Shown one piece after another: positions 1 through 64,000 of a stretch of 64,000 nucleotides of DNA (position 1 is its first letter; each line of letters opens with the position of its first letter). This stretch comes from Acidobacteriota bacterium (GTDB taxonomy: Bacteria; Acidobacteriota; Thermoanaerobaculia; Multivoradales; JAHEKO01), in NCBI GenBank assembly GCA_029263375.1, contig JAJCXP010000366.1, positions 2,402 to 66,401 of the forward strand. The letters run 5' to 3'. The position numbers and the translations under genes were made by a program. The notes below the pieces were generated by a model. It saw only the letters and a program-made list of their open reading frames with translations. It was not told the origin of the DNA and did no database searches.

Positions 1-200
1 AAGCGGGACAGGTACAAATGGAGGGCTGGATGTGGGCGCTCGCGCTCGGACTCTAAGAAGGGCGCAGCCGCGCTCCGGGAAGTGGCAGCGACCATCCGGG
101 ACATGGCGTAGAGGGTTCCCTACGGCCCGATCTCGCCGGAGCGAGAGGGGGGCGTGCCTACCGACCAAGGTCGGCGGGAGTAGAGCCATTCTGCGCGGTC

Positions 201-854
201 CTAGGGGAGTCGAGGGGCTTCCCGGTGGAACGCGTGGTAGAGGCCGCGGATCTGCTCCCTAGCTATCTCTCCGAAATCCTGCCCGACGCTCCGAATCTCT
301 CCCGATACACCAGGGTCGGTCGAGAGCTTCCGGAGGAGGTCCGGCGAGCTGACTTGAAATGCAAAGGCCACGATGACGGCCCAGGACACGGTGACCACGC
401 GCATCCAGTACGCGAACCTCTTGATCAATGGGCCATTAGGGCCTTCAAGGCGCCCGAACCGCTCGACGGCGGAGTCGATGGCATGGAGCTGAGGCGCTCC
501 CTGCGCCTTGAGCACTCTCCGTAGATCCTCGGGCTCGCACCAGGACACGTGGGGACCCATAATGCGCCCCATCAGCGAAGTGGGATCCTTCCTTCTCTTT
601 AGCACGGCGATTTCAGGGGAGTTGAGAAGGGTAGCCGCAAGGTTCCGACTGGCGCTCTTCGTCGTCTTGAGCTCTTGCTCGACGACTCCCGCAAGCCCTG
701 ACTGGAGGTTTCGGGCTCGGAGTCGGAGAGCGGCCTGGGTCGCCTGCGACAAGGCAGTGACCATCACGCTGAGGAGCAGCATCACAGCCGAGAACGCGAT
801 CACTATCGCTAGAACATCGAAAAGCGTTGAAGATCCTCCCAACATCGTCTCCAC
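201..854 (-). CDS. hypothetical membrane protein (two hydrophobic segments)
   Basis: 217-aa ORF with TM-like stretches LFDVLAIVIAFSAVMLLLSVMVTAL and WMRVVTVSWAVIVAFAF. No recognisable catalytic motif. Divergent from the SIR2-like gene. Confidence 0.3.
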   Translation of the reverse strand: METMLGGSSTLFDVLAIVIAFSAVMLLLSVMVTALSQATQAALRLRARNLQSGLAGVVEQELKTTKSASRNLAATLLNSPEIAVLKRRKDPTSLMGRIMGPHVSWCEPEDLRRVLKAQGAPQLHAIDSAVERFGRLEGPNGPLIKRFAYWMRVVTVSWAVIVAFAFQVSSPDLLRKLSTDPGVSGEIRSVGQDFGEIAREQIRGLYHAFHREAPRLP

Positions 855-1249
855 CTCCGTCGAATGAGGGCTGTTCCGAGAGGCTCGCGCAGCCCCAACT
901 GTCTTCGAATGTGTCTACTAATAGAGGTTCCACCGAGTCGAGCCGCCTGACGGCGTCGGCGACGCAATAGCTTCGCGCGGCAGACCACACCTCAATCGAT
1001 TGGACGAACACCACGCGCAAGATCCGCCTGCCTAGTACCGCTCGGCAGAACTTTCGCGAACGCGCATTCGTCTGTGTTCAAGCGCATGAAGGGGTGCTGG
1101 TCGGCCAGGGAGTAAGCTCAAGCCACAACTCCCAAGGAGGCGAGGCCCATGGCGAACCCGGAGCAAATGGTGATACTCGAGCAGGGAGAGGACGCGCGGA
1201 ATGTGTGGCGTGAGGACAACCGGCCAGACGGCGGACTCGGAGATGGCCA

Positions 1250-2386
1250 GTGAGCCAACTTGACGTCTATGTCCTTGGTGCCGGCGCTTCCTATGTCCAC
1301 GGTGCCCCGTTGACCGATGGCCTCATCCCCTATGCGCTGACGATCCCTCACCTCAGCGACGACAAGCGGATCGCGCTCGTTCGCAAGTTCCTGGGAAGCG
1401 CATTCCAGTTTCGCGCGCCGACGACGTCACGAGCCAAGACCTGGAAGAGCGTGCCCGGGCTGGTCGACGTGCTGTCCATGGTCGACATGGCTCTCGACCG
1501 AAGGGAGAACCTGGCGTGGGGGTACGGTCAGGATGCACTTCGCGAAGTGCGCAGCGCCCTGGAGTTCTGCATCTTCCAGGCCCTCGAGAGCAGCCTGAGC
1601 TGGAGGCCGAGAGGCCGAAGGAGTGCGGCGACAAAGAAGCTCGTCGAGACGCTCGACCCCGAGCACGCAACCTTCATTTCGATGAACTACGACGTCATCG
1701 TGGACATCGCGCTGGCGGTGCGCGGGAGCCAGTTCGATTCCAGACGCGCCGACTTCGAGATGCTGGCAGAGTCGGGAGCCCACCTAAAGGTCGACTACGG
1801 CGTTCGGTTCACCAATGTCAGGCACGAGCAGGAGCCGGGGGGTGCACCGAAGTTCGAGCTACTCAAACTGCACGGATCCTTCAACTGGCTGAAAAGCGCA
1901 CTGACCGGGAATCTCTACTACGGGGGGCTTCGGAAGGCGATCGGCGCGCTGTTCAGCGATCGGCGCGCCAGGCTCGCAGCCGACCTCTTCAGCTTCTTCG
2001 ACCATCGTAGTGGTGCGACTCGCGCCAGCGACAGTGCACGCGATCTCCAGCCGATTCTGGTGACCCCGACGCATCTCAAAGATCTTCGCGATCCACACCT
2101 GGCGCGCATATGGCGTCGGGCGGAGGAGGTCGTACGTCAAGCTCGCCGAATCACCTTCATCGGTTACTCCCTGCCGGGAGACGACCTGCACGTGAAGTAC
2201 TTGTTCAAGCGGGCGCTGGCCACGCGACCCGCCGGAGTCGCACCGCCGCGGATCGTGGTTGTCGACAAATGTGACGATCCGGAGGACAGCGAGGTGCGGG
2301 CCAACTACGAGACCTTCTTCGGCAAGAAGCTGGTGACCTATCACGCGGACGGCTTCGACGCCTTCGTAGGGGCGCGGGCGCGCTGA
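1250..2386 (+). CDS. SIR2-like domain protein (SIR2_2/DUF4917-type; defence-associated NAD+-binding fold)
   Basis: N-terminal VYVLGAGASYVHGAPLTDGL matches the G-A-G-x-S NAD-binding loop of SIR2-like defence proteins. Downstream LKLHGSFNWL matches the conserved HGS motif. 378 aa. Confidence 0.6.
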   Translation: MSQLDVYVLGAGASYVHGAPLTDGLIPYALTIPHLSDDKRIALVRKFLGSAFQFRAPTTSRAKTWKSVPGLVDVLSMVDMALDRRENLAWGYGQDALREVRSALEFCIFQALESSLSWRPRGRRSAATKKLVETLDPEHATFISMNYDVIVDIALAVRGSQFDSRRADFEMLAESGAHLKVDYGVRFTNVRHEQEPGGAPKFELLKLHGSFNWLKSALTGNLYYGGLRKAIGALFSDRRARLAADLFSFFDHRSGATRASDSARDLQPILVTPTHLKDLRDPHLARIWRRAEEVVRQARRITFIGYSLPGDDLHVKYLFKRALATRPAGVAPPRIVVVDKCDDPEDSEVRANYETFFGKKLVTYHADGFDAFVGARAR

Positions 2387-2718
2387 GCGGCTGACTCTCC
2401 GACGCGGCCGTCTCGGGCCGGAGGCAAAAACACCGAGAATTCTTGTGCTCGGCTTGGGGACCGACCCGGTGCCGGGCTGCTAGGAGCCCCACCTCGGGAC
2501 GCGAGGCAGTGAAGGCTTGCCTGCAGTTCTTATGGCTCCAACCAGTGCGACCTCTTCGTAGTCTGTGGAGCCGCTGGTCAGGCGGCTGGTGCTGGAGACG
2601 ATTGACGGCGTAGCGCAGTCGCTGGAGGGCGAGCGGCGGGAGCGATAGGGCGCTCTCGCCCGTTCGAGTGTAGCGTTGCGAGCGCGCCGGGCGTAGTCAA
2701 AGTCAGCGCTGGCGGTGA

Positions 2719-3252
2719 ATGCCCACGATGACACAGCTTCAGATCATCATCGCAATCGCAGTTGTGGTCGCCGTTGCCACAATCATCTACACGACAAAGT
2801 CACGCCCGGAGAAATCGAAGTACGAAGCTGCGAAGGAGTCGCTGGAGTTTCAACCCGGCGCGATACGTCAGACTGAACTTCCCTCCGAACTGATTGACCG
2901 GATTCGTCGCCTCCAAACAGTATTCTCCGAGGTCTACCCAATTTCACACCAAGAGTGGCTCGATGGATTTCAACGAGATCAGGTGCCGGAGAACGAGGTT
3001 GCGGTTTGGGAGCAGATGGCGTCGGCGTACACTACTTTCCTAGGCGAGAACGACCTTGAGGAAGCTGCGCGTCAGGAGGCGTTCAGGTTGTTACTGGTCC
3101 GGTCTAGCACGTCTTCTGTTGAATCAGAGCTTTCGAAGCTAGAACAACTAACGGTCGATCAAGCAAGGAGCCTCGTTGCCCTTTACCAGGCAACTCCGAA
3201 ACCCATCACGATCCAGGACGCCGAACAAGCGGCTGCGAGCGACGCGGATTGA
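2719..3252 (+). CDS. hypothetical protein with N-terminal TM helix (lower-GC gene)
   Basis: 177-aa ORF. N-terminal segment LQIIIAIAVVVAVATIIY is hydrophobic. Local GC is visibly lower than the surroundings. Confidence 0.4.
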   Translation: MPTMTQLQIIIAIAVVVAVATIIYTTKSRPEKSKYEAAKESLEFQPGAIRQTELPSELIDRIRRLQTVFSEVYPISHQEWLDGFQRDQVPENEVAVWEQMASAYTTFLGENDLEEAARQEAFRLLLVRSSTSSVESELSKLEQLTVDQARSLVALYQATPKPITIQDAEQAAASDAD

Positions 3253-4333
3253 CGCCGGTACTAGAGTCCGCGTGAACGCCCGAGGGCTGTCAAGCAGCTG
3301 GTACTGGACACGATCGCACAGGTGCTAGCACGCCAGGAAGCAGACGACGCTTGTCAAGTGAACCCGCACGACATCGCCGCCTTCGTCTCCGTCTTCGAGC
3401 TCCTGGGTGGGCCGAGATGCCGAGAGCGCTACGTAGCCGGCCAGTACGAGCGGAAGTGCTACCGGGTGCTGGTCGAGGGTTGGATAGCGTGGAAGGCTCG
3501 CGGGTGCAAGGTTAGGGCTTCAAGCACCAGGTAGCCCTGGCCTCAGGACCGGGGCGAGCCCGAGTTCGGGAAGGCGTTTGACTTCGGGGACGGATCAGCG
3601 ACCCCAGTCTTCGGCCGGAACAAGCCCGAGGCCCGAGGGTTGACGAGCGCCGGGACGCTTTCCCTTTTCTTTCCCTGCGCTTTCCCCGAGAGGAGAGGAA
3701 CGTCGGAAGCCTCGGAAAGCCTGGAAGGCTACTAAGTGCTATGAGAGCAGTGGTTTCCACAGAGAGCCGCGTGAAAGCTGGCTCTAGTACGAGGCCCTGT
3801 TCTGGATTAAAAGTCCGCGGCTCCACCGACTGACCTAACGGCCCGTGGGGCGCGAGTAAGCAAGAAGGAGCCAGCTCCCGCGCTTGGCAAGCGCGGCTTC
3901 GAGGCGGCCACCTGTGAGTTCCGCCGAGCGCCACTCTCGGAGAATCGTCTCCTCGCGCCGCGGTCCGCTCAAGACCAGGTCCCTTGCGGGTGCCGACCTC
4001 GTCTTCGATGACGGCGGTGTACTCGCGGGCGGCCTGGGGCAGAACCTCGAACTCGACCGCGGACCACCCTCGCGCGATTCTAGCCTCGTTCGCCTCTTGG
4101 CCCACTTGCCGTCCCCCAGAGTTGGTCGGGACGGCGAGATGTGAACTCGCAACCCGCTGAACTCCATTCAAGGGTACTCCCGCCGATTCGTCGCGCCTGT
4201 CAGCCGAGGCCGAGTGCGACCGACTACGATGAAGCGCGACCCAGAGTGTTTGCTCACTGTTTGCTCAACCCTAGGAGAAGGTCTCCGAGAGGAGCCGCAA
4301 GAGCACTATAACCCGTTGATGGAATTGAGCTTC

Positions 4334-4384
4334 CATGGTGCCCAGGGGCGGATTTGAACCACCGACACCCTGATTTTCAGTCAG
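4334..4384. repeat. attL: 51-bp direct repeat identical to the 3' end of tRNA-Phe (distal island boundary)
   Basis: catggtgcccaggggcggatttgaaccaccgacaccctgattttcagtcag occurs identically at 4334-4384 and 57460-57510. The second copy is the 3' half of an intact tRNA. Confidence 0.8.
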
Positions 4385-4487
4385 TGCATCCAGGTCGCAT
4401 GGAGTCCTATGGAGTTTACAAAAGGCCTGTTTTTCTTAGTTCTTTAGCCAATCGACTCCGACCGAGTCCGCTGGAGTTTGCACCGAG

Positions 4488-4510
4488 TTGATTGCTATAT
4501 GATTGCTAGC
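4488..4510. repeat. arm-type repeat copy 1 (TTGATTGCTATATGATTGCTAGC), immediately upstream of the integrase start
   Basis: Near-identical 23-bp copy at 57392-57414 (one mismatch over 23 bp; 27/30 over a 30-bp alignment including flanks). Contains an internal TGATTGCTA doublet. Both copies lie just inside the att repeats. Confidence 0.5.
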
Positions 4511-4521
4511 CAGGGACCGAG

Positions 4522-5760
4522 ATGCGCAGAAAGATCACCAAGACAGCCGTCGACAACCTCCGATCGGGGTCGCACGACACCTTCCTCTGGGACACGGAGA
4601 TCACTGGCTTCGGCTGCAAGATCACGCCGGCCGGCCGCAAGGTCTACATCCTCCAGTACAGGACCGAAGGCCAGGACTCTCGGAAGGCGCCGAAGCGCGT
4701 CACCCTCGGCAAGCACGGGGACATCACCGCCGACAAGGCTCGCAAGCTGGCCACTCGGGCACTGCTCGAGGTGAAAGAAGGCGGCGATCCCCGTCGGTTC
4801 CGGCAGTCGGAGGCCGATCCAACCATCGCGCTGCTGGCCGACCGCTTCCTCAACGAGTATCTGCCCAACAAGAAGCGCCCTCCCAGGGAACGAACGGTCG
4901 CCTCCTACGAGAGCCTGCTTCGATGCCACATCGTGCCTCGCCTGGGCGACCTGCGGCTCGACGAGCTCACGGTGGCTGACGTCGAATCCCTTCACGTCTC
5001 TCTGCGCGACTCACCGTACGTGGCCAATCGAGCGCTCGTCGTCCTGCAGCAGGCGCTCGATCAGGCAGAGGCCTGGGGTTGGCGCTCCGAGCGCAGCAAC
5101 CCGGCGCGGCATGTGGAGCGCTACCGAGAGGAGCGACGAGGCGCGAAGAAGGAAGTCATGCTATCGCCCGAGCAGATGGCTGCACTCCTTCAGGCTATCG
5201 ATACTGAAGAGGCTGCCGGTGTGAATCCGAGAGCATGCGCCGCGATTCGCGTCGCATTCTGGACGGGTTGGCGTATCGGCGAGGTGCTCCGGCTGGAGTG
5301 GGCCAACCTCGATCTCGAGAAGGGCGTGGCCAAGCTCGTACGGACGAAGACTGCCGACGAGGAGTACCGGCAAGTGCCGGAGGAGGCCATGGCGATCCTC
5401 TCGACGCAGACAAGAGTTGCCGGCTGCCCGTTCGTCTTCCCGAGCCACGACTTCTCGACCCACCTGACAACCGTACGGAAGCCTTGGGTGAAGATCCGGA
5501 CCCAAGCTGGCCTCTCTGATCTCGACGGCTTGGGACCGCTTCGCCTACACGATCTCAGACACAACGTCGTCAGTTGGGATGTGTCTAGAGGTGTTGGTCT
5601 CGAGATCGCCGGCAAGAATGTCGGGCATCGATCTCGGAGCTCCACCGAGACGTACGCTCACTTCGCGCCTGATGCTCTCAAGCGAGCGGCTGACGAGCGA
5701 GCGCAAGCGATGCGGGCAGCATTGGAACAGACCAAACCAGGGTTTGGCTCACTGGGGTAG
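4522..5760 (+). CDS. int: tyrosine site-specific integrase, P4-like (DUF4102 arm-binding N-terminus plus catalytic core)
   Basis: N-terminus DTEITGFGCKITPAGRKVYILQYR is typical of DUF4102. C-terminus HDLRHNVVSW...GHRS..TETYAHF carries the R-H-R-Y catalytic signature. The gene is adjacent to the att repeat. Confidence 0.85.
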   Translation: MRRKITKTAVDNLRSGSHDTFLWDTEITGFGCKITPAGRKVYILQYRTEGQDSRKAPKRVTLGKHGDITADKARKLATRALLEVKEGGDPRRFRQSEADPTIALLADRFLNEYLPNKKRPPRERTVASYESLLRCHIVPRLGDLRLDELTVADVESLHVSLRDSPYVANRALVVLQQALDQAEAWGWRSERSNPARHVERYREERRGAKKEVMLSPEQMAALLQAIDTEEAAGVNPRACAAIRVAFWTGWRIGEVLRLEWANLDLEKGVAKLVRTKTADEEYRQVPEEAMAILSTQTRVAGCPFVFPSHDFSTHLTTVRKPWVKIRTQAGLSDLDGLGPLRLHDLRHNVVSWDVSRGVGLEIAGKNVGHRSRSSTETYAHFAPDALKRAADERAQAMRAALEQTKPGFGSLG

Positions 5761-6044
5761 TCAGTTCGAGGGCCGCTTGGGCGTGGAGCTCCAGAGGCGA
5801 CGGGCTCCTCGGTCACAGGTTCTCGGTCGTGAGGCTCGGGCGTTACGGTGAGGGGGGCCTCGTACGGTTCCCGCCGACCGCCACCTTCTTCTATTTTATA
5901 GCCCGTCCAAGCAGCATGACCTTGTACGCTCGAGTTCCATCGGGCAACGAGCGCCTCCCTGCAGTTCTTGGCACTAGTGCTCTTCCCTTCTCCCTGACTG
6001 TGGTAGCTTGACCCAACAGATCTTCAAACAGGGAGGATTCGTCC

Positions 6045-6779
6045 TTGGCTCTCAATTCGGCGCTCTTAGCCGCGATTGAGTCTTGCCGCAAGTACCCGAC
6101 TATGACTCACCATCATCCTTCAAAGGGCTGGAGTCTAGTCACCGCAGGACTCCTGGTCCTCACTTCGGCCACCTTGATCACATTGGACCCCGGTGAAGCA
6201 GCACCTAGCAGCAACGCACCACCCGCTCACCTGGTGCGAGGTCACGATTCGGTCACCGTCGCTACAGAACGTGCGCGAATCGAAATGTCGGCGTCCTCTA
6301 GCGAGCCTTTCTTGACGCTCATGCAGCATCTTGGCCTCTCCAAGATGGACCCTCTCGTTGTACGACTCTTCCCCAATGGGCAAGGGCAGGCTATTTTTCC
6401 TGCCGGCTACAAGGCCGCTGGTACCTACAGCTTTCGTTTCTCCGACGACTTTCTACTCGCTGTTCTTGGACCAGCTCTCGAACATTCCCTCTTCAACGCG
6501 GACCCTCGCACTTTTTCGTCGGTTATCCCCCTCAGGGGGGCCACCGGCACATCGGACACCGGTAGTACAGCGTTCAGTTTTAGCTTTGCTGCCTACACAT
6601 CTCCGGCAAATGTGCAAGCCCCGTACTCGACCGCTTTCCGGGTCCGAGGCCTAATGACAACCGCTTCAGTCGACCCAGGCGTCGAACGGCTACTGGAGGA
6701 TCTCCGAGTGATGCGGGTGCAGATCAACTACCTTGCGCAGAACGCGAGAGATGGAGCCGCTCGTGGCCTCACTCCCTAG
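6045..6779 (+). CDS. hypothetical secreted protein
   Basis: 244-aa ORF with a hydrophobic N-terminal segment (WSLVTAGLLVLTSATLITL). Ser/Thr/Ala-rich. Overlaps the start of the following large gene, so the true start is uncertain. Confidence 0.35.
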   Translation: MALNSALLAAIESCRKYPTMTHHHPSKGWSLVTAGLLVLTSATLITLDPGEAAPSSNAPPAHLVRGHDSVTVATERARIEMSASSSEPFLTLMQHLGLSKMDPLVVRLFPNGQGQAIFPAGYKAAGTYSFRFSDDFLLAVLGPALEHSLFNADPRTFSSVIPLRGATGTSDTGSTAFSFSFAAYTSPANVQAPYSTAFRVRGLMTTASVDPGVERLLEDLRVMRVQINYLAQNARDGAARGLTP

Positions 6780-9700
6780 GAAGGGTTTCGTCGCAGCCCT
6801 CCTCGGGCTTTGCCTCCCCCTAGCCGCCGCGGAGGCAGGCACATACCTTTGCTCAGTGTTTGACAATGCCTGCACACCCAATGGCGACGAGGCTTCAATA
6901 GTGCATCCTCAGGGCTACAGCGGCTTCGGCAGTTCGCTCGACCTCTCAGTCTGCGTACGTGGTGTGGGACCGCAGGAAGAGGCCGCGGTCGGCCCACTGC
7001 AAAGGGCCATCGATACCTGGGTTCAACTCACGGAAACGCGCGGCAACTATCTTGACGTGGGCGCCAGTGACGTCCCGGCTGGAACGCACGACCTAGAGTC
7101 CGTCTTCCTGCACGAGATTGGGCATTGCCTCGGTGTTGGGCACGCCAATATCGGCACTGACGCGGAGATAAGCGACGGCTGCCCGGCCATCTGTGATGGC
7201 TGCGACGAGGAACAGTACACCGCCTCGTTTTGCGGGAACAATGACGTCTGGGATTTTGACTCCGGACAGCAAGACGGAATCGAGGGGACCTTCGACGATG
7301 ATCGTGGAGATGATGTCAACGTCTTCTGGTTCAACGACAACTTCAATGACCCGTTCTTCGTGATCAACCCCGTTGATGGCCAGACCTATACACGTGACCC
7401 CAGTAACCTACCTAGTTCGCACTCCGCCGCGGCCTGGGGCAGCCTTGCATACTCCCAGTGGCGCGGTCTAGCAGATACAGAGGCAGTAATGGCTGCGAGG
7501 ATAGGGCCGGGTGTGGCGAAGCGCCAATTGTCGGCCGATGAGGTCTCAACGATTCTCTTCGGCCGGACAGGTCTGGACGAATCCGTCGGCACGTCTGACG
7601 ACTATGAAATAGGAATACGCTATTCCTCTGACCCATCTGACTGCGACCTTGAGGTTGAGTTCATCGATGACTCGCTCATCGAAGGGCTTGCTCAATGTTC
7701 TTTCACCGCAACTGAGTTGGCCTCCGACCACTACGCCATAACCTCCAGCAAAATCGAGGTCAACCAGGACATCGACTGGTATACAGGCGAGGGCACTGAT
7801 GGTGATCCCCCGGACACCGCTACCAACCCTGCGTCCGGGGTAACTGACGACTTGGCTGTCCTCAACGGGACCGTCAACCCCAACGGACTCTCGACGGAAG
7901 GCTGGTTCGTCTGGGATGACGACTCCTTTGTCGATGCCTTCTCAACCCCCCGAGTTTCGGTAGGTTCAGGCAGCTCCAGCGTACCAATCGCCTATGGACT
8001 CGCAGCTTTGGACTGCGAGACAACATACTACTTCCAAGCCTGGGGTGAGAACAGCGCGGGCCTTGACTCGGGTACGGTCCGATCCTTCACAACTGGAACC
8101 TGCGGCGGTGGAGGTGGCGACGAAGAGCTCATCACGAACGGCGGCTTCGAACCTGGCAGCGCCGGTTGGGAGCTCTCCGGCGACTTCCAGGCAGACGACC
8201 GCTTTAGCTGTACTCACAGCGGTTCGGGGTATGCGTATCTGGCCCTACCAGACGGAAGCCGGGGCGACAACTTGCACGGCGAGCTGGATCAGGTCGTTTC
8301 GATCCCTGCAGCAGCAGATTCCCCGGAACTCTCCTACTTCTACAGTATCTCCACCGACGACCCGAGCGGGCAGATCGAAGACGCCATGGTCGTGTGGATC
8401 TACGACGAGGCCGGCGACACCGCGCTCGAGGCACTCGCGACATACTCCAACCTAGACGCGCAGAATGGCTGTGGCTCGACGTTCTACGACTCTGCCGGGC
8501 CCTTCGATCTTTCGGACTACATCGGGGAGACAATCCGCGTTCGATTCGAGGCAGCTACCGACTCTCGCAGCGGGACCGGCACGGTTTTTCGTGTGGACGA
8601 CGTCAGCCTCCAAGCGGAGATTCCCCCTGGAAGTGCACCGGACGTGAGCACAGAGTCAGCGGACGAAATCACTAGCCACTCCGCGAACCTCAATCTGCAG
8701 GTGACGGCTAACGGCGCCGCCACGGACGTTTGGTTTGAATGGGACGATGATCCGAATCTAAGCAACCAAACGGATTCCGTCGCGGTCAGCGAGGATGCGG
8801 TGAATCACCCGGTCAGCATCGAGCTGTCGGGGCTCAATTGCGAGGAGACGTACTACTTCGAGGCCTTCGCGTGGAACGTACACGGCGAGGACGACGGTAT
8901 CCAACGGTCGTTCACAACAGGTGCCTGCCCAGGAGGCCCGCCAACGGCGGACACAGACCCGGCGGAGGCGATCACGTCCACTTCGGCCCGGCTTACAGCC
9001 GAGATCCTCCCAAACGGGCTCTCGACTGACGCTTGGTTCGAGTGGGGTGAGACAACCAGCCTAGGCAACTTGACACCTCGGCAGGGCGTCGGCTCCGGGA
9101 CCTCCTGGGTGGACTTCGATGCCGATCTCGCGAGTCTCGACTGCGGGACGACCTACTACTTCGAAGCCCATGCAGAGAACTCTGCCGGCGAGGATGACGG
9201 CGCCACGCACTCGTTCGCGACGCATGACTGCGATCCCGGCAACAGGCCACCCCAGGCGACGGGTGACAGCTACTCAACGCCGGTCGATGCGCCCTTGTCT
9301 GTCGCAGCTCCTGGAGTCCTGGGTAATGACTCCGACCCCGATGGCGACTTCCTTACCGCGGATCTGACAGGAGACGTGCTCCACGGTTCACTGACGCTGC
9401 ATCCGGACGGTTCATTCGATTACTCCCCCGTCGCCGGCTACGAGGGCCCGGACTCGTTCTCCTACGTGGCCAACGACGGCCTCCTCGACTCCAGCCCCGC
9501 CACCGTCAACATCTCGGTCGGCGACGCATCACCAATCCAGTGGCCTGACTTCATAGACCTGAACACTCCGCCCGGGACGGAGTCGGTGCCCACCACTCGC
9601 ATCTACGGGGATTACGAGTTCGGTGATTTCGGCGCTGGCGTGGCCTCGGGCGACTTCAACAATGACGGGTTCATGGACGCCCTGGTGAGCGCCGAGAACG

Positions 9701-11478
9701 AAGAGCCCCTAGGGCGTATCGACGGAGGAGCGGCCTACGTCGTCTGGGGATCCAGCACACTGTCGGAGGTCACAGAACTCACCTCCTCATCGGCAGGAGT
9801 CACCCAGATCTTCGGGCGGACGGACGAGGAACTCGGCTCTTGTGTCGCTGCGGGAGACGTGAACAACGACGGTTTCGATGACCTCATCATCGGAGCCGAG
9901 ACATTCGACGCCGGTACCGACGACAAGGCAGGAAGAGTGCTCATAGTCTACGGCGGGAACTCTCTTCCGGCCATGATCGATATGGAAGCGACATCAGTCG
10001 CGATGACCGAGATCCACGGCCCAGGCCCAACCCACTTCCTCGGCAGGAGTTGCTCCGTGGGCGATGTCAACGGTGACGGCTTCGCAGATGCGGTAGCTGG
10101 CGCCCCAAGCGTAGATATCGGTGGAGACAATGATGTGGGCAAGATCTTCATCGTCTACGGGTCGGCCACTTTGCCCGCGGTAGTCGATCTTGGGAGCGGC
10201 CCGAGCGGCGTTACGGAGATTCGTGGCGCAGGTCACCTAGATTCCATCGGCGACAGCCTGGGTGTCCTCGATCCGAACGCCGATGGTTATGGCGACTTGG
10301 CCTTCGATAGCAGTTTCGCAACTCCGACGAACGTCTTTGTGCTTTGGGGCAGTTCGTCACCACCGAGCTTCATCGACCTAGCGTCCTCGCATGCCGGTAC
10401 CACCAGGATCGAAGAGCCCGACAGCGAGTTGTGGACTGCTTTCGGTGAGAGCCTCGCAGGTGGGGACCTCGACGGCGACGGGGTGCAGGACCTCATCATC
10501 GGGGCTGAGGCGGCTGAATACAACTGCAACGAGGATTGCGGGACAGTGTTTGTTCTATACGGCGACAACACCTTCAGTTCTCATGCCGTTATTGATCTGG
10601 GTGTGCCGCCTGGCACAGAGGCGGTGGCGGTGACGAGGATCCACGGGCTCGCAGATTTGGACTACCTAGGCAATGCCGTGAGTACGGGTGATGTCAACAA
10701 TGACGGATACTCAGACGCGCTCCTCGGAGCCCCTGCCTTTGGAGTGTCAGCGGGTGTCACCTTTGCCATCTTCGGTCGTCCTGAGTTGCGCCAGTTCGTA
10801 GAGGTCCCCCCGGACTACGCCGCGTTCGAGGGCACGCAGATCCTCGGAGTCGACGCCCTAGACGCGATGGGGGACGCTCAGGCGAGTGGAGACATTAACG
10901 GAGACGGTTTTGACGATGCCGTGATCGGCGCAAGCAACGCCGCCCCCGGAGGTGTCACAAACGCCGGTGAGGCTTACATCGTCTATGGCGGTGTCCGATC
11001 TCTCTCACCACCGTTCCGCACATTGACTGTGAACGTCCTTGGCAATGGCGGCGGCACCGTCGTAAGCACGCCTTCAGGAATCACCTGTACCGACTGGTGT
11101 GAGGCCCCTTACCTGGTGGGGTCGCAGCTCGACCTCGATGCAAGCGCTGATCCCGGTTCAGTGTTCGATCGGTGGCTCGGCGGCGGCTGCACGGGTTCTG
11201 CTGCGTGCAGTGTGATCATCGACTCGGACGTATTGATTGGCGCCCTTTTCATTGAGCCTGGCTCGTGTGGCGAAGCGGACACGCTCCACCTCCACGATCT
11301 GGCAATCGAGTCGACTGAAACATTCGAGGCTTGCACTGGGTTGTCTGCCGGCTCGGGGTTCAGCGTCGAGCCCGCGGGCGATGTGACACTTCGCTCGGGC
11401 GGCGGCGTGTCTCTCGAGAACGGCGTCATCGTCGAAGGCATGTTGGCGATCGAGATTGATCCCTCGCTACTGCCTTGA
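6733..11478 (+). CDS. giant secreted zinc metalloprotease (metzincin-type HExxHxxGxxH) with FN3/PKD-like and FG-GAP/VCBS repeats
   Basis: Signal peptide FVAALLGLCLPLAAAEA. HEIGHCLGVGHA zinc-binding motif. Repeated TYYF(Q/E)A..EN.AG modules. At least six GD(V/L/I)N(N/G)DG(F/Y).D..(I/L)GA repeats typical of FG-GAP. 1581 aa. Confidence 0.75.
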   Translation: MRRTREMEPLVASLPRKGFVAALLGLCLPLAAAEAGTYLCSVFDNACTPNGDEASIVHPQGYSGFGSSLDLSVCVRGVGPQEEAAVGPLQRAIDTWVQLTETRGNYLDVGASDVPAGTHDLESVFLHEIGHCLGVGHANIGTDAEISDGCPAICDGCDEEQYTASFCGNNDVWDFDSGQQDGIEGTFDDDRGDDVNVFWFNDNFNDPFFVINPVDGQTYTRDPSNLPSSHSAAAWGSLAYSQWRGLADTEAVMAARIGPGVAKRQLSADEVSTILFGRTGLDESVGTSDDYEIGIRYSSDPSDCDLEVEFIDDSLIEGLAQCSFTATELASDHYAITSSKIEVNQDIDWYTGEGTDGDPPDTATNPASGVTDDLAVLNGTVNPNGLSTEGWFVWDDDSFVDAFSTPRVSVGSGSSSVPIAYGLAALDCETTYYFQAWGENSAGLDSGTVRSFTTGTCGGGGGDEELITNGGFEPGSAGWELSGDFQADDRFSCTHSGSGYAYLALPDGSRGDNLHGELDQVVSIPAAADSPELSYFYSISTDDPSGQIEDAMVVWIYDEAGDTALEALATYSNLDAQNGCGSTFYDSAGPFDLSDYIGETIRVRFEAATDSRSGTGTVFRVDDVSLQAEIPPGSAPDVSTESADEITSHSANLNLQVTANGAATDVWFEWDDDPNLSNQTDSVAVSEDAVNHPVSIELSGLNCEETYYFEAFAWNVHGEDDGIQRSFTTGACPGGPPTADTDPAEAITSTSARLTAEILPNGLSTDAWFEWGETTSLGNLTPRQGVGSGTSWVDFDADLASLDCGTTYYFEAHAENSAGEDDGATHSFATHDCDPGNRPPQATGDSYSTPVDAPLSVAAPGVLGNDSDPDGDFLTADLTGDVLHGSLTLHPDGSFDYSPVAGYEGPDSFSYVANDGLLDSSPATVNISVGDASPIQWPDFIDLNTPPGTESVPTTRIYGDYEFGDFGAGVASGDFNNDGFMDALVSAENEEPLGRIDGGAAYVVWGSSTLSEVTELTSSSAGVTQIFGRTDEELGSCVAAGDVNNDGFDDLIIGAETFDAGTDDKAGRVLIVYGGNSLPAMIDMEATSVAMTEIHGPGPTHFLGRSCSVGDVNGDGFADAVAGAPSVDIGGDNDVGKIFIVYGSATLPAVVDLGSGPSGVTEIRGAGHLDSIGDSLGVLDPNADGYGDLAFDSSFATPTNVFVLWGSSSPPSFIDLASSHAGTTRIEEPDSELWTAFGESLAGGDLDGDGVQDLIIGAEAAEYNCNEDCGTVFVLYGDNTFSSHAVIDLGVPPGTEAVAVTRIHGLADLDYLGNAVSTGDVNNDGYSDALLGAPAFGVSAGVTFAIFGRPELRQFVEVPPDYAAFEGTQILGVDALDAMGDAQASGDINGDGFDDAVIGASNAAPGGVTNAGEAYIVYGGVRSLSPPFRTLTVNVLGNGGGTVVSTPSGITCTDWCEAPYLVGSQLDLDASADPGSVFDRWLGGGCTGSAACSVIIDSDVLIGALFIEPGSCGEADTLHLHDLAIESTETFEACTGLSAGSGFSVEPAGDVTLRSGGGVSLENGVIVEGMLAIEIDPSLLP

Positions 11479-11776
11479 AGCGGAGTCAATCCCGGTATTC
11501 TTGGGGTGGCCCACAAGATCGGGGTTGGTTAAGAACGCCGAGAATTCCAGTCTCCCCTGGCATCAGATCTGGAGCACGTCACCAGTGCGGCCGAGACCTA
11601 GGTGCACTCCAGCGGTACGGGCGGGCCTGTCTCTCCGCCCAGAGCCAGACAGTCTGTTGCTCGACGGCAGCTCGACAATGGGCAACGGTGCCTAGTACAC
11701 TCGCGCCACTTACTTAGCTGTCACTGAGATCTCTTAGGTTCCGCAGCCTGGTTCTGAAGGGCTGGGGGGGACAAGA

Positions 11777-12688
11777 TTGAAAGCCTTCAAGGGCGCGATT
11801 CTCGCATCGCTGAGTTTCACTATTGCGTTTTTCCTTTCCCTGACCGGCTGTATGGCGGGTCAAGCCGCTGGGGTCGAGGCGGATCGAGCCACAACGGCCT
11901 TGGTGCAGGCTGAAGAGCGAGCTCCGAGGGAGCACTGCGACCCGCAGCTGCTGGAAGAGACTAGAGGCGGCGCAAACGGGTACGGCGGATTCGGCGATGC
12001 CTGCCAAGGGTACTTCCGCGAGTTGTCTACAACGGAACCGCTCACCCCTATCTCGTTGCGGTCTCTGTACATCGTCCCCGAATCCGGTGAACCGCTAGAG
12101 GCCATCGCAAGGCGAGAGGGGCAGCGGGTCGTCTGGGTGAACGTCCCTGTCGCTGATGCTCGTCCGGTGATGATTCTGATTCAAGCTGGGAGCCACTCGG
12201 CGAACCGCGCCGGCTTCAGGAAGACCTGGGCAATGACTGCGTGCCGCGACGGGGCTTCCCCCGACCTGCTCTTCAACCGCGGAGAACTGCAGAACCTTAT
12301 GAGAAGGAGGCCACGAGGAACGGTCCACCTTGGGGCTCTTGCGACGACGCCCTCGTTCTGCGAGCCCGTTGAACCTGGCACTCGCCTCTATTTGCCAGTT
12401 GGTTTTCCGGAAAGCAAGGATGCTCATCCCGGCAGCAGCTTTGAAGCGGTTGTTGACTTCCACCCAAAGCCCCTATCCCGGCCCACCTTCCGCCTGCTGA
12501 GGGATAACGGAGATGCCCTAAATGGCTGTACGGATGACCTCAAGCTTGAAGAGAGCCTCGAGCTGCGAATCCGCTGCCCGCTCCCACGTTGCAGGAGCGT
12601 CTATTCTCTGGAAGTCGTCGTTGACCCCGCAACTGGCTCGGACATGGTATTCGAGCTCCTTCTCGGGCGAGAGAACTGCGGACAATGA
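11777..12688 (+). CDS. putative lipoprotein
   Basis: N-terminus MKAFKGAILASLSFTIAFFLSLTGC carries a lipobox-like L-T-G-C. Stop overlaps the start of the next gene (ATGA). Confidence 0.5.
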   Translation: MKAFKGAILASLSFTIAFFLSLTGCMAGQAAGVEADRATTALVQAEERAPREHCDPQLLEETRGGANGYGGFGDACQGYFRELSTTEPLTPISLRSLYIVPESGEPLEAIARREGQRVVWVNVPVADARPVMILIQAGSHSANRAGFRKTWAMTACRDGASPDLLFNRGELQNLMRRRPRGTVHLGALATTPSFCEPVEPGTRLYLPVGFPESKDAHPGSSFEAVVDFHPKPLSRPTFRLLRDNGDALNGCTDDLKLEESLELRIRCPLPRCRSVYSLEVVVDPATGSDMVFELLLGRENCGQ

Positions 12689-14481
12689 GTGGGCTCAAGC
12701 TCCTTCTAGTCATCGTCTTGCTCGTGTTTGCCACCACCGGGCTTCTGCTAGACCGCATTCGACCGAGAGCGGAGGCAATTCTGCTCGTCCCGAGTACTGC
12801 CGGCGGCACGGAAGTGGTCTTTGATATCGCACGGGAGGACATCCTTGAGTCGCCGACGGCCTTGGCGATTGGAACCGCCAATACCTCGGACATTCGTTGC
12901 ATTGACGGTGACCCTGAATGCAACCACGTTTGGCTACCGCCGCAGGGATCCCCTGCAACCACTCTCCGAGCCTTCCGGATCGTCGGGCCCGACCGCTTGG
13001 CACTCCGCCTGCCAGTCAGCGACCTTCGATACACGTTCCAAGAACCCGCTCGCCTGCTCATCGGACTCTCCAACGGGCGGGATGAACAGATCCAACTCTC
13101 ACCACACGGTAGCATCTCAGTTGCTCTATCACGTCAAGACCATTCGGTGCTCTTGCTGCGCGGTCACGTCACCGTTGGCGGGCCCTGCACTACTCACGCC
13201 CGCGTGACATTTCTTCACTTCCCGACGGTAATCCGCGATCTATCCAAGTGCCAATCTGGCTGGGCGCTCTCGAGCGAGCGACCGGCCACAGTCGAGTTGA
13301 CCACGGCTGACATGCAAATCCGAGCTTCGGCCGCGGACCTAACCATCGAAGGAGAGTCAATCATGCCATCGATGCTTGAGCGCCTAAGCGAGAGAGCTCC
13401 TCCATGGATAAACCTACTCGCCATCTTGGCTGGGTTGGTGACTGTCATTGGTGCTTTCCGTAACGCTGTCCGAACCATCGTGATCGCGATTGGTCTCGCC
13501 TCCCTACTTGGGTCAGCAGTAGAGGCGACGGGCATCGAGGACGGGAGCAAGCGCAGAATCAACGTTGAAAAATTCATCGTCGGCATAGGGGTAGACGGGT
13601 CAGTACGCGGTAGCGGGATTCTTATCGGTCAGGACCACATACTGACCGCCTACCATGTCCTTCATGAGAGCAACCCGACGGAAAACAGCCCCGTCATCTG
13701 CGTTCTATCCGCGCCAGTAATAGAGGGTCGTCTTACCCCATCTAACTGCGAGGACAAGGGTGCGACCGGCGAAATCGTGTATCGAAGTGAGGTCTACGAC
13801 TTGGCGGTCGTCAGAGCTTCTATCGCGTTCCCCGACGTTTCCGGCTTCAGATTCCTGGGCAGCAGCAGCCGCTGCGGTCCTGGCTGCCGAGTGCTGCTAT
13901 CCACGTACGACGATCCGTCGAAGCGGCTCTATAGCGACCCAGGGACCATCGCCGTCTCTTCCGGAGACAGGCTCACAATCGACTGGCCAAGTCTGACTGA
14001 GAGCCCGGGGTGGTCGGGCGGCGCGATTCTTGACAAGAAGCTACGACTGGTTGGCCTATACACCGAGGACGACTCGAGCGGACAGCAGAGCTTTGGAGTC
14101 CCATTTGACACGGTGCGGGCCATCCTCCCAGACGACATTCCAATGGAACACAAAGTCAAGCGGAAGCTGGATCGGTGGCTCGTCGCGGGCATCTTGGCAA
14201 CCATCGGCTCAGGCTACGTGCTAAACGAACGGAACGACGATCTCGATCGAGCAGTAAGCGGCATCGAGGTCATGCCGGCCGTTACGCGAGGTCAGGAGAT
14301 CATCCGGAATCGCGCGATCGCTGAGGTGCAGTCACTCGAATCTGAACGGGACATCTGGGCAGCTGTGACAGGCGTGGTGGTGACGGCATCGGCCACGTAC
14401 ATAACCACCAAATACCTGTGGCCTCGTTTTCGCACCTGGAAGAACAACTGCAAGAGAAGGTGGGTCAAGTGCAACTCATGA
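12685..14481 (+). CDS. membrane-anchored trypsin-like (S1 family) serine peptidase
   Basis: N-terminal TM LLLVIVLLVFATTGLLL. His-box GSGILIGQDHILTAYHVL. Ser-box SPGWSGGAIL (GDSGG-like). Additional TM segments near the C-terminus. Confidence 0.55.
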   Translation: MSGLKLLLVIVLLVFATTGLLLDRIRPRAEAILLVPSTAGGTEVVFDIAREDILESPTALAIGTANTSDIRCIDGDPECNHVWLPPQGSPATTLRAFRIVGPDRLALRLPVSDLRYTFQEPARLLIGLSNGRDEQIQLSPHGSISVALSRQDHSVLLLRGHVTVGGPCTTHARVTFLHFPTVIRDLSKCQSGWALSSERPATVELTTADMQIRASAADLTIEGESIMPSMLERLSERAPPWINLLAILAGLVTVIGAFRNAVRTIVIAIGLASLLGSAVEATGIEDGSKRRINVEKFIVGIGVDGSVRGSGILIGQDHILTAYHVLHESNPTENSPVICVLSAPVIEGRLTPSNCEDKGATGEIVYRSEVYDLAVVRASIAFPDVSGFRFLGSSSRCGPGCRVLLSTYDDPSKRLYSDPGTIAVSSGDRLTIDWPSLTESPGWSGGAILDKKLRLVGLYTEDDSSGQQSFGVPFDTVRAILPDDIPMEHKVKRKLDRWLVAGILATIGSGYVLNERNDDLDRAVSGIEVMPAVTRGQEIIRNRAIAEVQSLESERDIWAAVTGVVVTASATYITTKYLWPRFRTWKNNCKRRWVKCNS

Positions 14482-15320
14482 TCGACGGCGGAGTTTGTCT
14501 GCATTGGCGTCGCACGAGCCAGATCTCGTGGATCAACCTCTCCGTAGCATTGGTGATGCTGGGTGCCTCGGTCGGATGCAACTGGAATGACCTTCCCCCC
14601 ACGACGCCAGCCAGAACAGCGATGGCCACCCATGAAGGCAAGTGCTACGTCGATCCAGACTGCAACGCTGCACTGCGCGACGCTGGGACTGCACAGTGCG
14701 TTGGGAAGGACTCTTGCTCGGGTGTTTGGATGTGCCCGCCGCCTCTGGGCGTGGACATCGACCCGGTCACCGGCTGGGACTGCCCAGGGGCTGGCCAGGA
14801 GGACTGCGCGTACAGCGACGGTTGCTTCCTGGTGACCGGCAGCCCACTTCAACAATGCCGCAACGGTGTGTGCGTTGGTGACACATCAGTGTGCAGCGAG
14901 CGAATCAAGATCGACGAGTACATCTTTGGGGTAGCGATCAATAGCTGCAACTGCAACGAGGTGGACCCGGGGTCGGCTCCGGCAATAACCGAGTGCCGAG
15001 AGGAGCCTCCACCGCCTCCTCCCCCACCTCCTGGCCCGCCTGCGGCACCGGAAGCAGTCGTAGTCAGTCCTGTGTCGAGGAAGGCTATCGACGTGACTTG
15101 GCAGGACAAGTCAGACAACGAAAGGAAATTCAGAATTGAGCGGAAGCGAGGCGACGCCGGGCCCTTCCTCGTCGCGGGGGAAACTTCAGCCGACGACACC
15201 AGCTTCCGAGACACTGGCCTCGAGTGCGGAACCTCCTATGCCTACATCGTATTTGCCGTTAACCGCCGAGGTGAGACTCAGTCTACGAACGAGGATCGGA
15301 CCGAGACGAATCCGTGTTGA
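14478..15320 (+). CDS. Cys-rich exported protein with poly-Pro linker and C-terminal fibronectin type III domain
   Basis: ATG at 14478 overlaps the upstream stop (ATGA). Has LGASVGC lipobox-like motif, many Cys, a PPPPPPPPGPP stretch, and an FN3-like end (WQDKSD...GTSYAYIVFAVN). Confidence 0.5.
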   Translation: MIDGGVCLHWRRTSQISWINLSVALVMLGASVGCNWNDLPPTTPARTAMATHEGKCYVDPDCNAALRDAGTAQCVGKDSCSGVWMCPPPLGVDIDPVTGWDCPGAGQEDCAYSDGCFLVTGSPLQQCRNGVCVGDTSVCSERIKIDEYIFGVAINSCNCNEVDPGSAPAITECREEPPPPPPPPPGPPAAPEAVVVSPVSRKAIDVTWQDKSDNERKFRIERKRGDAGPFLVAGETSADDTSFRDTGLECGTSYAYIVFAVNRRGETQSTNEDRTETNPC

Positions 15321-15415
15321 CTGCCGACACTCACCTTTTCTTGATGACCGATGACGTGCTCCCCCCAACTCGGCCCGCTAGACTTTGAGCGATCGGGCCG
15401 CATGGGAGGAGCAAG

Positions 15416-15682
15416 ATGCGCAAGAGTCGCTACAGCGTGGAGAAGATCATCCGGGTGCTGCAGGAGGCGGAGTCCGGCAAGTCGGTGAAGGACGTCTGCC
15501 GGGAGCACGGGATCGCTTCCGGGACGTACTACGCCTGGAAAGCCAAGTACGGAGGGATGGACGTCAACGAGGCTCGCCGGCTCAAGGAGCTGGAGCTCGA
15601 GAACCGTCGTTTGAAGTCGGCGGTCGCCGAGCTGACGCTGGAGAAGCACGCGCTCAAAGACGCTCTGTCAAGAAAATGGTGA
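15416..15682 (+). CDS. IS3-family transposase OrfA (HTH)
   Basis: MRKSRYSVEKIIRVLQEAESGKSVKDVCREHGIASGTYYAWKAKY plus a leucine-zipper-like tail, as in the InsN/OrfA family. Confidence 0.85.
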   Translation: MRKSRYSVEKIIRVLQEAESGKSVKDVCREHGIASGTYYAWKAKYGGMDVNEARRLKELELENRRLKSAVAELTLEKHALKDALSRKW

Positions 15683-16567
15683 CGCCCGCGGCCCGGCGCA
15701 CGGCGGTGAGCCTCTTCCGGGATCGGCACGGTGTGAGCGAGCGTGGAGCGTGTCGGCTGGCGAGCTTTAGTCGCTCCTCGTACCGGCGCAAGAGTCTGCG
15801 TGCGGAAGCGGATCAGCCTCTTCGAGAGCGGCTCATGGAGCTCGCTTCAGAGCGGCCTCGCTTCGGCTATCGGCGTTCTGCACGTGATGCTCAGACGCGA
15901 GGGCTGGGAGATCAACCGCAAGCGTGTCTACCGGGTCTACCGCGAGATGGGCTTGGCCGTGAGGCGCAAGAAGCGCAAGCGCGTGGCTCAGGCGAACCGT
16001 CTGCCACGCGTGGTGCCGATCGCCCCGAACATCCAGTGGTCGATCGATTTCATGCGGGACACGCTTTCGAGCGGCCGGGTGTTTCGGACGCTCAACGTCG
16101 TCGACGATGCGACGCGAGAATGCCTGGCGATCGAGGTCGACACGTCGCTCTCGGGAGCCCGCACGGGCCGAGTGCTCAAACGCATCGCAGAGAAGCGAGG
16201 AAGCTACCCAAGCCGAATCGTGCTCGACAACGGACCTGAGTGCACGAGCAAGGCGCTGGATCAGTGGGCGTACAAGCGCGGCGTGGATCTGGCCTTCATC
16301 CGGCCCGGCAAGCCGATCGAAAACTGCTTCGTAGAGTCATTCAATGGGCGCTTCCGAGACGAGTGTCTCAACGTCCACTGGTTTCTGAGCCTCGACGAAG
16401 CGAGGCGGCGCATCGAGACCTGGCGCGTCGCCTACAACCACGTCCGCCCGCACAGCAGCCTCGGCTACGAGCCGCCCAGCCTGGTGGCCCAGGCGGGGCT
16501 TCAGCCGACTGCGTCGCCTGCAGCCCCGCCCGTTTCCCCCGCCCAAGGAGGGGTGACTCGAGGCTGA
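15670..16567 (+). pseudogene. IS3-family transposase OrfB (rve integrase core) interrupted by an extra frameshift near 15872
   Basis: OrfB N-terminus (VSERGACRLASFSRSSYRRK...RPRFGYRR) is in frame -1 relative to orfA, as expected. The continuation (IGVLHVMLRREGWEINRKRVYR... DDE core with IQWSIDFM, LDNGPE, RPH) is in a different frame. So two shifts are needed to read it. Confidence 0.65.
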
Positions 16568-17018
16568 TGAAAGTTCAGAATTCCAGAAGCCCGTGGTGTC
16601 AGACCGGGGAGCACGTCACGTCGAGCACTACCACCGCGAGAGAAACCACGAGGGACTCGACAACCAGCTGCTGGAACGCGCGTCACCACCAGCGAACCTG
16701 GACGGCGAAGTTCATCGACGTCGACGCCTCGTTGGACTACTCAGCTCCTACCATCGCGATGCCGCGTGAGCCTTCGGCTCATTATTCGCACCCTACGGGG
16801 TGCGAATCGCCGGAAGGTGGCCACGCACGCCATCGCAGTTCCTGGCTGAGATGGGCCTAAGCCCCTAGCTTTGGGAGTTCTGTGTGGACCGCTCTGCACC
16901 CCGCGGCTTGCCACGCCCTCCGCTTGGCCTGGCGCGATGGGGTTATCCACTGTCCACGCTTTGACCTCCTCTGCATGCTCACGCCATCGGTCACGCGAGA
17001 TTCACACTTGGAGAGTAG

Positions 17019-18131
17019 CTATGCAGCCTCTCTCTTCGAGCCAGATTCACTATCGGTAAGGATCCGCTGTGCTTCTTCCATCACAAAAACTCCCATCGGG
17101 TCGACCGGCGCGCTGATCGTCCCGCGCACCTCGTGGAAATACCAATTGCAATCGTCCCATCGTGTTCGCCAGTAAGCGTACCCATCCGGATCGAGTATGT
17201 CCCGTTGAATCTGGTCTGGCGACAGAGGATAGTGCTCGTAGTTTTGCCAAAAAACTTTAAAGTCGGCAGTTGTCATTCCGGCCCCAGTCTGGGTGTTCAG
17301 AACTGAAAGAACGATCTCGGCGCCCGCGTCAACATCATCTTCGACGAAGTTGGCTATCTGAAACCAAACACGTACAAGGCCCTGCAGCACGTTCTCATGC
17401 TTCTCGAGGTACTGCCTCGTAGTTACGATCCCGTTGATCGGAGGAGGCGCCAAATCAGCACCGATCACGATTGCCTTCATGCCTTCCTGGGTCGCACGCG
17501 TTCGCTGTGGTATGCCACCTAGATAGAAGTCTCCGGTTCCTCCCAGGAAAGCGGCAAGACCCTCATCCGGACCCAAGTCAATTACGTTCACATCCGCCAT
17601 GAAATCGAGTCCGGCTCGGTACGCTGCCCCAAGAACGGCCTGCTCCATATCAGTGCTGCTCGTAGTAATGACCGTTCTTCCGCTGAGTTGCGCAATAGCC
17701 CGACGGACTGCGATCTGGCGGTCAACACCTTGCGCCACGAGCTCCTCCACGGACTCGAATTCCGGGCGTGCCATCAGAGCGGCTCCCGCATCGAATATGT
17801 TGAAGCCGTAGTAGTAAACAAATTCCGGCCAGCTCTCATGAGTGGCGATGATTGAGGAAATGTTGTTAATCGCGACGTCGATCTCGCCCGCTGCGAGCGC
17901 TTCTTGCACCTCCGACCAGCCGAGGACCACGAACTCCACGTCGAGGCCTTCGTCCTCATACCAGCCCTTTTCTTCTCCAATGATGGGTAGAAGTGTGTCC
18001 TGGAATGGCGAGACACCAAACCTCACCTTCGTAAGCTCGATCGCTGAGCTCTCTTCAGCCTTCGGCCCGCAAGCTGCCGAGACCAAGACAAGCGTCAGCA
18101 ACCATCCTAGTGCGAATAGTCTCCTGTTCAT
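17019..18131 (-). CDS. ABC transporter substrate-binding lipoprotein (NMT1/SsuA/TauA-like, NitT/TauT family)
   Basis: Lipoprotein signal LVSAACG. The fold looks like a periplasmic binding protein. First gene of an SBP-permease-ATPase operon. Confidence 0.7.
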   Translation of the reverse strand: MNRRLFALGWLLTLVLVSAACGPKAEESSAIELTKVRFGVSPFQDTLLPIIGEEKGWYEDEGLDVEFVVLGWSEVQEALAAGEIDVAINNISSIIATHESWPEFVYYYGFNIFDAGAALMARPEFESVEELVAQGVDRQIAVRRAIAQLSGRTVITTSSTDMEQAVLGAAYRAGLDFMADVNVIDLGPDEGLAAFLGGTGDFYLGGIPQRTRATQEGMKAIVIGADLAPPPINGIVTTRQYLEKHENVLQGLVRVWFQIANFVEDDVDAGAEIVLSVLNTQTGAGMTTADFKVFWQNYEHYPLSPDQIQRDILDPDGYAYWRTRWDDCNWYFHEVRGTISAPVDPMGVFVMEEAQRILTDSESGSKREAA

Positions 18132-18156
18132 CTCACGTCTCCTTTTTCTAAGCTGT

Positions 18157-18945
18157 TCAACGATCTTGGCTGCGGCCAGACCATAGAGTGAGTCGATCGG
18201 TTAGGAGCCGTAGAGCGCGGTCTACCGCCCAGGCTTCGACTCCTATGATTACAAGGCAGAGAAGAATCATGTCGGTGTTTAGACTTCGTCGAGCCACCAT
18301 GACCAGGAATCCAAGGCCCGTTTGAGCACCCATCAACTCTGCGGCAACGGTGAGTGCGAATGAGAGACCTAGGCTCACGCGAAGTGCTCCCACTGACTCC
18401 GGCAGAATTGCAGGCAGGAAGACGGTCCGGTAGGCGTAGGATTGGCTCGCACCAAGTGAACGAGCCGCGTCGATTAACCGCGGCTGAACATTCCTGGCGG
18501 CCTCGATTGACGCCACCGTGAGCGTCATCATGCAACCCAGCCCAGCCAGAATGATCTTTCCGGTGTTGCCAAGCCCGAACCAGAGGATAAAGAACGGGAT
18601 GAGCGCTACGACCGGCAGAGGTCGGAGGCCTTCGACAATTGGCTCGAACAGACCGAAGACTATTTGATACCGGGACATCAGGAGTCCCAAGGCCAGTCCC
18701 ATCAGGGACCCAATCATGAAGCTCGCGAGAACTCGTGCCAAAGTAACGCTGGCGTGAAGCAACAGAGTCTCGCGGACCAGCAGAAGCCGATCGACCAAGG
18801 CCTCTGGGCTTGGGAAAAAGAGTGGCTGCACCACTTGGAACCGCTGGGTCAGCAAGTACCAAGCTAGCCCAAGACTCAGAACGGTGGCCAAGCTCGCTAC
18901 TCTGCGTGGCATACCGCGAGAAGGCCTATCGTTCATCTTCAACAC
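18157..18945 (-). CDS. ABC transporter permease (binding-protein-dependent inner membrane component)
   Basis: Six hydrophobic segments. EAA-like loop region (IEAARNVQPRLIDAARSLGAS). Overlaps the downstream ATPase gene. Confidence 0.8.
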   Translation of the reverse strand: MLKMNDRPSRGMPRRVASLATVLSLGLAWYLLTQRFQVVQPLFFPSPEALVDRLLLVRETLLLHASVTLARVLASFMIGSLMGLALGLLMSRYQIVFGLFEPIVEGLRPLPVVALIPFFILWFGLGNTGKIILAGLGCMMTLTVASIEAARNVQPRLIDAARSLGASQSYAYRTVFLPAILPESVGALRVSLGLSFALTVAAELMGAQTGLGFLVMVARRSLNTDMILLCLVIIGVEAWAVDRALRLLTDRLTLWSGRSQDR

Positions 18946-19729
18946 CCAGTTCTGCGACGTGGAGAACCTCGATTAGTTCTCTTCGAATAAGCTGAAAACC
19001 GTGCTCTGTACGCAGAGTGAGCTCAGGGCTCTTCGGCAGCGGAGCTATGACTTCGCGTAGCACCCTCGCTGGGCGCTTCGTCAAGACAATCAGGCGCTGC
19101 CCCAAGAACAGGGCCTCCTCGATATCGTGAGTCACAAACACAATAGTCCTGGGTCGTTCGAGCCAGGACTCCAGAAGCTCACATTGCATGCGTTCCTTCG
19201 TTGGCAAGTCCAGTCCGGCGAATGGCTCGTCAAGCAAGAGAATTGGGGGGTCATTGATGAACGCTCTCGCAAGATCGACTCGTTTGCGCATTCCCCCTGA
19301 CAGCTGGCGGGGGTAGAGATTTCGATAGCGCTCCAAACGCACATTCCGAAGCAGCTCCTCCACCCTCGCGTCAGTGAAGGTGCGCTCCAAGCCCCTCGCG
19401 CGTGGGCCGTACCTGAGGTTTCCCTCTACAGTCAGCCACGGAAAGAGAGCATCCTCCTGAAACACTACTGCTCTATCCGTGCCAGGCCCCTCGACGGGCT
19501 GCCCGTCGACGCAAACTGACCCCGAGGTCGGTCTCAGGAAGCCAGCCACGAGATTCAGTACAGTCGACTTTCCGCAGCCGGAAGGCCCCAGTAGGGAGAG
19601 AATCTCATTCTCTTTGACACTGACCGAGAGGTTTGAGACTGCCTCGATAGCCCCTTGCCCTGAGTCGAACGTCATGCTCACGTTGTCCAACTCAATGCGT
19701 GCTCTAGCGATGTCCGGAAAGCTAGCCAT
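18926..19729 (-). CDS. ABC transporter ATP-binding protein (SsuB/TauB-like)
   Basis: Walker A GPSGCGKST. ABC signature LSGGMRKRV. Walker B LLLDEPFAGLD. Confidence 0.85.
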   Translation of the reverse strand: MASFPDIARARIELDNVSMTFDSGQGAIEAVSNLSVSVKENEILSLLGPSGCGKSTVLNLVAGFLRPTSGSVCVDGQPVEGPGTDRAVVFQEDALFPWLTVEGNLRYGPRARGLERTFTDARVEELLRNVRLERYRNLYPRQLSGGMRKRVDLARAFINDPPILLLDEPFAGLDLPTKERMQCELLESWLERPRTIVFVTHDIEEALFLGQRLIVLTKRPARVLREVIAPLPKSPELTLRTEHGFQLIRRELIEVLHVAELGVEDER

Positions 19730-21089
19730 CTTCTGCTGCCGAAACGAAGCCTAGGTTCACATTTTCGAGTCTCTCTACATGGGACTCCTCGAGTAGCTGC
19801 ACGTACTGCTGAGGGTCGAGGGGAGCCCCGGCCCCACCAAAGGGCTCGTACTCTGCTGTGATCCAGCCAACAAGCTCTTCGATTCGTTCTTGCGCTAGAG
19901 GGCTCAGCCTTCCAAGGATCTCATCGAAAAGACCTGAGACCTGCGTCAGATCTAGGCCAGCTTCCTCCAGGCGACTCCGACAAGCAAATACCTTGTTGAT
20001 CGGCGCATGCCACTTCGGCGGGATCGACGGCAAGGCCTGCCACAGCTCGGTGTCCTTGACCACAACCTCCAGGCGGGGAGCACGACGACATGAGCTTGCT
20101 GCTATGAGTTGGGGGTGGCCACCCGCGACCAGATAGTGGTCTCGGTAGCCTTTCGCCAAACCCGCCATCGCGGTGCTCGTATTGGCCTCCGTGGCTATGA
20201 CCACCTCATCCTGTCCAACGTTTGGCCAGTCGAAGAAACCTTTCCACTCCTCTTCCTCTATGACCCGGAGATCCTTCGCTAGGCCGAGTAGCAACCGCGC
20301 ATTGGCCTCGATGTCAGAGCCCGCCTCCACGACGATCACCTTGCCACCGAGGTTTCTGAGAATGCGCTGCAGTATCTCGCCCCCGGAGAGGTCTGGATTG
20401 GCACGTTGAAGATCCGAGTAGCTGGTTGGTTCACGATCTTCGCTCGGCTTTTGGCCGATGATGCAAAAGCACGGCTCAAGCCGGATTCGCCAGTGATTCA
20501 GCTTCACGAGACCCGGAGCCCCTCCCAGCGCGAGATGACGTGCTTGTGCCTCATTGCCGAGGCAGAAGAGTGGGCCTTGAGGCTTGGTGATCTCTGACAG
20601 GAGATCGGACCAGGGCCTCGTCTCGACGGCGCCCTCTTTGGCAGCGGCAGAGAGTTGATTGAGCCCGGCGACGAAGTCGCGTGTCGCCCAAGCGAGGATC
20701 AGATTGTCAACAAATGGGCCAATCGCAAGGAACGGTGTTCCCTTCGCGATGACCGCCGCATAGCGGATTTCCTCTCCGGCATCGCTTCTTAGTTCTTGGT
20801 AGTCGAGGCCGACGGCCTTGGCCAGAGCCTCAAGCGTGGTGTCGCTGGGCGATCGCTTGCCGCGAAGTATGAGAGATACCGCTGACTTGGAGAGACCGCT
20901 CTTCGCTTCGATAGCGGACAGCTTCAGTTTCTCCCGCTTCACGGTTGCGTCGATCTGAGCAACGCACCAGTCCTTGAGCTGGATCTCCGAGACCCGCTTT
21001 TCGATCCGGGTTCCTGCGGTCAAGTTCGTCGCCTCCTTGGGCCTCGGTGGAAGAAAACAGGTGCGCCCCGTCCCTGGGTCGGGGCGCAC
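19722..21089 (-). CDS. XRE-type HTH transcriptional regulator with a C-terminal binding-protein-like domain
   Basis: HTH segment LSKSAVSLILRGKRSPSDTTLEALAKAVGLD. Overlaps the ABC ATPase gene start. The C-terminal domain assignment is tentative. Confidence 0.45.
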   Translation of the reverse strand: MRPDPGTGRTCFLPPRPKEATNLTAGTRIEKRVSEIQLKDWCVAQIDATVKREKLKLSAIEAKSGLSKSAVSLILRGKRSPSDTTLEALAKAVGLDYQELRSDAGEEIRYAAVIAKGTPFLAIGPFVDNLILAWATRDFVAGLNQLSAAAKEGAVETRPWSDLLSEITKPQGPLFCLGNEAQARHLALGGAPGLVKLNHWRIRLEPCFCIIGQKPSEDREPTSYSDLQRANPDLSGGEILQRILRNLGGKVIVVEAGSDIEANARLLLGLAKDLRVIEEEEWKGFFDWPNVGQDEVVIATEANTSTAMAGLAKGYRDHYLVAGGHPQLIAASSCRRAPRLEVVVKDTELWQALPSIPPKWHAPINKVFACRSRLEEAGLDLTQVSGLFDEILGRLSPLAQERIEELVGWITAEYEPFGGAGAPLDPQQYVQLLEESHVERLENVNLGFVSAAEDG

Positions 21090-21248
21090 CTGAACGGGCC
21101 GTCTAGGCCCGCGGCGACCTGCGGAGAACCTGGAAGATGTGCGCGCAGATCACGGCGACGTAACTGAGCACTTCCAGGCCCTTGAGCAGAATGGCGGCCA
21201 TAATGGGCCTCCCTTCGGTTTAGGACACGGCGCGGGACACCGGTCAAG

Positions 21249-21284
21249 TTGACAACAGGTGCGGGGCGCCTGTACACTAGACGA
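21249..21284 (+). promoter_or_regulatory. sigma70-like promoter (TTGACA - 18 bp - TACACT)
   Basis: ttgacaacaggtgcggggcgcctgtacact read directly. No long ORF follows for ~500 nt. Confidence 0.3.
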
Positions 21285-21814
21285 CCGGGAGTTTGACAGC
21301 GCCCCCAGGGGGTCGCTGTCGGAGGGACGTCAAGTCCCCGCGGCGCACGCCGCACCCACAGCCAGGGCCTTGCCGCCCTGGTTTTTTCTTGCCTTCTGGC
21401 ATCGTTGTCTCGGAAGCGTCTCATCGTTATCGCGAACGATATAACAACTTGCGCCGATTTGTCAAACGACTTGTTTGCGCCCGCCATCTGCACCCAGTTA
21501 CCTCGCCGAATCCGCCTACCAACTAGGTATGTAGGCTCCGAAATCAAAACCGACACCCGCAAGCCGGTTACGGCCTGGTTCCCCTGGTTCCCCACGTCGT
21601 CGGCCTCACGCCCGACCCCGGACTTTTTCCTCCCTACCAGTCGGACAACGGGCCTGCGGTTTCGCTACCACGAAATCCTCGGCCAAAAGCCCGGGGTCGG
21701 CCGTTCGTCTCCGCCCGCCTGACGGCGGGTTCGCCACCCTATGGGTGGCCGAAGCCAACCGACGACGTGGGGGACTAGCCGTTCCGGGCTAGCGCCCCAC
21801 GAAGGGTTGACTGG

Positions 21815-22141
21815 CTAGGCTTCGATCCCCTCGCAGCTCTCCCCTTCCCCGCCTTCGCTGGCGAGAGCTTCCAGGCACTCTCTAACGAGCTGTGCCTCCT
21901 GGTTTTCGATCGGGACGAATCGTACGTCTTCGTCCTGTCGCACGCTGTCCCGAAGCCTCTTCGCCAGCTCGAGGCGCTCCTCGACTGGTAGCTCCAGCAG
22001 CTTGTTGAGTTCGCTCTTGTTCATGCCATTCAGCATAGGCCTGTCCAGCGACTTTGCAAGTTCTCTTGGGTATACTGATTCCAGATCCCCGTACACGGTT
22101 CGGAAACCGATCCCTACTGCCTTGCTGGCTCGGTCACCCAT
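21815..22141 (-). CDS. hypothetical small acidic protein
   Basis: 108-aa ORF divergent from the T4CP-like gene. No recognised motif. Confidence 0.3.
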   Translation of the reverse strand: MGDRASKAVGIGFRTVYGDLESVYPRELAKSLDRPMLNGMNKSELNKLLELPVEERLELAKRLRDSVRQDEDVRFVPIENQEAQLVRECLEALASEGGEGESCEGIEA

Positions 22142-22217
22142 AACGACCCGGCAAAGCCACCTGCGAATAGGACGTGGGGGCAGGTAGCTTGCGCGGCATG
22201 CGTGGCGTCACGTCCTA

Positions 22218-23528
22218 TTGGCCGCGACTGCGGCGCTAGGAGTAGGGGTCGGCTTCGGAACCATGAGCGAGATCACGTACATCGGCGAACGCACTCCCTG
22301 GGGCGAACCCCGGCTCTTTGGCGTGGAGCGAGTCGATCGGCGGCAGCACCTCTACACCGTCGGCAAGACGGGTCTCGGAAAGACGACACTTCTTCGGAAC
22401 CTCCTCCTCCAGGACATCCACCGGGGAGAAGGAGTCGGCCTGATCGATCCGCACGGCGACCTGGCCGAGGAGATCCTCGATCACATCCCGGCGCATCGCG
22501 CCAACGACGTTCTCTACTTCAACCCTGCCGACCTCGACTTCCCCATCGGCTTCAACATGCTCCGCGCCGCATCACCCGACGAGGAGCACCTGGTCGTCTC
22601 GACGACGGTCTCGGCCTTCAAGCACCTGTGGGCTGATTCCTGGGGACCGCGGCTCGAGTACATCCTCTCGAACGCGCTGGCGGCTCTTGTCGAGCAAGGG
22701 CGGAGCACTCTCATCGACGTGCTGCGGATGCTCTCCGACGAGCGCTACCGCACTCGCGTCGCCCAGCGGATCCGCGACCCCATCGTCCGCCGCTTCTGGC
22801 AAGAGGAGTTCGCCGCCTACGACAAACGGTTTCGCGCCGAAGCCGTGGCGCCGGTGCAGAACAAGCTCGGCCGTTTCCTCGCTTCCGCACCGCTTCGGAA
22901 CATCCTCGGGCAAGTCCGCAACGCTCTCGACCTACCCTTCATCATGGACAACCAACGGATTCTGATTGCCAATCTCTCGAAGGGCACCCTGGGCGAGGAC
23001 AAGGCGGCGCTTCTCGGTTCACTGCTCGTCGCCTCGTTCCACCTCGCCGCCGTTCAGCGCGCGCGAGTTCCGGAGGAAGAGCGGAAGGACTTCTACCTCT
23101 ACATCGACGAGTTCCACAACTTCACCACCGACGCCTTCGCAACGATCCTTTCCGAAGCTCGGAAGTACCGTCTCTGTCTGACACTGGCACACCAGTATCT
23201 GGAGCAGCTCCAGCCGGAAACGCGGGCGGCCGTCTTCGGAAACGCAGGGACCCTTGTCAGCTTTGGCCTGGGTTCGACCGACGCGGAGATTCTCGCTCCC
23301 AACTTCGCGCCGCTTGGGCCGGAGGCTCTGACCGACCTAGCGAAGCATGAGGCGTACGTGCGGCTGCTCTCCGCGGGAGAGGTGAGCTCGCCGTTCCGAG
23401 CCAAGACGCTGCCTCCACTCGACATGTTCTCGGGCCAGAGTGGGCGGCTGATTCGTCACTCTCAGAATCGCCATGGCACGCCGCGGGCCGTTGTAGAGGA
23501 GAAGATCGAGCGCCGCCTCGCGGCCTGA
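22218..23528 (+). CDS. FtsK/HerA-superfamily ATPase, type IV coupling protein-like (TraD/TraG/VirD4-type DNA-binding ATPase)
   Basis: Walker A YTVGKTGLGKTTLL followed by LIDPHGDL. Walker B FYLYIDEFHNF. C-terminal RKYRLCLTLAHQYLEQL resembles the T4CP Q...QL motif. Possible internal start at MSEITY (22263). Confidence 0.55.
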   Translation: MAATAALGVGVGFGTMSEITYIGERTPWGEPRLFGVERVDRRQHLYTVGKTGLGKTTLLRNLLLQDIHRGEGVGLIDPHGDLAEEILDHIPAHRANDVLYFNPADLDFPIGFNMLRAASPDEEHLVVSTTVSAFKHLWADSWGPRLEYILSNALAALVEQGRSTLIDVLRMLSDERYRTRVAQRIRDPIVRRFWQEEFAAYDKRFRAEAVAPVQNKLGRFLASAPLRNILGQVRNALDLPFIMDNQRILIANLSKGTLGEDKAALLGSLLVASFHLAAVQRARVPEEERKDFYLYIDEFHNFTTDAFATILSEARKYRLCLTLAHQYLEQLQPETRAAVFGNAGTLVSFGLGSTDAEILAPNFAPLGPEALTDLAKHEAYVRLLSAGEVSSPFRAKTLPPLDMFSGQSGRLIRHSQNRHGTPRAVVEEKIERRLAA

Positions 23529-23587
23529 GTTGGATTGAGTCTCCCCTGTCGGTACTCTCTTCCGCACGACGCGAAGGGAGGTTCAGC

Positions 23588-24112
23588 ATGCCTCGGAAGA
23601 AGAAGACCGGACGACCCGATCCTAAGTCCAGGGACTACTTCTACCTGTTGGAGGTCACGGGCTTCTCTCTCGCTGGAGGGGCGAGTTCGTGGTACCCGGA
23701 CGAGCTCCCGGATATCCACGACCGCAACTACCGAAAGAAACTAGAGAGGCCGCTCCTCCACGAGGACTTGCGGCTCCATCTGGAGCTCCGCCCCGTCGAT
23801 CCACTCATGCCGGAGGTAACCGATTGCTCCGCCGACCTCCGTGGTCACGAGGCGAATCCAGAGCCCGACTACGAGTCCTTCGGCGGATCCATCACCAAAC
23901 GTAAGGAGAGGCTCAACTACTGGTTCCAATCCACGGTGAATCTGCCCAGAGACCTGGCTTCGGTGCTGTTCGCGGGCCGCGGCGTCTTCATCCGCTTTCA
24001 AGGGTCGAGGATCTACCGTGGCAGCGCAGGTCTTTGTGGGCTTGAGTGGTGGTGCGGTGACCATCCGGATCTGCTTGCGGAGCTTGAGGACACCGACGAT
24101 CACTCGCCCTGA
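23588..24112 (+). CDS. hypothetical protein
   Basis: 174-aa ORF directly downstream of the T4CP-like gene. No recognised motif. Confidence 0.35.
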   Translation: MPRKKKTGRPDPKSRDYFYLLEVTGFSLAGGASSWYPDELPDIHDRNYRKKLERPLLHEDLRLHLELRPVDPLMPEVTDCSADLRGHEANPEPDYESFGGSITKRKERLNYWFQSTVNLPRDLASVLFAGRGVFIRFQGSRIYRGSAGLCGLEWWCGDHPDLLAELEDTDDHSP

Positions 24113-24235
24113 GCTCCGGCGTCTCACTTCCTGTCAGCCGAAAGCTAACCTCGGCTCCAGATGGGCCGGTTCCACTTGTTGTCCTACCCTTGCGAACCCG
24201 TTCGCTTCACGCGATGACTCCCGCGACGCTGCTCG

Positions 24236-25954
24236 CTAGCCTGGTGGACCGACCAACCGGCGCGCCCACCAGGTCAGTCGATTCACCTGTCTTGTCTCAG
24301 TTGATATTTCGGCACCCGTCGATCCAACAACGGAGAGGCGCCCGTCCTGCATCAAGAACCGCTGACCGGATCGTTCGCATTGCCAGTTCCTTCGATTGAA
24401 CACGGCACAAGAGTCGAAGCCCACCGAAGTGGCCACCTTCGCCGATCCGCTCCGCTCCGTACGAAGCTCGATGACGGCCTGTGCCTCGACAACCGCCTTG
24501 AAGCGGATCGGCGACTGGGCCCCGGTCGCCGGGCTCCAGCGATAGACGGTCACGATCCCCCGTGTTGCATCTCGGCTCGGAGGAAGCACAACCACCAAGA
24601 GAACTGCCGCAACCGCGGTCAACAGGGCGGCCGCCAAAGATCGCCGAACGAATCCGGCGCTCGTCGCGCTCCTCCATTGCTCTCTGGCTCTGCGAGCGTC
24701 TTCGGGTAGCGCGAGAGTTCGGTAGCGTTCTCTCCTTTTTCTAAGCAGCTGAGCTATTGCGTCGATGCAGCCAAATACCCGCGCCACCGAGGTAATGAAG
24801 AGCCAGACTACGCCGTTCCACATAGCCCAAATCGGGACCTTCCACACGAACCGACTCGCCCGAACATAGGGGTTCAAGAACATCTTGAGCAGGTTGATTC
24901 CGTACCAAAGTCCCGCCACCAAGACAATGTTCGTCGCGATGACTGCTGGGGCCTCTTCGTTCAGAAGCGCTACTAGGAGTAGAAAACCGATGCCCGCGTA
25001 GATCGAAAGATGGATCACTGTCAGGAGCGCAAGAATCCTGAACGACTTGAAGAGAGAGCCGTAGAACGACCGATCGTTCCAGAGCACCTTGACCGTGCCT
25101 CGTTCCCAGCGCCTGCGCTGCCGAAAATACTCTGGGATTGTTGATGGGACAGTCGTCTGCACCGCGATACTTGGGAGGAAGCCGATTCTCAGGCCGCGTT
25201 TCATCAGGTTGACGCTGATCTGAAGATCCCCCGTCTCAAAGTCGGGTGTCATCGCACGAAGCGCGACCAAGAGCTCGTCCGCCCGGAATAGACCACCCGG
25301 CCCATTTATCACCCAGAGCTGCTGCTGCTTCGCAGTGATCCAGTTGTCGGCCTGCACCGCTGCATAGTCCACGTACACGCACTCTTGGAGTGGGTTGGAA
25401 TCGCCCTCAATTAGTGCGTCAATTCTCAGCGCGAGACCCGCCAGGTCGTTGCGGACCATGAAGTCTCTGGCCCTGCAAAAGACCTCGTCTATCGGCCGAC
25501 CGCTGTTCTCGATGAATGAGTCGGCGTCGAGTAGGAAGACATAGGGTGGTAGCTCCCCTCGTCGATCCATCTGCTCGAGCACCTCGCGAATGGCTCCCTC
25601 CTTGCGCATATTGCGCTCGAGGTGCAGGACATCAACTCCATGCAGGTCCTGCCACCGTTCGAGAATCGCTCGGCTCGAGTCGGTCGACGCGTCATTAACG
25701 AAACTGATCCGGTCGAGGTACCCGGCTTGGTGAATCCGCGTCAGAATCGCGTCCAGAGTGTCGGCCTCGTTGAATACCGGGACTACGATACGAAAGTCCA
25801 CCTTGACCGAATCCATAGCGCACTGTGCGCGCCAGTTCACGTCTGTACCACCCTGGCTGCTGGGTTTGCTTGGCATAGTACTTAAGGGATCCGGGCCCAG
25901 AGTCTGCTGGACCTTGCGAGCTTGTCCCCTTGAAGGCTGACTTGAGTTGTCCAC
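24236..25954 (-). CDS. family 2 glycosyltransferase, processive-synthase type (membrane-embedded, QxxRW motif)
   Basis: FRIVVPVFNEADTL, DASTDSS, LLDADSF, QRRRWERG. Multiple TM helices. C-terminal extension. N-terminal start uncertain (alternative Met at ~25816). Confidence 0.7.
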   Translation of the reverse strand: MDNSSQPSRGQARKVQQTLGPDPLSTMPSKPSSQGGTDVNWRAQCAMDSVKVDFRIVVPVFNEADTLDAILTRIHQAGYLDRISFVNDASTDSSRAILERWQDLHGVDVLHLERNMRKEGAIREVLEQMDRRGELPPYVFLLDADSFIENSGRPIDEVFCRARDFMVRNDLAGLALRIDALIEGDSNPLQECVYVDYAAVQADNWITAKQQQLWVINGPGGLFRADELLVALRAMTPDFETGDLQISVNLMKRGLRIGFLPSIAVQTTVPSTIPEYFRQRRRWERGTVKVLWNDRSFYGSLFKSFRILALLTVIHLSIYAGIGFLLLVALLNEEAPAVIATNIVLVAGLWYGINLLKMFLNPYVRASRFVWKVPIWAMWNGVVWLFITSVARVFGCIDAIAQLLRKRRERYRTLALPEDARRAREQWRSATSAGFVRRSLAAALLTAVAAVLLVVVLPPSRDATRGIVTVYRWSPATGAQSPIRFKAVVEAQAVIELRTERSGSAKVATSVGFDSCAVFNRRNWQCERSGQRFLMQDGRLSVVGSTGAEISTETRQVNRLTWWARRLVGPPG

Positions 25955-25991
25955 ATGCGGCCAAACACCACAGTGGGTATCCTAAAAGTGT

Positions 25992-26930
25992 ATGGCACAG
26001 TACGCACGAAGGCCACGCTTCAAGAGGTCCCTAACCCGCAACTTCCACCTCACCGAACGCGACCTCCAGATAATCCAGCACGTCCAACGACACCGACTGC
26101 TCAACTCCGAGCAGATCGTCTCTTTGCTTGGCTCGGGTAGCCCGCAACAGATTCGCCGCCGACTACAGCTACTCTTCCACAACCGCTACCTCGATCGCCC
26201 GCCGGTTCAGATAGCCGACTTCTACCGGACCCCCGGCACGTTGCCCATGGTCTATGGGTTGGGCAACAAGGGGGCCGAGGTCCTTGCGGAGCAACTCGAG
26301 CGGCCACTCAGCAGAGTCGACTGGACGAGCAAGAACAGGTCGATCGGTCCGCGCTTCTTCCACCACACGCTGATGGTCGCCTCGATCATGGTGGCGTTCG
26401 AGGTCGCCTGCCGGCGGCACGACGACGTGCGGCTCATCCCATGGGAGGAGATTCTCGAGACTACATGCCCGCAGGAGACGAAACGCAAGAAACACCCACT
26501 TACTTGGCGGGTGCGTGTTCCGGATCATGGCCCGCTGGGGATCACTCCCGACGGGGCCTTTGGCCTGCACTTTCTCGACCGGCCGGAGGGCCGGAACCGC
26601 TCCTACTTCTTTCTCGAGGCTGACCGGGCGAGCATGCCTGTCTTTCGCAAGGATCTCCGAGGCACCTCCGTCGTCCGCAAGCTCCTCGCCTACCACCAGA
26701 CTGCGGCCCAGAAACTCCATTCCGAACTCTTCGGAATCAACAACTTTCGTGTCCTGACCGTGACGCGAAGTCCTAATCAAGAACGCGTGAAGTCGATGGT
26801 CGAGGCCGCGCGACGGCTTCAAGGCATGCCTGGCGTCTTCCTCTTTGCCGCCGAGACCTCCGTGACGAGCGAGGATGTCCTCGCGATCATGTGGAGAAAC
26901 GGCCGCGGTGAACTGACAGCGCTCTACTAG
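25992..26930 (+). CDS. replication-relaxation family protein (Replic_Relax-like winged helix), ICE/plasmid-associated
   Basis: N-terminal LTERDLQIIQHVQRHRLLNSEQIVSLLG matches the hallmark of the family. Followed by ITPDGAFGL...YFFLEADRASM. Confidence 0.55.
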   Translation: MAQYARRPRFKRSLTRNFHLTERDLQIIQHVQRHRLLNSEQIVSLLGSGSPQQIRRRLQLLFHNRYLDRPPVQIADFYRTPGTLPMVYGLGNKGAEVLAEQLERPLSRVDWTSKNRSIGPRFFHHTLMVASIMVAFEVACRRHDDVRLIPWEEILETTCPQETKRKKHPLTWRVRVPDHGPLGITPDGAFGLHFLDRPEGRNRSYFFLEADRASMPVFRKDLRGTSVVRKLLAYHQTAAQKLHSELFGINNFRVLTVTRSPNQERVKSMVEAARRLQGMPGVFLFAAETSVTSEDVLAIMWRNGRGELTALY

Positions 26931-27308
26931 GCCCGAGTAGTCGTCAGAGTAGCGGGAACACTGCCATTCGTTAGGCGGTCGGATACTCCGGCCGGCTTGC
27001 CGCGCCTGTCTGGCTGCGCCAACAACCGACAGATCGCGCGTCTCGGGCGTCGATCGCGAAGGCTCCATGCGGTTCTCCCGTGACCGCCGTGACCGGACCT
27101 GGCAGAGGCTCCACGAACATCCGATAGGCCCACCTTTCGGTCTACCCGGCCTATGATTCCTCACTGCGACCACGGTCGCCAACCACCCAGGCCTGCCACC
27201 ACCCGCGCTGACAGCACCACGGTGCTGTCGGGCGCAGACTCGAACCCTGACGAGCGCGAGCGGCCCACAACGGGCCGGCCGGGGGCGGTGAACTAGAATC
27301 GATCCCTT

Positions 27309-28436
27309 ATGGAGCATCAGAGTGTCATCGAGCTGCTTGGGTTGGACCCGTTCGGCAGGGTGTTTCTCGTCTTCAGTTTTGTGCTGCTGTTGGCTCCCTA
27401 CATGCAGGACAAGGATTTTGGGGTCCTCAAGATCCCGAGTTTTTCGGATGCTGCAACTAGGAAGCTGCGGGTCCTCGGTCCCGGCTTGTTCCTTGGAGGA
27501 CTGTTGTTATCGGTCCCATTCCTCTCGCCCAAAACCACTGCTTCTGAGCCTAGGAACGAGGAGCTGCTTCGAGAAGCGCGTTCGGCATACGACTCCGGGG
27601 ACTACTTGTCGGCAGCAGGCTTCTTTGAGCGACTATGTAGCTTAGGTGTATCCGACGCCTGTTACTTCCTCGGGAGGCAATACTCCAATGGTGAAGGCGT
27701 AGCTGAGGATGAGGCGAAGGCGGCCCGTCTCTTCCGCAAGGCGTGCGATAGCGGAAACATGGACGGCTGCAACGGCCTTGGTGTTCACTTCGCCAACGGC
27801 GAGGGCGTAGCTGAAGACGACTGGAAGGCTGTCGAGCTCCTCCGCAAGGCCTGTGATGGCGGCGTTGCAAAAGGGTGCCACAACTTGGCCAACCACTACG
27901 CCTTGGGTGAGGGTGTACCCAAGGACGAGGTGAGGGCCGCCGACTTGTACCGCAGGGCCTGTGACAGTGGATTCATGCCGGGGTGTGAACACCTGGGCGT
28001 TCTCTACGTCGAGGGTGAAGGCGTGGCTGAAGACGACGCGAAGGCCGTCGAACTGTTCCGCAAGGCCTGCGACGGCGGAGACCTTCGCGGCTGCAACAAC
28101 CTGGCCATTCAGTATGCCAATGGCGAGGGTGTCACTGAGGACGACGCGAAGGCTGTCGGGCTTTACCGCAATACCTGTGACCGCGGGGACATGTATGGGT
28201 GCACGAGCTTGGGCATTCACTACGCCAACGGCGAGGGCGTGGCCGAGGATGACGCTAAGGCCGTCGAACTCTTCCGAAAGGCCTGCGACGGCGGAGACGT
28301 GCATGGCTGCAACTACTTGGGAATTCACTACGCAAACGGAGAGGGCGTAGCTGAGGACGAGGCTAAGGCCGCCGATTTCTTCCGCAAGGCCTGCGCCGGA
28401 GGACTCGTGAAAGCGTGCTCCGCGCTATCAGCGTGA
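27309..28436 (+). CDS. Sel1-like repeat (SLR/TPR-family) protein with signal/TM N-terminus
   Basis: At least seven 36-aa repeats of the form A.LFRKACDGGD..GCNNLG.HYANGEGV.EDD.KA. Encoded by 108-bp DNA tandem repeats (~27640-28400). Confidence 0.8.
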   Translation: MEHQSVIELLGLDPFGRVFLVFSFVLLLAPYMQDKDFGVLKIPSFSDAATRKLRVLGPGLFLGGLLLSVPFLSPKTTASEPRNEELLREARSAYDSGDYLSAAGFFERLCSLGVSDACYFLGRQYSNGEGVAEDEAKAARLFRKACDSGNMDGCNGLGVHFANGEGVAEDDWKAVELLRKACDGGVAKGCHNLANHYALGEGVPKDEVRAADLYRRACDSGFMPGCEHLGVLYVEGEGVAEDDAKAVELFRKACDGGDLRGCNNLAIQYANGEGVTEDDAKAVGLYRNTCDRGDMYGCTSLGIHYANGEGVAEDDAKAVELFRKACDGGDVHGCNYLGIHYANGEGVAEDEAKAADFFRKACAGGLVKACSALSA

Positions 28437-28587
28437 GGACTACCAGTCGGCCTCGAGACTCTCGATAACATGTAGTTGTCAGAGTGACTTGCTAGGCGCC
28501 GAACTGGGACTTGGTCATTCAATGGGCGAGTTCATCCGCTCATCCTCCCGCCCCCCCAGTGGGCGAACGGAGCGGGGCCGCGCCGGA

Positions 28588-28854
28588 CTATGTCTCGGGT
28601 AAAGGGTGACGGGGCCACAGCACCAAGATGAGATCCGTGCGCGAAACGTGAGTGTAGGACTGCGTTGTCGTGATCGACGCGTGGCCGAGTAGCTCCTGGA
28701 CCATTCGGAGATCAACGCCGTTCCCCAGAGGGAGAGTAGCTGCAGTGTGGCGGAGCCAGGTGAGGCGACCCTTGGTTGCGGTGGCCCGGCTGACGCGAGC
28801 ACCGGGCAACGCTATATGTCGCCCGAGGAGGGCAAGTGCGTCGAGAGTACGCAT
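28588..28854 (-). pseudogene. C-terminal remnant of a tyrosine recombinase (XerC/XerD-like)
   Basis: [41 protein letters not shown] is the conserved C-terminal catalytic box. Only ~88 codons are open. Confidence 0.55.
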
Positions 28855-28944
28855 CGGCTTGACAACCCCCTCCCCGCGCGTAATGTGAAATCAGCCTAGT
28901 TCCTTCCCACCCCTCCCCCACAACCACCCAGGAAAGGAGTTCAC

Positions 28945-29658
28945 ATGAGTGAACCGCAGGAGAGTTGCATCTCCAGCGGGCCGCTTCTGGTCCGCGATCT
29001 ACCGCTCGACGAGCGCCCACGCGACCGATTGCTCAATAACGGGAGCGCTTCGCTCTCGGACACGGAGCTGCTGTCGATCTTGCTCCGCACCGGCAGGCCC
29101 GGAGTGTCGTCGATCGACGTCGCTCGCGAGCTTCTGCAGCGCTTCGGAAGCCTCGGAGGTCTCCTTAGCGCAACGCCGGAAGGTCTTCGCCGCCCGGGTC
29201 TCGGGCCCGCGAAGGCCGCAACGGTCCTCGCCGCCCTCGAGCTCGCAAGCCGTCTTGCCAAGGCGGCGCTTCCTGAGCGTGAGCCGATGTCCGCTCCCGC
29301 CGAAGTGGCGCGCTATCTCGCGCTTCGCTACGGCCTGAGCGACCAGGAGGTCATGGGTGGGCTGTACCTTGACACCCGCAATCGACTCCTCGCCGAGCGC
29401 GAGATCTATCGCGGCACCCTCAACCGGGCCGCGGCCGAGCCGCGAGCCGTCTTGAAGCAGGGCCTGCTCCGCGACGCAGCGGGCGTGGTCCTCTTCCACA
29501 CGCATCCGAGTGGCGATCCCTCGCCCAGCGCGGAGGATCTCGCCTTCACCCGCCGTCTGGCGGAAGCCGGTGAGACGGTCGGTATCCGACTCGTCGATCA
29601 CCTGATCCTCGGCACCGGCGGCCGCTGGGTTTCGCTCAGACAGCGCGGCACCCTCTAG
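28945..29658 (+). CDS. radC: RadC-like JAB-domain protein
   Basis: SDTELLSILLRTG (HhH-like). HTHPSGDPSPSAEDLAFT is the JAMM-like H-x-H-P-S-G motif. RBS AAAGGAG upstream. Confidence 0.8.
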   Translation: MSEPQESCISSGPLLVRDLPLDERPRDRLLNNGSASLSDTELLSILLRTGRPGVSSIDVARELLQRFGSLGGLLSATPEGLRRPGLGPAKAATVLAALELASRLAKAALPEREPMSAPAEVARYLALRYGLSDQEVMGGLYLDTRNRLLAEREIYRGTLNRAAAEPRAVLKQGLLRDAAGVVLFHTHPSGDPSPSAEDLAFTRRLAEAGETVGIRLVDHLILGTGGRWVSLRQRGTL

Positions 29659-29700
29659 CCGCCACCTCACACCCAATCAGCAACCGAAAGGAGGTTCCCC

Positions 29701-30006
29701 TTGGGCGAGCCACAGGAGAAGTGTGTCCAGAGCAAACCCCTCTTCCCGCTCGGTCGCGTTGTGGCCACGCCGGGAGTGCTCGCGGCCCTCGAGGCCGCGG
29801 GCGAGCTCCCGCACGGCTACCTCGCGCGACACGTTCGGGGCGAGTGGGGCGACATCCCGGAAGAGGATCGCAAGGAGAACGAACTCTCGCTGCGCGAGGG
29901 CTTCCGGATCCTCTCCGCCTACCGCACCCGCCTCGGCACCCGGCTCTGGGTGATCACCGAGGCCGATCGCTCGTCGACCTGTTTCCTCCTGCCGGAGGAG
30001 TACTGA
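29701..30006 (+). CDS. small conserved hypothetical protein (TTG start)
   Basis: 101 aa. RBS GAAAGGAGG 7 nt upstream of TTG. N-terminus MGEPQEKC mirrors the RadC N-terminus MSEPQESC. Confidence 0.4.
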   Translation: MGEPQEKCVQSKPLFPLGRVVATPGVLAALEAAGELPHGYLARHVRGEWGDIPEEDRKENELSLREGFRILSAYRTRLGTRLWVITEADRSSTCFLLPEEY

Positions 30007-30035
30007 ACGTCCATCCACCTGAAAGGAGGTACCCC

Positions 30036-31052
30036 ATGCCGAAAGAGGCACGGAAGCCGTCGACCTACGTCGACTTCAAGGAGGTGAAGGCCGCCGTCAC
30101 GATCGAGGCCGTTCTCGAGCGCTACGAGCTGCTCGACGACCTCGAGCCCAAGGACGACGGCTACACCGGTGATTGCCCCTTCCACGAGGGCGAGAGCGAG
30201 CGGCCGTTTCACGTCTCGCTGTCCAAGAACGCCTGGTACTGCTTCGGCTGTGAGGAGGGCGGCAACGTCCTCGACTTCGTCGCTCAGATGGAGGACGTCT
30301 CCATCAAGGGGGCGGCTCAGCTTCTGGCGGAGTGGTTCGAGGTGGAGTCGACCCGGAAAGGGTCGAAACGGCGTCGTGGCAAGCCGAAGGCCGTTGAGGC
30401 CGACCCGGAGGGTTCAGAGCCAGAAAGCGAGGCCTTGAGCGGCTCTCAGGAGGCCGAAGCTGAGCGCCCTGAGCCGACCGAGAAGGCCTCCGACGCAGAT
30501 CCCGGCGCCCCCGAGTTCAGCAATCGACCGCTAGGCTTCAGCCTCAAAAACCTCGACCCCGGCCACGAGATGCTCGAGCCGCTCGGTTTCGACCGGGCGA
30601 CCGTCGAGCACTTCGAAGCCGGCTACTGCGGCAACGGGATGATGAAGGGTCGCCTGGCGATCCCGATTCACTCCTTCAACGGCGAGCTTCTGGCCTACGC
30701 TGGGAGGGCTCTGGACGGCGACGCCGGGTACAAATACCCGCCGAAGTTCGATCGGAGTCTGGAGCTCTACAACCTGCACCGGGCTATCGAGCCGGCTCAG
30801 GCCGAGGGGCTCATGCTGGTCAGCGACGTCCTCGAGGTCTGGCGGCTGTCCGTAGCCGGCCACGCCAACGCCGTTGCCCTCATGGGCGACGAGATGAGCG
30901 CGGAGCAGGAGGCGCTCCTAACATCGTTCGCCGGCGAGTCGGCGCGAGTTCTAGTTCTTTGGCCTGAGACGGCCGGGCGCGATGCCATCGTCGCTCGTCT
31001 CGTGTCTCAGGTGTACGTGCAGACGATGGAGCTCGAAGAGTTCCTCGCCTGA
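30036..31052 (+). CDS. DNA primase (CHC2 zinc finger plus Toprim-like domain, DnaG-type)
   Basis: CPFHEGESERPFHVSLSKNAWYCFGCEEGGNVLDF is a CHC2 zinc finger. C-terminal Toprim-like region. RBS GAAAGGAGG upstream of ATG 30036. The ORF-track start at 29721 is an in-frame upstream extension. Confidence 0.7.
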   Translation: MPKEARKPSTYVDFKEVKAAVTIEAVLERYELLDDLEPKDDGYTGDCPFHEGESERPFHVSLSKNAWYCFGCEEGGNVLDFVAQMEDVSIKGAAQLLAEWFEVESTRKGSKRRRGKPKAVEADPEGSEPESEALSGSQEAEAERPEPTEKASDADPGAPEFSNRPLGFSLKNLDPGHEMLEPLGFDRATVEHFEAGYCGNGMMKGRLAIPIHSFNGELLAYAGRALDGDAGYKYPPKFDRSLELYNLHRAIEPAQAEGLMLVSDVLEVWRLSVAGHANAVALMGDEMSAEQEALLTSFAGESARVLVLWPETAGRDAIVARLVSQVYVQTMELEEFLA

Positions 31053-31060
31053 ACGACAAA

Positions 31061-31090
31061 CGCCCCCAACTTCGGGGGCGCTTTTCTTTA
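31061..31090. terminator. Rho-independent terminator (CGCCCCC-AACTTC-GGGGGCG then T-run), bidirectional between convergent genes
   Basis: Perfect 7-bp GC stem with 6-nt loop followed by CTTTTCTTT. Lies between the primase stop and the stop of the minus-strand gene. Confidence 0.6.
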
Positions 31091-31765
31091 TGCGGTGTCG
31101 GTCTGCCGATCCGGCGGCTCGAGGCGAAGGAGCTTCTCCTCCAACTTCCCCACCATGCGATTGGACTCGGCAACACGGTCGACGAGCAGCCGTTGCTCCT
31201 CAACGAGCTTCGTCCTGTCCTCTTCAAGTCGCTGGATGAAGTAGTCCTTCCCCTTGTTTGTGATCGTCAGATCGATGATCTTCTGTCTCAGCCCCTTCAC
31301 GTCAGCCGTGTCCTCTGCCTCGCTTGGGGACGGCCTGGAGGGCAAGCTGGCTGAAGGCCCAGGTCGCGCCCCGGCCTTCGCCAGCTCTTCCTGAATCGCG
31401 CGTTCGACGCTCGCCAGCGTGATGAAGTGCTTGCGCTCGTTCGGATCAAAGTAGCTGTCTAGCCGGCTCATACCGGCCGCGTCCTTCCGGCACCAGTTGA
31501 TGACGCTGCGCTCCGTCCGCGCGACCCTAGCGTCCTCGAACATCCTCGCAACCTCTTTCACCGTGAGCGTATGGCTCTCACGAGCTTCGGCGTCGTTCGG
31601 AAGCGTGCGGAACGCTTCGGAAGTCTGCGGAACCGTGCGGAGGTCTTCCGAACCCTGCGGAACGCTGCGGAAGTCTTCCGAATCGTTCCGAACGTTGTTG
31701 GAGTCTTGTGGAGAGTCTGAAGACATGGATGTTGATGACTCCATTGTAGGGAGATGGCGCGGCAA
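31088..31765 (-). CDS. HTH (MerR/excisionase-like) plus coiled-coil protein, KfrA-like. N-terminal repeat region may be non-coding iterons
   Basis: TLTVKEVARMFEDARVARTERSVINWCRK is HTH_17-like. C-terminal heptad-rich coiled coil. N-terminal SEDFRSVPQ x3 peptide repeat corresponds to the DNA tandem repeat. Possible true start at internal Met (~31540). Confidence 0.4.
   Translation of the reverse strand: MPRHLPTMESSTSMSSDSPQDSNNVRNDSEDFRSVPQGSEDLRTVPQTSEAFRTLPNDAEARESHTLTVKEVARMFEDARVARTERSVINWCRKDAAGMSRLDSYFDPNERKHFITLASVERAIQEELAKAGARPGPSASLPSRPSPSEAEDTADVKGLRQKIIDLTITNKGKDYFIQRLEEDRTKLVEEQRLLVDRVAESNRMVGKLEEKLLRLEPPDRQTDTA
31597..31700. repeat. ~3.4 tandem copies of a 30-bp repeat containing TTCCGAA/TTCGGAA palindromic cores (iteron-like)
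   Basis: gcggaacgcttcggaagtctgcggaaccgt / gcggaggtcttccgaaccctgcggaacgct / gcggaagtcttccgaatcgttccgaacgtt. Lies ~130 bp upstream of the Rep-like gene. Confidence 0.6.
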
Positions 31766-31831
31766 CGCAACGCCAGTTATCCACAGTGCAGGCCGGGCTT
31801 CCGAAGCGCATACTGAGAACCACTACAAACC

Positions 31832-32602
31832 GTGTCAGAACACTTCAACCGACAATTTTGGATGCTCGATTTTCGGCTCTTGACGAACCGGGCTTTTCTC
31901 CGCTTCATCGGCACCAGCGAGTTCGCCACCTTCCTCGTTCTCCTTCGCCACGTCTGGCGAGGCGACGTAGAGCACTACATGGGGCTTCGGCAGATGTACC
32001 GCGACAAGCGAAAGCTCGCCTCGTCCCTCACTCGAAAGAAGATCGCCGAATACACCGGCATCGCCGAGGACAACATCTCCCGCCACCTGACGGCACTCCA
32101 GAAGAAAAGCATCATCCAGATCGAGCGCACTGGCAGGCAGAACATCTTTGTCCTAGGCGAGTGGATCGACGTCAAGGGAGATGGCTCCCATCGCGGCGTC
32201 GAGTGGTTTTTCATCGACGGCGTATTTGGGGTCTCCAAGGACGATCTGACGAATTCGTCAGATCAGTCCCGACGCTCAGCGTCAGGTCTGACCAGTCGCC
32301 AAGCGTCAGACACTAATAGAGAAGAGAATAGAGAAAGAACCGTTGGAGGAAACGGTGGCTTGAAAGACCTCCCTGACCTCGAACAGCCAGGAGCCAAGAC
32401 GAACTACATAGCGGACGTGATCCTCCGGGAGCTCGGAGATCAGCATTCGGCAGCATTCTACAGGCTCGTAGCCAGGAAAGTACCGGAACCCGCAATCCGT
32501 CGAGCCCTGGCGGAGATTCGTGCAGACGGCGCAGACCATCCGGCGAAGGTCTTCACGCATCGGATGATGAGATTCGCTCGCGAGGTGAGCCTGGGAGCTT
32601 GA
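31832..32602 (+). CDS. winged-helix DNA-binding protein, putative replication initiator
   Basis: LTRKKIAEYTGIAEDNISRHLTALQKKSIIQIER is HTH/wH-like. Position is immediately downstream of the iteron-like array. Confidence 0.35.
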   Translation: MSEHFNRQFWMLDFRLLTNRAFLRFIGTSEFATFLVLLRHVWRGDVEHYMGLRQMYRDKRKLASSLTRKKIAEYTGIAEDNISRHLTALQKKSIIQIERTGRQNIFVLGEWIDVKGDGSHRGVEWFFIDGVFGVSKDDLTNSSDQSRRSASGLTSRQASDTNREENRERTVGGNGGLKDLPDLEQPGAKTNYIADVILRELGDQHSAAFYRLVARKVPEPAIRRALAEIRADGADHPAKVFTHRMMRFAREVSLGA

Positions 32603-32806
32603 ATAGCAAAGACAGAATCGGTTGGCGTACCAAGCTGGGGCTCGGTGTCCGTGCTGTAGGAGAACGGCGTAGAAGACCGGTTTGGTGGGAGACCGAAAAA
32701 CCAATCAGAGACTCACAGGCCGTGATGCCGGCTCCATGGAACAGCGGGCAAGTGGCTCGCTGGGGCCAGCTTCGCGCCGAGCGCGTACGTATAGGATTGT
32801 GGTGCT

Positions 32807-33232
32807 TTGAGCATTAGACAGCTTGCAGAACTGACCGAAACTCTCCCCAGGGTGACCCGCGACGATGTGATGGGCTACGCCCGCAGCGTGGAACGTGTGC
32901 TTCCTGGCATCTTCAGGGATGCGCGAGTCAGGTACGAGGAGCAGCTGGCGAGTGATCTCGTGTTCTTGGCCGGGGTAAAAAGGCTATACGAAGTTGTCTC
33001 GTCCACCTATTGGTTGGCAGACAATTCGCTGGCGGCGACAGGTCGCAACGAAAGGCCAACCGAGGCCGCGGTTGTCGGCTCCTTGGTGCTGCGTCGAGGC
33101 ACAGGGTTTCACAGGGCCATCGGCCGTCTGCTTGGGGACCTGGAGGAAGTGCTCTCGGAGCTTGAACTGCGAGGTCTGATTCGGGAGCGAAGCCTCACGG
33201 TAGTCCTCCGCGAGCTGGCAGATGGACACTGA
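32807..33232 (+). CDS. hypothetical protein
   Basis: 141-aa ORF. Overlaps the next ORF by 11 nt. Confidence 0.3.
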   Translation: MSIRQLAELTETLPRVTRDDVMGYARSVERVLPGIFRDARVRYEEQLASDLVFLAGVKRLYEVVSSTYWLADNSLAATGRNERPTEAAVVGSLVLRRGTGFHRAIGRLLGDLEEVLSELELRGLIRERSLTVVLRELADGH

Positions 33233-33920
33233 GCAGCTCAAAAGCCAGTTGAAGGGACTCGTCAAGCACCATCGCGAGGTTTTCTCTGAGATTCCCTCAC
33301 GACGGAGCGCGCTTCTTGAGCTGGCGGCGTTTGTTGGCGTCCGCGAACACTATCGCTCGAATGGCTTCGAAGTAGAGACCGTTAACCCTGGCGCCAGCGC
33401 CGTGCTGAAACTCAAGACCTTCAGCAGGGGACATCCCTGGAACTACAGTCGAGCCGTTCTGACCAAGGGCAGGCTCTGCGCAGAGGTGCATTCCAACCTG
33501 ATGACAGAGGGCGCACACGGGGCAGGTCAGTATTGCGTTGACGTTGGCATCTGCAGGGTCGGCCGAGTGCCTGCTGCAAAGCCTAGAAGAGGCTGGCGCT
33601 CTCTTGGGAACAAGGACTTGTTGAGCTTCGTTGAAGTCAAGAGCCTGATGATCTACCCGATGCTCCTCGCGCAGTTCGTCGGCATCGTCCACGAGATCAA
33701 GCCTCGGTTCCTTAGACGGCCAAAGGTGCGTTTGTTCGATCGCTACAACCATCTCCCCCCCAGCTTGCTAGTGCTAGGGCGGTTCTCGGGGACATCTGAC
33801 CAGATCGTGCGGGACTTCATTCAGCGAGGCGTTCAAGTTCACATCGCCGAGCAGTTCGATGGGCGAATGGCCGCCGCTCGGGTCACGCCAGGTCGGTCGC
33901 CTCTCTTCTGGGACGACTAG
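33222..33920 (+). CDS. hypothetical protein (possible PD-(D/E)xK-like fold, speculative)
   Basis: 232-aa ORF. Motif VEVKSLMIY. Coupled to the upstream ORF. Confidence 0.3.
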   Translation: MDTEQLKSQLKGLVKHHREVFSEIPSRRSALLELAAFVGVREHYRSNGFEVETVNPGASAVLKLKTFSRGHPWNYSRAVLTKGRLCAEVHSNLMTEGAHGAGQYCVDVGICRVGRVPAAKPRRGWRSLGNKDLLSFVEVKSLMIYPMLLAQFVGIVHEIKPRFLRRPKVRLFDRYNHLPPSLLVLGRFSGTSDQIVRDFIQRGVQVHIAEQFDGRMAAARVTPGRSPLFWDD

Positions 33921-34207
33921 CAAAGAAGCCGACCGAGGTACTTCATTGACCCTAGGCTGGATAGACCGTGGGCGGCGCAGAATACCCTCGCCGCGCCGGG
34001 GCGAGAGGTTCGCCGCGGCTCCTCCCACAGATCGACAAGGCGATTCGCTCATCTGCGCCACGCGAACCACGACGGGCCGCTCGCTGCGCTCCGGATCTGC
34101 CCCTTACCCACGCGAAGGGATGATGACCATAGAGACGGTGGACTCGAACCAGATCTAGGTCCCCTTCCTCGTTTCTCACCCCTACGGTCATCGCGTCCTG
34201 ACAGAGA

Positions 34208-37200
34208 TCAGGAATCTGGACCACCCACTGCCGTCTTCGTCGCGCCACCATGCTCCGTCACGCGAGGGCGGCACTTCACTTTGATGGCGCCGTTGCTGAA
34301 AGCCTCATCTGTGGATTGGCTGGACCAGAGGTAGGCCTCGCCCGGCCGGAGGTGGGCCATCTTGTCGGGCGTGAGGCCGCGGAGGGCGGCGTTGGCTTTT
34401 TGGATGTGCTTCAGCCAGGCAGGCGAGTTGAACTTGTGCAGGATTATCTGGCTCGAGAGCTCGATGAGGGAGACAGGCACCGAGGGCGGATCCTGGCTGG
34501 CGACCATGATGCTCGTCCCCTTGTGGCGCATTTCGCGAACCACTTCGACGAGGCCGGCCACCAGGTCCGGGCTCTCGATGTACTTGTGGGCTTCGTCGAA
34601 GACCACCAGCTTGTTGAAGGCCTTCCCGTCGTGCCTCGCATCGGCGAAGAGCTGAAGGAGCACAACGAAGAGGCCCAGCGCCTCGTCCTTCTCGATGAAC
34701 TCGTCACGCAAGTCGACGATGATGAGCCGCCCCGGCCGGATGATCTCGGCAAGGCGGACGCTGTCATCGATGTACTCGGCGGCAAGGTCGAGGCGTAGGC
34801 GTGCCATGTCCTTGAGGTGGTCCGGCAGGGGCGAGCCTTCGATTCCCTGGCGTAGGCTGGCCAATGTGAGGTCGTGGCGGAGCGACTTCATCACGCGATT
34901 CAACAGGCGGATGTAGGTCGCCTGGTTGCCTACAGCGCCCATCAGGAATCGCCAGTGGCTCGTCTGGAGCTCGGCGGCGGCGAACTTCAGGGGTTGGACC
35001 TCGATCCCCTCATACTCGCGGCGGCGTTGGTCGAGCTTGTCCGCAGGCACTAGCAGTACAACGTCTGAGAGGGCCTTGGGTTTAGCGCCGAATCTCTCCC
35101 GCAGTAGCGCGATCTGGCCCTCATTCGAGTTGGGGGCCACCATCGACGTGAACTCGGGCTCGTAGTCCATCGTCGGGCTGTAGTGGAAGATGACCGTCGC
35201 CAGTGGCTGTGGCAGCTCGTTGATGTGCGGGATCGGCAGCGACGCCATCTCGGCGATTGTGCCCAGGGTGTAGGACTTACCGCCTCCCTGGACGCCGAAG
35301 AGGCTGATCGTATGCGTCTCGTTGAGATCGAGGGCGACCTTCCGCGCGGCGAGCTCGCCAAGGATCCCGTACTGGGGGGAGGCGCCCGTAGCGCCAATGA
35401 GCACGTCGTAGGGTGGCCAGTCCCGCACACCCGGAGCCTTGGGCTCTCCAGACGTGGGCGGATCTGGCTCGGCGATCGGGGACGTCGGAACCGAGTCTTC
35501 GTTCGTGAGCTTGTCCAACTCCGGTGTCACGGACTGTGGCTCGGTGGCCGAGGCGACGGTTGGCGGCGCCACAGGTCCGCTTCCACCATCGCGGCCGTCC
35601 GCGGGGTCGCTGTCCTCTGCCTCGGAAGCTGTAGAGGCGAGAGACTCCTCACCCAGGGTGTGGCGTGCTCTCAAATCTTCCCAAGAGACGGAGCGGTCGC
35701 GAGACTGCGCCAAGAAGGCCGCCTCGTCCAGCGCGGGCACAGAAGGCGCCCGCTCTCGGCGCGCCGAGAGTTGGGTGGTGCTGGACGTGCCCGGCCTCAT
35801 GAGGACGACATCCTCCGCGGCGTCGACCGCCACCTCGTCGAGGCTTGGCTCCGGCAACGCAGCATCGATGAGTTGCTGAATGAGGTCAGCGCCGATGCGG
35901 TGGTGCTCGATGCCCGACTCATGCTCGGGCGGCTCCGTCCCCGGCTTGTCGAAGTCGAAGATGATAGCCGCCCGTGTGAAGTCGAGCCGATAGCCGCTCT
36001 CGAGGCTCCTGAGGAAGAACCTGGCCTCATCGGCAGCCGCCTCGCTCATCACGCCGTAGCGAATGGCCCGATCCAAGTAGAACTCGAGCAGGGTGACCAG
36101 TTCGCGCATCTTGACTAGACGGTCCGGGCGATCCACCGGGCCGCGCCGCGGGTCAAAGTGGTAGCCGAGCATCTCCTCGCTCTGGGCGATCTGTTCCGCG
36201 ATGGAGTCCTTGAGCTGGTTGAACGCTCCGATATCGCCAACCTGCTTGTAGCACTTCACCTCGACCAGCCGGCAGGTGATGATCCGCGCCTGCGCGTCGA
36301 GGTCGAACAGCGCGAGGTCGGTGCGCTTGAAGCTGACCTCGTCGCCGAGTTCGTCCGCGCTCTTCTTGAGTGCCCGGTACAGATCGAGGTGGGCGTCGAG
36401 AGGTACTACGATCTGATTCTGAAACACTCCCTGGTGCTCGAGGTACATGCGCGAGAGCGCCAGCCCGAGGGCCTCGGCCCGCTGGCTGGGCGAAGAGATG
36501 AGCTTGAGGGCGAGGCGTCCCGATAGGGACCGCAACTGGTCGAGGATGGCCACCGCGTGACGCCCGTCGGCCTTCAAGCAGTACTCCTCGAGGACTGGCT
36601 TGAGCATCGCTTCGAGTTCGGCGACAGACCGCGAGGTGATGACCAGGCGATGGCCGAGCCCGCCCGCAAGGTCTGGCGAATGGTCGATCAGGTACTCGGG
36701 TCGACCGAAGCGCCCGCCGTGGTCGAAGAACTCGATGCCCATGTTGCGGTCGATGGTCAGGACCCAGTCACTGACCTCGTGGACCTTGTGGAGGATGGCC
36801 CGGTCCTCGGCGTCGAGCACTAGCTTCGTCACGGGCCGCAGGCCTAGCCCCGTCTCGCCGGTCGCGACCGTCGCCGCCGCACTGGAGATGAGCGCCGGCA
36901 CCGTGGAGAGCAGGTCGGTCAGCTCCTCGGCTCCGGCGAGCGGCAAGGCCAAGCCGTGCCTCGGCTGCCGTGCCCAAGCGACCGTCGTCTCGTCCTCCCG
37001 GTAGTCCACCAGGAAGTCCTGCACCAGGCCGTGGATGGGTGCCGTCGCCTCCTCGGCCGAGGCGCGCGCGGCCCCTACCTCCTCTGCTGGAAACAGGTCG
37101 AAAAGCAGCGACAGGTGCGCAGCGTGCTCCTCGGGGGCCCGGCGGAAGTCCGTCGTCGGCCGAATCGCTAACGCGAGCTTCGGCCTTAGATGACTCTCTG

Positions 37201-39793
37201 TGGGCGTGGAGAAAGCATCGGCTTCCTTGGCGGCCACTCCCGCCGTAGATGAAAGAAGATCTGCGAGCGACTCGCCGACACCGGGAGCGTCTGGGTCAGG
37301 AACGAAGAGCCGGACGTCGTAACGGATGTTGGCGAAGGCTGGTTGCTTCTGGAGCTGCAGCAGCATGGCAGCCAGCACGTTCGCCCGGCCCGCGTTGAAG
37401 GCGTTGACCACTAGGGTCCGCACGTAGGGGTGCTGAACGAGGTAGCGCAGCGCGCGCGACGCTAGGTACGTGCCGTCAATGGCGGCGCCTCCGATGGCCG
37501 GCTCGGGTAGGCCCAGCGCAGCGCACACGTCTCCCACGAGACTGCGCGGGTCTTCCTCGCGCGGCGGTGCGTACAGAGTCCAGAAGGGGTGGAGGTTGTC
37601 GATAGCCGTCAGTAGCCGACCCGCCGTCGTGGGGAGGACCGGGGGGAAACTCACCGGTGCCAGGAGGCACAGAAGTGCCTCCCGTGTTGGCACCGCGAAT
37701 TCCCTCGGAGCTGTCTTGGCTTCTAGGAGCCAGAGCTCGGACAACTCTGCCCAGGCTGCCATCCAAAGCGCCCGGAGCGGGTGCGTCGGCGCTACGAGAG
37801 CCGCCTCTCTCCGGCGGCCTCGGTGATCGCGAATCGCAAGGGTGATGCTGTCTATGGAGAGCATGTGCCGCAGATCGGCCAGTGCCAGCTTCGTCCCGCT
37901 GCCGCCCCTGGACTCAGCTCGATGGAGAAGCTCCTTAATGACTCGGGTATAGGCGTCCGCGTACTCGGTGATGAGCGGGCGAAGTGCCCGCAGGTCAGCC
38001 CCTTGGGTGACGAGTTCCTTGGTCCCTGATTGAACCGCTTCGAAGTACAGTTCTCTGGCAACGAGGAAGCGGCTCACAGCCTCTCCTTCGGGCCAACGTA
38101 CCGACTCACCGGTGGCTTGGCCTGCAGAGCCCATCGAAATCGGAATCCGCCAGCCAATGGGGCCGTCCGCCGCCCTGAGAATCCTCTGCTCCAGGATCTT
38201 GAGTGGGCGGCTCACCGGCACATTAATCGTGCCCCCGTGCCCGAGCCTGACCTCGAGCACGTCGGCTGTGGCAGCTCGAGCCCGCGACCTGCCCTCTGCC
38301 CATTCGACGGACTTGACCACGATGGCGTCGGGATCCCGGCCGTCGATGAGCGCGGTGAAGCGGGCTCGCGTGCGAGCGTGGACCAGACTGGCCTCGCGCT
38401 GCACGGCCCGCTGAGGCGGATCGACGTCCACCTCGCCATCTGGGAGTACATAAAAGAGGTCGCTCTCGTTCGGGCGGGGGGTAATCTCGTCCTCGTCGAC
38501 GGCCCAGGGGAGCGGGTTGCCTGCAGCGTCCACCAGCGGAATGAGATCGCCCTCTTCGGTCTGGGCGAGCACACGCACGAAGTGCCAGCCTTCCTCCCAG
38601 TCAACGCGCCCCAGCTTGGAGAAGCTCACGTTGGCGGCGGTGCGACTGGACTTCCAGACGGACTTGCTCCTAACGAGGCCCACCGGGCCGTGCTCCTTGG
38701 AGATCACCTGCGCGATGAGCTTGCCCAGGCCCTGGACCTTGGCCGGGTGCGGATCAACGCGGAAAGTGACGTTGAACTTGGCGAGGCTCCGCTTCCCGAG
38801 CGGGAGCACCCGCTGACCGATGAGCCGCCCGAAGCGCTTGTCCTCCTCGTCGCCTTGGACAACCGGCAGGTTGGTTTCGACATCGCCGATGAAGATGCTG
38901 TCGGGCTCTTCGCCGCCGTCGTCGAACTCCCAGCGATTAAAGGCCAGCCCCCACAGGCTTCGGTCCAGCACGATAGACCGCGTCCAGCTGCGCGGGTCCT
39001 CAACGCCGGCCTTGGCAAGGAAGTTCCCGAGCTGGATGCGGAACCCGCGGTTTGCCAGGCCCAGGTCCAGCACGCGTCCTCTCTCGGACTTGGCCGACCA
39101 TGTGAGTTTCGTGACGCAATCCTGGTTGCGCGTCACCCGAGCAGGCGCTTTTTCAGGGTACGCGAGCAGCTCGAAATCTGGCACGAGAGACAGCTCGTAG
39201 AGCGCACCTCCGAGCGCTTCCGCGTCGTACCCGTTGACCTTTGCGGTCAGCAGGAACCGCACCACGGCGACAGGATCGGCGAAGGGCCATGGCGGCACGG
39301 CATCGGTTAGGCGTCGCAGCGCCTCGCTGACTGCTCCACGGAGACCAGGCTCTAGCTCTCCCAGGAGCTGGGCACGCAGCTCGCCATACACGTCGCTGAT
39401 CGCGACATCCTCGAATGTGGCAACACCGAACGAATCCTCGGCTGCCGTCCGGATCTCTGGCGGGATGAACGCGAGCAGGGGTGGCCGCTGCGCTCCGTCC
39501 GGCAGTGGGTTGCGCAGCTCGACGAGCTTGGTGGCACTGACGGTGAGCTCCGGGGGCGTTGAAGGCCTTCGTCCGTCTCCCAGGATGACAACTTCGGCGG
39601 CTGGCACCTCAGCGCGGAGACGGCCGCACAACCGCACCATCACATCCACGTCCAGGTCGGCGATGCGCATGCAATGGCCGGCCGTCCGAGAACGAAGGCG
39701 CTCTGCCAGCTGCGGGAGCAGCATACGCTCGAGCTCAGCGGACACGTCGTAGGGCTGGAGCTCACGTAACCCCACTTGTCCAGCGCGGCTCAC
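34208..39793 (-). CDS. 1861-aa protein with C-terminal HerA/FtsK-like (DUF87-type) P-loop ATPase. Last gene of the RM-like/kinase operon
   Basis: C-terminal Walker A ISLFGVQGGGKSYTLG. Walker B KLVVFDEAHKYI. N-terminal ~1450 aa without recognised motifs. Start overlaps the upstream stop (ATGA). Confidence 0.7.
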   Translation of the reverse strand: MSRAGQVGLRELQPYDVSAELERMLLPQLAERLRSRTAGHCMRIADLDVDVMVRLCGRLRAEVPAAEVVILGDGRRPSTPPELTVSATKLVELRNPLPDGAQRPPLLAFIPPEIRTAAEDSFGVATFEDVAISDVYGELRAQLLGELEPGLRGAVSEALRRLTDAVPPWPFADPVAVVRFLLTAKVNGYDAEALGGALYELSLVPDFELLAYPEKAPARVTRNQDCVTKLTWSAKSERGRVLDLGLANRGFRIQLGNFLAKAGVEDPRSWTRSIVLDRSLWGLAFNRWEFDDGGEEPDSIFIGDVETNLPVVQGDEEDKRFGRLIGQRVLPLGKRSLAKFNVTFRVDPHPAKVQGLGKLIAQVISKEHGPVGLVRSKSVWKSSRTAANVSFSKLGRVDWEEGWHFVRVLAQTEEGDLIPLVDAAGNPLPWAVDEDEITPRPNESDLFYVLPDGEVDVDPPQRAVQREASLVHARTRARFTALIDGRDPDAIVVKSVEWAEGRSRARAATADVLEVRLGHGGTINVPVSRPLKILEQRILRAADGPIGWRIPISMGSAGQATGESVRWPEGEAVSRFLVARELYFEAVQSGTKELVTQGADLRALRPLITEYADAYTRVIKELLHRAESRGGSGTKLALADLRHMLSIDSITLAIRDHRGRRREAALVAPTHPLRALWMAAWAELSELWLLEAKTAPREFAVPTREALLCLLAPVSFPPVLPTTAGRLLTAIDNLHPFWTLYAPPREEDPRSLVGDVCAALGLPEPAIGGAAIDGTYLASRALRYLVQHPYVRTLVVNAFNAGRANVLAAMLLQLQKQPAFANIRYDVRLFVPDPDAPGVGESLADLLSSTAGVAAKEADAFSTPTESHLRPKLALAIRPTTDFRRAPEEHAAHLSLLFDLFPAEEVGAARASAEEATAPIHGLVQDFLVDYREDETTVAWARQPRHGLALPLAGAEELTDLLSTVPALISSAAATVATGETGLGLRPVTKLVLDAEDRAILHKVHEVSDWVLTIDRNMGIEFFDHGGRFGRPEYLIDHSPDLAGGLGHRLVITSRSVAELEAMLKPVLEEYCLKADGRHAVAILDQLRSLSGRLALKLISSPSQRAEALGLALSRMYLEHQGVFQNQIVVPLDAHLDLYRALKKSADELGDEVSFKRTDLALFDLDAQARIITCRLVEVKCYKQVGDIGAFNQLKDSIAEQIAQSEEMLGYHFDPRRGPVDRPDRLVKMRELVTLLEFYLDRAIRYGVMSEAAADEARFFLRSLESGYRLDFTRAAIIFDFDKPGTEPPEHESGIEHHRIGADLIQQLIDAALPEPSLDEVAVDAAEDVVLMRPGTSSTTQLSARRERAPSVPALDEAAFLAQSRDRSVSWEDLRARHTLGEESLASTASEAEDSDPADGRDGGSGPVAPPTVASATEPQSVTPELDKLTNEDSVPTSPIAEPDPPTSGEPKAPGVRDWPPYDVLIGATGASPQYGILGELAARKVALDLNETHTISLFGVQGGGKSYTLGTIAEMASLPIPHINELPQPLATVIFHYSPTMDYEPEFTSMVAPNSNEGQIALLRERFGAKPKALSDVVLLVPADKLDQRRREYEGIEVQPLKFAAAELQTSHWRFLMGAVGNQATYIRLLNRVMKSLRHDLTLASLRQGIEGSPLPDHLKDMARLRLDLAAEYIDDSVRLAEIIRPGRLIIVDLRDEFIEKDEALGLFVVLLQLFADARHDGKAFNKLVVFDEAHKYIESPDLVAGLVEVVREMRHKGTSIMVASQDPPSVPVSLIELSSQIILHKFNSPAWLKHIQKANAALRGLTPDKMAHLRPGEAYLWSSQSTDEAFSNGAIKVKCRPRVTEHGGATKTAVGGPDS

Positions 39794-41481
39794 GGCTGAC
39801 CTCCTTCACTCGAGGTGTCGGTAGGCGAGCCGTTACGACCGATCCGGTAACGGGGAACAACCGTCTGGGTGACGTAGGCGTCGGATAGGTCCTGGTAAAA
39901 GCCGACGTCCCGAAGACGCGCCATGAAGGCCTCCAGATTGGACCGTAGCGCGGCGCGATCCGCGATCGACGGAGCGTCGAAGCCGTCTCCATGGGGCAGC
40001 CGATCGATATGCAGGCCGTAGCGCTCGCGCAGGAAAGTCAACAGCGCGTCGATGCGAAGCTCACCGGTGTAGTAGCCCAGCGCTCCTCCCGGTCGCAGAA
40101 CGGCGATCTGAAGCAGCACCTCTAGGAGGCGGCTGTCGAGTACGAACCGGCGCGGTGCTTTCTTGACGCGGGGTTGAGCGATGACGGCACCGGCGCGGTT
40201 CTTCAGCAGAAGCGAGTCGATGCATTCGGTAATGTACTGGCGGTGGAACCGGCCACGCAGCGCGACGAGCATCTCGATGTAGGTCTCGAACTCGTCTAGA
40301 CCCATCTCGGTAACAGCCTTCAGCTCGGGGTCCAGGTCGGCGTCAGGCGCACCGCTGGAGTCTTGGATGAGCCCGTAAACCCGCTGGCCGAAGAACTTCT
40401 CGCGCTCGGCTTTGTGCATCGGCTCGAGGAGCTGGTGGACCTCGGCCACAGTGAAAGTCCCGCTAGGCGGGCTGGTCAGCTTGCCTCGACGCACGAGGTC
40501 GGTGGCGAACTCGTCGAGCTTCCGCGTCGCGAAATAGGCCTTTACGAAGGAGGGAACGCGGCGGTAGTGCATGTCAGCGCTCCGCTCGGCGAGCACCGCC
40601 ATGGTGGTGCCAGGCTGGCTCACGACGTCCAGCAGCAGCCCTACGCGATGCGGGCAGTCACCATGGGGATCGTCCGCGCTTTTCGAGTTCATGGGACAGG
40701 CGGCGCAGGTCGGGTCCTCACCCTTCCGCCGGACTAGCGCCGGCAGCAGCTTGAACAAGCGGAGGTGGTAGAGAGCCAAGTGAAAAGAGAACAGCACCTT
40801 CAGGTAATCGACCATCACCGATCGCGGCACGAAGCGCTGGTAGAAGAGGAGCCGCATCACGTCCTCGGCTAGCAGGTCCGCAGCCCCGACGCAGAGCGGC
40901 GGGTGGCTCTCGCGCCCCGCGCGGGTGTCCGCCGCGTCGTCCACCTGGTCGAGCAAGCGCAGCAGCGCCTGCGTCTCCACGTCGAGAATCGCCCCCTGGT
41001 CGGCACGCCCGGTGACTTTGTCGTGACCCTGGAAGAAAAAGTGGTCGAGGTGCTCGAGCGCCTTCTGCCCAGCCCCGCCGCGGGCGCCGGAGATCAGGTC
41101 ATAGAGGTGCTGCGCGGCGCCGTAGTCACGAGAGTGCTTTGGGTTGCGGAAGCGATAAGTGAATCCGTGCAACGGTCGTGGCGCGGCGATAGCCTGGTTG
41201 GCCTTGCCCCGATTGACCACGTCCATCAAATGAGTCTCGATCCAACGGAACAAGATGTCACGATGGTCGGCAAACCCGGTGAACCACTCGGGGTGCTCGA
41301 GGAACTCCTCCACGAAGGCCTCAGTCGACAGCTCAGCCTTGCGTCGTAGCCGACTCGGGAAGCCGTTGTGGGCCAAGCGCGCAAAAAAGGCCGTCAAGAC
41401 CCGGTCCATCTCGAGCTGCTTGAAGTCGAGGTGACTGATCTTGGGGAGACGAAACTCCCGGTCGCGCTTCGACAAAGCCAT
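39790..41481 (-). CDS. 563-aa conserved hypothetical protein (operon member)
   Basis: Translationally coupled on both sides. Cys cluster CAACPMNSKSADDPHGDCPH could bind metal. No family recognised. Confidence 0.5.
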   Translation of the reverse strand: MALSKRDREFRLPKISHLDFKQLEMDRVLTAFFARLAHNGFPSRLRRKAELSTEAFVEEFLEHPEWFTGFADHRDILFRWIETHLMDVVNRGKANQAIAAPRPLHGFTYRFRNPKHSRDYGAAQHLYDLISGARGGAGQKALEHLDHFFFQGHDKVTGRADQGAILDVETQALLRLLDQVDDAADTRAGRESHPPLCVGAADLLAEDVMRLLFYQRFVPRSVMVDYLKVLFSFHLALYHLRLFKLLPALVRRKGEDPTCAACPMNSKSADDPHGDCPHRVGLLLDVVSQPGTTMAVLAERSADMHYRRVPSFVKAYFATRKLDEFATDLVRRGKLTSPPSGTFTVAEVHQLLEPMHKAEREKFFGQRVYGLIQDSSGAPDADLDPELKAVTEMGLDEFETYIEMLVALRGRFHRQYITECIDSLLLKNRAGAVIAQPRVKKAPRRFVLDSRLLEVLLQIAVLRPGGALGYYTGELRIDALLTFLRERYGLHIDRLPHGDGFDAPSIADRAALRSNLEAFMARLRDVGFYQDLSDAYVTQTVVPRYRIGRNGSPTDTSSEGGQP

Positions 41482-44400
41482 CAGACCACGTCCGCCGGGA
41501 GCGCCACCGGCGCAGTATCGACAGGTCCGAGAGCCTTCATCTCCAGGCGGCCGTCGCCGTGGCGCTCGATACGGTAGAAATCGTGGCCGGTCGTCGTCAA
41601 TAGGACCTCCTGGTACGGCTCGGAGCCGAGCAGATTCTTGAAGACAGCGAGGCTCAGGTAATGCCCCTGCTCCTCCTCAATGCTCGGTCGGTAGCCCTCA
41701 CCCACCCGCTCCAGCATCTCAAAGACGTCGAGGTTGATCTGGATTTCTGCCTCGTTCCCGGCCTCACCCCGGTAGCGCAAGACCAGGCCGATAGGCATGT
41801 GCTCGATGAAGAGCGCGCTGCCGGCAGAGTCGCTGATAGCCAACGAGAATCGCTCGGGTGGGAACACGCGGTAGCTGCGCACCGTGCCGCGTTCTACCTC
41901 CCGCACACGCAGCGCAAGCCTTCCGTCGAGGCGGCCGGGGTCGCTCAACCCCTCTCCGCGGTTAATAGCCCGGAGGATCCGCGGAAGCACCTCATGCAAT
42001 GGTGCCTCGCCCCGCACCAGGCCCAACATCTGCTCGGCGGAGCGGTAGGGGAGCATCTGGCGCCAGCCGGAGTCCCGCCGCTCGAAGAAGGCGCGGCGCC
42101 GGACCATTTCCACATACCCCTGGTGCGCGCCAAGGCGGTGCTCGGTGGGTCGGCCTGAATAGTCACGGGGGAGGTCGTCGAACAGACGCTGGATCACCTC
42201 GCGGTCGTAGTCGGCGCGGCGGGCAAAGCGGAACAGACTTCGGTCGACGACGGGCGACACGAAGTCTATGGCCCGGTCGAACCGCGGATCGCTGACGTGG
42301 CCAACATCGACCTCCTGGAGTAACGCGAGCAACCGATCGGCGTTGGCCGTATCGCCGCCCATCCAGGAGTTGAAGTAAAAGCCCTGGACCACGGCCGCCC
42401 GGTCACCTGCCTTGTAGAGATCGTGGATGGCCTGGCAGTCGCGTGTTCCGGCCAGCATGTATGCGACGGCAGAGCGTAGATCCCTCATCGTGATGTGGAG
42501 TCGACCACGCAGATGCGTGATCGCGTAGAGGGTCTTGAGGCGCTCGATGACCTTGTGTCCCGCGGTCTCGTCCTGGAAGGTCCGCGCATTGTGGAGTACG
42601 TAGCAGCGCTCCTTCAGGTCACAGCTGTTGCAGGGCTCCCAAAAGGCCTCGTGCGTCAGCCGGCGAATGAGCCTCGCGAAGATCGACTCGTCGCCGCCCT
42701 TGGGATCCCCTTCGAAGAGCTCCAGACCACCGGTGGCGGTCACAACGCTGCGGAGGTTGAGGTTGACGACCGCCACGCGGTGCTCTGGCGTGCCGCTGAC
42801 CAACCCCACGCGAACTACTCGTTCGAGGAGCGGGAAGCGCTCGCGCTCCGTGGTGAGGAAGTCGACGAGGCGGCCTTCGTTGATGGCGATGAGGCGGACC
42901 TCGTCGTCTGGCCAGGCGTCCGCGTCCGCGCCGGCGAACGGCGCAAAGAAGTCCCCGAGAACCTCGTCGCTCTTCTGGTCGCCCTCGTCCTGGCTGCCGT
43001 CGTAGTTGGTCAAGTAGGTCCGGTCTTGAAGTCGAAACCGGCGGCCGTTGACTAGCGGCGGGTCAAAGGCCGCCTGGTTGCCATGAGCCCGCTGCTCCAG
43101 CCGCTGCAGGAATGCGGTCTTGCCGTCGCCGGCGTTGCCCGTGATCAACACTAGCCGGAACTCTCCGCGGAGAACCGCGGGCTCCAGCTGCCGGTCGAGC
43201 GCGGTCTCGACGTAGGTTCTCTCACCAAGCGCGTCCAGTCCGCGTGTGCCCACGTTGCTCTGTTGGCTCTGGCTATAGAGCGTCAACAGGCGGGCGACAA
43301 AGGGGTTGGTATTGGGGGGCGTCGAGCCACCGTCGTCGAGCCCGACGGTGGCCCAGGTCTCGGTGGTTTCGGATCTGGCCCGCCGGGCTTGCTGGACTCC
43401 GGCGAGCGATGCCTGCAACTCAGCGATGGACGCGAAGCGGTCGGCGCGCTTCGGCGCGATGGCCTTCACCGCGACTTCGGCGAGCTCGGGTGCCAAATCC
43501 GAGAGCCCGGAGATTGAGCGGGGGTCCAAGGGTGGCTCACCCGGCGGCGGCGTCGCGGCCAGCCAAGGGTATGCCCCCGTGATCGCTTCGTAGAGTGTTA
43601 CCCCGAGAGCGTAAAGGTCGCGATCGGCGAGGTCCGAAGGGCGCGGAACGGCGTTGAGATCGATGTCAGGCGGCAGGTAGCGCCGGGAACCGCCGCCGCG
43701 TCCATTGTCAGCGGCGGCGAGCACGGACACGTTGAAGTCGATGATCCTCACGCCACGGTCGGTCCAGATCAGGTTCCGCGGCTTGATGTCGCAGTGGTAT
43801 ACGCCGTGCCTGTGCAGGTGGGCGAGCCCCTCGGCTACCTGGCGGGCTAGCTCGAGCGCGTCCTCGGGGGCGAAGAGACCGCCCTCGACCATCTCGCCGA
43901 CATCCAGCCCCTCGATGTACTCGAAGACGATGAATGGCGGCCCGCCGCGCGGCAGCAGATCGGCGTCGATGACCTTCACGACGTTCGGGTGCTCGGGCAC
44001 ACGGAGCAACGTCCGGTACTCCTTCTTGAGGCGGTCGAGTGTCGAGTGGCGGTCGCGCAGGATGAGCTTCATCGCGCGCGAGACATCGCCGAGGGTATCG
44101 ATGACCTTGTAGACCACTCCGAATGAGCCGGGGCGGCCGAGGCGGCGATCCACCAGGTACTTGTGCGTCAGATGCGTACCCGGCGCGAGCTGGCTGTAGT
44201 CGACCTCGGGCCGAGGCTCGGTCTCTGGCTCGGGCGCTGTCGGCTCGTTCTCCGCGCTTGCCTCCGCAGCCAGCAGCGTCGCCAGCTCGGTAGCGGCCTT
44301 TCCCGCGGTCGGACGCCGGTCCGGGTCGAAGGCGCAAAGCCGCTGCAGCCAGTTGTCGAAAGCGCTGGCCTGACCGCTTTCCGATGCGTTTCCGTCCCCG

Positions 44401-45707
44401 CCCCGTGGGGTCGCCAGCTCCGGCCGATGCTCCGAGGGCTTCACCGAGAACACGCCGCCCTGATCAAAGACCTCGGTGGGACTGGCGAAAGGCTTATCGC
44501 CGGTGAAGAGCTCGTAGAGCACGAGCCCGGCGCTGAACACGTCAGAGGCCGCGCTCGCTTTCTGGGGCTCCCGGAATGCCTCGGGAGCCGTGTACAGGGG
44601 CTCCAGCTCGTCGACGATCTCGTGCGCGATGGTGCGGGAGCGATCGGTGCCTGCGCGGGCGAAGTCGAAGCCGATGAGCCGCACGCGCTCGTCAGTGCCG
44701 ATCAGAATCGTGCTCGGTGTCAGGTTGCGATGAACGACGTCGTGCTGATGCGCGTGAGCCAGGGCACCGAGCAGTTCCGACGCCACGCGCAGCTTCTGAT
44801 CAAGAGTGAGCGCAAGGTTTGCCTTGTCGATGTGCACGCGTAATGCCTGGCCGCGGACATCCTCGGTAACCAGAACGAAACGATCCTCGTGCTCGTCTAC
44901 AGGGGCGAAGTCCCGTACCCCCACGATAGCGGGATGCCCGGGCATCTGGTTTAGCGCGTTGTAGGCGTTAGCGATCCGGGCCCGCTGCTGGGCAATCTCA
45001 CCTGGGTCCGTGAGATACGGGTCTGCCTTGTAGACTCGCAGCAGGATGCGCCCCGAGCGCTTGCCGGCGAAGGTATTGAATCCGCGGTATTCCGTATACG
45101 CGTCGGTCCCACCGAGGCGCTCCTCGACCTCCCAGTTGCCGAAGCGCAGCGGCCCGGTGCGAGGCCGTGCCACACCCTGGAGCGCCTTGAGCACCATGCT
45201 GTGCAGGATGCTGATGTTCTTGGAGAAGCGACCGCCGATCCGGGCAGCGTTCTGGAATAGCCCGGGAGCCTTGAGGAGTGTGGTGACGCTCGGCGCGTCT
45301 CGACCGCTGGGATCCTGGAGCACGGCCCCGGGGGACGCGAGCAGCACCACCGCATCGACATAGACTCCTTCGAGGTCGCGACGCCCACGCTGGCTATCAG
45401 TGATGATTCCCTTGAGGCTACGCGCGTGGGCGCGGAGTTTGATGAGCGGCGAAGTGTAGGGCTGCCGTCCGTCCGGGTGCCACTTGGGCCCGTAGACGTC
45501 GATGAGCCCGCGCGTGCCCTTCACGTCGACCAGGTACACCGCGTGCGGGGCGATGACTGCCAGGTCCACCTCGAAGAGCTCTCCGCCGCGCACGATCTCG
45601 AAGTTGTGGACGAGCAAGTAGCCGTCCGGAAGGCGGTCCCGTAGGTGGCGAATGGCCCGGCGCTCGGCCTCGTTGACCGGCTCGCCGATGGGGATCACTC
45701 TTGCCAT
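41481..45707 (-). CDS. NERD-domain plus tandem protein-kinase (pseudokinase then kinase) plus P-loop NTPase protein, 1408 aa
   Basis: N-terminal NERD-like segment (VIPIGEPVNEAERRAIRHL...DLAVIAPHAVYLVDVKG). Kinase 1 has HRNLTPSTIL/GFDFAR/YTAPE, with the catalytic Asp replaced by Asn. Kinase 2 has GRPGSFGVVYKV, AMKLI, YHCDIKPRNL, DFN. Then a P-loop LVLITGNAGDGKTAFL. Confidence 0.75.
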   Translation of the reverse strand: MARVIPIGEPVNEAERRAIRHLRDRLPDGYLLVHNFEIVRGGELFEVDLAVIAPHAVYLVDVKGTRGLIDVYGPKWHPDGRQPYTSPLIKLRAHARSLKGIITDSQRGRRDLEGVYVDAVVLLASPGAVLQDPSGRDAPSVTTLLKAPGLFQNAARIGGRFSKNISILHSMVLKALQGVARPRTGPLRFGNWEVEERLGGTDAYTEYRGFNTFAGKRSGRILLRVYKADPYLTDPGEIAQQRARIANAYNALNQMPGHPAIVGVRDFAPVDEHEDRFVLVTEDVRGQALRVHIDKANLALTLDQKLRVASELLGALAHAHQHDVVHRNLTPSTILIGTDERVRLIGFDFARAGTDRSRTIAHEIVDELEPLYTAPEAFREPQKASAASDVFSAGLVLYELFTGDKPFASPTEVFDQGGVFSVKPSEHRPELATPRGGDGNASESGQASAFDNWLQRLCAFDPDRRPTAGKAATELATLLAAEASAENEPTAPEPETEPRPEVDYSQLAPGTHLTHKYLVDRRLGRPGSFGVVYKVIDTLGDVSRAMKLILRDRHSTLDRLKKEYRTLLRVPEHPNVVKVIDADLLPRGGPPFIVFEYIEGLDVGEMVEGGLFAPEDALELARQVAEGLAHLHRHGVYHCDIKPRNLIWTDRGVRIIDFNVSVLAAADNGRGGGSRRYLPPDIDLNAVPRPSDLADRDLYALGVTLYEAITGAYPWLAATPPPGEPPLDPRSISGLSDLAPELAEVAVKAIAPKRADRFASIAELQASLAGVQQARRARSETTETWATVGLDDGGSTPPNTNPFVARLLTLYSQSQQSNVGTRGLDALGERTYVETALDRQLEPAVLRGEFRLVLITGNAGDGKTAFLQRLEQRAHGNQAAFDPPLVNGRRFRLQDRTYLTNYDGSQDEGDQKSDEVLGDFFAPFAGADADAWPDDEVRLIAINEGRLVDFLTTERERFPLLERVVRVGLVSGTPEHRVAVVNLNLRSVVTATGGLELFEGDPKGGDESIFARLIRRLTHEAFWEPCNSCDLKERCYVLHNARTFQDETAGHKVIERLKTLYAITHLRGRLHITMRDLRSAVAYMLAGTRDCQAIHDLYKAGDRAAVVQGFYFNSWMGGDTANADRLLALLQEVDVGHVSDPRFDRAIDFVSPVVDRSLFRFARRADYDREVIQRLFDDLPRDYSGRPTEHRLGAHQGYVEMVRRRAFFERRDSGWRQMLPYRSAEQMLGLVRGEAPLHEVLPRILRAINRGEGLSDPGRLDGRLALRVREVERGTVRSYRVFPPERFSLAISDSAGSALFIEHMPIGLVLRYRGEAGNEAEIQINLDVFEMLERVGEGYRPSIEEEQGHYLSLAVFKNLLGSEPYQEVLLTTTGHDFYRIERHGDGRLEMKALGPVDTAPVALPADVV

Positions 45708-47110
45708 CAGGCGGCCTCCTCGATAGCGGCCTCGACGAGGGAGACTGCTTCGTCTTCGGCTGCCGTCGCACGAATCCGAGCCTCGAAGGCGTCTTGTACC
45801 CGTTTGTCCACGTTTTCCATGAAATCCTCAGGCGCCCGGACGATGGGGACGCTGGCCAGAAAGGAAGGCCAGAGCGCCGGAACCGACGCCCCGGTCATGG
45901 TCCTCGTGAGCAGCGGGTACCCGATGCTCGGTGCAGCCAAGTACGCGAAGAGATATCCTGCCGGGACTTGGTCTCCCTTCGGGACAATCCGAATCACATG
46001 ATCGGACGTCGCCGCACCATCCAGCGCCGCATCCACGAACTGGGGGCGGCCAATGATGCCACCTAGCTGCCCGGACCTCGCCAGAAGCACCCACCCCGTG
46101 TGGATGATGTACTTGTAGAGGTCCTTTGTCCGCCTCCGGGAGAGATGCTTGTCCGCCTTGCGGTTGAGCCGGAACAGCTCTCCGCTTGTGAAGAACGGGA
46201 TCCCGTACCCCGCATCTACGTAGATGTGCTTGAAAAGCGGGACATCGAAGACGTCGGCTATCAGGCCGAGTTCCCAGAAGCCGCTCGCATGCGTGGTCGC
46301 CCAGCGGTCGAGCATTGTCGCCACGGGGTTATGGAAGAAAGCATCAAAGCGACGGGAAGAACTCAGTGCGCCGACACTGACTCCATGCCCGAACCGATGG
46401 ATGTCTGACTCCCTAGGCGGAGGCGTTGGCGGACAGAGTCGGCGCTCAACCTCAGCGACGACTCCCGCCAGCCTCCTTGCTGCCGCGGTCCGCAGCCTTG
46501 CGGCTTCGCTCACCAGTTCGTGTGCTCGCCTTTCGGTTGTGTCCGCCAGTCGCGGCACCGGAAGGTCGTAGATTCTGGCGGGCGGCAGGAATGGAACAGT
46601 CCCGCCCGTCGTCCCCACAGCTACAATGGCGACTCCAAGACGCGACGCCAGGAATGCGAACAAGTAGCCGGGCCTAATCTTGCTTCGGTCAGGCACGACT
46701 TTCATCACGTTGTCCGACCCGACTTTCCCAGCCATGTCCGGTCGGACGAAGGCTACCCGTCCGACCGTGCCATACGAGGTAATGAGGGTCGTGCCTTCCT
46801 CCAACAACATGAACGGCATCGCCGTGGCTTGGCTTCTCGCGATGAGCGGAGCCGAGCTGATGTCTGCTGCCAACATCTCGGAACCAGAGAGCAGCGCGAC
46901 GCCGTGGTCAGGCGAGTCTGTATACCGCCGCGCGAACCGCGGTCCGTTGAAGATCCCCTCCTTGCCACCCCTAGTAAGGTGCGAGAGGCCTGTAGTCCGA
47001 AGCCGCCTCAGAGTCGCCCGCGCTTCGCGGGCTGCAGAAAGGTACGGGGCCGCAGACAAGCGATGACCTGACTCGAGTAGCCAGTCACTCGGCACAGACT
47101 TGTCCCTCAT
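45707..47110 (-). CDS. type I RM specificity subunit-like protein (HsdS-like, two TRDs), copy 2
   Basis: Conserved N-terminal, central (DLPVPRLADTTERRAHELV) and C-terminal (EDEAVSLVEAAIEEAA) regions, shared with copy 1, flanking two divergent TRDs. Start Met chosen by ATGA coupling at 47110. Confidence 0.6.
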   Translation of the reverse strand: MRDKSVPSDWLLESGHRLSAAPYLSAAREARATLRRLRTTGLSHLTRGGKEGIFNGPRFARRYTDSPDHGVALLSGSEMLAADISSAPLIARSQATAMPFMLLEEGTTLITSYGTVGRVAFVRPDMAGKVGSDNVMKVVPDRSKIRPGYLFAFLASRLGVAIVAVGTTGGTVPFLPPARIYDLPVPRLADTTERRAHELVSEAARLRTAAARRLAGVVAEVERRLCPPTPPPRESDIHRFGHGVSVGALSSSRRFDAFFHNPVATMLDRWATTHASGFWELGLIADVFDVPLFKHIYVDAGYGIPFFTSGELFRLNRKADKHLSRRRTKDLYKYIIHTGWVLLARSGQLGGIIGRPQFVDAALDGAATSDHVIRIVPKGDQVPAGYLFAYLAAPSIGYPLLTRTMTGASVPALWPSFLASVPIVRAPEDFMENVDKRVQDAFEARIRATAAEDEAVSLVEAAIEEAA

Positions 47111-47391
47111 GCCCCGTCCCGCGGGCACCACCGCCGTAGTGTGTCGAATAGCGAGGGACCCCTGCAGGGTGAGGTGGCGCTCAGCGCCTCCCAACCGCCA
47201 GTGCGCTGGGGCGCGGCCCCGAGAGCCGTGAGTGGCACGACTGCATCGACGGATACCCCCAGCCTTTCGCCGAGAGCGGTTTCGGAGTTAAGCATGAGGA
47301 GCTGGTCGCCCGACAGGTGATCCCGTAGGTGGCAAATGGTCCGTCGCTCGGCCTCATTGACCGGCTTGCCGATGGGGATCACCGTCGCCAT
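47107..47391 (-). pseudogene. duplicated 5' fragment of the NERD-kinase gene (first ~70 bp, then divergent)
   Basis: MATVIPIGKPVNEAERR matches kinase N-terminus MARVIPIGEPVNEAERR. The DNA at 47320-47394 nearly duplicates 45640-45710, including the junction TGATGGC. Confidence 0.5.
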
Positions 47392-48791
47392 CAGGCGGCT
47401 TCCTCGATGGCGCTCTCAACGAGGTCGACAGCTTCGTCCTCGAGAGCGACAGCCCTCTGCCTGTCGACGTACGCGCTGACTACTTCTTCGTGCACAGACC
47501 TTTGCATGTGTCGAGACGGGTAGGGCACCGGTATTTGCGCACGGTAAACGTTGTGATGGTCCTGCTGCTTGGTGCCCACTGAGATCGAGCGGAGCATCCG
47601 AAAGGCGCTTTCCGAGCGCATGAACGCGAACAAGGCTCCCCGCGGCATTATCCTCTCGTCGGCGACGATGCGAAGGATGTCCTCCGAGTAGGCGAGGCCT
47701 ACGGCCGACCCCCAAGCGAACTCAGCGCGGCAGTAGAGCTCAGATTCGCCGAGGGTGCCTCGGGCCGCCACAAGCGTAGTTCCAGCATCGACAAGAATGT
47801 CGTCCGCGACCGACGTTCTCGCAATCCACCGTCCACGAGGGCGAAGCCTAAACAGCTGCTTCTGCCCTATGAGCTCGTATGCGTACTCAGGCTCGGCGTC
47901 AATCCGCCTGTATCGACCTCCGCGCTTGAGAGTTCCTGGGACACAGATCTCGCCGAGCGGCTTCCAGGGCCCACTCCGGATGCGATCGCAAAGGCGCCTG
48001 AACCTCGGGTTGAAGTTGAGCGCGCGCAAGGACTCCACTTTTGGAAAGGTCGCCTGGAACCCGACGTCAGGGCCCTCTGACTGCCACTCGCGTGCAGTGA
48101 TGTCCTGGAGGCCAACCGAGGCGAAGAACTGAGCCGTCGTATCGGAAAGCGCACGCTGAGCTCCTGTCAGGGTAGTGCCGGCTTCGACTACGAGCGCATG
48201 CGCTCTCTCCTCCATGGCTGCGTCGAGCCGTGGGACCGGAATATCTGCGAGTTGCTCTGGCTCTACATGCTTGATGTTTCCACCATAGATCTGCTTCCGG
48301 ATCCATGCGTGCCCGAAACGACTGGCGAGAAAGGCATGGACGTAGCCGGGAGGCACTCTTGCCGAATCTGGGCGAACCCGAATGAGGTCGTGCGTTCCAC
48401 AGAGCCGATCAAAGTCTCCGCGAGCCCAGATTGCGCGGCCTAGGTTCATTCCCGAGCAGGTCACCAGGATCATCCCTGGTTGGAGCATGAGGAGGTCCAA
48501 GACGCTGCCCAACCGGAACGACAAGAAGGCCGATGGCCGGACATCCGCCTGAAGCAAAGCATTGCCAGAAACGTAGGGGCGACCATACTCCGGGCCTGCG
48601 GCGTAGATCCTCTTGAAGATCGGCCCCCTAAAGACTCCGCCGGGCGGGCAAAGGTCTCCAAGCGGGGTCGCCTTTCGGCCCAATTCTCGGAGGCGCGCTA
48701 CCGCTTGCTGGTCCTCGGACAGGTGGAAGCCACCCGTGAGCCGAGTCCCTTCGGACATGATGTCCGACGCCGAGACCGGGCCGACCCTCAT
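47391..48791 (-). CDS. type I RM specificity subunit-like protein (HsdS-like, two TRDs), copy 1
   Basis: DIPVPRLDAAMEERAHALV. C-terminus EDEAVDLVESAIEEAA. TRDs unrelated to copy 2. Start at 48791 overlaps the upstream stop (ATGA). Confidence 0.6.
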   Translation of the reverse strand: MRVGPVSASDIMSEGTRLTGGFHLSEDQQAVARLRELGRKATPLGDLCPPGGVFRGPIFKRIYAAGPEYGRPYVSGNALLQADVRPSAFLSFRLGSVLDLLMLQPGMILVTCSGMNLGRAIWARGDFDRLCGTHDLIRVRPDSARVPPGYVHAFLASRFGHAWIRKQIYGGNIKHVEPEQLADIPVPRLDAAMEERAHALVVEAGTTLTGAQRALSDTTAQFFASVGLQDITAREWQSEGPDVGFQATFPKVESLRALNFNPRFRRLCDRIRSGPWKPLGEICVPGTLKRGGRYRRIDAEPEYAYELIGQKQLFRLRPRGRWIARTSVADDILVDAGTTLVAARGTLGESELYCRAEFAWGSAVGLAYSEDILRIVADERIMPRGALFAFMRSESAFRMLRSISVGTKQQDHHNVYRAQIPVPYPSRHMQRSVHEEVVSAYVDRQRAVALEDEAVDLVESAIEEAA

Positions 48792-49420
48792 GCGCCAGCC
48801 TCCTGCGGGAACCAACGCCTTATCGAGCCCGCAAGCAGTTCGAAGGATGGATCTGTACAGCCGTGGACCGATATCGAGTCCGCGATTCGTGTGTAGACTA
48901 CTTTCGTCTTAAGCGACCTCTGTCTAACCAGCGCCTGGATCGTCTCCTTAGGCTCAGTCGGTTTGGGGGCGTCGGCTGGCCAAGCGCCCGTTCCTTCTAG
49001 GTGCCGCCGAAGGGAACCACCTGAGAAGTTCAGGGCTCGCTCCACATTTGGGTTGTCCTGCCAGAGCCAGATCTCGAGCTCCGGGTCGATCACGACCACT
49101 TCGCAGCGATCCCCCCACCCAGTCTGGCTCAACCGGGCGACGATTTCGTCGTGCACCTCATGAGCAGGGAGCTCGCCGCCATACTGTTGGTCGAGCACGA
49201 CAAGGGCGCGTCTGTGTGTGTTGAGGTAGGGCCGCAGTAGCTCGTGGGCGCTTTTGTGCACGCCACCGTCGGTGTGCATCGGATCGTGAAAAATATCTTC
49301 TTGGGGCCAAACGTCGAACCGTTGGCACTGCAGCGTCAGGTCCCACCTCTCCCGCCCAAAGAACGAGCGAAGTACTGCCACCATGGTGCTGTCAGCGCCA
49401 AGGATGACAAGCTCCCTCAT
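48788..49420 (-). CDS. small partner protein of the AAA ATPase (family unassigned; DUF4276/RloB-type partners are candidates)
   Basis: 210 aa. Coupled to the ATPase gene by a 4-nt overlap. N-terminus MRELVILGADST. Confidence 0.45.
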   Translation of the reverse strand: MRELVILGADSTMVAVLRSFFGRERWDLTLQCQRFDVWPQEDIFHDPMHTDGGVHKSAHELLRPYLNTHRRALVVLDQQYGGELPAHEVHDEIVARLSQTGWGDRCEVVVIDPELEIWLWQDNPNVERALNFSGGSLRRHLEGTGAWPADAPKPTEPKETIQALVRQRSLKTKVVYTRIADSISVHGCTDPSFELLAGSIRRWFPQEAGA

Positions 49421-50697
49421 CCTAAGATACCTGCCGCGAACAGCGTTCCGAGGTCGAGCGACTCCTTCCAGCCCACTAGGCGGGGATGCTGTGGCCCAGG
49501 CACGACCGTCGCCGCTCCATTGCGGCCGAGCCTGGCCGCCAGTAGCTGGTCAAGCTCGACGTTGGCCACAACGACAGGCGAGTGGGATGAGACGAGGACT
49601 TGACTCTCCTGCATCGAGGAAAGCGCCTCGAGTACCGTCTCGATTGCTTGAGGGTGGATTCCGTTCTCCGGCTCTTCCACCAGAAGGAGTCGAGGGGGCC
49701 GTTGGAGGTAGGTCAGCAGCGTGAGCGCGAGCACGCGCAGGGTACCGTCGGACAGGCCGGACGACGTAACGACGTGCCCGCCGTGGTAGGTCACACGGAA
49801 GTACGCGTGGTGGTCCTCCTCCCGCTCGACGGCCTCGATATCCGTCACCTGAGGTAGCGCTATGGCAACGTGCTCCTTCCAGGCAGCGAACTGATCGGGC
49901 GTCTCTTGCTGCAGCGACATGGCGAGCCACGGCAGGTTTGTCCCATCGGGCCTCACACGATCCGTCAAGCCCGGTGGGCTAGCCTTTCGCAGTTCACTCC
50001 ACACTGGGTCGAAGAGCACTGCATCCTCGGTCAGACTGTCGACAAGCCATCGGGCCGCCGGGAAATCCTCACGTGCCTCGAAACGGACCTTTGGGAGCGC
50101 CAGCAGGTCGGGTTCGAGTGCCGTGTTGCGGGCCTTGGCTCTAGGCTTGGATTCGACGCGGAGCTCGATCTCGCTGCCGTACTCGCGCCGAATGGCGAAG
50201 CGCCACTGGGGCCGTGGGCTAATCTCGCCGTGCAACCGTGCTTGGCCTCGCGGCGGTGAGTGCTGGTCGGAGAATGTAAAGAGGTACTCGTTCTGTACCT
50301 GCAGCGCCCTCTTGTCGAAGACTTGGAGGCGGAGTTCGTACCGGATGTACCTCGGCCAGCGCTGCTCGTTGCTCCGGACAGCATCAGTCGTTCCTTCGAG
50401 GAGGTCCCGTACGACACGCTCTGGGAGCCGTGCCTCGACGGCGAAGATGAACCAGTCTGCCCGTTCCTTGTGTACGAGTTCCACTAGCGAGCCCGCACGT
50501 GAACCACGCGGCTGTGTGCTCCTAAGGAACGCTGTCGAGATGTTGTCCGCCTCGATGAGATCTCCGAGCAAGATCGGAATGTCTAACAGCGTTGTCTTCC
50601 CGGCTCCGTTGGCCCCGATGATTACCCCGAAGTGGCCTAGATCCACGTCGAGCTGGTCGAAGCAGCGATAGCCGGTGGCCTCGATGCGCGTGATCAT
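49417..50697 (-). CDS. AAA/ABC-type (SMC-like) ATPase of the AAA_15/AAA_21 kind
   Basis: Walker A GANGAGKTTLL. Signature-like LSDGTLRVLAL. Walker B LLLVEEPENGIHP. Confidence 0.75.
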   Translation of the reverse strand: MITRIEATGYRCFDQLDVDLGHFGVIIGANGAGKTTLLDIPILLGDLIEADNISTAFLRSTQPRGSRAGSLVELVHKERADWFIFAVEARLPERVVRDLLEGTTDAVRSNEQRWPRYIRYELRLQVFDKRALQVQNEYLFTFSDQHSPPRGQARLHGEISPRPQWRFAIRREYGSEIELRVESKPRAKARNTALEPDLLALPKVRFEAREDFPAARWLVDSLTEDAVLFDPVWSELRKASPPGLTDRVRPDGTNLPWLAMSLQQETPDQFAAWKEHVAIALPQVTDIEAVEREEDHHAYFRVTYHGGHVVTSSGLSDGTLRVLALTLLTYLQRPPRLLLVEEPENGIHPQAIETVLEALSSMQESQVLVSSHSPVVVANVELDQLLAARLGRNGAATVVPGPQHPRLVGWKESLDLGTLFAAGILG

Positions 50698-52733
50698 GTT
50701 CCTGGCTCCCTATTCTCCTCGCGGAACTCGCGGTAGGCCTGGGCGATGCGCGGCAGGTCGTCGTCGACGATCTTCTGCTTCCGACGAAGCTCCCGCTCCA
50801 CGAAGTTCCCATTGACCCGAATCCGCTCGATGACCTTGACCTCCTCGATCCGCTCCTCGCCATCAGGGCTGCGCTTGTACAGCGTGTTGCCGCGCCGATC
50901 GAAGCCGACTCTCTCGGCAACTGCCATGAAGACCGGGTAGTCGCTAGCCGCACCCAGATCCTCGGCCTGGATTTCCTCCTGGGTCTTCTTCTTGAGGAAG
51001 AGCAAGCTCGTCAGAATGTTGACGTTGGCCTCGACGATAAACACTTCGACGGGTAGGTCAACGCTTGCGAGCACCCAGCAGTGCCGCAGGATCCACCAGC
51101 GAATGTACTCATCACCTGGGTTGCCGAGAATGCCGTCAGGCAGCACAATGCCCGTGCGCCCACCCGGCCGCAGCCAGTCGATACAGCGCTCGATAAATAG
51201 AACCTCGGGCGAGACGCTGCCGTGGTGCTTGCCGCTGTTGACGAACCCACCGCCTTCAACAGCCGCCCACCGGTTGGCCAACTCGAAGTGCTGCAGGATG
51301 TTGGGGTCTGTGACCGGGATCTCCGACCCGAAGGGCGGGTTTGTCATCACGACATCCATGGTGCCGAGACCGGCCTGCTCTCCCGCGGCTTCGACGCCCC
51401 CCAAGTGCCCGGAGGGAAATTCCAGCGAGTTCATATTATAGACGTGTCCCTGAGCGTTCGAAGCCATCACCACGTTCATCTGGGCTGCGCGAACCAGGAA
51501 AGGATCGAAGTCGGCTCCAAACAGCTTGGAGTTGGCCCATGCTGCAAGGCGGTCGCGAATTGAGAGGAACTCGTCCGTTGACTCTGCACCAGGCTGGACA
51601 GCCGCTTCCTGATGAAAGCGGCGATCCATGTGGCTGAGCACCGATACGAGGAAGCCACCCGTACCGCAAGCGGGATCGAGGACGCGTTCGCTCTCCTGCG
51701 GATCCAGCATATCGACCATCAGATCGACAGCTCCGCGGGGTGTGAAGTACTGCCCCCTGTCGCCTCGGAGGTTGTTCTTGACAATTTCTTGATACGCCGC
51801 CCCCTTGGCGTCGATGGCCGTGCGGCCGAAGTCGTACTTCGCAAGCTCCGCGACCATGAAGGCAAGGGCTCGGTCCGAGAGGGTGATCTCCTCGTTCCCG
51901 CGAAAGATGGTGTCGTAGTGTCGCTTGACTTCCTCGAAGAGCGGCTCGATCCTCGCTCGGATGGCCTGACGCCCCTCCGGATCGAACTGCTCAGTGGCGC
52001 CCGCCCAGAAGCGAGGCTCATCGTCCCTGCTGCGCTTCTCGTCGTGCATCTTCGTAAAGATCAGGTACAGAAACTGCCAGAACGCCGCGTCCTTTGGCAT
52101 GCCCTCGTTGCCGTGGATGAAGTTGTGGCAGCGCCGGAACGCGGTTCGTAGCATCTCCGGATCGGCCCTTCGCAAGCGAGCGTGCGAGACAACATCGCGT
52201 GTGCCGATGGACTCGTCGGCCATCGGCCAATCCCCAATAGGCTTGAACTTCACATCGAAGCGGCTGACCTCTTTGTCAAAGAAGAAGAAGTCGAGGCCGT
52301 TGGTCCACAGCCCGTAGCGACAGGCGGGCGCGTCGGTCATCGCGGCGTGGAGCAGGCTGAATTCCATCTTGGCCTGGTCGTGGTCTCGCATCTTGTAGGC
52401 GCCCTTCTTGGTGCGAGGTGGTTCCTTCTGGCAAACCACTAGCCGCCGGACGTTCTCGACCTCGTGGGGCTGGTCCGACTCGAAGATCGCCAGGTCGATC
52501 TTTCTCATTCGCCCGTCCACTCGCATGCGGAAGTCGGGTGCCATGTCCTCGAGCGAGATGCCGTACTCGTGGAAGAACGCACGCGCGATGCGCTGGCGCA
52601 CCTTTTCCTTTAGGGTGTCCTTGACGGGTTTGCCGGTGATGTAGTCGACGACCTGTCCCTCCTCGATAGACATGGCGTCGGTGGACTCGCCGTTTTCGCT
52701 GGTGTCGCCAGCGCGGTCCTGTGGGTCAGTCAT
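50694..52733 (-). CDS. N6-adenine DNA methyltransferase, HsdM-like, with N-terminal HSDR_N-like (restriction-endonuclease-fold) extension
   Basis: Motif I LDPACGTGGFL. Motif IV NPPFG. N-terminal KIDLAIFE...RRLVVCQKE resembles a PD-(D/E)xK domain. ATG at 52733 is preceded by AAGGAGG and overlaps the end of the upstream HTH gene. Confidence 0.8.
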   Translation of the reverse strand: MTDPQDRAGDTSENGESTDAMSIEEGQVVDYITGKPVKDTLKEKVRQRIARAFFHEYGISLEDMAPDFRMRVDGRMRKIDLAIFESDQPHEVENVRRLVVCQKEPPRTKKGAYKMRDHDQAKMEFSLLHAAMTDAPACRYGLWTNGLDFFFFDKEVSRFDVKFKPIGDWPMADESIGTRDVVSHARLRRADPEMLRTAFRRCHNFIHGNEGMPKDAAFWQFLYLIFTKMHDEKRSRDDEPRFWAGATEQFDPEGRQAIRARIEPLFEEVKRHYDTIFRGNEEITLSDRALAFMVAELAKYDFGRTAIDAKGAAYQEIVKNNLRGDRGQYFTPRGAVDLMVDMLDPQESERVLDPACGTGGFLVSVLSHMDRRFHQEAAVQPGAESTDEFLSIRDRLAAWANSKLFGADFDPFLVRAAQMNVVMASNAQGHVYNMNSLEFPSGHLGGVEAAGEQAGLGTMDVVMTNPPFGSEIPVTDPNILQHFELANRWAAVEGGGFVNSGKHHGSVSPEVLFIERCIDWLRPGGRTGIVLPDGILGNPGDEYIRWWILRHCWVLASVDLPVEVFIVEANVNILTSLLFLKKKTQEEIQAEDLGAASDYPVFMAVAERVGFDRRGNTLYKRSPDGEERIEEVKVIERIRVNGNFVERELRRKQKIVDDDLPRIAQAYREFREENREPGT

Positions 52734-52965
52734 CCAGCCCCTCCTTCGGTGTCGCGTCGCTGCTCGACTCGGCGCCGCCTTCGCGAACCCACGCGTCGAC
52801 GTCATCCTTCTTGAACTTCCAGAAGCGCCCAACCTTGTAACCGGGCATTCCCTTCCGGGTAACCCAAACGTACACAGTGTCCTTGCTCACGCCGAGGTAC
52901 TCGGCGATCTGGTCTACGGACATCCACCGGTCGTCCATCGGTCGTGCGCTCCCGTGCTGAGGCAT
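52726..52965 (-). CDS. HTH_17 (excisionase/MerR-like) DNA-binding protein. Either Xis of the island or a controller of the downstream operon
   Basis: MSVDQIAEYLGVSKDTVYVWVTRKGMPGYKVGRFWKFKKDDVDAW is an excisionase-family HTH. Translationally coupled to the MTase. Confidence 0.7.
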   Translation of the reverse strand: MPQHGSARPMDDRWMSVDQIAEYLGVSKDTVYVWVTRKGMPGYKVGRFWKFKKDDVDAWVREGGAESSSDATPKEGLDD

Positions 52966-53290
52966 GCCGTTATGTAGGCTTCCTACCTAATTAATCAGAA
53001 GGGCGAGGAAGTGTCAACCGGCTTGAGTATGATTTGGTTTGATTTGAATAGGAATGGAGTGTTTTGGTTTGGTCTAGCCTTGCCTAGTGGACTTGGCAGC
53101 GTTGGTGGCCACTATCGACGAGAGGGTAACGAACGCGCCAGCGAGGTCTGACACTCGCCGGACAGACAAGCGGGAGATGCCTTCCCGAGGCCATCGGCGA
53201 CTTTCGCCAGTAGCATCGAGCTACGTGACGACGAGCCGAGCGGCGCAACCGCCAAGGCGCTAGGATGCGCTCAAACGAAAGGAGATCCTC

Positions 53291-53950
53291 ATGCCACGAG
53301 GCGGCCCAGTCATTTCGAACTGGCACACCCTGGTCGACGGGTTCAACACGTCGAGCCTCGATTTCTACAACGCCGTCGAGGAAGCGGTGAAGGCCCGGGA
53401 AGTGCCTGAAGCCGCTTTCTCCCTCGTCGAGTTCAAGGAGGGCGGTTTCGCTTCCGCCAGGCGCGAGTATCTACGGGTCGAGCGCGGCAACGTCGCCTTC
53501 GACATAGGCGCCGCTCCCTATGGCAATGGCTTCTTCTTCTCCTGGTGGCTCACGCGGCTGGGTCCGAAGCACCCGTTCCTCTATGTGCTTGCGTTCCTCG
53601 TCGCCGTTTTCTTTCTTCCCCCGATTCTCGCGTACCCCTTTCGAGATTCTTGCGGGTACTTCTTCATCGTGCCGGTGATGTTCGTTGGCGTCATTGCCGG
53701 CCTGGCTTTCCTCGCCCGCAAGGAGATCTTCGGCCCCGAGGAGCACATCCTCGCCATCCCGATCCTGGGTTGGATCTACGAGAAGATCTTCAACCCGAAC
53801 ACCTACTACGCGCTCGACACGGCGCTGATGTTCCAGGAGTCCATCCGGCGGGCCGTCAACGACGTGATGGATGGCCTGATGTCGGGTCAAGGCCTCAGAG
53901 CTCTGACTGAAGATCAGAAGAAGCCCACCATTCGTGATCTTTCGCGGTAG
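53291..53950 (+). CDS. hypothetical integral membrane protein
   Basis: 219 aa with about four hydrophobic helices. Immediately upstream of the large T4CP-like gene. Confidence 0.45.
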   Translation: MPRGGPVISNWHTLVDGFNTSSLDFYNAVEEAVKAREVPEAAFSLVEFKEGGFASARREYLRVERGNVAFDIGAAPYGNGFFFSWWLTRLGPKHPFLYVLAFLVAVFFLPPILAYPFRDSCGYFFIVPVMFVGVIAGLAFLARKEIFGPEEHILAIPILGWIYEKIFNPNTYYALDTALMFQESIRRAVNDVMDGLMSGQGLRALTEDQKKPTIRDLSR

Positions 53951-53955
53951 GGACC

Positions 53956-56900
53956 GTGCTTGTTGACACCCGCACCGTCGAGCTGACCCGCGGCTTCTAC
54001 GAGTGGGAGCTGCGAGGTCGGGGTTGGGCGCGCTACCCGCGACACGTGGCGCTCGAGCCGGCGTTCCAGCCCTTCCTTGGTCACTCGCCGCCGACTACGC
54101 AGCGAGTCGATGACGCGAGGCGAGAGACCTGGCTCTCGTCGCTTGTGAGCCGGTTGCCAGGTCGACAGCAGACCGTCTCCTCTGAGCTGCATGAGATCAA
54201 GGCGCCTGCTCCAGAGCCGCGACCGCCTGAACTCGCAGAGCTGTCCGAGTTTGTGATCGCCCTCCCGAAGGACGCTCGTGTGCCCAGGGCTGCCGTCCTC
54301 GCATGGCTTCGTGCTCTGTCCACCATCTCGGGGCCTGTCTCCTTCGAGCTACTCGGAGGCACAGAGCGGGTCGAGGTGCGACTCGCTGTTGGCAATCCCG
54401 ATGTCAGTCAGGTCATTGGGCAGCTTCAAGCGGTACTACCCTCGGCCATCGTCCTCGAGGCTCCCGAGCGGCTCGAAGAACGATGGTTCGAGGTCATTGG
54501 CGACCACTTCGCGGCGATCGAGTTTGGCCTCGCGAGCGAGTTCATGATCCCCTTGGCGCGTTTTGGATCCGGGGATGAGCCGCTACTGCCATCGATCGCG
54601 GCGCTCGCCAACGTCGGCGCTGACGAGCTCGGCCTCGTCCAGGTGCTTTTCGAGGAGACTCGCGAGTCCTGGGAGCGCAGCCTCCTGCGGGCCGTGGTCA
54701 CGCCAAGCGGCAAGCCCTTCTTCGCCGATGCACCCGAGATCACCGCGGCGGCGAGGGACAAGGTGGCCACTCCGCTGTTCGCAGTTGCGGTGCGGGTCGC
54801 GGCAGTAGCCCAGACCACAGATAGAACCTGGGAGGTCCTGCAGCAGCTGGCCGGGGGGCTCTCACACTTCGGCAATCCCCAGGCGAACGAGCTGATGCCG
54901 TTGCCGACCGGCGATCTCGAATTGCTGGAGAGCGATCTAATCGACCGAACGACGCATCGCTCCGGAATGCTGCTCTCAACCGAGGAACTCATCTCTCTTG
55001 TCCAGTTCCCCGGAACAGGCGTTCAGGTGCCTGAGCTCTGGCGAGCGAGCGAGAAGAGCAAGGCGGCCCCCGCCGAGGTGATCGGCCAGGGCTGCTTTCT
55101 CGGGAAGAACGAGCACCAAAGTCAGGCTTCCGACGTCCGGCTCCCCGTCGATGCCAAGACGAAGCACGTGCATGTGGTCGGCGGCTCGGGAACAGGCAAA
55201 TCGACGCTTCTTGTGCGCATGATCCTCGAGGACATCGAGGCGGGTCACGGCGTCGGCGTCCTCGATCCGCACGGCGATCTGATCGACGAAGTAGCGTCCC
55301 GAATACCCGAGGACCGCTTCACCGATGTTGTCTTCTTCGATCCGAGCGAAGAGGAGACCGCGATTGGCTGGAACATCCTGGGCGCTCAGTCGGAGACCGA
55401 GAAGGATCTCCTAGCATCGGATCTGGTGGGAGTCTTCCGACGGCTCTCGACCTCCTGGGGCGACCAGATGACGGCGGTGCTCGCGAACGCCATTCTCGTC
55501 TTCTTGGAATCGGACCGGGGCGGGATCTCCTGGACCTCAGGCGCTTCCTCGTTGATGCCGAGTTCCGAAAGGAGATCCTGCAGACCGTCGACGACGAATA
55601 CGTTGGATCGTTCTGGGAAACGGAGTTTCCGCTTCTCATCGGTCGCAAGCCCCAGGCCCCAATCCTGACGCGGCTCGACATGTTCCTCCGCTCCAAGCTG
55701 ATCCGGCGGGTCGTCACCGTACGGAATCCGAAGCTCGACTTCGCAAGAGTGACCGACAGCGGGCACATCTTCCTCGGCAAGCTGGCGACGGGCGCCATCG
55801 GCGAGGAGAATGCGGCGTTGCTGGGGTCCCTTCTCGTCTCGAAGTTTCACCAGGTCACACTTGCGCGCGAAGCGCAGACCGTCGAGCAGCGGCGGCCGTT
55901 CTTCCTCTACATCGACGAGTTCCATCACGTGGCGACGCCCTCGATGGCATCGCTGTTCTCAGGCATGCGGAAGTACCGACTCGGTCTGACGGTGGCACAC
56001 CAGGACCTCTACCAGCTTCACAAGTCGGTCCCGGAGGTCGAGCGTTCGCTGTTGGCGAACGCGTACACGCGGATCTGTTTCCGCGTCGGAGAGGAGGACG
56101 CACGAGGTCTGGCGAAGGGCTTCAGCTTCTTCGAGGCCGAGGACTTGATGGGTCTTGGGCTCGGAGAAGCTATCTGCCGGGTCGGCGGGCGCGACGCCGA
56201 CTTCAATCTCCGGACGGAGAAGCTGCCGCCGGTTGATCGTGAAGAGGCGCAGGCCCGGGTAGCGATTCTCCGAAGCCTCTCAGGACAGAGGTGGCGAGGA
56301 AGCGACGATGGAGACTCTGAACCTCCGCCGCGCACGAAGAAAGCGCCGAGGAAGACGGCCGAGACTGCTAGTCGCGAGCCCAAGGAGGAGGCCACTTCCC
56401 TGCCGCCTGACAAGCAAGAGTCGGTCGACAAGCCTCAGGTGGAACCGGCTCCGCGGCCGCAATTGGACAAGGAGGTGCTCGACTACCTCGAGCTTGTCGC
56501 AACGGCGCCTTTCCTTTCCGTCCGCGAACGCAACGACCACCTCAGCCTGAGCGCGTGGAAGGGTGACCAGGTCAAGAAGACTCTTCTCGACGGGGATCTG
56601 GTGCGCGAGGTGGCGGTCAATCCAGGCGGCCGAGGAGCGCGGTTCAAGCTTCTCGAGTTCACAGCGGCTGGGCGAGGAGCCCTTGCGGACTATGGGATCA
56701 AATCTCCTTCCGGGCACGGGCGGGGTGGAATCGCCCATCAGTGGTGGGTGAACACCATCGCCGCATGGCTCCAGGAGCAAGGCTTCTCCCCCGTGATCGA
56801 GGATGAGTCCTCGGGCGCCAGAGTAGACCTTTCCTTCTCGGTCAAGCGCAAGAGGGTAGCCGTCGAGGTCGAGATGGCCGAAGGCCACGCCCTTGAGAAC

Positions 56901-57395
56901 GTCCGGAAGGACCTGGAAGCGGGCTACGACCTTGTCGTCAGTCTTCTGGATGACTCCACTTCCTTAGGGCGCATCGAGAAGGCTCTTGCCTCTGAGTCGG
57001 GAGACCTACCTTTGAGCGTCCGGGTGGGGAGGGTTCAGGATTACACGGAGCTCCTCGCCCCGCCCCTCATCCCCCACCCTCCTCCCTTACGAGCGCCGAA
57101 CCAAAACAAAGAACCAAGAGCGCAACGCCAGCGACGGCCGCGGACGGCACACGGCGAATCGGCCGGCAAGCGGCAGGCGGATGTCCCCCCAGAGCCAGGC
57201 GCCCTGTCGACGCCCTGGGCCGCGGAGTACCTGGGGCTGAGCCCGGCGACCTTGGAGGCGCTGCGTTCGCGTGGCGGCGGCCCCGCTTTTGCCAAGCTCG
57301 GCAGGCGCGTCGTCTATCGCCGGGAAGACCTCGACGCATGGCTCGCTGAGCGCCGCCGCAAGTCAACGAGTGACGATGGGTCGCCTTCGACTTGA
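53956..57395 (+). pseudogene. large (~1146 codon) T4CP-like FtsK/TraD-family ATPase with N-terminal extension, frameshifted near 55527. C-terminal tail carries an AlpA-like HTH
   Basis: Paralog of 22218-23528 (HVHVVGGSGTGKSTLL, LDPHGDL, FFLYIDEFHHV, LTVAHQDLYQL). Reading continues in another frame after ESDRGG (-1 relative shift). C-terminus LSPATLEALRSRGGGPAFAKLGRRVVYRREDLDAWL is an AlpA/Xis-like HTH. Confidence 0.5.
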
Positions 57396-57414
57396 TTGCT
57401 ATGTGATTGCTAGC
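57392..57414. repeat. arm-type repeat copy 2 (TTGATTGCTATGTGATTGCTAGC)
   Basis: See copy 1 at 4488-4510. Located 46 bp inside attR. Confidence 0.5.
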
Positions 57415-57459
57415 AAGAAAACGGCTCGCCAATCGGCGAGCCCTAAGTTATTGATTCTT

Positions 57460-57510
57460 CATGGTGCCCAGGGGCGGATTTGAACCACCGACACCCTGAT
57501 TTTCAGTCAG
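57460..57510. repeat. attR: 51-bp direct repeat, overlapping the 3' end of tRNA-Phe
   Basis: Identical to 4334-4384. Confidence 0.8.
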
Positions 57511-57537
57511 GTGCTCTACCAACTGAGCTACCTGGGC
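57462..57537 (-). tRNA. tRNA-Phe: tRNA-Phe (anticodon GAA)
   Basis: The reverse complement reads GCCCAGGTAGCTCAGTTGGTAGAGCACCTGACTGAAAATCAGGGTGTCGGTGGTTCAAATCCGCCCCTGGGCACCA. It forms a 7-bp acceptor stem and a T-arm GGTGG/CCGCC, carries anticodon GAA, and has an encoded CCA. Confidence 0.9.
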
Positions 57538-57633
57538 ACTGGGACAGGGGTCGTGACGACCGGGTTGTCCCAGGCGGTTTATAGCGGCTCTTTGAGCCGG
57601 GAGTCAAGGCGGATCGCGCGCCCCCCCTTCCCC

Positions 57634-59019
57634 CTAAGGCTGAGTCGCCTCCGCCCTCGGTACCCAGACCGGCGCCTGCTCGAACCCCGCCGCATCCGTC
57701 AGCCGGGTGAGCTCGCTGCCATCCGGCCGTATGACGAACAGATCGATGGCGCCATACCGGTCCGAATCGAAGGCGATCCACTGGCCGTCGGGCGACCACG
57801 AGGGGTAGCCGTCGTCTGCGAGGTGGTCGGTCAGGCGGGTGACGTCGGAGCCGTCGATGGCCATGGTGTAGATATCGAAATCGCGGCCGTCGCGGGTGGC
57901 CATCCACACGATGCGCTGGCCGTCGGGAGAGATCCGGGCGGGGCCTTCGCCGCCGTAGTGGTGCGCGGGCGCGTTGTCGTTGCCGGGGAAATGGGTGAGC
58001 TGGCGGGCTTCGCCGCCGGCGAGGGGCAGGGACCAGATCTCGGCGCTGCCGCCGCGGTCGGACCAGAAGACGATGGTCTGGCCGTCGGGGGTGACGTCGG
58101 GCTGGCAGTCGTTGGCGTCGTTGTCGGTGAGTTGGCGCACGATGGCGCCGTCGGCGTCCAATAGATAGAGCTCGCGGTCGCCGGCCTGTTGTGCGCAGAC
58201 GACGAGGCCGCCGTCGGGCAGGACGCCGACCCAGGAGTCTGCGACCGGCAGATCGTTGACGAGCTCGAACTCGCCGCCGTTCGGGTCGAGCCGGTAGAGG
58301 CGATAGCCCGGCTCGGTGCCCGCCGGACGATCGGAGACGACGAGCAGCTTGGCGCCGGCGGCGTAGACCCACTCGGTATCCGGAGCCGTCGTCAGATTGC
58401 GCTCTTCACCGGTGCGCAGGTCGCGGCGGTAGACCTCGTAGTTGCCGTCGCGCTGCGTGTTGAACACCAGGTCCCACGCCTCGGCCCAGGCGCCGCCGAG
58501 CGCGACCTCTTTGGAGCCGACGCGGGTGAAGGCGATGTTCATGAACGGCTGCCAGGATTCGTCGACGAGCTTCTCGCTGACCATGGTGAATCGGTCGGGA
58601 CCGTCGAAGTCGATCCGGCTCCGGATGTGCGTGTCCTGCGACTCGTCGCCGTACGACTCGTAGAAGACGGGGCGGCCGTCCTCCTCGCCGAGCTCACCTT
58701 TGCTGACGCCGCCGAGGCTGTTGAAGTACCAGAACCTCACCGTCTCGGTCTCGGCGTCCCAGCCGTAAAAGGTCTCACCGGAGTAGGGGCTCGGAGCGCC
58801 GGTCACCCGGTGTTCGTTGCGAAGGAAGCGATCCTGGTGCACCCACTCCCAGCACTGGAGATCACGGATCTCGGTGCCCTCGAACTGCCCGATCCAACAC
58901 TTGCCGACCAGCGGCGCGAGCGGATCGAAGTGGGCCTTCCAGGCGGCGGCGTCATCACCTTCGGCCAGGCCGGCAGCCGGCAGGGCCAGAAGCGCCGCGA
59001 GCAGCCACGGCACGGTCAT
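57634..59019 (-). CDS. secreted TolB-like beta-propeller (PD40/WD40-like repeat) protein
   Basis: Signal peptide MTVPWLLAALLALPAAGLA. Repeated P.VSPDG..I.F.SDR.G modules. Confidence 0.6.
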   Translation of the reverse strand: MTVPWLLAALLALPAAGLAEGDDAAAWKAHFDPLAPLVGKCWIGQFEGTEIRDLQCWEWVHQDRFLRNEHRVTGAPSPYSGETFYGWDAETETVRFWYFNSLGGVSKGELGEEDGRPVFYESYGDESQDTHIRSRIDFDGPDRFTMVSEKLVDESWQPFMNIAFTRVGSKEVALGGAWAEAWDLVFNTQRDGNYEVYRRDLRTGEERNLTTAPDTEWVYAAGAKLLVVSDRPAGTEPGYRLYRLDPNGGEFELVNDLPVADSWVGVLPDGGLVVCAQQAGDRELYLLDADGAIVRQLTDNDANDCQPDVTPDGQTIVFWSDRGGSAEIWSLPLAGGEARQLTHFPGNDNAPAHHYGGEGPARISPDGQRIVWMATRDGRDFDIYTMAIDGSDVTRLTDHLADDGYPSWSPDGQWIAFDSDRYGAIDLFVIRPDGSELTRLTDAAGFEQAPVWVPRAEATQP

Positions 59020-59155
59020 CCTCGCTCTCAGTTCTCCATCCATACCTACATCCATGCCTACGACCATCGATCGTCTCCCTTGGGTCGAACCCGAACCGAG
59101 AAGCTATCAGTGAGGGACCTGGACGACCGCGTAGACTAGGGTCGGGAGGCATTCC

Positions 59156-60268
59156 ATGACACGCACGCTAGAGATCCCGCTGCTGACGATCGCCCTGCTC
59201 GTTGCTCTCCCCCTTCGCGCTCAGGAACAGCCCGCTGAGCGCTTCGAAGAGGCGCTCGACGTGATCGAAGTTCTGGTCGACGTCCTGGCCACGGACCGGC
59301 GCGGCAAGGTGGTCAAGGGGCTCACGGCGAGCGACTTCGTCGTTGAGGAGGACGGCCAGCCGCGCGAGATCACCGGTGTCACGTTTTACACCTCACGCTA
59401 CGAGGATCTGGCGCCGCGTCCTGACGACGCTCCGGCGCCGCCCGCGGGCTTCCCGCCGCCGGATCTGCCGGCGAGCCGCTACTTCGTGCTCTTCTTCCAC
59501 GACCAGACGGTCGAGACCGACAACCGCGCGCAGCTGACCAGCAATCGACTGCGGGCGGCGCGCGAGGCGCGGCTGTGGGTCGAGACCGAAATGGCGCCGT
59601 CGGACTGGATCGCAGTCGTGCGGTTCGACTTCCAGCTCTCGGTGCAGCTCGACTTCAGCCAGGAACGCATGGCGATCCAGGACGCGATCGAAGCGGCGAC
59701 GCTGAACAAGAAGACCCGGGCGATGACCCCGTCCGTGCGCGCTCGCCGTGAGCACCCGGGACGCGGCCCGTCGCTGACCGCGAACCTCCCGCACGTCGCG
59801 GACCTCGACAGCGCGAGCCTGCGCATCGAGGACGGAGTGCGCATCGTGGCCGAAGCCGCGCGGCCGATCATCGGCCGCAAGAACATGATCCTGTTCACGC
59901 TCGGCTTCGGCCGAACCGAATCACCGCTCGGCTCGCCGGACGAGCGCTACTACCCGGCGATGGAGGCCGCCCTCAACACGTCGAACGTGGCGGTCTATCC
60001 GATCGACATGAGCGGCTCGGGCAACCAGACGCCGCAGAACAACTTCCTGAGCCAGCTCGCGGACGAGACCGGCGGGGTCTACTTTGCGACCTTCAATCGC
60101 TTCCTCGATCCGCTGCGCGACATCTCGCGCTACAACACCGGCTACTACCTCTTGAGCTTCAGATCCCAAGCGCCGCCGGGTGAGCTCGGCTACCGGCACT
60201 TCAAGGTCAAGGCGGTCGACAAGAAAGTCCGCGTCAAGGCGCGGCGCGGGTACTCGTACGGCGGGTAA
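59156..60268 (+). CDS. VWA-domain-containing exported protein
   Basis: Signal peptide. VWA-like Rossmann segment (RYFVLFFHDQ...NMILFTLGFGRTE...NVAVYPIDMSG). Confidence 0.55.
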   Translation: MTRTLEIPLLTIALLVALPLRAQEQPAERFEEALDVIEVLVDVLATDRRGKVVKGLTASDFVVEEDGQPREITGVTFYTSRYEDLAPRPDDAPAPPAGFPPPDLPASRYFVLFFHDQTVETDNRAQLTSNRLRAAREARLWVETEMAPSDWIAVVRFDFQLSVQLDFSQERMAIQDAIEAATLNKKTRAMTPSVRARREHPGRGPSLTANLPHVADLDSASLRIEDGVRIVAEAARPIIGRKNMILFTLGFGRTESPLGSPDERYYPAMEAALNTSNVAVYPIDMSGSGNQTPQNNFLSQLADETGGVYFATFNRFLDPLRDISRYNTGYYLLSFRSQAPPGELGYRHFKVKAVDKKVRVKARRGYSYGG

Positions 60269-60271
60269 CCG

Positions 60272-60559
60272 TCAGTAGTGGTACCGGGCCTGCAGGAAGT
60301 CGATCTGACCTTCCCGCACTAGATAGACCAGCCGGTGCTCCTGCGTGATCCGGCGCGACCAGCAGCCGCGTAGGTGGAACTTCAGCGGCTCGGGTTTGCC
60401 GAGACCGGAAGTCGGATCTCGGAGCACCGCCTCGACGAGATCGACCACCCTGAGCGCGGTCTTGCGATCAACTCGGATCCAGTGACGTAGGTCGTCGCGG
60501 AACTCAGGGTGGAAGACCGCCTGTGGCGCGCGCCCTCCCTTACTCCGGCGAGTCGTCAA
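60272..60559 (-). CDS. yoeB: YoeB/Txe-family toxin
   Basis: LRVVDLVEAVLRDP..GLGKPEPLK...WSRRITQEHRLVY. Confidence 0.8.
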   Translation of the reverse strand: MTTRRSKGGRAPQAVFHPEFRDDLRHWIRVDRKTALRVVDLVEAVLRDPTSGLGKPEPLKFHLRGCWSRRITQEHRLVYLVREGQIDFLQARYHY

Positions 60560-60830
60560 GTCCCAGCTCCCGACGCAACTCGTCCAGGGACGACGGCTTG
60601 GGCGCGTCGCCGAGAGCCCGCTCTAGAGCTGTCGCGAGCCGCTGCGCGTTGCGCGGCGAGCGCAGGAGATGCGCGGTCTCGAGCAGCGAGTCGAGCTCGG
60701 CCTCCGAGATCAGCGCCACAGTCTCCCCGTTGCGACGCTCGATCAGATACGGCTCGCGGGTCTCCGCCACCTCATCGCACAAGCTGGCGAGATTGGCGCG
60801 AGCTCGGGTGTATGTCGTTCGGTTCGCCAT
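60540..60830 (-). CDS. yefM: YefM/Phd-family antitoxin
   Basis: MANRTTYTRARANLASLCDEVAETREPYLIERRNGETVALIS. Overlaps the yoeB start. Confidence 0.7.
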   Translation of the reverse strand: MANRTTYTRARANLASLCDEVAETREPYLIERRNGETVALISEAELDSLLETAHLLRSPRNAQRLATALERALGDAPKPSSLDELRRELGLDDSPE

Positions 60831-61081
60831 GGCTTCAACCTGTACAGTCATACTGTACGTGTTCTCACCGCAGTCTTCAAGCCCCGCCCGCTACCCCGCT
60901 ACCCCCAACCACCCATACCCAAATCGACAAGCATCGATTGAGTTTTTTAGGTATCCTTACTTGTCTGAGCATTGATACAGGTTCCTGGGGGGATCCGAGG
61001 GTCAGGTAAGTCAGGGGCCGAGCGGCTGCTGGCCGGAGCGGCCTCCCCGAGATCAGATTTGGAACGGATCGAGGGCACGGG

Positions 61082-62374
61082 GTGAATGGTACGCAAGCGC
61101 TGGCGGTAGGCGCGGGACTCGTGGTGGCGGTGGTCCTGATTGGGGTGGTGAGCCTCTTCCGGCGCCGCTTCCGGCTCGTGCGTCAGCTGAGCTTCCCGCT
61201 GACGATCTCGGCGATCGCGGCCGGGCTCAAGGTGGTCACGCTGTTTCGGGTGCCCGAGTTCGCGATCATCGAGCCGAAGCTCAACTTCCTGTTCATCTTC
61301 GCCGCGGCGCTGATCGCGATCCGGCTGGTGGCGACGTACTACTTCGACGTCCACCTGTTCCACACCCGCGGCGTGCGGCTGCCACCGCTCCTGCCGCCGG
61401 TGTTCGTGTCGGTCGGCTACCTGATCACCGCCTTCCTGATCCTGAAGTCGATGGGCGTCAGCCTGACCGGCATCGTCGCGACCAGCGCGATCACCTCGCT
61501 GGTCCTCGGCCTGGCGCTGCAACCGATCCTCGGGAACTTCTTCTCCGGTCTGGTGATCTCACTCGAGAGACCGTACCGGATCAACGACTGGATCAAGGTC
61601 GGCGACATCGAGGCTCGGGTGGTCGACATCACCTGGCGCACGACGCACCTGCGGACTCGGGACAACGACAACCTGATCTATCCGAATTCCGAGATTGCCA
61701 ACCGCGAGATCATCAACTACTACTATCCGCACCCACTTCACCTGGAGCGGATCTACGTCGGCGTCCACTACCGCACGCCCCCCTACCGCGCCAAGGCGGC
61801 GATCCTCGCCGCCGCCCACCGCGTCGACGGCGTTCTCGAGAAGCCCTCACCCGAGTGCTTCGTGATCGACTTCGGCGACAGCGCGATCACCTACGAGATG
61901 CGGGTGTGGATCGAGGACATCGCGCGCCGTCCGAAGATCGAGAGCGACGCGCGCACCGAGATCTGGGAAGAGTTCCATCGCCGCGGCATCACCATCCCGT
62001 TCCCGATCCGCACGCTCGAGATCGAGCCGCGGGCCTCCACGCTCGGCATCAAGCGCGCGACAGACCCGAGCACGGCGGTTCCGCAGGCTCGGATCTACGT
62101 GTCGGCCGGGCCCGACCACGGGCGCACGCTCCACCTCTCCGAGGAGCCGGTGCTGATCGGACGCTCGAGCAAGTGCGACATGAAACTCAAGGTGCCTCAG
62201 GCGAGCAAGGAGCACTGTCGCATCGAGTGGCGCGAGGACGGATACTGGATCGTCGACGTCGGCAGCCAATTCGGTACCATAGTCAACGGAAGAAAGGTGG
62301 AGGAGGAGCGCCTGACCGATCTCGACGACATCTCGATCGGTGAGGACGAGCTCCGTTTCGAAACCCATGGCTAG
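61082..62374 (+). CDS. MscS-family mechanosensitive channel fused to a C-terminal FHA domain
   Basis: TM3/beta-domain LVLGLALQPILGNFFSGLVISLERPYRINDWIKVGDIEARV. C-terminal FHA (LIGRSSKCDMKL...HCRIEW..DGYWIVDVGSQFGTIVNG). Confidence 0.75.
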   Translation: MNGTQALAVGAGLVVAVVLIGVVSLFRRRFRLVRQLSFPLTISAIAAGLKVVTLFRVPEFAIIEPKLNFLFIFAAALIAIRLVATYYFDVHLFHTRGVRLPPLLPPVFVSVGYLITAFLILKSMGVSLTGIVATSAITSLVLGLALQPILGNFFSGLVISLERPYRINDWIKVGDIEARVVDITWRTTHLRTRDNDNLIYPNSEIANREIINYYYPHPLHLERIYVGVHYRTPPYRAKAAILAAAHRVDGVLEKPSPECFVIDFGDSAITYEMRVWIEDIARRPKIESDARTEIWEEFHRRGITIPFPIRTLEIEPRASTLGIKRATDPSTAVPQARIYVSAGPDHGRTLHLSEEPVLIGRSSKCDMKLKVPQASKEHCRIEWREDGYWIVDVGSQFGTIVNGRKVEEERLTDLDDISIGEDELRFETHG

Positions 62375-64000
62375 CAGCGAAGAGCACCCACGGCGAATCG
62401 GTCAGTACGAAGTCCTGGGCGCCATCGGCAAGGGCGCGATGGGTCAGGTATACAAGGCGGTCCAACCGTCGCTCAATCGGATCGTGGCGGTCAAGATCCT
62501 GCCGCACGAGTTCCTGGAGGACGCGACACGGGTGGAGCGCTTCAACCGCGAGGCGAAGGCCGTCGCCCTGTTGAGCCATCCCAACATCGTCCAGATCATC
62601 GACAAGGACCAGGACGAGGACACCCTCTTCTTCGTCATGGAGTACGTGCCGGGCTCGTCACTCGACGAGGTCATGCGCAAGCGGCGGCTGTCGCTCCAGG
62701 AGGCGTTCGCGGTCTTCCGTGGAGTCTGCAGCGGACTCGAGGCGGCGCACCGTCAGAACGTGATCCACCGCGATCTCAATCCGCGCAACATCCTGATCTC
62801 GGACGACTTCTCGGTGGTCAAGCTGGCCGACTTCGGGATCTCCAAGGTCGAGTCGATCTCGCGCGAGATGGGCACGCTGTCGACCGCCGAGGCGAGCATG
62901 GGCACCCTCCACTACATGTCCCCGGAGCAGGCGATCAGCGCCGGCACGGTCGATCACCGCACCGACATCTACTCGGCCGGCGTGGTGCTCTACGAGATGC
63001 TCACCGGACGGGTACCGGTCGGCCGGTTCAATCTGCCGAGCCAGATCAACAGTGAGGTCCCCTCCGAGATCGACCCGATCGTCCTCAAGTGCCTGGCGAC
63101 CGAGCCCGAGGATCGATACGCGACGGCCACCCAGCTGATCAAGAGCGTGAGTCTCCTCGAGGACCAGCTGCGGCTCGGACTGGTCAACGAGTTGCGCGGC
63201 ATCTCGCGCGGGACCTCGAGAATCTTCCGGAGCTCGACCCAGACTTTCAAGAACAAGAAGGTGCTGATCGGCGGCGCGGCGGTACTCGCTCTCGCCGCGG
63301 TTGCCACGGCCGTGGTGCTCCTGTTGCCGTCCAAGCCGGCCGCCGAGGACGCACAGGCCGCGGCGCCCGCGGGCAGTGCGTTTCGGGTCGAGGCGGCGCC
63401 GGGTTTCGACCCCGATGCCGTGTCCACCGGGGTCGTGACCTCGTCGGACCTCGACCTGCCCGACGACGATTCCGGGCCGCCTGCCGCGGCCCAGGCTCGC
63501 ACCGAGCCGCCGGTGGCTGCGCAGCCCGCCCCGGCCGAGCCGCAACCGCGTCCAGCTCAACCCGATCCGGCACCGGTACGCGCAGCTCCGACCGGTGACG
63601 GCGAGTACAAAGTCGCCCTGGACAAGCTCAAGGCGGGCCTCTTCGACCCCGCGATCAAGGACTTCGAGGATTTCCTCAAGAGGTTCCCGAACAGCCCCCG
63701 CATACCGGGCGCGTATCTGGCGATCGCCGAGTCGCACGTAGGCGCCGGCCGGATCGAGGAGGCGTTGGCGGGCTTCGTCGAGGTCCAGAGCCGCTTCCCC
63801 ACTGCCCGTGAATCGGGTCAGGCGAGCTACCGCCAGGGTGAATTGATGATGTTGAGCAGTCGCGCCAACAAGGAGGTCCAGGCGCGCGAGACCTTCGATC
63901 GAACGGCGACGAATTTCCCGAACTCGACCTGGGCGCCGCTGGCGCTGATGGCCAAGGCGTCGATCGAGCTCAACGGCAAGATCACGGCGAACGACCCGGT
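62367..64000 (+). CDS. Ser/Thr protein kinase (Hanks-type) with TM segment and TPR-like tail. Runs off the window end
   Basis: GKGAMGQVYKA, VAVKIL, HRDLNPRNIL, DFG, SPEQ. ATG overlaps the FHA-gene stop. Confidence 0.8.
   Translation, partial: MASSEEHPRRIGQYEVLGAIGKGAMGQVYKAVQPSLNRIVAVKILPHEFLEDATRVERFNREAKAVALLSHPNIVQIIDKDQDEDTLFFVMEYVPGSSLDEVMRKRRLSLQEAFAVFRGVCSGLEAAHRQNVIHRDLNPRNILISDDFSVVKLADFGISKVESISREMGTLSTAEASMGTLHYMSPEQAISAGTVDHRTDIYSAGVVLYEMLTGRVPVGRFNLPSQINSEVPSEIDPIVLKCLATEPEDRYATATQLIKSVSLLEDQLRLGLVNELRGISRGTSRIFRSSTQTFKNKKVLIGGAAVLALAAVATAVVLLLPSKPAAEDAQAAAPAGSAFRVEAAPGFDPDAVSTGVVTSSDLDLPDDDSGPPAAAQARTEPPVAAQPAPAEPQPRPAQPDPAPVRAAPTGDGEYKVALDKLKAGLFDPAIKDFEDFLKRFPNSPRIPGAYLAIAESHVGAGRIEEALAGFVEVQSRFPTARESGQASYRQGELMMLSSRANKEVQARETFDRTATNFPNSTWAPLALMAKASIELNGKITANDP

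Follow-up and report, generated by a model that had tools for sequence, protein, structure and literature searches.

The 1408-residue protein encoded on the minus strand at 41481-45707 of the window (the whole 64,000-nucleotide stretch of DNA that was analyzed) is, judged from its sequence, MAD6 of the published anti-phage Methylation-Associated Defence System, MADS (Maestri et al., Cell Host Microbe 2024; preprint 10.1101/2023.03.30.534895), and an ordinary member of that known family. The best explanation as a whole, to which we assign a probability of roughly 0.85, is that the protein would be the kinase subunit of a complete mad1-mad8 MADS operon, together with the mechanism set out below for Mad6, Mad7 and Mad8. 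The open reading frame is real, uninterrupted and opens with ATG; the original prediction had given its length and position and had left the strand unstated. It had also described a NERD domain, a pseudokinase, a kinase and a P-loop NTPase in one polypeptide. These four parts are present in that order, and the architecture is not new, being already known as MAD6.

The assignment is carried by the MAD6 equivalog NF047741 (NCBIfam), against which the protein scores 792.2 bits (E 3.2e-238) over a curated cutoff of 460; the PADLOC mad6 model is likewise the best-fitting of the PADLOC models (E 3.7e-130). An identical (100%) protein is already deposited in NCBI (P0121), and homologues in both NCBI and UniRef carry the MAD6 name. 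Full-length homologues number in the hundreds and come from many phyla, and the protein agrees in length and domain order with hundreds that bear the name; the MADS family has been reported from Actinobacteria, Proteobacteria and other phyla (10.1101/2023.03.30.534895). The Mad6 analyzed here is divergent in sequence, at 44-82% identity to the homologues found.

The MacSyFinder definition of MADS treats MAD6, MAD7 and MAD8 as mandatory and adjacent, with MAD1-MAD5 as accessory (10.1101/2023.03.30.534895). The operon in the window runs from 34208 to 52965 on the minus strand and is complete from mad1 to mad8, each gene scoring above its curated NCBIfam MADS cutoff; PADLOC assigns mad2 through mad8. 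Its genes are the following.

52726-52965, minus strand: mad1, excisionase-type HTH protein of 79 aa (NF047737 MAD1, 90 bits against 80; TIGR01764 excisionase domain)
50694-52673, minus strand: mad2, N6-adenine DNA methyltransferase (NF047738 MAD2, 1034 bits against 720; Pfam N6_Mtase and HSDR_N_2)
49417-50697, minus strand: mad3, AAA_21/ABC-type ATPase (NF047739 MAD3, 527.7 bits against 420; Pfam AAA_21)
48788-49420, minus strand: mad4 (NF047734 MAD4, 229 bits against 160)
47391-48815, minus strand: mad5 copy a, HsdS-like specificity subunit (NF047740 MAD5, 464.9 bits against 400; PADLOC specificity-subunit models)
47107-47391, minus strand: truncated 5' remnant of mad6, between the two mad5 copies
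45707-47194, minus strand: mad5 copy b, second, divergent specificity subunit (NF047740 MAD5, 403.6 bits against 400)
41481-45707, minus strand: mad6, 1408 aa (NF047741 MAD6, 792 bits against 460)
39790-41481, minus strand: mad7 (NF047733 MAD7, 678 bits against 410)
34208-39793, minus strand: mad8, 1861 aa, with a C-terminal HerA/FtsK-like ATPase (NF047742 MAD8, 227.9 bits against 175)

The mandatory genes mad6, mad7 and mad8 are thus contiguous and overlapping, all of them above their curated cutoffs, and the accessory set is present in full (HTH protein, N6-adenine methylase, ATPase, MAD4 and S subunit), MAD5 occurring twice. The mechanical open reading frame of mad2 reaches 52832, and Met54 ('MSIEEGQ') is its likely start. 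Start/stop overlaps of the form TGATG join mad5 copy b to mad6 and mad6 to mad7, and mad5 copy b, mad6, mad7 and mad8 are predicted to be translationally coupled. The earlier description of the surroundings as an operon resembling restriction-modification was correct, the genes in question being the N6-adenine methylase and the HsdS-like specificity subunits. The two mad5 copies share 30% identity (BLASTP). The first 54 residues of the mad6 remnant are 54% identical to the N-terminus of Mad6 (E 4e-15), and the DNA at the junction of the mad5 end and the mad6 start is present as a repeat of about 88-90% identity. None of the 82 further loci in the comparison, 80 from GTDB species and two from metagenomes, has two divergent mad5 genes parted by a mad6 5' remnant. 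Across these 82 related loci, mad7 follows mad6 wherever the contig continues, mad8 follows with a single exception among the loci whose downstream sequence is long enough, and where a contig reaches far enough upstream, mad5 and mad2 nearly always precede mad6. In the 80 species loci, mad6 nearly always has the methylase and specificity genes immediately upstream and in its own orientation.

The Mad6 polypeptide itself divides into five regions.

45339-45674, minus strand: NERD (PD-(D/E)xK) nuclease domain, aa 12-123 (Pfam PF08378)
44253-45137, minus strand: predicted pseudokinase domain, aa ~191-485 (aligned with solved kinases and with kinase domain 2)
43383-44183, minus strand: Hanks-type kinase domain, predicted active, aa ~509-775 (Lys547, Glu563, HCD640, Asn645, DFN657)
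41928-43307, minus strand: SspF/DndF-type P-loop kinase-like domain with a large helical lid, aa ~801-1260 (PADLOC SspF, AF2 model)
41484-41927, minus strand: C-terminal alpha+beta domain, aa ~1261-1408 (AF2 secondary structure, PADLOC DndF)

The N-terminal NERD call stands, with PF08378 matched at 54.6 bits over a gathering cutoff of 22.1 (Pfam) and the catalytic residues Glu46, Asp48, Asp61 and Lys63 all present. The 112 close homologues have them without exception, and 72-73 of the 74 species-level homologues retain them; the domain is predicted to be an intact PD-(D/E)xK nuclease. Pfam places two protein-kinase stretches after it (overall E 3e-54). The residues of the first were read from an alignment to the structures of S. 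aureus Stk1 and M. tuberculosis PknB and to kinase domain 2 of Mad6. The beta3 Lys is replaced by Arg224, the alphaC Glu by Ala248, the HRD Asp by Asn328 (HRN at 326-328), the catalytic-loop Lys and Asn by Thr330 and Thr333, and Gly346 stands in register with the DFG Asp. A kinase fold that lacks even one of the beta3 Lys, HRD Asp and DFG Asp counts as a pseudokinase, and here all three are missing. The same status holds across the MAD6 family, by residue counts in the 112 close and 74 species-level homologues, and domain 1 is predicted to be catalytically dead. The original prediction had made this call from HRN in place of HRD and from a D-F-A triplet in place of DFG. The HRN observation and the dead call are sound, and the latter is strengthened by the missing beta3 Lys, alphaC Glu and HRD Asp; the D-F-A triplet lies two residues out of register, the homologous triplet being G-F-D. 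The two outcomes named there as contrary to the call, a domain 1 that keeps all its catalytic residues or a region that is not a protein-kinase fold, are not what was found: the alignment shows the residues replaced, and in the AF2 model domain 1 has a kinase fold, the best structural matches of the N-terminal model being the JAK and TYK2 pseudokinase-kinase tandems (8ewy, 4oli).

Kinase domain 2 presents the opposite picture, as had been anticipated in the dead-first, live-second description that the residue alignments and homologue counts now uphold. Aligned to PknB, it carries the GRPGSFG Gly-rich loop, Lys547, Glu563, HCDIKPRN and DFN, with HCD at 638-640 and DFN at 657-659. The Gly-rich loop, Lys547, Glu563, Asp640, Asn645 and Asp657 are invariant in 112/112 close and 74/74 species-level homologues, and the conservation of the catalytic residues of NERD and kinase 2 is far above chance. 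The domain is thus a predicted active, catalytically complete Hanks-type Ser/Thr kinase. The N-terminal AF2 model leaves the placement of its domains relative to one another uncertain (pTM 0.50), and JAK-like allostery is therefore offered as an analogy only.

The C-terminal Walker A motif noted earlier is present (ITGNAGDGKT at 855-864, with the canonical GNAGDGKT), and the Pfam P-loop match around it is weak (aa 835-886). The region proves to be an SspF/DndF-type P-loop kinase-like core and not a generic P-loop NTPase. PADLOC SspF matches the C-terminal fragment with E 1.7e-23 over fragment aa 43-455, and PADLOC DndF matches the Mad6 C-terminus with E 7.8e-9; when C-terminal family members were aligned, SspF models matched 40/40 and DndF models 36-38 of 40. 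The sections of PMC10853773 that treat DndF give as its hallmarks a canonical Walker A, an Asn in Walker B and a strand-2 acidic motif, with a lid of ~200 aa and 12-13 helices, a Zn-chelating insert in some members, and an alpha+beta domain that follows. Mad6 carries Asn943 in Walker B (hhhhN943-E-G) and N901-Y-D903 at the end of strand 2, the latter an N-x-D and not a contiguous ND. With strands placed by the AF2 model (pLDDT 86.6), Walker A, Asn943 and N901-Y-D903 are invariant or nearly so in homologues. A large helical lid with a Zn-type Cys3His insert (Cys1026/1029/1035/His1039) precedes an alpha+beta domain whose conservation (0.53) is similar to that of the other Mad6 domains. Given the Asn in Walker B, the P-loop domain may hydrolyze nucleotide, transfer phosphate, or just bind nucleotide. 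The DptF equivalog TIGR03238 (NCBIfam) gave 11.7 bits, below its cutoff of 50, which makes Mad6 a homologue within the wider F-subunit family and not a DptF equivalog. Mad6 is accordingly best described as a predicted fusion of an N-terminal effector/signaling module, which it has in common with PglW, to the core that is conserved among Dnd/SspFGH F subunits; a DndF core fused to NERD and to two S/T/Y kinases, one inactive and one active, has already been described (PMC10853773; PMC12839542).

The neighboring genes are consistent with this placement. The Mad7 C-terminus has a weak colinear match to SspG, and Mad8 has weak colinear matches to DndH, SspH and HerA (E 2.6e-5 to 0.056 for the SspG and DndH/SspH matches) and a PDB match to the HerA-like TdpA. 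By these weak profile matches and their colinear positions, Mad7 and Mad8 would be the G- and H-like subunits. The SspF/DndF-type core in Mad6 implies that Mad6, Mad7 and Mad8 would form a Dnd/SspFGH-like restriction module set on a type-I-like methylase. Mad2 and Mad5 would mark a specific motif in the host DNA, and unmarked DNA would be passed to the Mad6-Mad7-Mad8 complex and restricted in the Dnd/SspFGH manner. Mad6 would be the sensor and regulator of this complex: its SspF-like domain would bind nucleotide and dock Mad7 and Mad8, the pseudokinase would hold or release the adjacent active kinase, as in JAK JH2-JH1, the kinase would autophosphorylate or phosphorylate partner subunits and so license restriction, and the NERD domain would supply DNA cleavage. 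A bolder version is speculative and in our estimate unlikely. It holds that MADS is a Dnd/SspFGH-type machine in which the phosphorothioate writer has been swapped for a type-I-like adenine methylase, the Mad6 tandem being an obligatory phospho-switch from "unmethylated site found" to activation of the Mad8 translocase-nuclease. If true, a restriction-modification system would contain a relay of protein phosphorylation. The main text of the MADS preprint (10.1101/2023.03.30.534895) names neither Dnd nor Ssp, and no link between MADS and DndFGH was found in the searched literature that mentions both; a 2026 review lists the restriction mechanism of MADS as unknown (PMC12904381).

A different role for the N-terminal module follows a proposal that Rakesh, Aravind and Krishnan made for PglW and for DndF proteins fused to kinases (PMC10853773; PMC12839542). 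NERD, pseudokinase and kinase would here be back-up suicide effectors against host DNA and proteins, deployed only when a phage blocks the main restriction, which is that by Mad8. The DndF sections of PMC10853773 describe the N-terminal domains as generally variable add-ons (HEPN, GNAT, NERD or kinase), and expression of PglW in E. coli proved toxic (PMC4365076). In the MAD6 family, however, the module is not optional and matches the SspF-like core in conservation, by the kinase 2 and NERD counts given above (74/74 and 72-73/74). Growth of MADS+ P. aeruginosa was the same whether or not phage was added at an MOI of 10 (10.1101/2023.03.30.534895), which is the behavior of direct immunity and not of cell suicide, and the kinase lysine of PglW, K677, is needed for autophosphorylation and for ordinary defense (PMC4365076). 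We consider suicide effectors an unlikely account, of some weight nonetheless; a variant in which a back-up role is added to a primary role of the module may hold. The same growth data leave the "abortive-infection logic" of the original prediction without support. Its companion suggestion, infection-triggered signaling, would run through the kinase and is conjectural.

Direct restriction by a MADS Mad6-Mad7-Mad8 complex is also preferred over three readings that give the protein another identity. The comparison with PglW, the kinase of the type 2 BREX (Pgl) system, was an apt suggestion: PADLOC PglW models align colinearly (E 5.9e-64, Mad6 aa 13-767 against model positions 15-768), and the domain coordinates agree with those of S. 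coelicolor PglW (NERD 12-130, atypical kinase 195-490, Hanks kinase 537-704; PMC4365076). The BREX_PglW equivalog NF033442 (NCBIfam), however, gives 194.5 bits where its cutoff requires 990, matching the N-terminal half only, and the C-terminal half of PglW, a wHTH triad and a degenerate iSTAND (PMC12839542), is replaced in Mad6 by the SspF/DndF-like region with its intact Walker A. PADLOC and NCBIfam found no PglX, PglY or PglZ in the operon, whose methylase is MAD2 and scores 16.9 against 400 with the BREX-2 PglX model. The failed cutoff and the absent partner genes led us to reject PglW identity, to which we give hardly any credence. Nor is it probable, by a margin scarcely wider, that Mad6 is the F subunit of a phosphorothioate Dnd/Ssp system that reads marks made by dndABCDE or sspABCD next to an unrelated methylase. 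The homology of its C-terminal half to SspF and DndF and the weak likeness of Mad7 and Mad8 to SspG and DndH/SspH would fit; none of these modification genes was found, however, in the operon or in ten other large open reading frames scanned within the window, the NCBIfam DptF score falls short (11.7 against 50), and translational coupling to mad5 and the near-constant upstream methylase and specificity genes of the 80 species loci tie Mad6 to the methylase. Published MADS escape phages, which are epigenetic (methylation) variants (10.1101/2023.03.30.534895), count against it as well. Equally negligible with PglW identity is the reading in which Mad6 acts by itself as an anti-phage Ser/Thr kinase, like Stk2 or PD-T4-6, and phosphorylates many host proteins on infection, its neighbors being irrelevant. 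Many PADLOC PD-T4-6 models do match both kinase domains (E down to 2.2e-67), but they span the kinase domains only, and PADLOC mad6 and the curated NCBIfam equivalog fit better. That mad6 is linked to both mad7 and mad8 in essentially every one of the 82 loci speaks against it, as does the finding that phage resistance in P. aeruginosa needs mad6, mad7 and mad8 each (10.1101/2023.03.30.534895), which argues against action by the kinase alone.

Several known systems share parts of this design. JAK JH2-JH1 and plant tandem kinase proteins also place a pseudokinase directly N-terminal to an active kinase in a polypeptide of an immune pathway, whereas the alignment rmsd to Mad6 is large and the likeness of the tandem is read as analogy. 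PglW has a homologous, colinear N-terminal half (NERD, pseudokinase and active Hanks kinase), likewise sits in a methylation-based defense operon, and has had the kinase activity of its second domain demonstrated. It differs in its RNAP-alpha-CTD-like domain, three wHTH and inactive STAND, where Mad6 has the SspF/DndF-type core with an intact Walker A, and in its partners, which are PglX/Y/Z, BrxD and BrxHI as opposed to Mad2-5, Mad7 and Mad8. To SspF/DndF (DptF) the C-terminal ~600 residues of Mad6 are homologous, with Walker A, Asn Walker B, strand-2 acidic motif, helical lid with Zn-type insert and alpha+beta domain in common; G-like and H-like genes of matching sizes follow, and a subset of DndF proteins also has NERD with inactive and active kinases (PMC10853773). 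The Mad6 module is coupled to N6-adenine methylation, in contrast to the phosphorothioation of these systems, and the alpha+beta domain, described as fast-evolving in DndF, is in Mad6 as conserved as the rest. The closest likeness is to MADS itself. The system studied is from P. aeruginosa, whereas the present one is from another organism, is known from its genes, and has two divergent mad5 and a mad6 5' remnant; the two agree in a MAD6 above the equivalog cutoff, in domain order, and in the gene order mad1-2-3-4-5-6-7-8.

The 1408-residue protein, Mad6, is a member of a known and already annotated family. It scored 792 bits against the NCBIfam equivalog model "methylation-associated defense system protein kinase MAD6" (cutoff 460), matched the PADLOC mad6 model with an E-value of 3.7e-130, and in a full-length search proved 100% identical to an NCBI protein (P0121). 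The Methylation-Associated Defence System (MADS) was published in 2024. As the NCBI pipeline would annotate the window protein as MAD6 automatically, the discovery value is small. The mad6 reading frame (41481-45707, minus strand, 1408 codons) is without interruption and has a Shine-Dalgarno sequence, GAGGAGG, just ahead of it. TGATG overlaps are present at both of its junctions, with the second mad5 copy (mad5b) and with mad7. The neighboring products all scored above the curated MADS cutoffs.

MADS genes around mad6
52726-52965, minus strand: MAD1
50694-~52673, minus strand: MAD2 methylase
49417-50697, minus strand: MAD3 ATPase
48788-49420, minus strand: MAD4
47391-48815, minus strand: MAD5, copy a
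45707-47194, minus strand: MAD5, copy b (barely above the cutoff, 403.6 vs 400)
39790-41481, minus strand: MAD7
34208-39793, minus strand: MAD8

The full-length search returned more than a thousand relatives. Most of the best 120 have 1370-1410 residues and the Pfam content of Mad6, and several carry the MAD6 name from NCBI or UniRef; the closest MAD6 besides the identical entry is 82% identical (P0122), and a partial locus in a Trueperaceae MAG encodes a protein of 74% identity. The GTDB species genomes hold at least 482 relatives, the best 80 loci being distributed over Actinomycetota, Myxococcota, Pseudomonadota, Planctomycetota, Cyanobacteria, Acidobacteriota and others. In every compared locus whose contig continues, mad7 follows mad6, and mad8 lies downstream in all but one of those with enough sequence. 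Nearly all loci reaching far enough upstream have mad5 and mad2 there; mad3 and mad4 are found in a subset. A role for Mad6 as a stand-alone kinase was considered and rejected. A variant of ~1600 residues (P0127, P0129, P0144 and P0165; locus L031) adds PF04326, the AlbA_2/Schlafen-type DNA-binding domain, to the NERD, kinase and SspF-like segments.

Pfam assigned to Mad6 a NERD domain at residues 12-123 (54.6 bits, the cutoff being 22.1), two stretches of protein kinase (overall E-value 3e-54) and a weak P-loop match at residues ~835-886. The motifs quoted in the original prediction were all located, with HRN at 326-328, HCD at 638-640, DFN at 657-659 and ITGNAGDGKT at 855-864. The first kinase-like domain (residues ~191-485) was aligned with S. 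aureus Stk1 (4eqm) and M. tuberculosis PknB, and also with the second domain (residues ~509-775) of Mad6 itself, and the two alignments were concordant. Arg224 occupies the position of the beta3 lysine, Ala248 that of the alphaC glutamate, Asn328 that of the HRD aspartate, and Thr330 and Thr333 those of the catalytic-loop lysine and asparagine. Gly346 is in register with the DFG aspartate, which makes G-F-D the homologous triplet; the earlier reading of HRN stands, whereas the proposed "D-F-A" starts two residues late. This domain retains an APE motif and a kinase fold. The second domain aligns end-to-end with PknB, with retention of the Gly-rich loop, Lys547, Glu563, His-Cys-Asp640, Asn645 and Asp657.

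Residue counts among homologues support a dead first and a live second domain. The catalytic residues of the second domain are present in all 112 close homologues and in all 74 members of a species-level set (44-74% identity). In the first domain, Asn328 is kept in 108 and Arg224 in 111 of the 112 close homologues. Across the species-level set, 72 proteins have N, E or A and two have Asp at the HRD position of this domain, and Lys occurs at its beta3 position in only one of the 74. The call of a catalytically dead kinase followed by an active one was thus borne out by the alignments and these counts, and the arrangement is, as judged from sequence, a predicted property of the whole MAD6 family. 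A few homologues in our alignment (P0222, P0209, P0236, P0131, P0203 and others) have regained Asp at the HRD or the DFG-register position of the pseudokinase, P0222 at both; all of them retain Arg at the beta3 lysine position and Thr or Ser at that of the catalytic-loop lysine. The NERD catalytic residues Glu46, Asp48, Asp61 and Lys63 are found in 112 of 112 close and 72-73 of 74 species-level homologues. An AF2 model of residues 1-800 (pLDDT 82.9, pTM only 0.50) gave the JAK and TYK2 pseudokinase-kinase tandems as its top structural matches, followed by PknB.

The C-terminal half (residues ~801-1408) was anticipated as a P-loop NTPase. The Walker A motif is present, but a generic NTPase is not the appropriate description, since the SspF/DndF profiles and hallmarks match. 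When residues 791-1408 were scanned alone against the PADLOC models, SspF was matched at E 1.7e-23 over ~410 residues and DndF at E 7.8e-9; among 40 aligned members of the C-terminal family, all 40 matched SspF and 36-38 matched DndF. The hallmarks of the DndF core listed by Rakesh, Aravind and Krishnan (PMC10853773) are recognizable in Mad6 as a canonical Walker A (GNAGDGKT), a Walker B with Asn in place of Asp (Asn943-Glu-Gly), a helical lid that is very large and carries a Zn-type insert (Cys1026, Cys1029, Cys1035, His1039), and a terminal alpha+beta domain. MAD6 homologues show little or no variation at these residues, and in the AF2 model of this half (pLDDT 86.6, pTM 0.87) they are at the expected places. 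A structure search with this half found no similar solved structure. Identity with the DptF equivalog was rejected (NCBIfam DptF, 11.7 bits against a cutoff of 50). When only the C-terminal half served as query, an initial homology search returned mostly fragments. Two of these, on long contigs, were checked and proved to be IS-disrupted or decayed MADS loci and not a separate stand-alone family. In the metagenome locus L001 (3764-5527 and 8161-9912), two DDE transposases break the operon, with mad6 split into pieces of 399 and 1004 residues; in the metagenome locus L002 (10001-18993), all that remains is the SspF-like half of mad6, together with mad7 and fragments of mad8.

Mad7 has a weak colinear match to SspG, and Mad8 has weak colinear matches to DndH and SspH and a HerA/FtsK-type ATPase at its C-terminus. 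Together with the SspF/DndF-like half of Mad6, these matches point to Mad6-Mad7-Mad8 as a putative Dnd/SspFGH-type module.

MADS was described in P. aeruginosa SMC4386, where mad2-4 and mad6-8 are each necessary for phage resistance and mad6-8 are the defining genes (10.1101/2023.03.30.534895); its restriction mechanism is still listed as unknown (PMC12904381). We observed that all four Mad6 modules are under strong purifying selection. In the mechanism that we propose, self DNA would be marked by Mad2 and Mad5, and a Mad6-7-8 complex would restrict whatever DNA lacks the mark. In Mad6, the SspF-like half would bind nucleotide and anchor the complex, the active kinase, under control of the pseudokinase, would license restriction through phosphorylation, and NERD would contribute DNA cleavage. 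For PglW, the equivalent kinase lysine is necessary for autophosphorylation and defence (PMC4365076). The main rival proposal is that the N-terminal enzymes of Mad6 are back-up suicide effectors, a role put forward in the literature for kinase-fused DndF and for PglW (PMC10853773; PMC12839542). Cells with MADS grow normally at an MOI of 10 (10.1101/2023.03.30.534895), which speaks against abortive infection being its principal mode; the abortive-infection logic suggested for this protein is to that extent not supported. The original prediction is thus sound in its observation, with the DFG register corrected, and only partly so in its interpretation. The residue map obtained here may be useful as a ready point-mutant list for MADS; it takes in the five catalytic residues lost from the pseudokinase, the DFG register as corrected, the invariant positions of NERD, kinase, Walker A, Asn-Walker B and Cys3His, and the firm homology between the C-terminal half and SspF. 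The map also suggests that Dnd/SspFGH knowledge is transferable to MADS.

The two mad5 genes are only 30% identical to each other, and a second mad5 was found in none of the 82 other loci searched. The window system may recognize two motifs. The 285-bp stretch between the copies (47107-47391, minus strand) holds a 94-codon reading frame, a truncated 5' remnant of a mad6 gene; over the first 54 residues, its product shares 54% identity with the Mad6 N-terminus (E 4e-15). The junction of mad5 end, TGATG and mad6 start is repeated at 47316-47420 and 45632-45736 (~105 bp, ~88-90% DNA identity), and the ~35 nt that precede mad5b are similar to the junction of mad4 and mad5a. This arrangement is the footprint of acquisition of a specificity cassette by recombination through conserved flanks, and illustrates the exchange of such cassettes in MADS operons. 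MADS with duplicated genes was reported before, as was its presence in Actinobacteria (10.1101/2023.03.30.534895). Around the operon lie genes resembling type-IV (TrwB/TraD-type) coupling proteins and a DnaG-like primase with a CHC2 zinc finger (22218-23528, 29721-31052, 53956-55668 and 55680-57395), one coupling-protein gene being apparently split into two adjoining reading frames, with an HTH_17 domain at the end of the second. These genes suggest a mobile-element setting, an integrative or conjugative element or the remains of one. A 378-residue reading frame (1250-2386, plus strand) with weak SIR2-like PADLOC matches (E ~1e-6) may be another defence-related gene of the region.

The tri-domain N-terminus of Mad6 is exactly that already published for PglW, with NERD at 12-130, an atypical kinase at 195-490 and a Hanks kinase at 537-704 (PMC4365076), termed NERD plus pseudokinase plus active kinase (PMC12839542). 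Identity with PglW was rejected: the curated model gave 194.5 against 990 over the N-terminal half alone, the C-terminal half differs, and pglX, pglY and pglZ are absent. A subset of DndF proteins has the same tri-domain N-terminus followed by the DndF core (PMC10853773; PMC12839542), and this combination too was already published. Unlike in published DndF, the alpha+beta C-terminal domain of the Mad6 family is without fast evolution (mean pairwise identity 0.53, compared to 0.49-0.58 for the other domains). Neither the operon nor the ten other large reading frames scanned in the window yielded any phosphorothioation gene, and a phosphorothioate-dependent reading of Mad6 was rejected. Compared to Dnd and Ssp, the window module is coupled instead to an N6-adenine methylase and HsdS-like subunits.

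Follow-up and report, generated by a model that had tools for sequence, protein, structure and literature searches.

Two mad5 specificity genes in tandem in an acidobacterial MADS operon: probably two co-expressed specificities rather than a switch

Here we report that a complete MADS (methylation-associated defence system) operon, mad1-mad8, from an Acidobacteriota bacterium carries two full-length copies of the specificity gene mad5 in tandem, parted by a short scar ORF. The operon lies in a stretch of 64,000 nucleotides of contig JAJCXP010000366.1, referred to as the window, to which all coordinates apply. In the account that we favour and consider fairly probable, the copies are heterologous alleles which would provide two co-expressed specificities to one methyltransferase and do not form a switch.

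Results and Discussion

The whole operon is encoded on the minus strand in the order mad1-2-3-4-5A-scar-5B-6-7-8. Every NCBIfam equivalog cut-off from MAD2 to MAD8 is exceeded, that of MAD5 by both S genes, and PADLOC calls mad2-mad8 in order. All three genes which the MacSyFinder model of the MADS authors defines as mandatory (mad6, mad7 and mad8) are detected by NCBIfam and PADLOC, and the accessory genes mad1-mad5 follow the canonical order within one co-oriented operon with overlapping stops and starts. The first ORF codes for a mad1-like HTH regulator of 79 aa (52726..52965; Pfam HTH_17, E = 1.2e-17), which is 80% identical to its counterpart upstream of mad2 in another MADS locus, L006. 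It is followed by mad2, the gene of an N6-adenine DNA methyltransferase (50694..52832; NCBIfam MAD2 1034 bits vs. a cut-off of 720; Pfam N6_Mtase and HSDR_N_2; PADLOC mad2). These coordinates are those of the ORF as listed, and since its 5' extension overlaps mad1, the real mad2 start is probably located downstream of 52726. Next are mad3, encoding an AAA_21/ABC-type ATPase (49417..50697; NCBIfam MAD3 527.7 bits vs. 420; PADLOC mad3), and mad4 (48788..49420; NCBIfam MAD4 229 bits vs. 160), whose stop forms an ATGA overlap with the mad5-A start. Beyond the mad5 pair, the intact mad6 encodes 1408 aa with a NERD and two kinase domains (41481..45707; NCBIfam MAD6 792 bits vs. 460; Pfam NERD and two Pkinase; PADLOC mad6), followed by mad7 (39790..41481; NCBIfam MAD7 678 bits vs. 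410; PADLOC mad7, E = 5e-165) and mad8 (1861 aa; 34208..39793; NCBIfam MAD8 228 bits vs. 175; PADLOC mad8). What the initial annotation had taken for a generic hsdS beside a generic kinase gene are therefore mad5 and mad6 of a complete MADS.

A classical type I restriction-modification system is ruled out, as Pfam and PADLOC annotation yields no HsdR-type protein in the operon and Mad2 scores 24 against the hsdM (TIGR00497) cut-off of 243. With BREX type 2 (Pgl) systems the operon shares the PglW-like N-terminal architecture of NERD and kinase domains in Mad6 (PADLOC PglW, E = 6e-64); identity with PglW was rejected given an NCBIfam score of 194 vs. a cut-off of 990 and no accompanying PglX-, PglY- or PglZ-type gene set. 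Moreover, BREX has no separate S subunit, unlike the operon described here.

The two specificity genes are mad5-A (47391..48791, ATG at 48791; 466 aa; NCBIfam MAD5 465 bits vs. 400) and mad5-B (45707..47110, ATG at 47110; 467 aa; 403.9 bits vs. 400, a narrow margin). In line with the initial annotation, which had described two hsdS-like genes with matching ends, their C-termini LEDEAVDLVESAIEEAA (mad5-A) and AEDEAVSLVEAAIEEAA (mad5-B) both fit the motif EDEAV.LVE.AIEEAA. A family HMM spans both proteins in full (592 and 586 bits; Mad5-A over positions 1-468), all invariant columns of the MAD5 family are retained in either copy, and coding asymmetry is normal, with GC3 at 0.707 and 0.718. For Mad5-B, the AF2 model (pLDDT 92.5, pTM 0.90) displays two globular target-recognition domains (TRDs) and long helices at 190-225 and 428-466, i.e. 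the type I-like S subunit layout in which each of two TRDs is followed by a long helix for coiled-coil pairing. Foldseek matches this model over its full length to PacII-S, BsaXI-S and HsdS (1YDX, 1YF2, 3OKG, EcoKI) with probability 1.0 and E-values of 1e-10 to 5e-13; the TM-scores stay at 0.24-0.42, and such low values would follow from a different relative orientation of the TRDs. Judged by HMM coverage, invariant columns, GC3 and, for copy B, the AF2 model, both copies look functional. Mad5-A and Mad5-B are 30% identical over their full length (BLASTP, E = 9e-49). The TRDs, initially described as unrelated, are 33% (TRD1) and 22% (TRD2) identical between the copies and thus homologous in fold; their specificities probably differ.

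A direct repeat links the two cassettes. Its upstream copy (47261..47442, minus strand) comprises the 3' end of mad5-A and a remnant mad6 head, its downstream copy (45577..45758, minus strand) the 3' end of mad5-B and the 5' end of the intact mad6. The repeat search returns 182 nt at 78% identity, blastn 175 nt at 78.9% (E = 2e-38). The kinase-gene 5' ends encode MATVIPIGKP at 47391 after mad5-A and MARVIPIGEP at 45707 after mad5-B. The initial annotation had claimed such a kinase 5' end of ~70 bp behind each copy and had named missing nucleotide identity between 47320-47394 and 45640-45710 as refutation; the blastn match spans these regions, so the claim holds, and the copied kinase 5' end exceeds ~70 bp, with ~124 nt being contiguous. 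Within the scar region, blastn pieces 47268-47442 and 47206-47250 match mad6, the latter against 45315-45359 (78%, E = 1e-4), which implies an in-frame deletion of 207 nt (69 codons) in the remnant.

The scar itself is an open reading frame of 94 codons (47107..47391, minus strand) in which a mad6 5' head runs in frame into a 3' tail of mad4 type. The ORF matches positions 1-43 of NCBIfam MAD6 (E = 2e-7) with a score far under the cut-off, and its tail SLFDTLRRWCPRDGA fits the Mad4 C-terminal motif LR.WFP.E. There is also a second, short repeat of ~35-45 nt, the mad4 3' tail upstream of each mad5 start: the upstream copy joins the mad4 tail to the mad5-A start (48785..48822), the downstream copy the mad4-type remnant to the mad5-B start (47104..47138), both on the minus strand. 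Their local alignment score of 33 is reached by 0 of 500 shuffles (mean 17, maximum 30). The remnant is in register with the mad4 tails of L006 and of a further locus, L001 (31 and 30 of 48 nt, respectively). The join between mad6 and mad4 sequence can be placed only between ORF residues ~62 and ~78.

The scar overlaps the mad5-A stop by TGATG and the mad5-B start by ATGA. As it thus retains both native junction types, the chain of ATGA/TGATG start/stop overlaps is present at every junction and unbroken from mad4 through mad6. In agreement with the initial annotation, each mad5 start overlaps the stop of the preceding ORF as ATGA; such coupling of mad4 to mad5 occurs in 91 of 105 MADS loci. 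No terminator-like site was found in the scar or in any gene junction; the two that were found lie inside mad5-B and are within the 2.4 expected from shuffling. From this arrangement we infer translational coupling along the mad4-mad6 chain.

Two co-expressed specificities on one methyltransferase are the likeliest consequence of this layout. The initial annotation had named two specificities as one option, and it is the more plausible one given that both genes are intact, pass the MAD5 cut-off, keep the invariant residues and lie in an unbroken overlap chain. By analogy with the MADS of P. aeruginosa and with type I S subunits, both Mad5 proteins would be made and each would pair with the single Mad2 methyltransferase, guiding m6A methylation to its own bipartite motif, and the defence components would act on DNA unmethylated at either motif. 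The P. aeruginosa system (Maestri et al.) consists of the same eight gene families, identically arranged, with the S subunit between mad4 and the kinase gene mad6, whereas the present operon holds two mad5 genes parted by the mad6-head/mad4-tail scar ORF. In strain SMC4386, MADS places methylation at the bipartite motif TCAGN4TCC, on both strands, and acts where this motif is unmethylated, and this strain is the only one in which the m6A motif and defence have been demonstrated (bioRxiv 10.1101/2023.03.30.534895); by analogy, a bipartite m6A motif would be expected here. The P. aeruginosa system occupies a pheT hotspot; the copy described here resides on an island of ~53 kb at tRNA-Phe. More than one specificity per cell is also gained when extra S subunits share one M (and R) subunit, as with lactococcal plasmid hsdS genes (O'Sullivan et al. 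2000, cited in PMC7383803). Such extra hsdS genes are usually located on plasmids or at separate loci and work with HsdR, whereas here the additional gene lies within the operon, next to the first copy and set off by a junction scar, and the effectors are Mad3, Mad4 and Mad6-8. One of the copies could lack expression or fail to bind Mad2, and the rarity of the layout could mean that it is transient rather than selected.

Transience is the core of the alternative that survives best, though we still regard it as unlikely: the tandem could be a short-lived intermediate of a mad5 allele swap, in which a single copy matters and which deletion between the direct repeats (mad5-3'/mad6-5' or mad4 tail) will resolve. 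The layout is indeed rare, being found in 2 of 94 informative MADS loci (this one and one in an Acidobacteriota MAG); the direct repeats flank either copy, so that either can be removed by deletion; the mad6 head is decaying (69-codon in-frame deletion, 77% identity); and allele and TRD shuffling is pervasive in the MAD5 family. In addition, deletion of mad5 alone appears to be lethal in P. aeruginosa, so that passing through a two-copy stage would allow specificity to change safely. However, both copies are intact although the scar has diverged to 77-79% and lost 207 nt, which implies that purifying selection has kept the two together for a long time. With no exact run beyond 15 nt, the repeats offer recombination a poor substrate, and the scar ORF has stayed open and in frame with the overlap chain preserved. 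We thus prefer two retained, co-expressed specificities, with the pair being stable in its present state and performing no specificity switch.

The second tandem locus, L013 (MAG AMX-MBFR-36, BTUO01000001.1), shows the same succession of mad4, mad5, a short ORF from the mad6 head, mad5 and an intact mad6. Its short ORF has 85 codons and again TGATG and ATGA overlaps. In L013 the copies have a common TRD1 (96% at the amino acid level; 587 nt at 95%, with 323 nt exact) and only TRD2 differs, whereas here both TRDs differ. Compared across the two loci, the TRDs share 19-46% identity and are not orthologous, and from codon ~25 onwards the scars no longer correspond; the tandems therefore arose in independent events. 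The preprint on MADS, as far as its text could be searched, describes neither mad5 tandems nor scars nor a heterologous origin (bioRxiv 10.1101/2023.03.30.534895).

The initial annotation had further suggested that TRDs could be exchanged by homologous recombination through the conserved frames which the two genes share, switching specificity without an invertase; hybrid TRD sets would then arise within a population. For the MAD5 family as a whole the idea of TRD exchange is right: TRD1 and TRD2 assort independently (r = 0.085; 376 discordant pairs). The shared TRD1 of the L013 copies points in the same direction, and new type I specificities such as the StySB/StySP hybrids arose by crossing-over in the conserved central helix region (PMC3874165). 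At the present locus, however, we deem such switching very improbable. The N-terminal and central frames are conserved at the protein level but not at the nucleotide level, where the N-terminal block reaches 46% identity with a longest exact run of 7 nt and the central PVPRL block 53% with 8 nt. Codon-aligned, mad5-A and mad5-B are 44% identical, no exact match between the cassettes exceeds 15 nt, and the sole repeat has 175 nt at 79%, so that the substrate for exchange is missing. Given the direct orientation, crossing over would lead to deletion and not to a reversible switch. Self-blastn on both strands gives no inverted repeats between the copies, only palindromes of up to 22 nt; TRF detects no tandem repeats, no homopolymer of at least 7 nt is present, and the only simple-sequence repeats are two dinucleotide runs of 4 units. 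No recombinase or invertase is encoded near the pair, the sole integrase (4522-5760) lying ~40 kb away at the island end. Taken together, these features do not support switching by homologous recombination at this locus.

Inverting multi-hsdS type I loci (SpnD39III/ivr, tvr, Mycoplasma, 'epigenetic invertons') likewise combine more than one S gene per locus with one methyltransferase and modular TRDs, but they rely on inverted repeats and on hsdS copies that are partial and silent, usually together with a site-specific recombinase (PMC7672463, PMC6265443). The present pair consists of complete genes in direct orientation, predicted to be co-transcribed and not accompanied by HsdR. A phase-variable hsdS shufflon (inverton) was therefore rejected on account of co-oriented copies without inverted repeats or an adjacent recombinase, as was a variant driven by simple-sequence repeats, since no long tract lies within or between the TRDs.

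With regard to origin, Mad5-A is 70-71% identical to protein P0002 and to the Mad5 of L006 (70%), the closest overall relative, while Mad5-B is 63-64% identical to P0121 of L001; L006 and L001 each possess a single mad5. The 30% identity between A and B, set against 64-71% to MAD5 proteins of other organisms, indicates heterologous alleles which unequal or illegitimate recombination brought together, and not products of divergence in place. The nearest relative of mad3 and mad4 differs from that of mad1, mad2, mad6, mad7 and mad8, which makes the operon a mosaic around the specificity slot. Two mad5 alleles would thus have come to lie in tandem when two MADS operons recombined, either unequally or by homology-facilitated illegitimate recombination, the join fusing a mad6 head, up to ~nt 390-460, onto the last ~40-60 nt of a mad4. 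The mad6 head would afterwards have lost 69 codons in frame, leaving the 94-codon scar ORF. Across phyla, however, nucleotide identity is 70-85% for both the 5' end of mad6 and the tail of mad4, and the remnant mad6 head is equally near to the resident mad6 and to that of L006 (77% each), which favours neither as its source.

The cassette duplication proposed in the initial annotation is borne out as a repeated specificity slot with kinase 5' ends, but a simple duplication is improbable. In particular, we give little credence to an in-situ tandem duplication of one mad5 with subsequent divergence of the TRDs in place. The junction does have the classic head-to-tail topology, in which the unit end (mad6 head) meets the unit start (mad4 tail), and the GC3 values of the copies are indistinguishable, but paralogs so diverged ought to be mutual closest relatives, whereas each copy has its full-length relatives in other lineages; in sequence content, neither is thus a recent copy of the other. 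Furthermore, the tail before mad5-B fits those of L001 and L006 slightly better than that of the resident mad4 and has their length. Duplication followed by allele replacement of one copy may have occurred and is included in the account that we favour.

A chimeric join of two strains' MADS loci during metagenome assembly would suit the heterologous alleles and a source that appears to be an assembly, but it is scarcely credible, as a Logan contig built independently from run SRR15505514 matches 44357-48420 at 100% identity (3' part of copy A, scar, copy B and mad6 head), the scar forms a coherent fusion, in frame and flanked by both coupling junctions, with no abrupt join, and a like architecture exists on a 1.2-Mb contig of the unrelated L013 MAG. 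The 467-aa mad5-B gene call recurs in Logan contig L119. The arrangement, in which the initial annotation had flagged the upstream copy as a possible artefact, is thus not the product of one assembler.

Conclusion

As a variant of a known system, the tandem mad5 layout is rare and recurrent; it is not a switching device. The operon probably has two DNA motifs to mark and police where one is usual. If so, a phage genome would offer more target sites, and escape by accidental methylation would become harder.

Results

The two S-subunit genes belong to an operon on the (-) strand that corresponds to the methylation-associated defence system (MADS, mad1-mad8). Hereby, a mad1-like HTH gene (52726-52965, 79 aa) is followed by mad2, encoding an N6-adenine methyltransferase (50694-52832), mad3, encoding an AAA_21 ATPase (49417-50697), mad4, encoding a 210-aa protein (48788-49420), the first S-subunit gene mad5-A (47391-48791, 466 aa), a 94-codon ORF (47107-47391), the second S-subunit gene mad5-B (45707-47110, 467 aa), mad6, encoding a NERD and two-kinase protein of 1408 aa (41481-45707), mad7 (39790-41481, 563 aa) and mad8 (34208-39793, 1861 aa). 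PADLOC names the genes mad2 to mad8 in this order, calling both S-subunit genes mad5, and the NCBIfam equivalog models for MAD2-MAD8 all exceed their curated cut-offs, with MAD5 scores of 465 bits for Mad5-A and 403.9 bits for Mad5-B (cut-off 400). Thus, judged by gene order and family models, the locus is a complete MADS system with one extra mad5. The longest mad2 ORF opens with TTG at 52832 and shares about 107 nt with mad1, and the match to the MAD2 model begins only at residue 56; translation of mad2 probably starts at an internal ATG, near 52733 or 52673. Unlike a classical type I system, the operon encodes no HsdR, and its Mad2 falls far short of the hsdM cut-off; nor does the locus qualify as an inverton or an SSR phasevarion. 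It is a MADS member that would act in the manner of a type I methyltransferase served by two alternative S subunits.

The flanks indicate that an element of about 53 kb integrated at tRNA-Phe carries the complete MADS operon as cargo. This element is enclosed by a direct repeat of 51 nt without mismatches (4334-4384 and 57460-57510), which represents the 3' part of the tRNA-Phe gene (57462-57537, (-) strand), and a tyrosine integrase gene (4522-5760, (+) strand) adjoins the left repeat copy. The element also carries a CHC2 primase-like ORF and TraD/TrwB-like ORFs, the latter on the (+) strand with TrwB/TraD/TraG-type coupling-protein or HerA-like domains (53956-55668, 55680-57395 and 22218-23528). 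The first two are adjacent and look like a split coupling-protein-like gene or a two-gene module; ORF 55680-57395 terminates in an HTH_17 domain. Just beyond the island boundary, ORF 1250-2386 ((+) strand) shows a weak SIR2_2 match (E 7.5e-7) in which no stretch is individually significant, and may represent another defence-related gene.

A scar between the two S-subunit genes

The initial annotation had proposed a tandem duplication in which the 5' end of the kinase gene is repeated after each S gene. This repeat is recovered by a repeat search (182 nt at 78%, 45577-45758 versus 47261-47442), and the nucleotide identity between the copies, on which the annotation had staked its proposal, is borne out by blastn (175 nt at 78.9%, E 2e-38). 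According to the alignment, the repeat spans the final ~50 nt of each mad5 and the initial ~124 nt of mad6. The C-terminal peptides of both S genes likewise fit the pattern quoted in that annotation, and the starts of mad5-A and mad5-B each overlap the preceding stop in an ATGA, as it had described; in both copies, the mad5 stop overlaps the next ATG as TGATG.

A second short blastn match (47206-47250 versus mad6 45315-45359, 78%, E 1e-4) is offset by exactly 207 nt, so that the mad6-head remnant would once have extended to at least nucleotide ~390 of mad6, before an in-frame loss of 69 codons which takes out the NERD core. Homology is also found in the ~35-45 nt ahead of each mad5 start (local alignment score 33, matched by 0 of 500 shuffles). 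Here, the C-terminal end of the 94-codon ORF, SLFDTLRRWCPRDGA, agrees with the Mad4 C-terminal motif that is seen across MADS loci, LR.WFP.E and then a stop codon which the mad5 ATG overlaps. Given both the mad6-head matches and the Mad4-type tail, the ORF is by homology a scar, in which a mad6 head is fused in frame to a mad4-type tail; the position of the join is ambiguous between residues ~62 and ~78. Such a junction would be expected from placing a unit "mad4 tail - mad5 - mad6 head" in tandem.

An assembly artefact had been named as a possible source of the upstream copy. A Logan contig (SRR15505514) is 100% identical over 44357-48420 with identical gene calls, and the arrangement is thus not peculiar to one assembler. 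Exact-protein look-ups for single-copy or variant forms of the locus returned one Logan contig only, identical to the window, and those with Mad5-A and with Mad4 gave no matches.

Two divergent Mad5 proteins

Mad5-A and Mad5-B share 30% identity over their full length, with 33% in the first target-recognition domain (TRD1), 37% in the central helix region, 22% in TRD2 and 51% in the C-terminal helix, where identity reaches 88% across the final 16 residues. Both match the family HMM end to end and keep every invariant column of a 63-sequence alignment, and their coding composition is normal (GC3 of 0.707 and 0.718). The AlphaFold2 model of Mad5-B (pLDDT 92.5, pTM 0.90) comprises two globular domains, with a long helix after each of them (190-225 and 428-466). 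With this model, Foldseek returned full-length matches to the S subunits of PacII, BsaXI and EcoKI as well as to those of M. genitalium, M. jannaschii and T. tengcongensis (probability 1.0, E 1e-10 to 5e-13); these fold relatives needed a structure search, a PDB sequence search having given a weak single-TRD match only (Esub1). HMM coverage, invariant columns and composition, together with the predicted fold for Mad5-B, provide evidence that both genes are real and functional. For MADS of P. aeruginosa, methylation of TCAGN4TCC on both strands and action upon the unmethylated motif are reported (bioRxiv 10.1101/2023.03.30.534895). Methylation of a bipartite motif is the behaviour expected from an S subunit with two TRDs (PMC3874165).

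No recombination switch in the window, independent TRD assortment in the family

The TRD exchange by homologous recombination that the initial annotation had envisaged fails in the window, where codon-aligned nucleotide identity between the two genes is just 44%. The central PVPRL block reaches 53% with a longest exact run of 8 nt, the N-terminal block 46% with an exact run of 7 nt, and no exact match between the cassettes exceeds 15 nt, the longest being located in the mad6 head. Moreover, with both copies in the same orientation, crossing-over would delete sequence rather than invert it. Self-comparison gave no inverted repeats over 22-nt palindromes, and across 45000-49500 no inverted repeats, tandem repeats or SSRs were found. 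There is no recombinase near the mad5 copies, the sole one being the island integrase about 40 kb off. A search for elements that would separate the copies gave one weak promoter-like match, which lies within mad5-A; terminator-like sites were no more frequent than expected from shuffles. As far as can be read from these features, there is no recombination switch in this window.

For the MAD5 family, the idea of TRD exchange does hold: TRD1 and TRD2 identities are uncorrelated (r = 0.085, 24,976 MAD5 pairs), and in 376 pairs one TRD is at least 70% identical while the other is below 40%. By this measure, MAD5 TRDs assort independently family-wide, as do those of type I S subunits.

Origin of the tandem pair

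Each Mad5 has many full-length MAD5-annotated relatives from other phyla. Mad5-A is 71% identical to a foreign MAD5 protein encoded on a 2.4-kb contig (P0002) and 70% identical to the single Mad5 of L006, a MADS locus elsewhere, while Mad5-B shares 64% identity with P0121, the only Mad5 in locus L001; a single-mad5 context is established for L006 and L001, both of which show the plain mad4-mad5-mad6 order. Because each copy is far nearer to foreign proteins than to the other, Mad5-A and Mad5-B are, on sequence similarity, heterologous alleles.

The remaining genes have mixed affinities. The nearest relative of Mad1, Mad2, Mad6, Mad7 and Mad8 is L006 (75-80%), while Mad3 and Mad4 are nearest to loci L005 and L004 (63% and 68% to L005 versus 53% and 31% to L006); Mad4 proteins fall into two deeply divergent types. 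Judged by these affinities the operon is a mosaic around the mad5 slot, with the change of affinity apparently setting in close to the 3' end of mad2. An incoming MADS fragment may have been integrated by homologous recombination at one side and illegitimate joining at the other, and one such event would explain the mosaic, the mad6 head on copy A and the mad4-type tail on copy B. An unequal crossover followed by allele replacement would fit equally well. The remnant mad6 head has no power to separate these models, because the mad6 5' end is 70-85% conserved at the nucleotide level across phyla and the remnant is equidistant from the resident mad6 (77%) and that of L006 (77%). For the same equidistance it is uninformative as to which copy is native and which imported, and composition is ruled out as a guide, GC3 being alike in both. 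Divergence of one copy in place is unlikely, as A and B share 30% identity against 64-71% to foreign relatives.

Frequency of tandem mad5 genes and an independent case

Scanning species-representative genomes and metagenomes with a Mad6 N-terminal alignment yielded 112 loci, to which exact look-ups added 6; 94 of them (window included, some redundant) were informative, having at least 3.3 kb upstream of mad6. Two full mad5 genes occur in 2 of these 94, namely the window and locus L013, and an extra mad6 head in the same two only; single-mad5 loci contained no scars in the form of extra mad6-head fragments. A search for tandem mad5 on plasmids gave only three distant single-copy matches. In the metagenomic MADS locus L046, a single mad5 (375-1764) is split into two overlapping ORFs matching HMM positions 1-107 and 120-468, probably by a frameshift or sequencing error, with no second copy.

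L013, from an Acidobacteriota MAG (BTUO01000001.1), has the same layout as the window: a first mad5 (6956-8359), an 85-codon ORF which begins with a mad6 head (8359-8616, with TGATG and ATGA overlaps), a second mad5 (8613-10001) and an intact mad6. Its copies have a common TRD1 (96% at the amino acid level; 587 nt at 95%, 6947-7533 versus 8604-9190, with a 323-nt exact run) and a TRD2 that is only 33% identical. Unlike the window pair, this tandem is a real substrate for homologous recombination. Since neither the TRDs nor the scar of L013 are orthologous to those of the window, the two tandems arose in separate events.

In each of the two loci, an uninterrupted reading frame leads from the mad6 ATG through the scar to the ATGA of the following mad5. 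By our rough estimate the chance of this in both is about 1-2%, a low value which hints that selection keeps the scar open for translational coupling. ATGA coupling of mad4 to mad5 is found in 91 of 105 loci.

Discussion

The operon is intact; it contains two S genes, likewise intact and divergent from each other, and its start/stop overlaps are unbroken. Both Mad5 proteins would be made and would compete for Mad2, so that two bipartite motifs could be methylated on host DNA and policed on DNA that enters the cell. More target sites per phage genome would then leave less room for epigenetic escape, the known phage route past MADS in P. aeruginosa (bioRxiv 10.1101/2023.03.30.534895). The main rival explanation regards the tandem array as a transient stage of allele replacement, in keeping with the rarity of the layout, whereas the long co-retention of both copies implied by the decayed scar speaks against it.

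Across the junctions of loci L001-L118, the mad4 tail (...TGGTTCCC..GGAGG..ATGA) and the mad5 end plus mad6 head (...GAGGAGGCCGCCTGATGGC..GTGATCCCCATCGGCGAGCC...) are conserved across phyla, the mad5 end and initial ~124 nt of mad6 with 70-85% nucleotide identity, while mad5 itself is highly variable though both ends of its slot are conserved. It is conceivable, if rather unlikely, that the mad5 slot is an exchangeable cassette between two conserved junctions and that the tandems of the window and L013 are intermediates of a duplicate-replace-resolve cycle. If so, MADS could change or add specificity without a mad5-less state, the scar ORF being kept open for coupling into the second mad5 and mad6-8. 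A mad5-less state appears to be lethal in P. aeruginosa (bioRxiv 10.1101/2023.03.30.534895).

MADS was first described in P. aeruginosa in 2023, the original survey counting 422 MADS operons. The preprint notes that some operons give several hits to one gene type and treats these as possible duplications; as searched, it describes no mad5 tandems, scars or heterologous origin (bioRxiv 10.1101/2023.03.30.534895). To our knowledge, the evolution of MADS specificity and the policing of more than one motif by one system have not previously been examined. Practical use is modest; the finding would aid the prediction of methylomes and of barriers to transformation, as well as the annotation of MADS loci that carry an extra mad5 or short mad6-head ORFs. 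The window and the independent L013 are candidate cases of dual specificity, for which a single methyltransferase is predicted to yield two bipartite m6A motifs, and the scar would record that the second gene arrived by recombination at gene junctions that are conserved. Provided that both copies are active, the denser target sites should reduce the rate of epigenetic escape.
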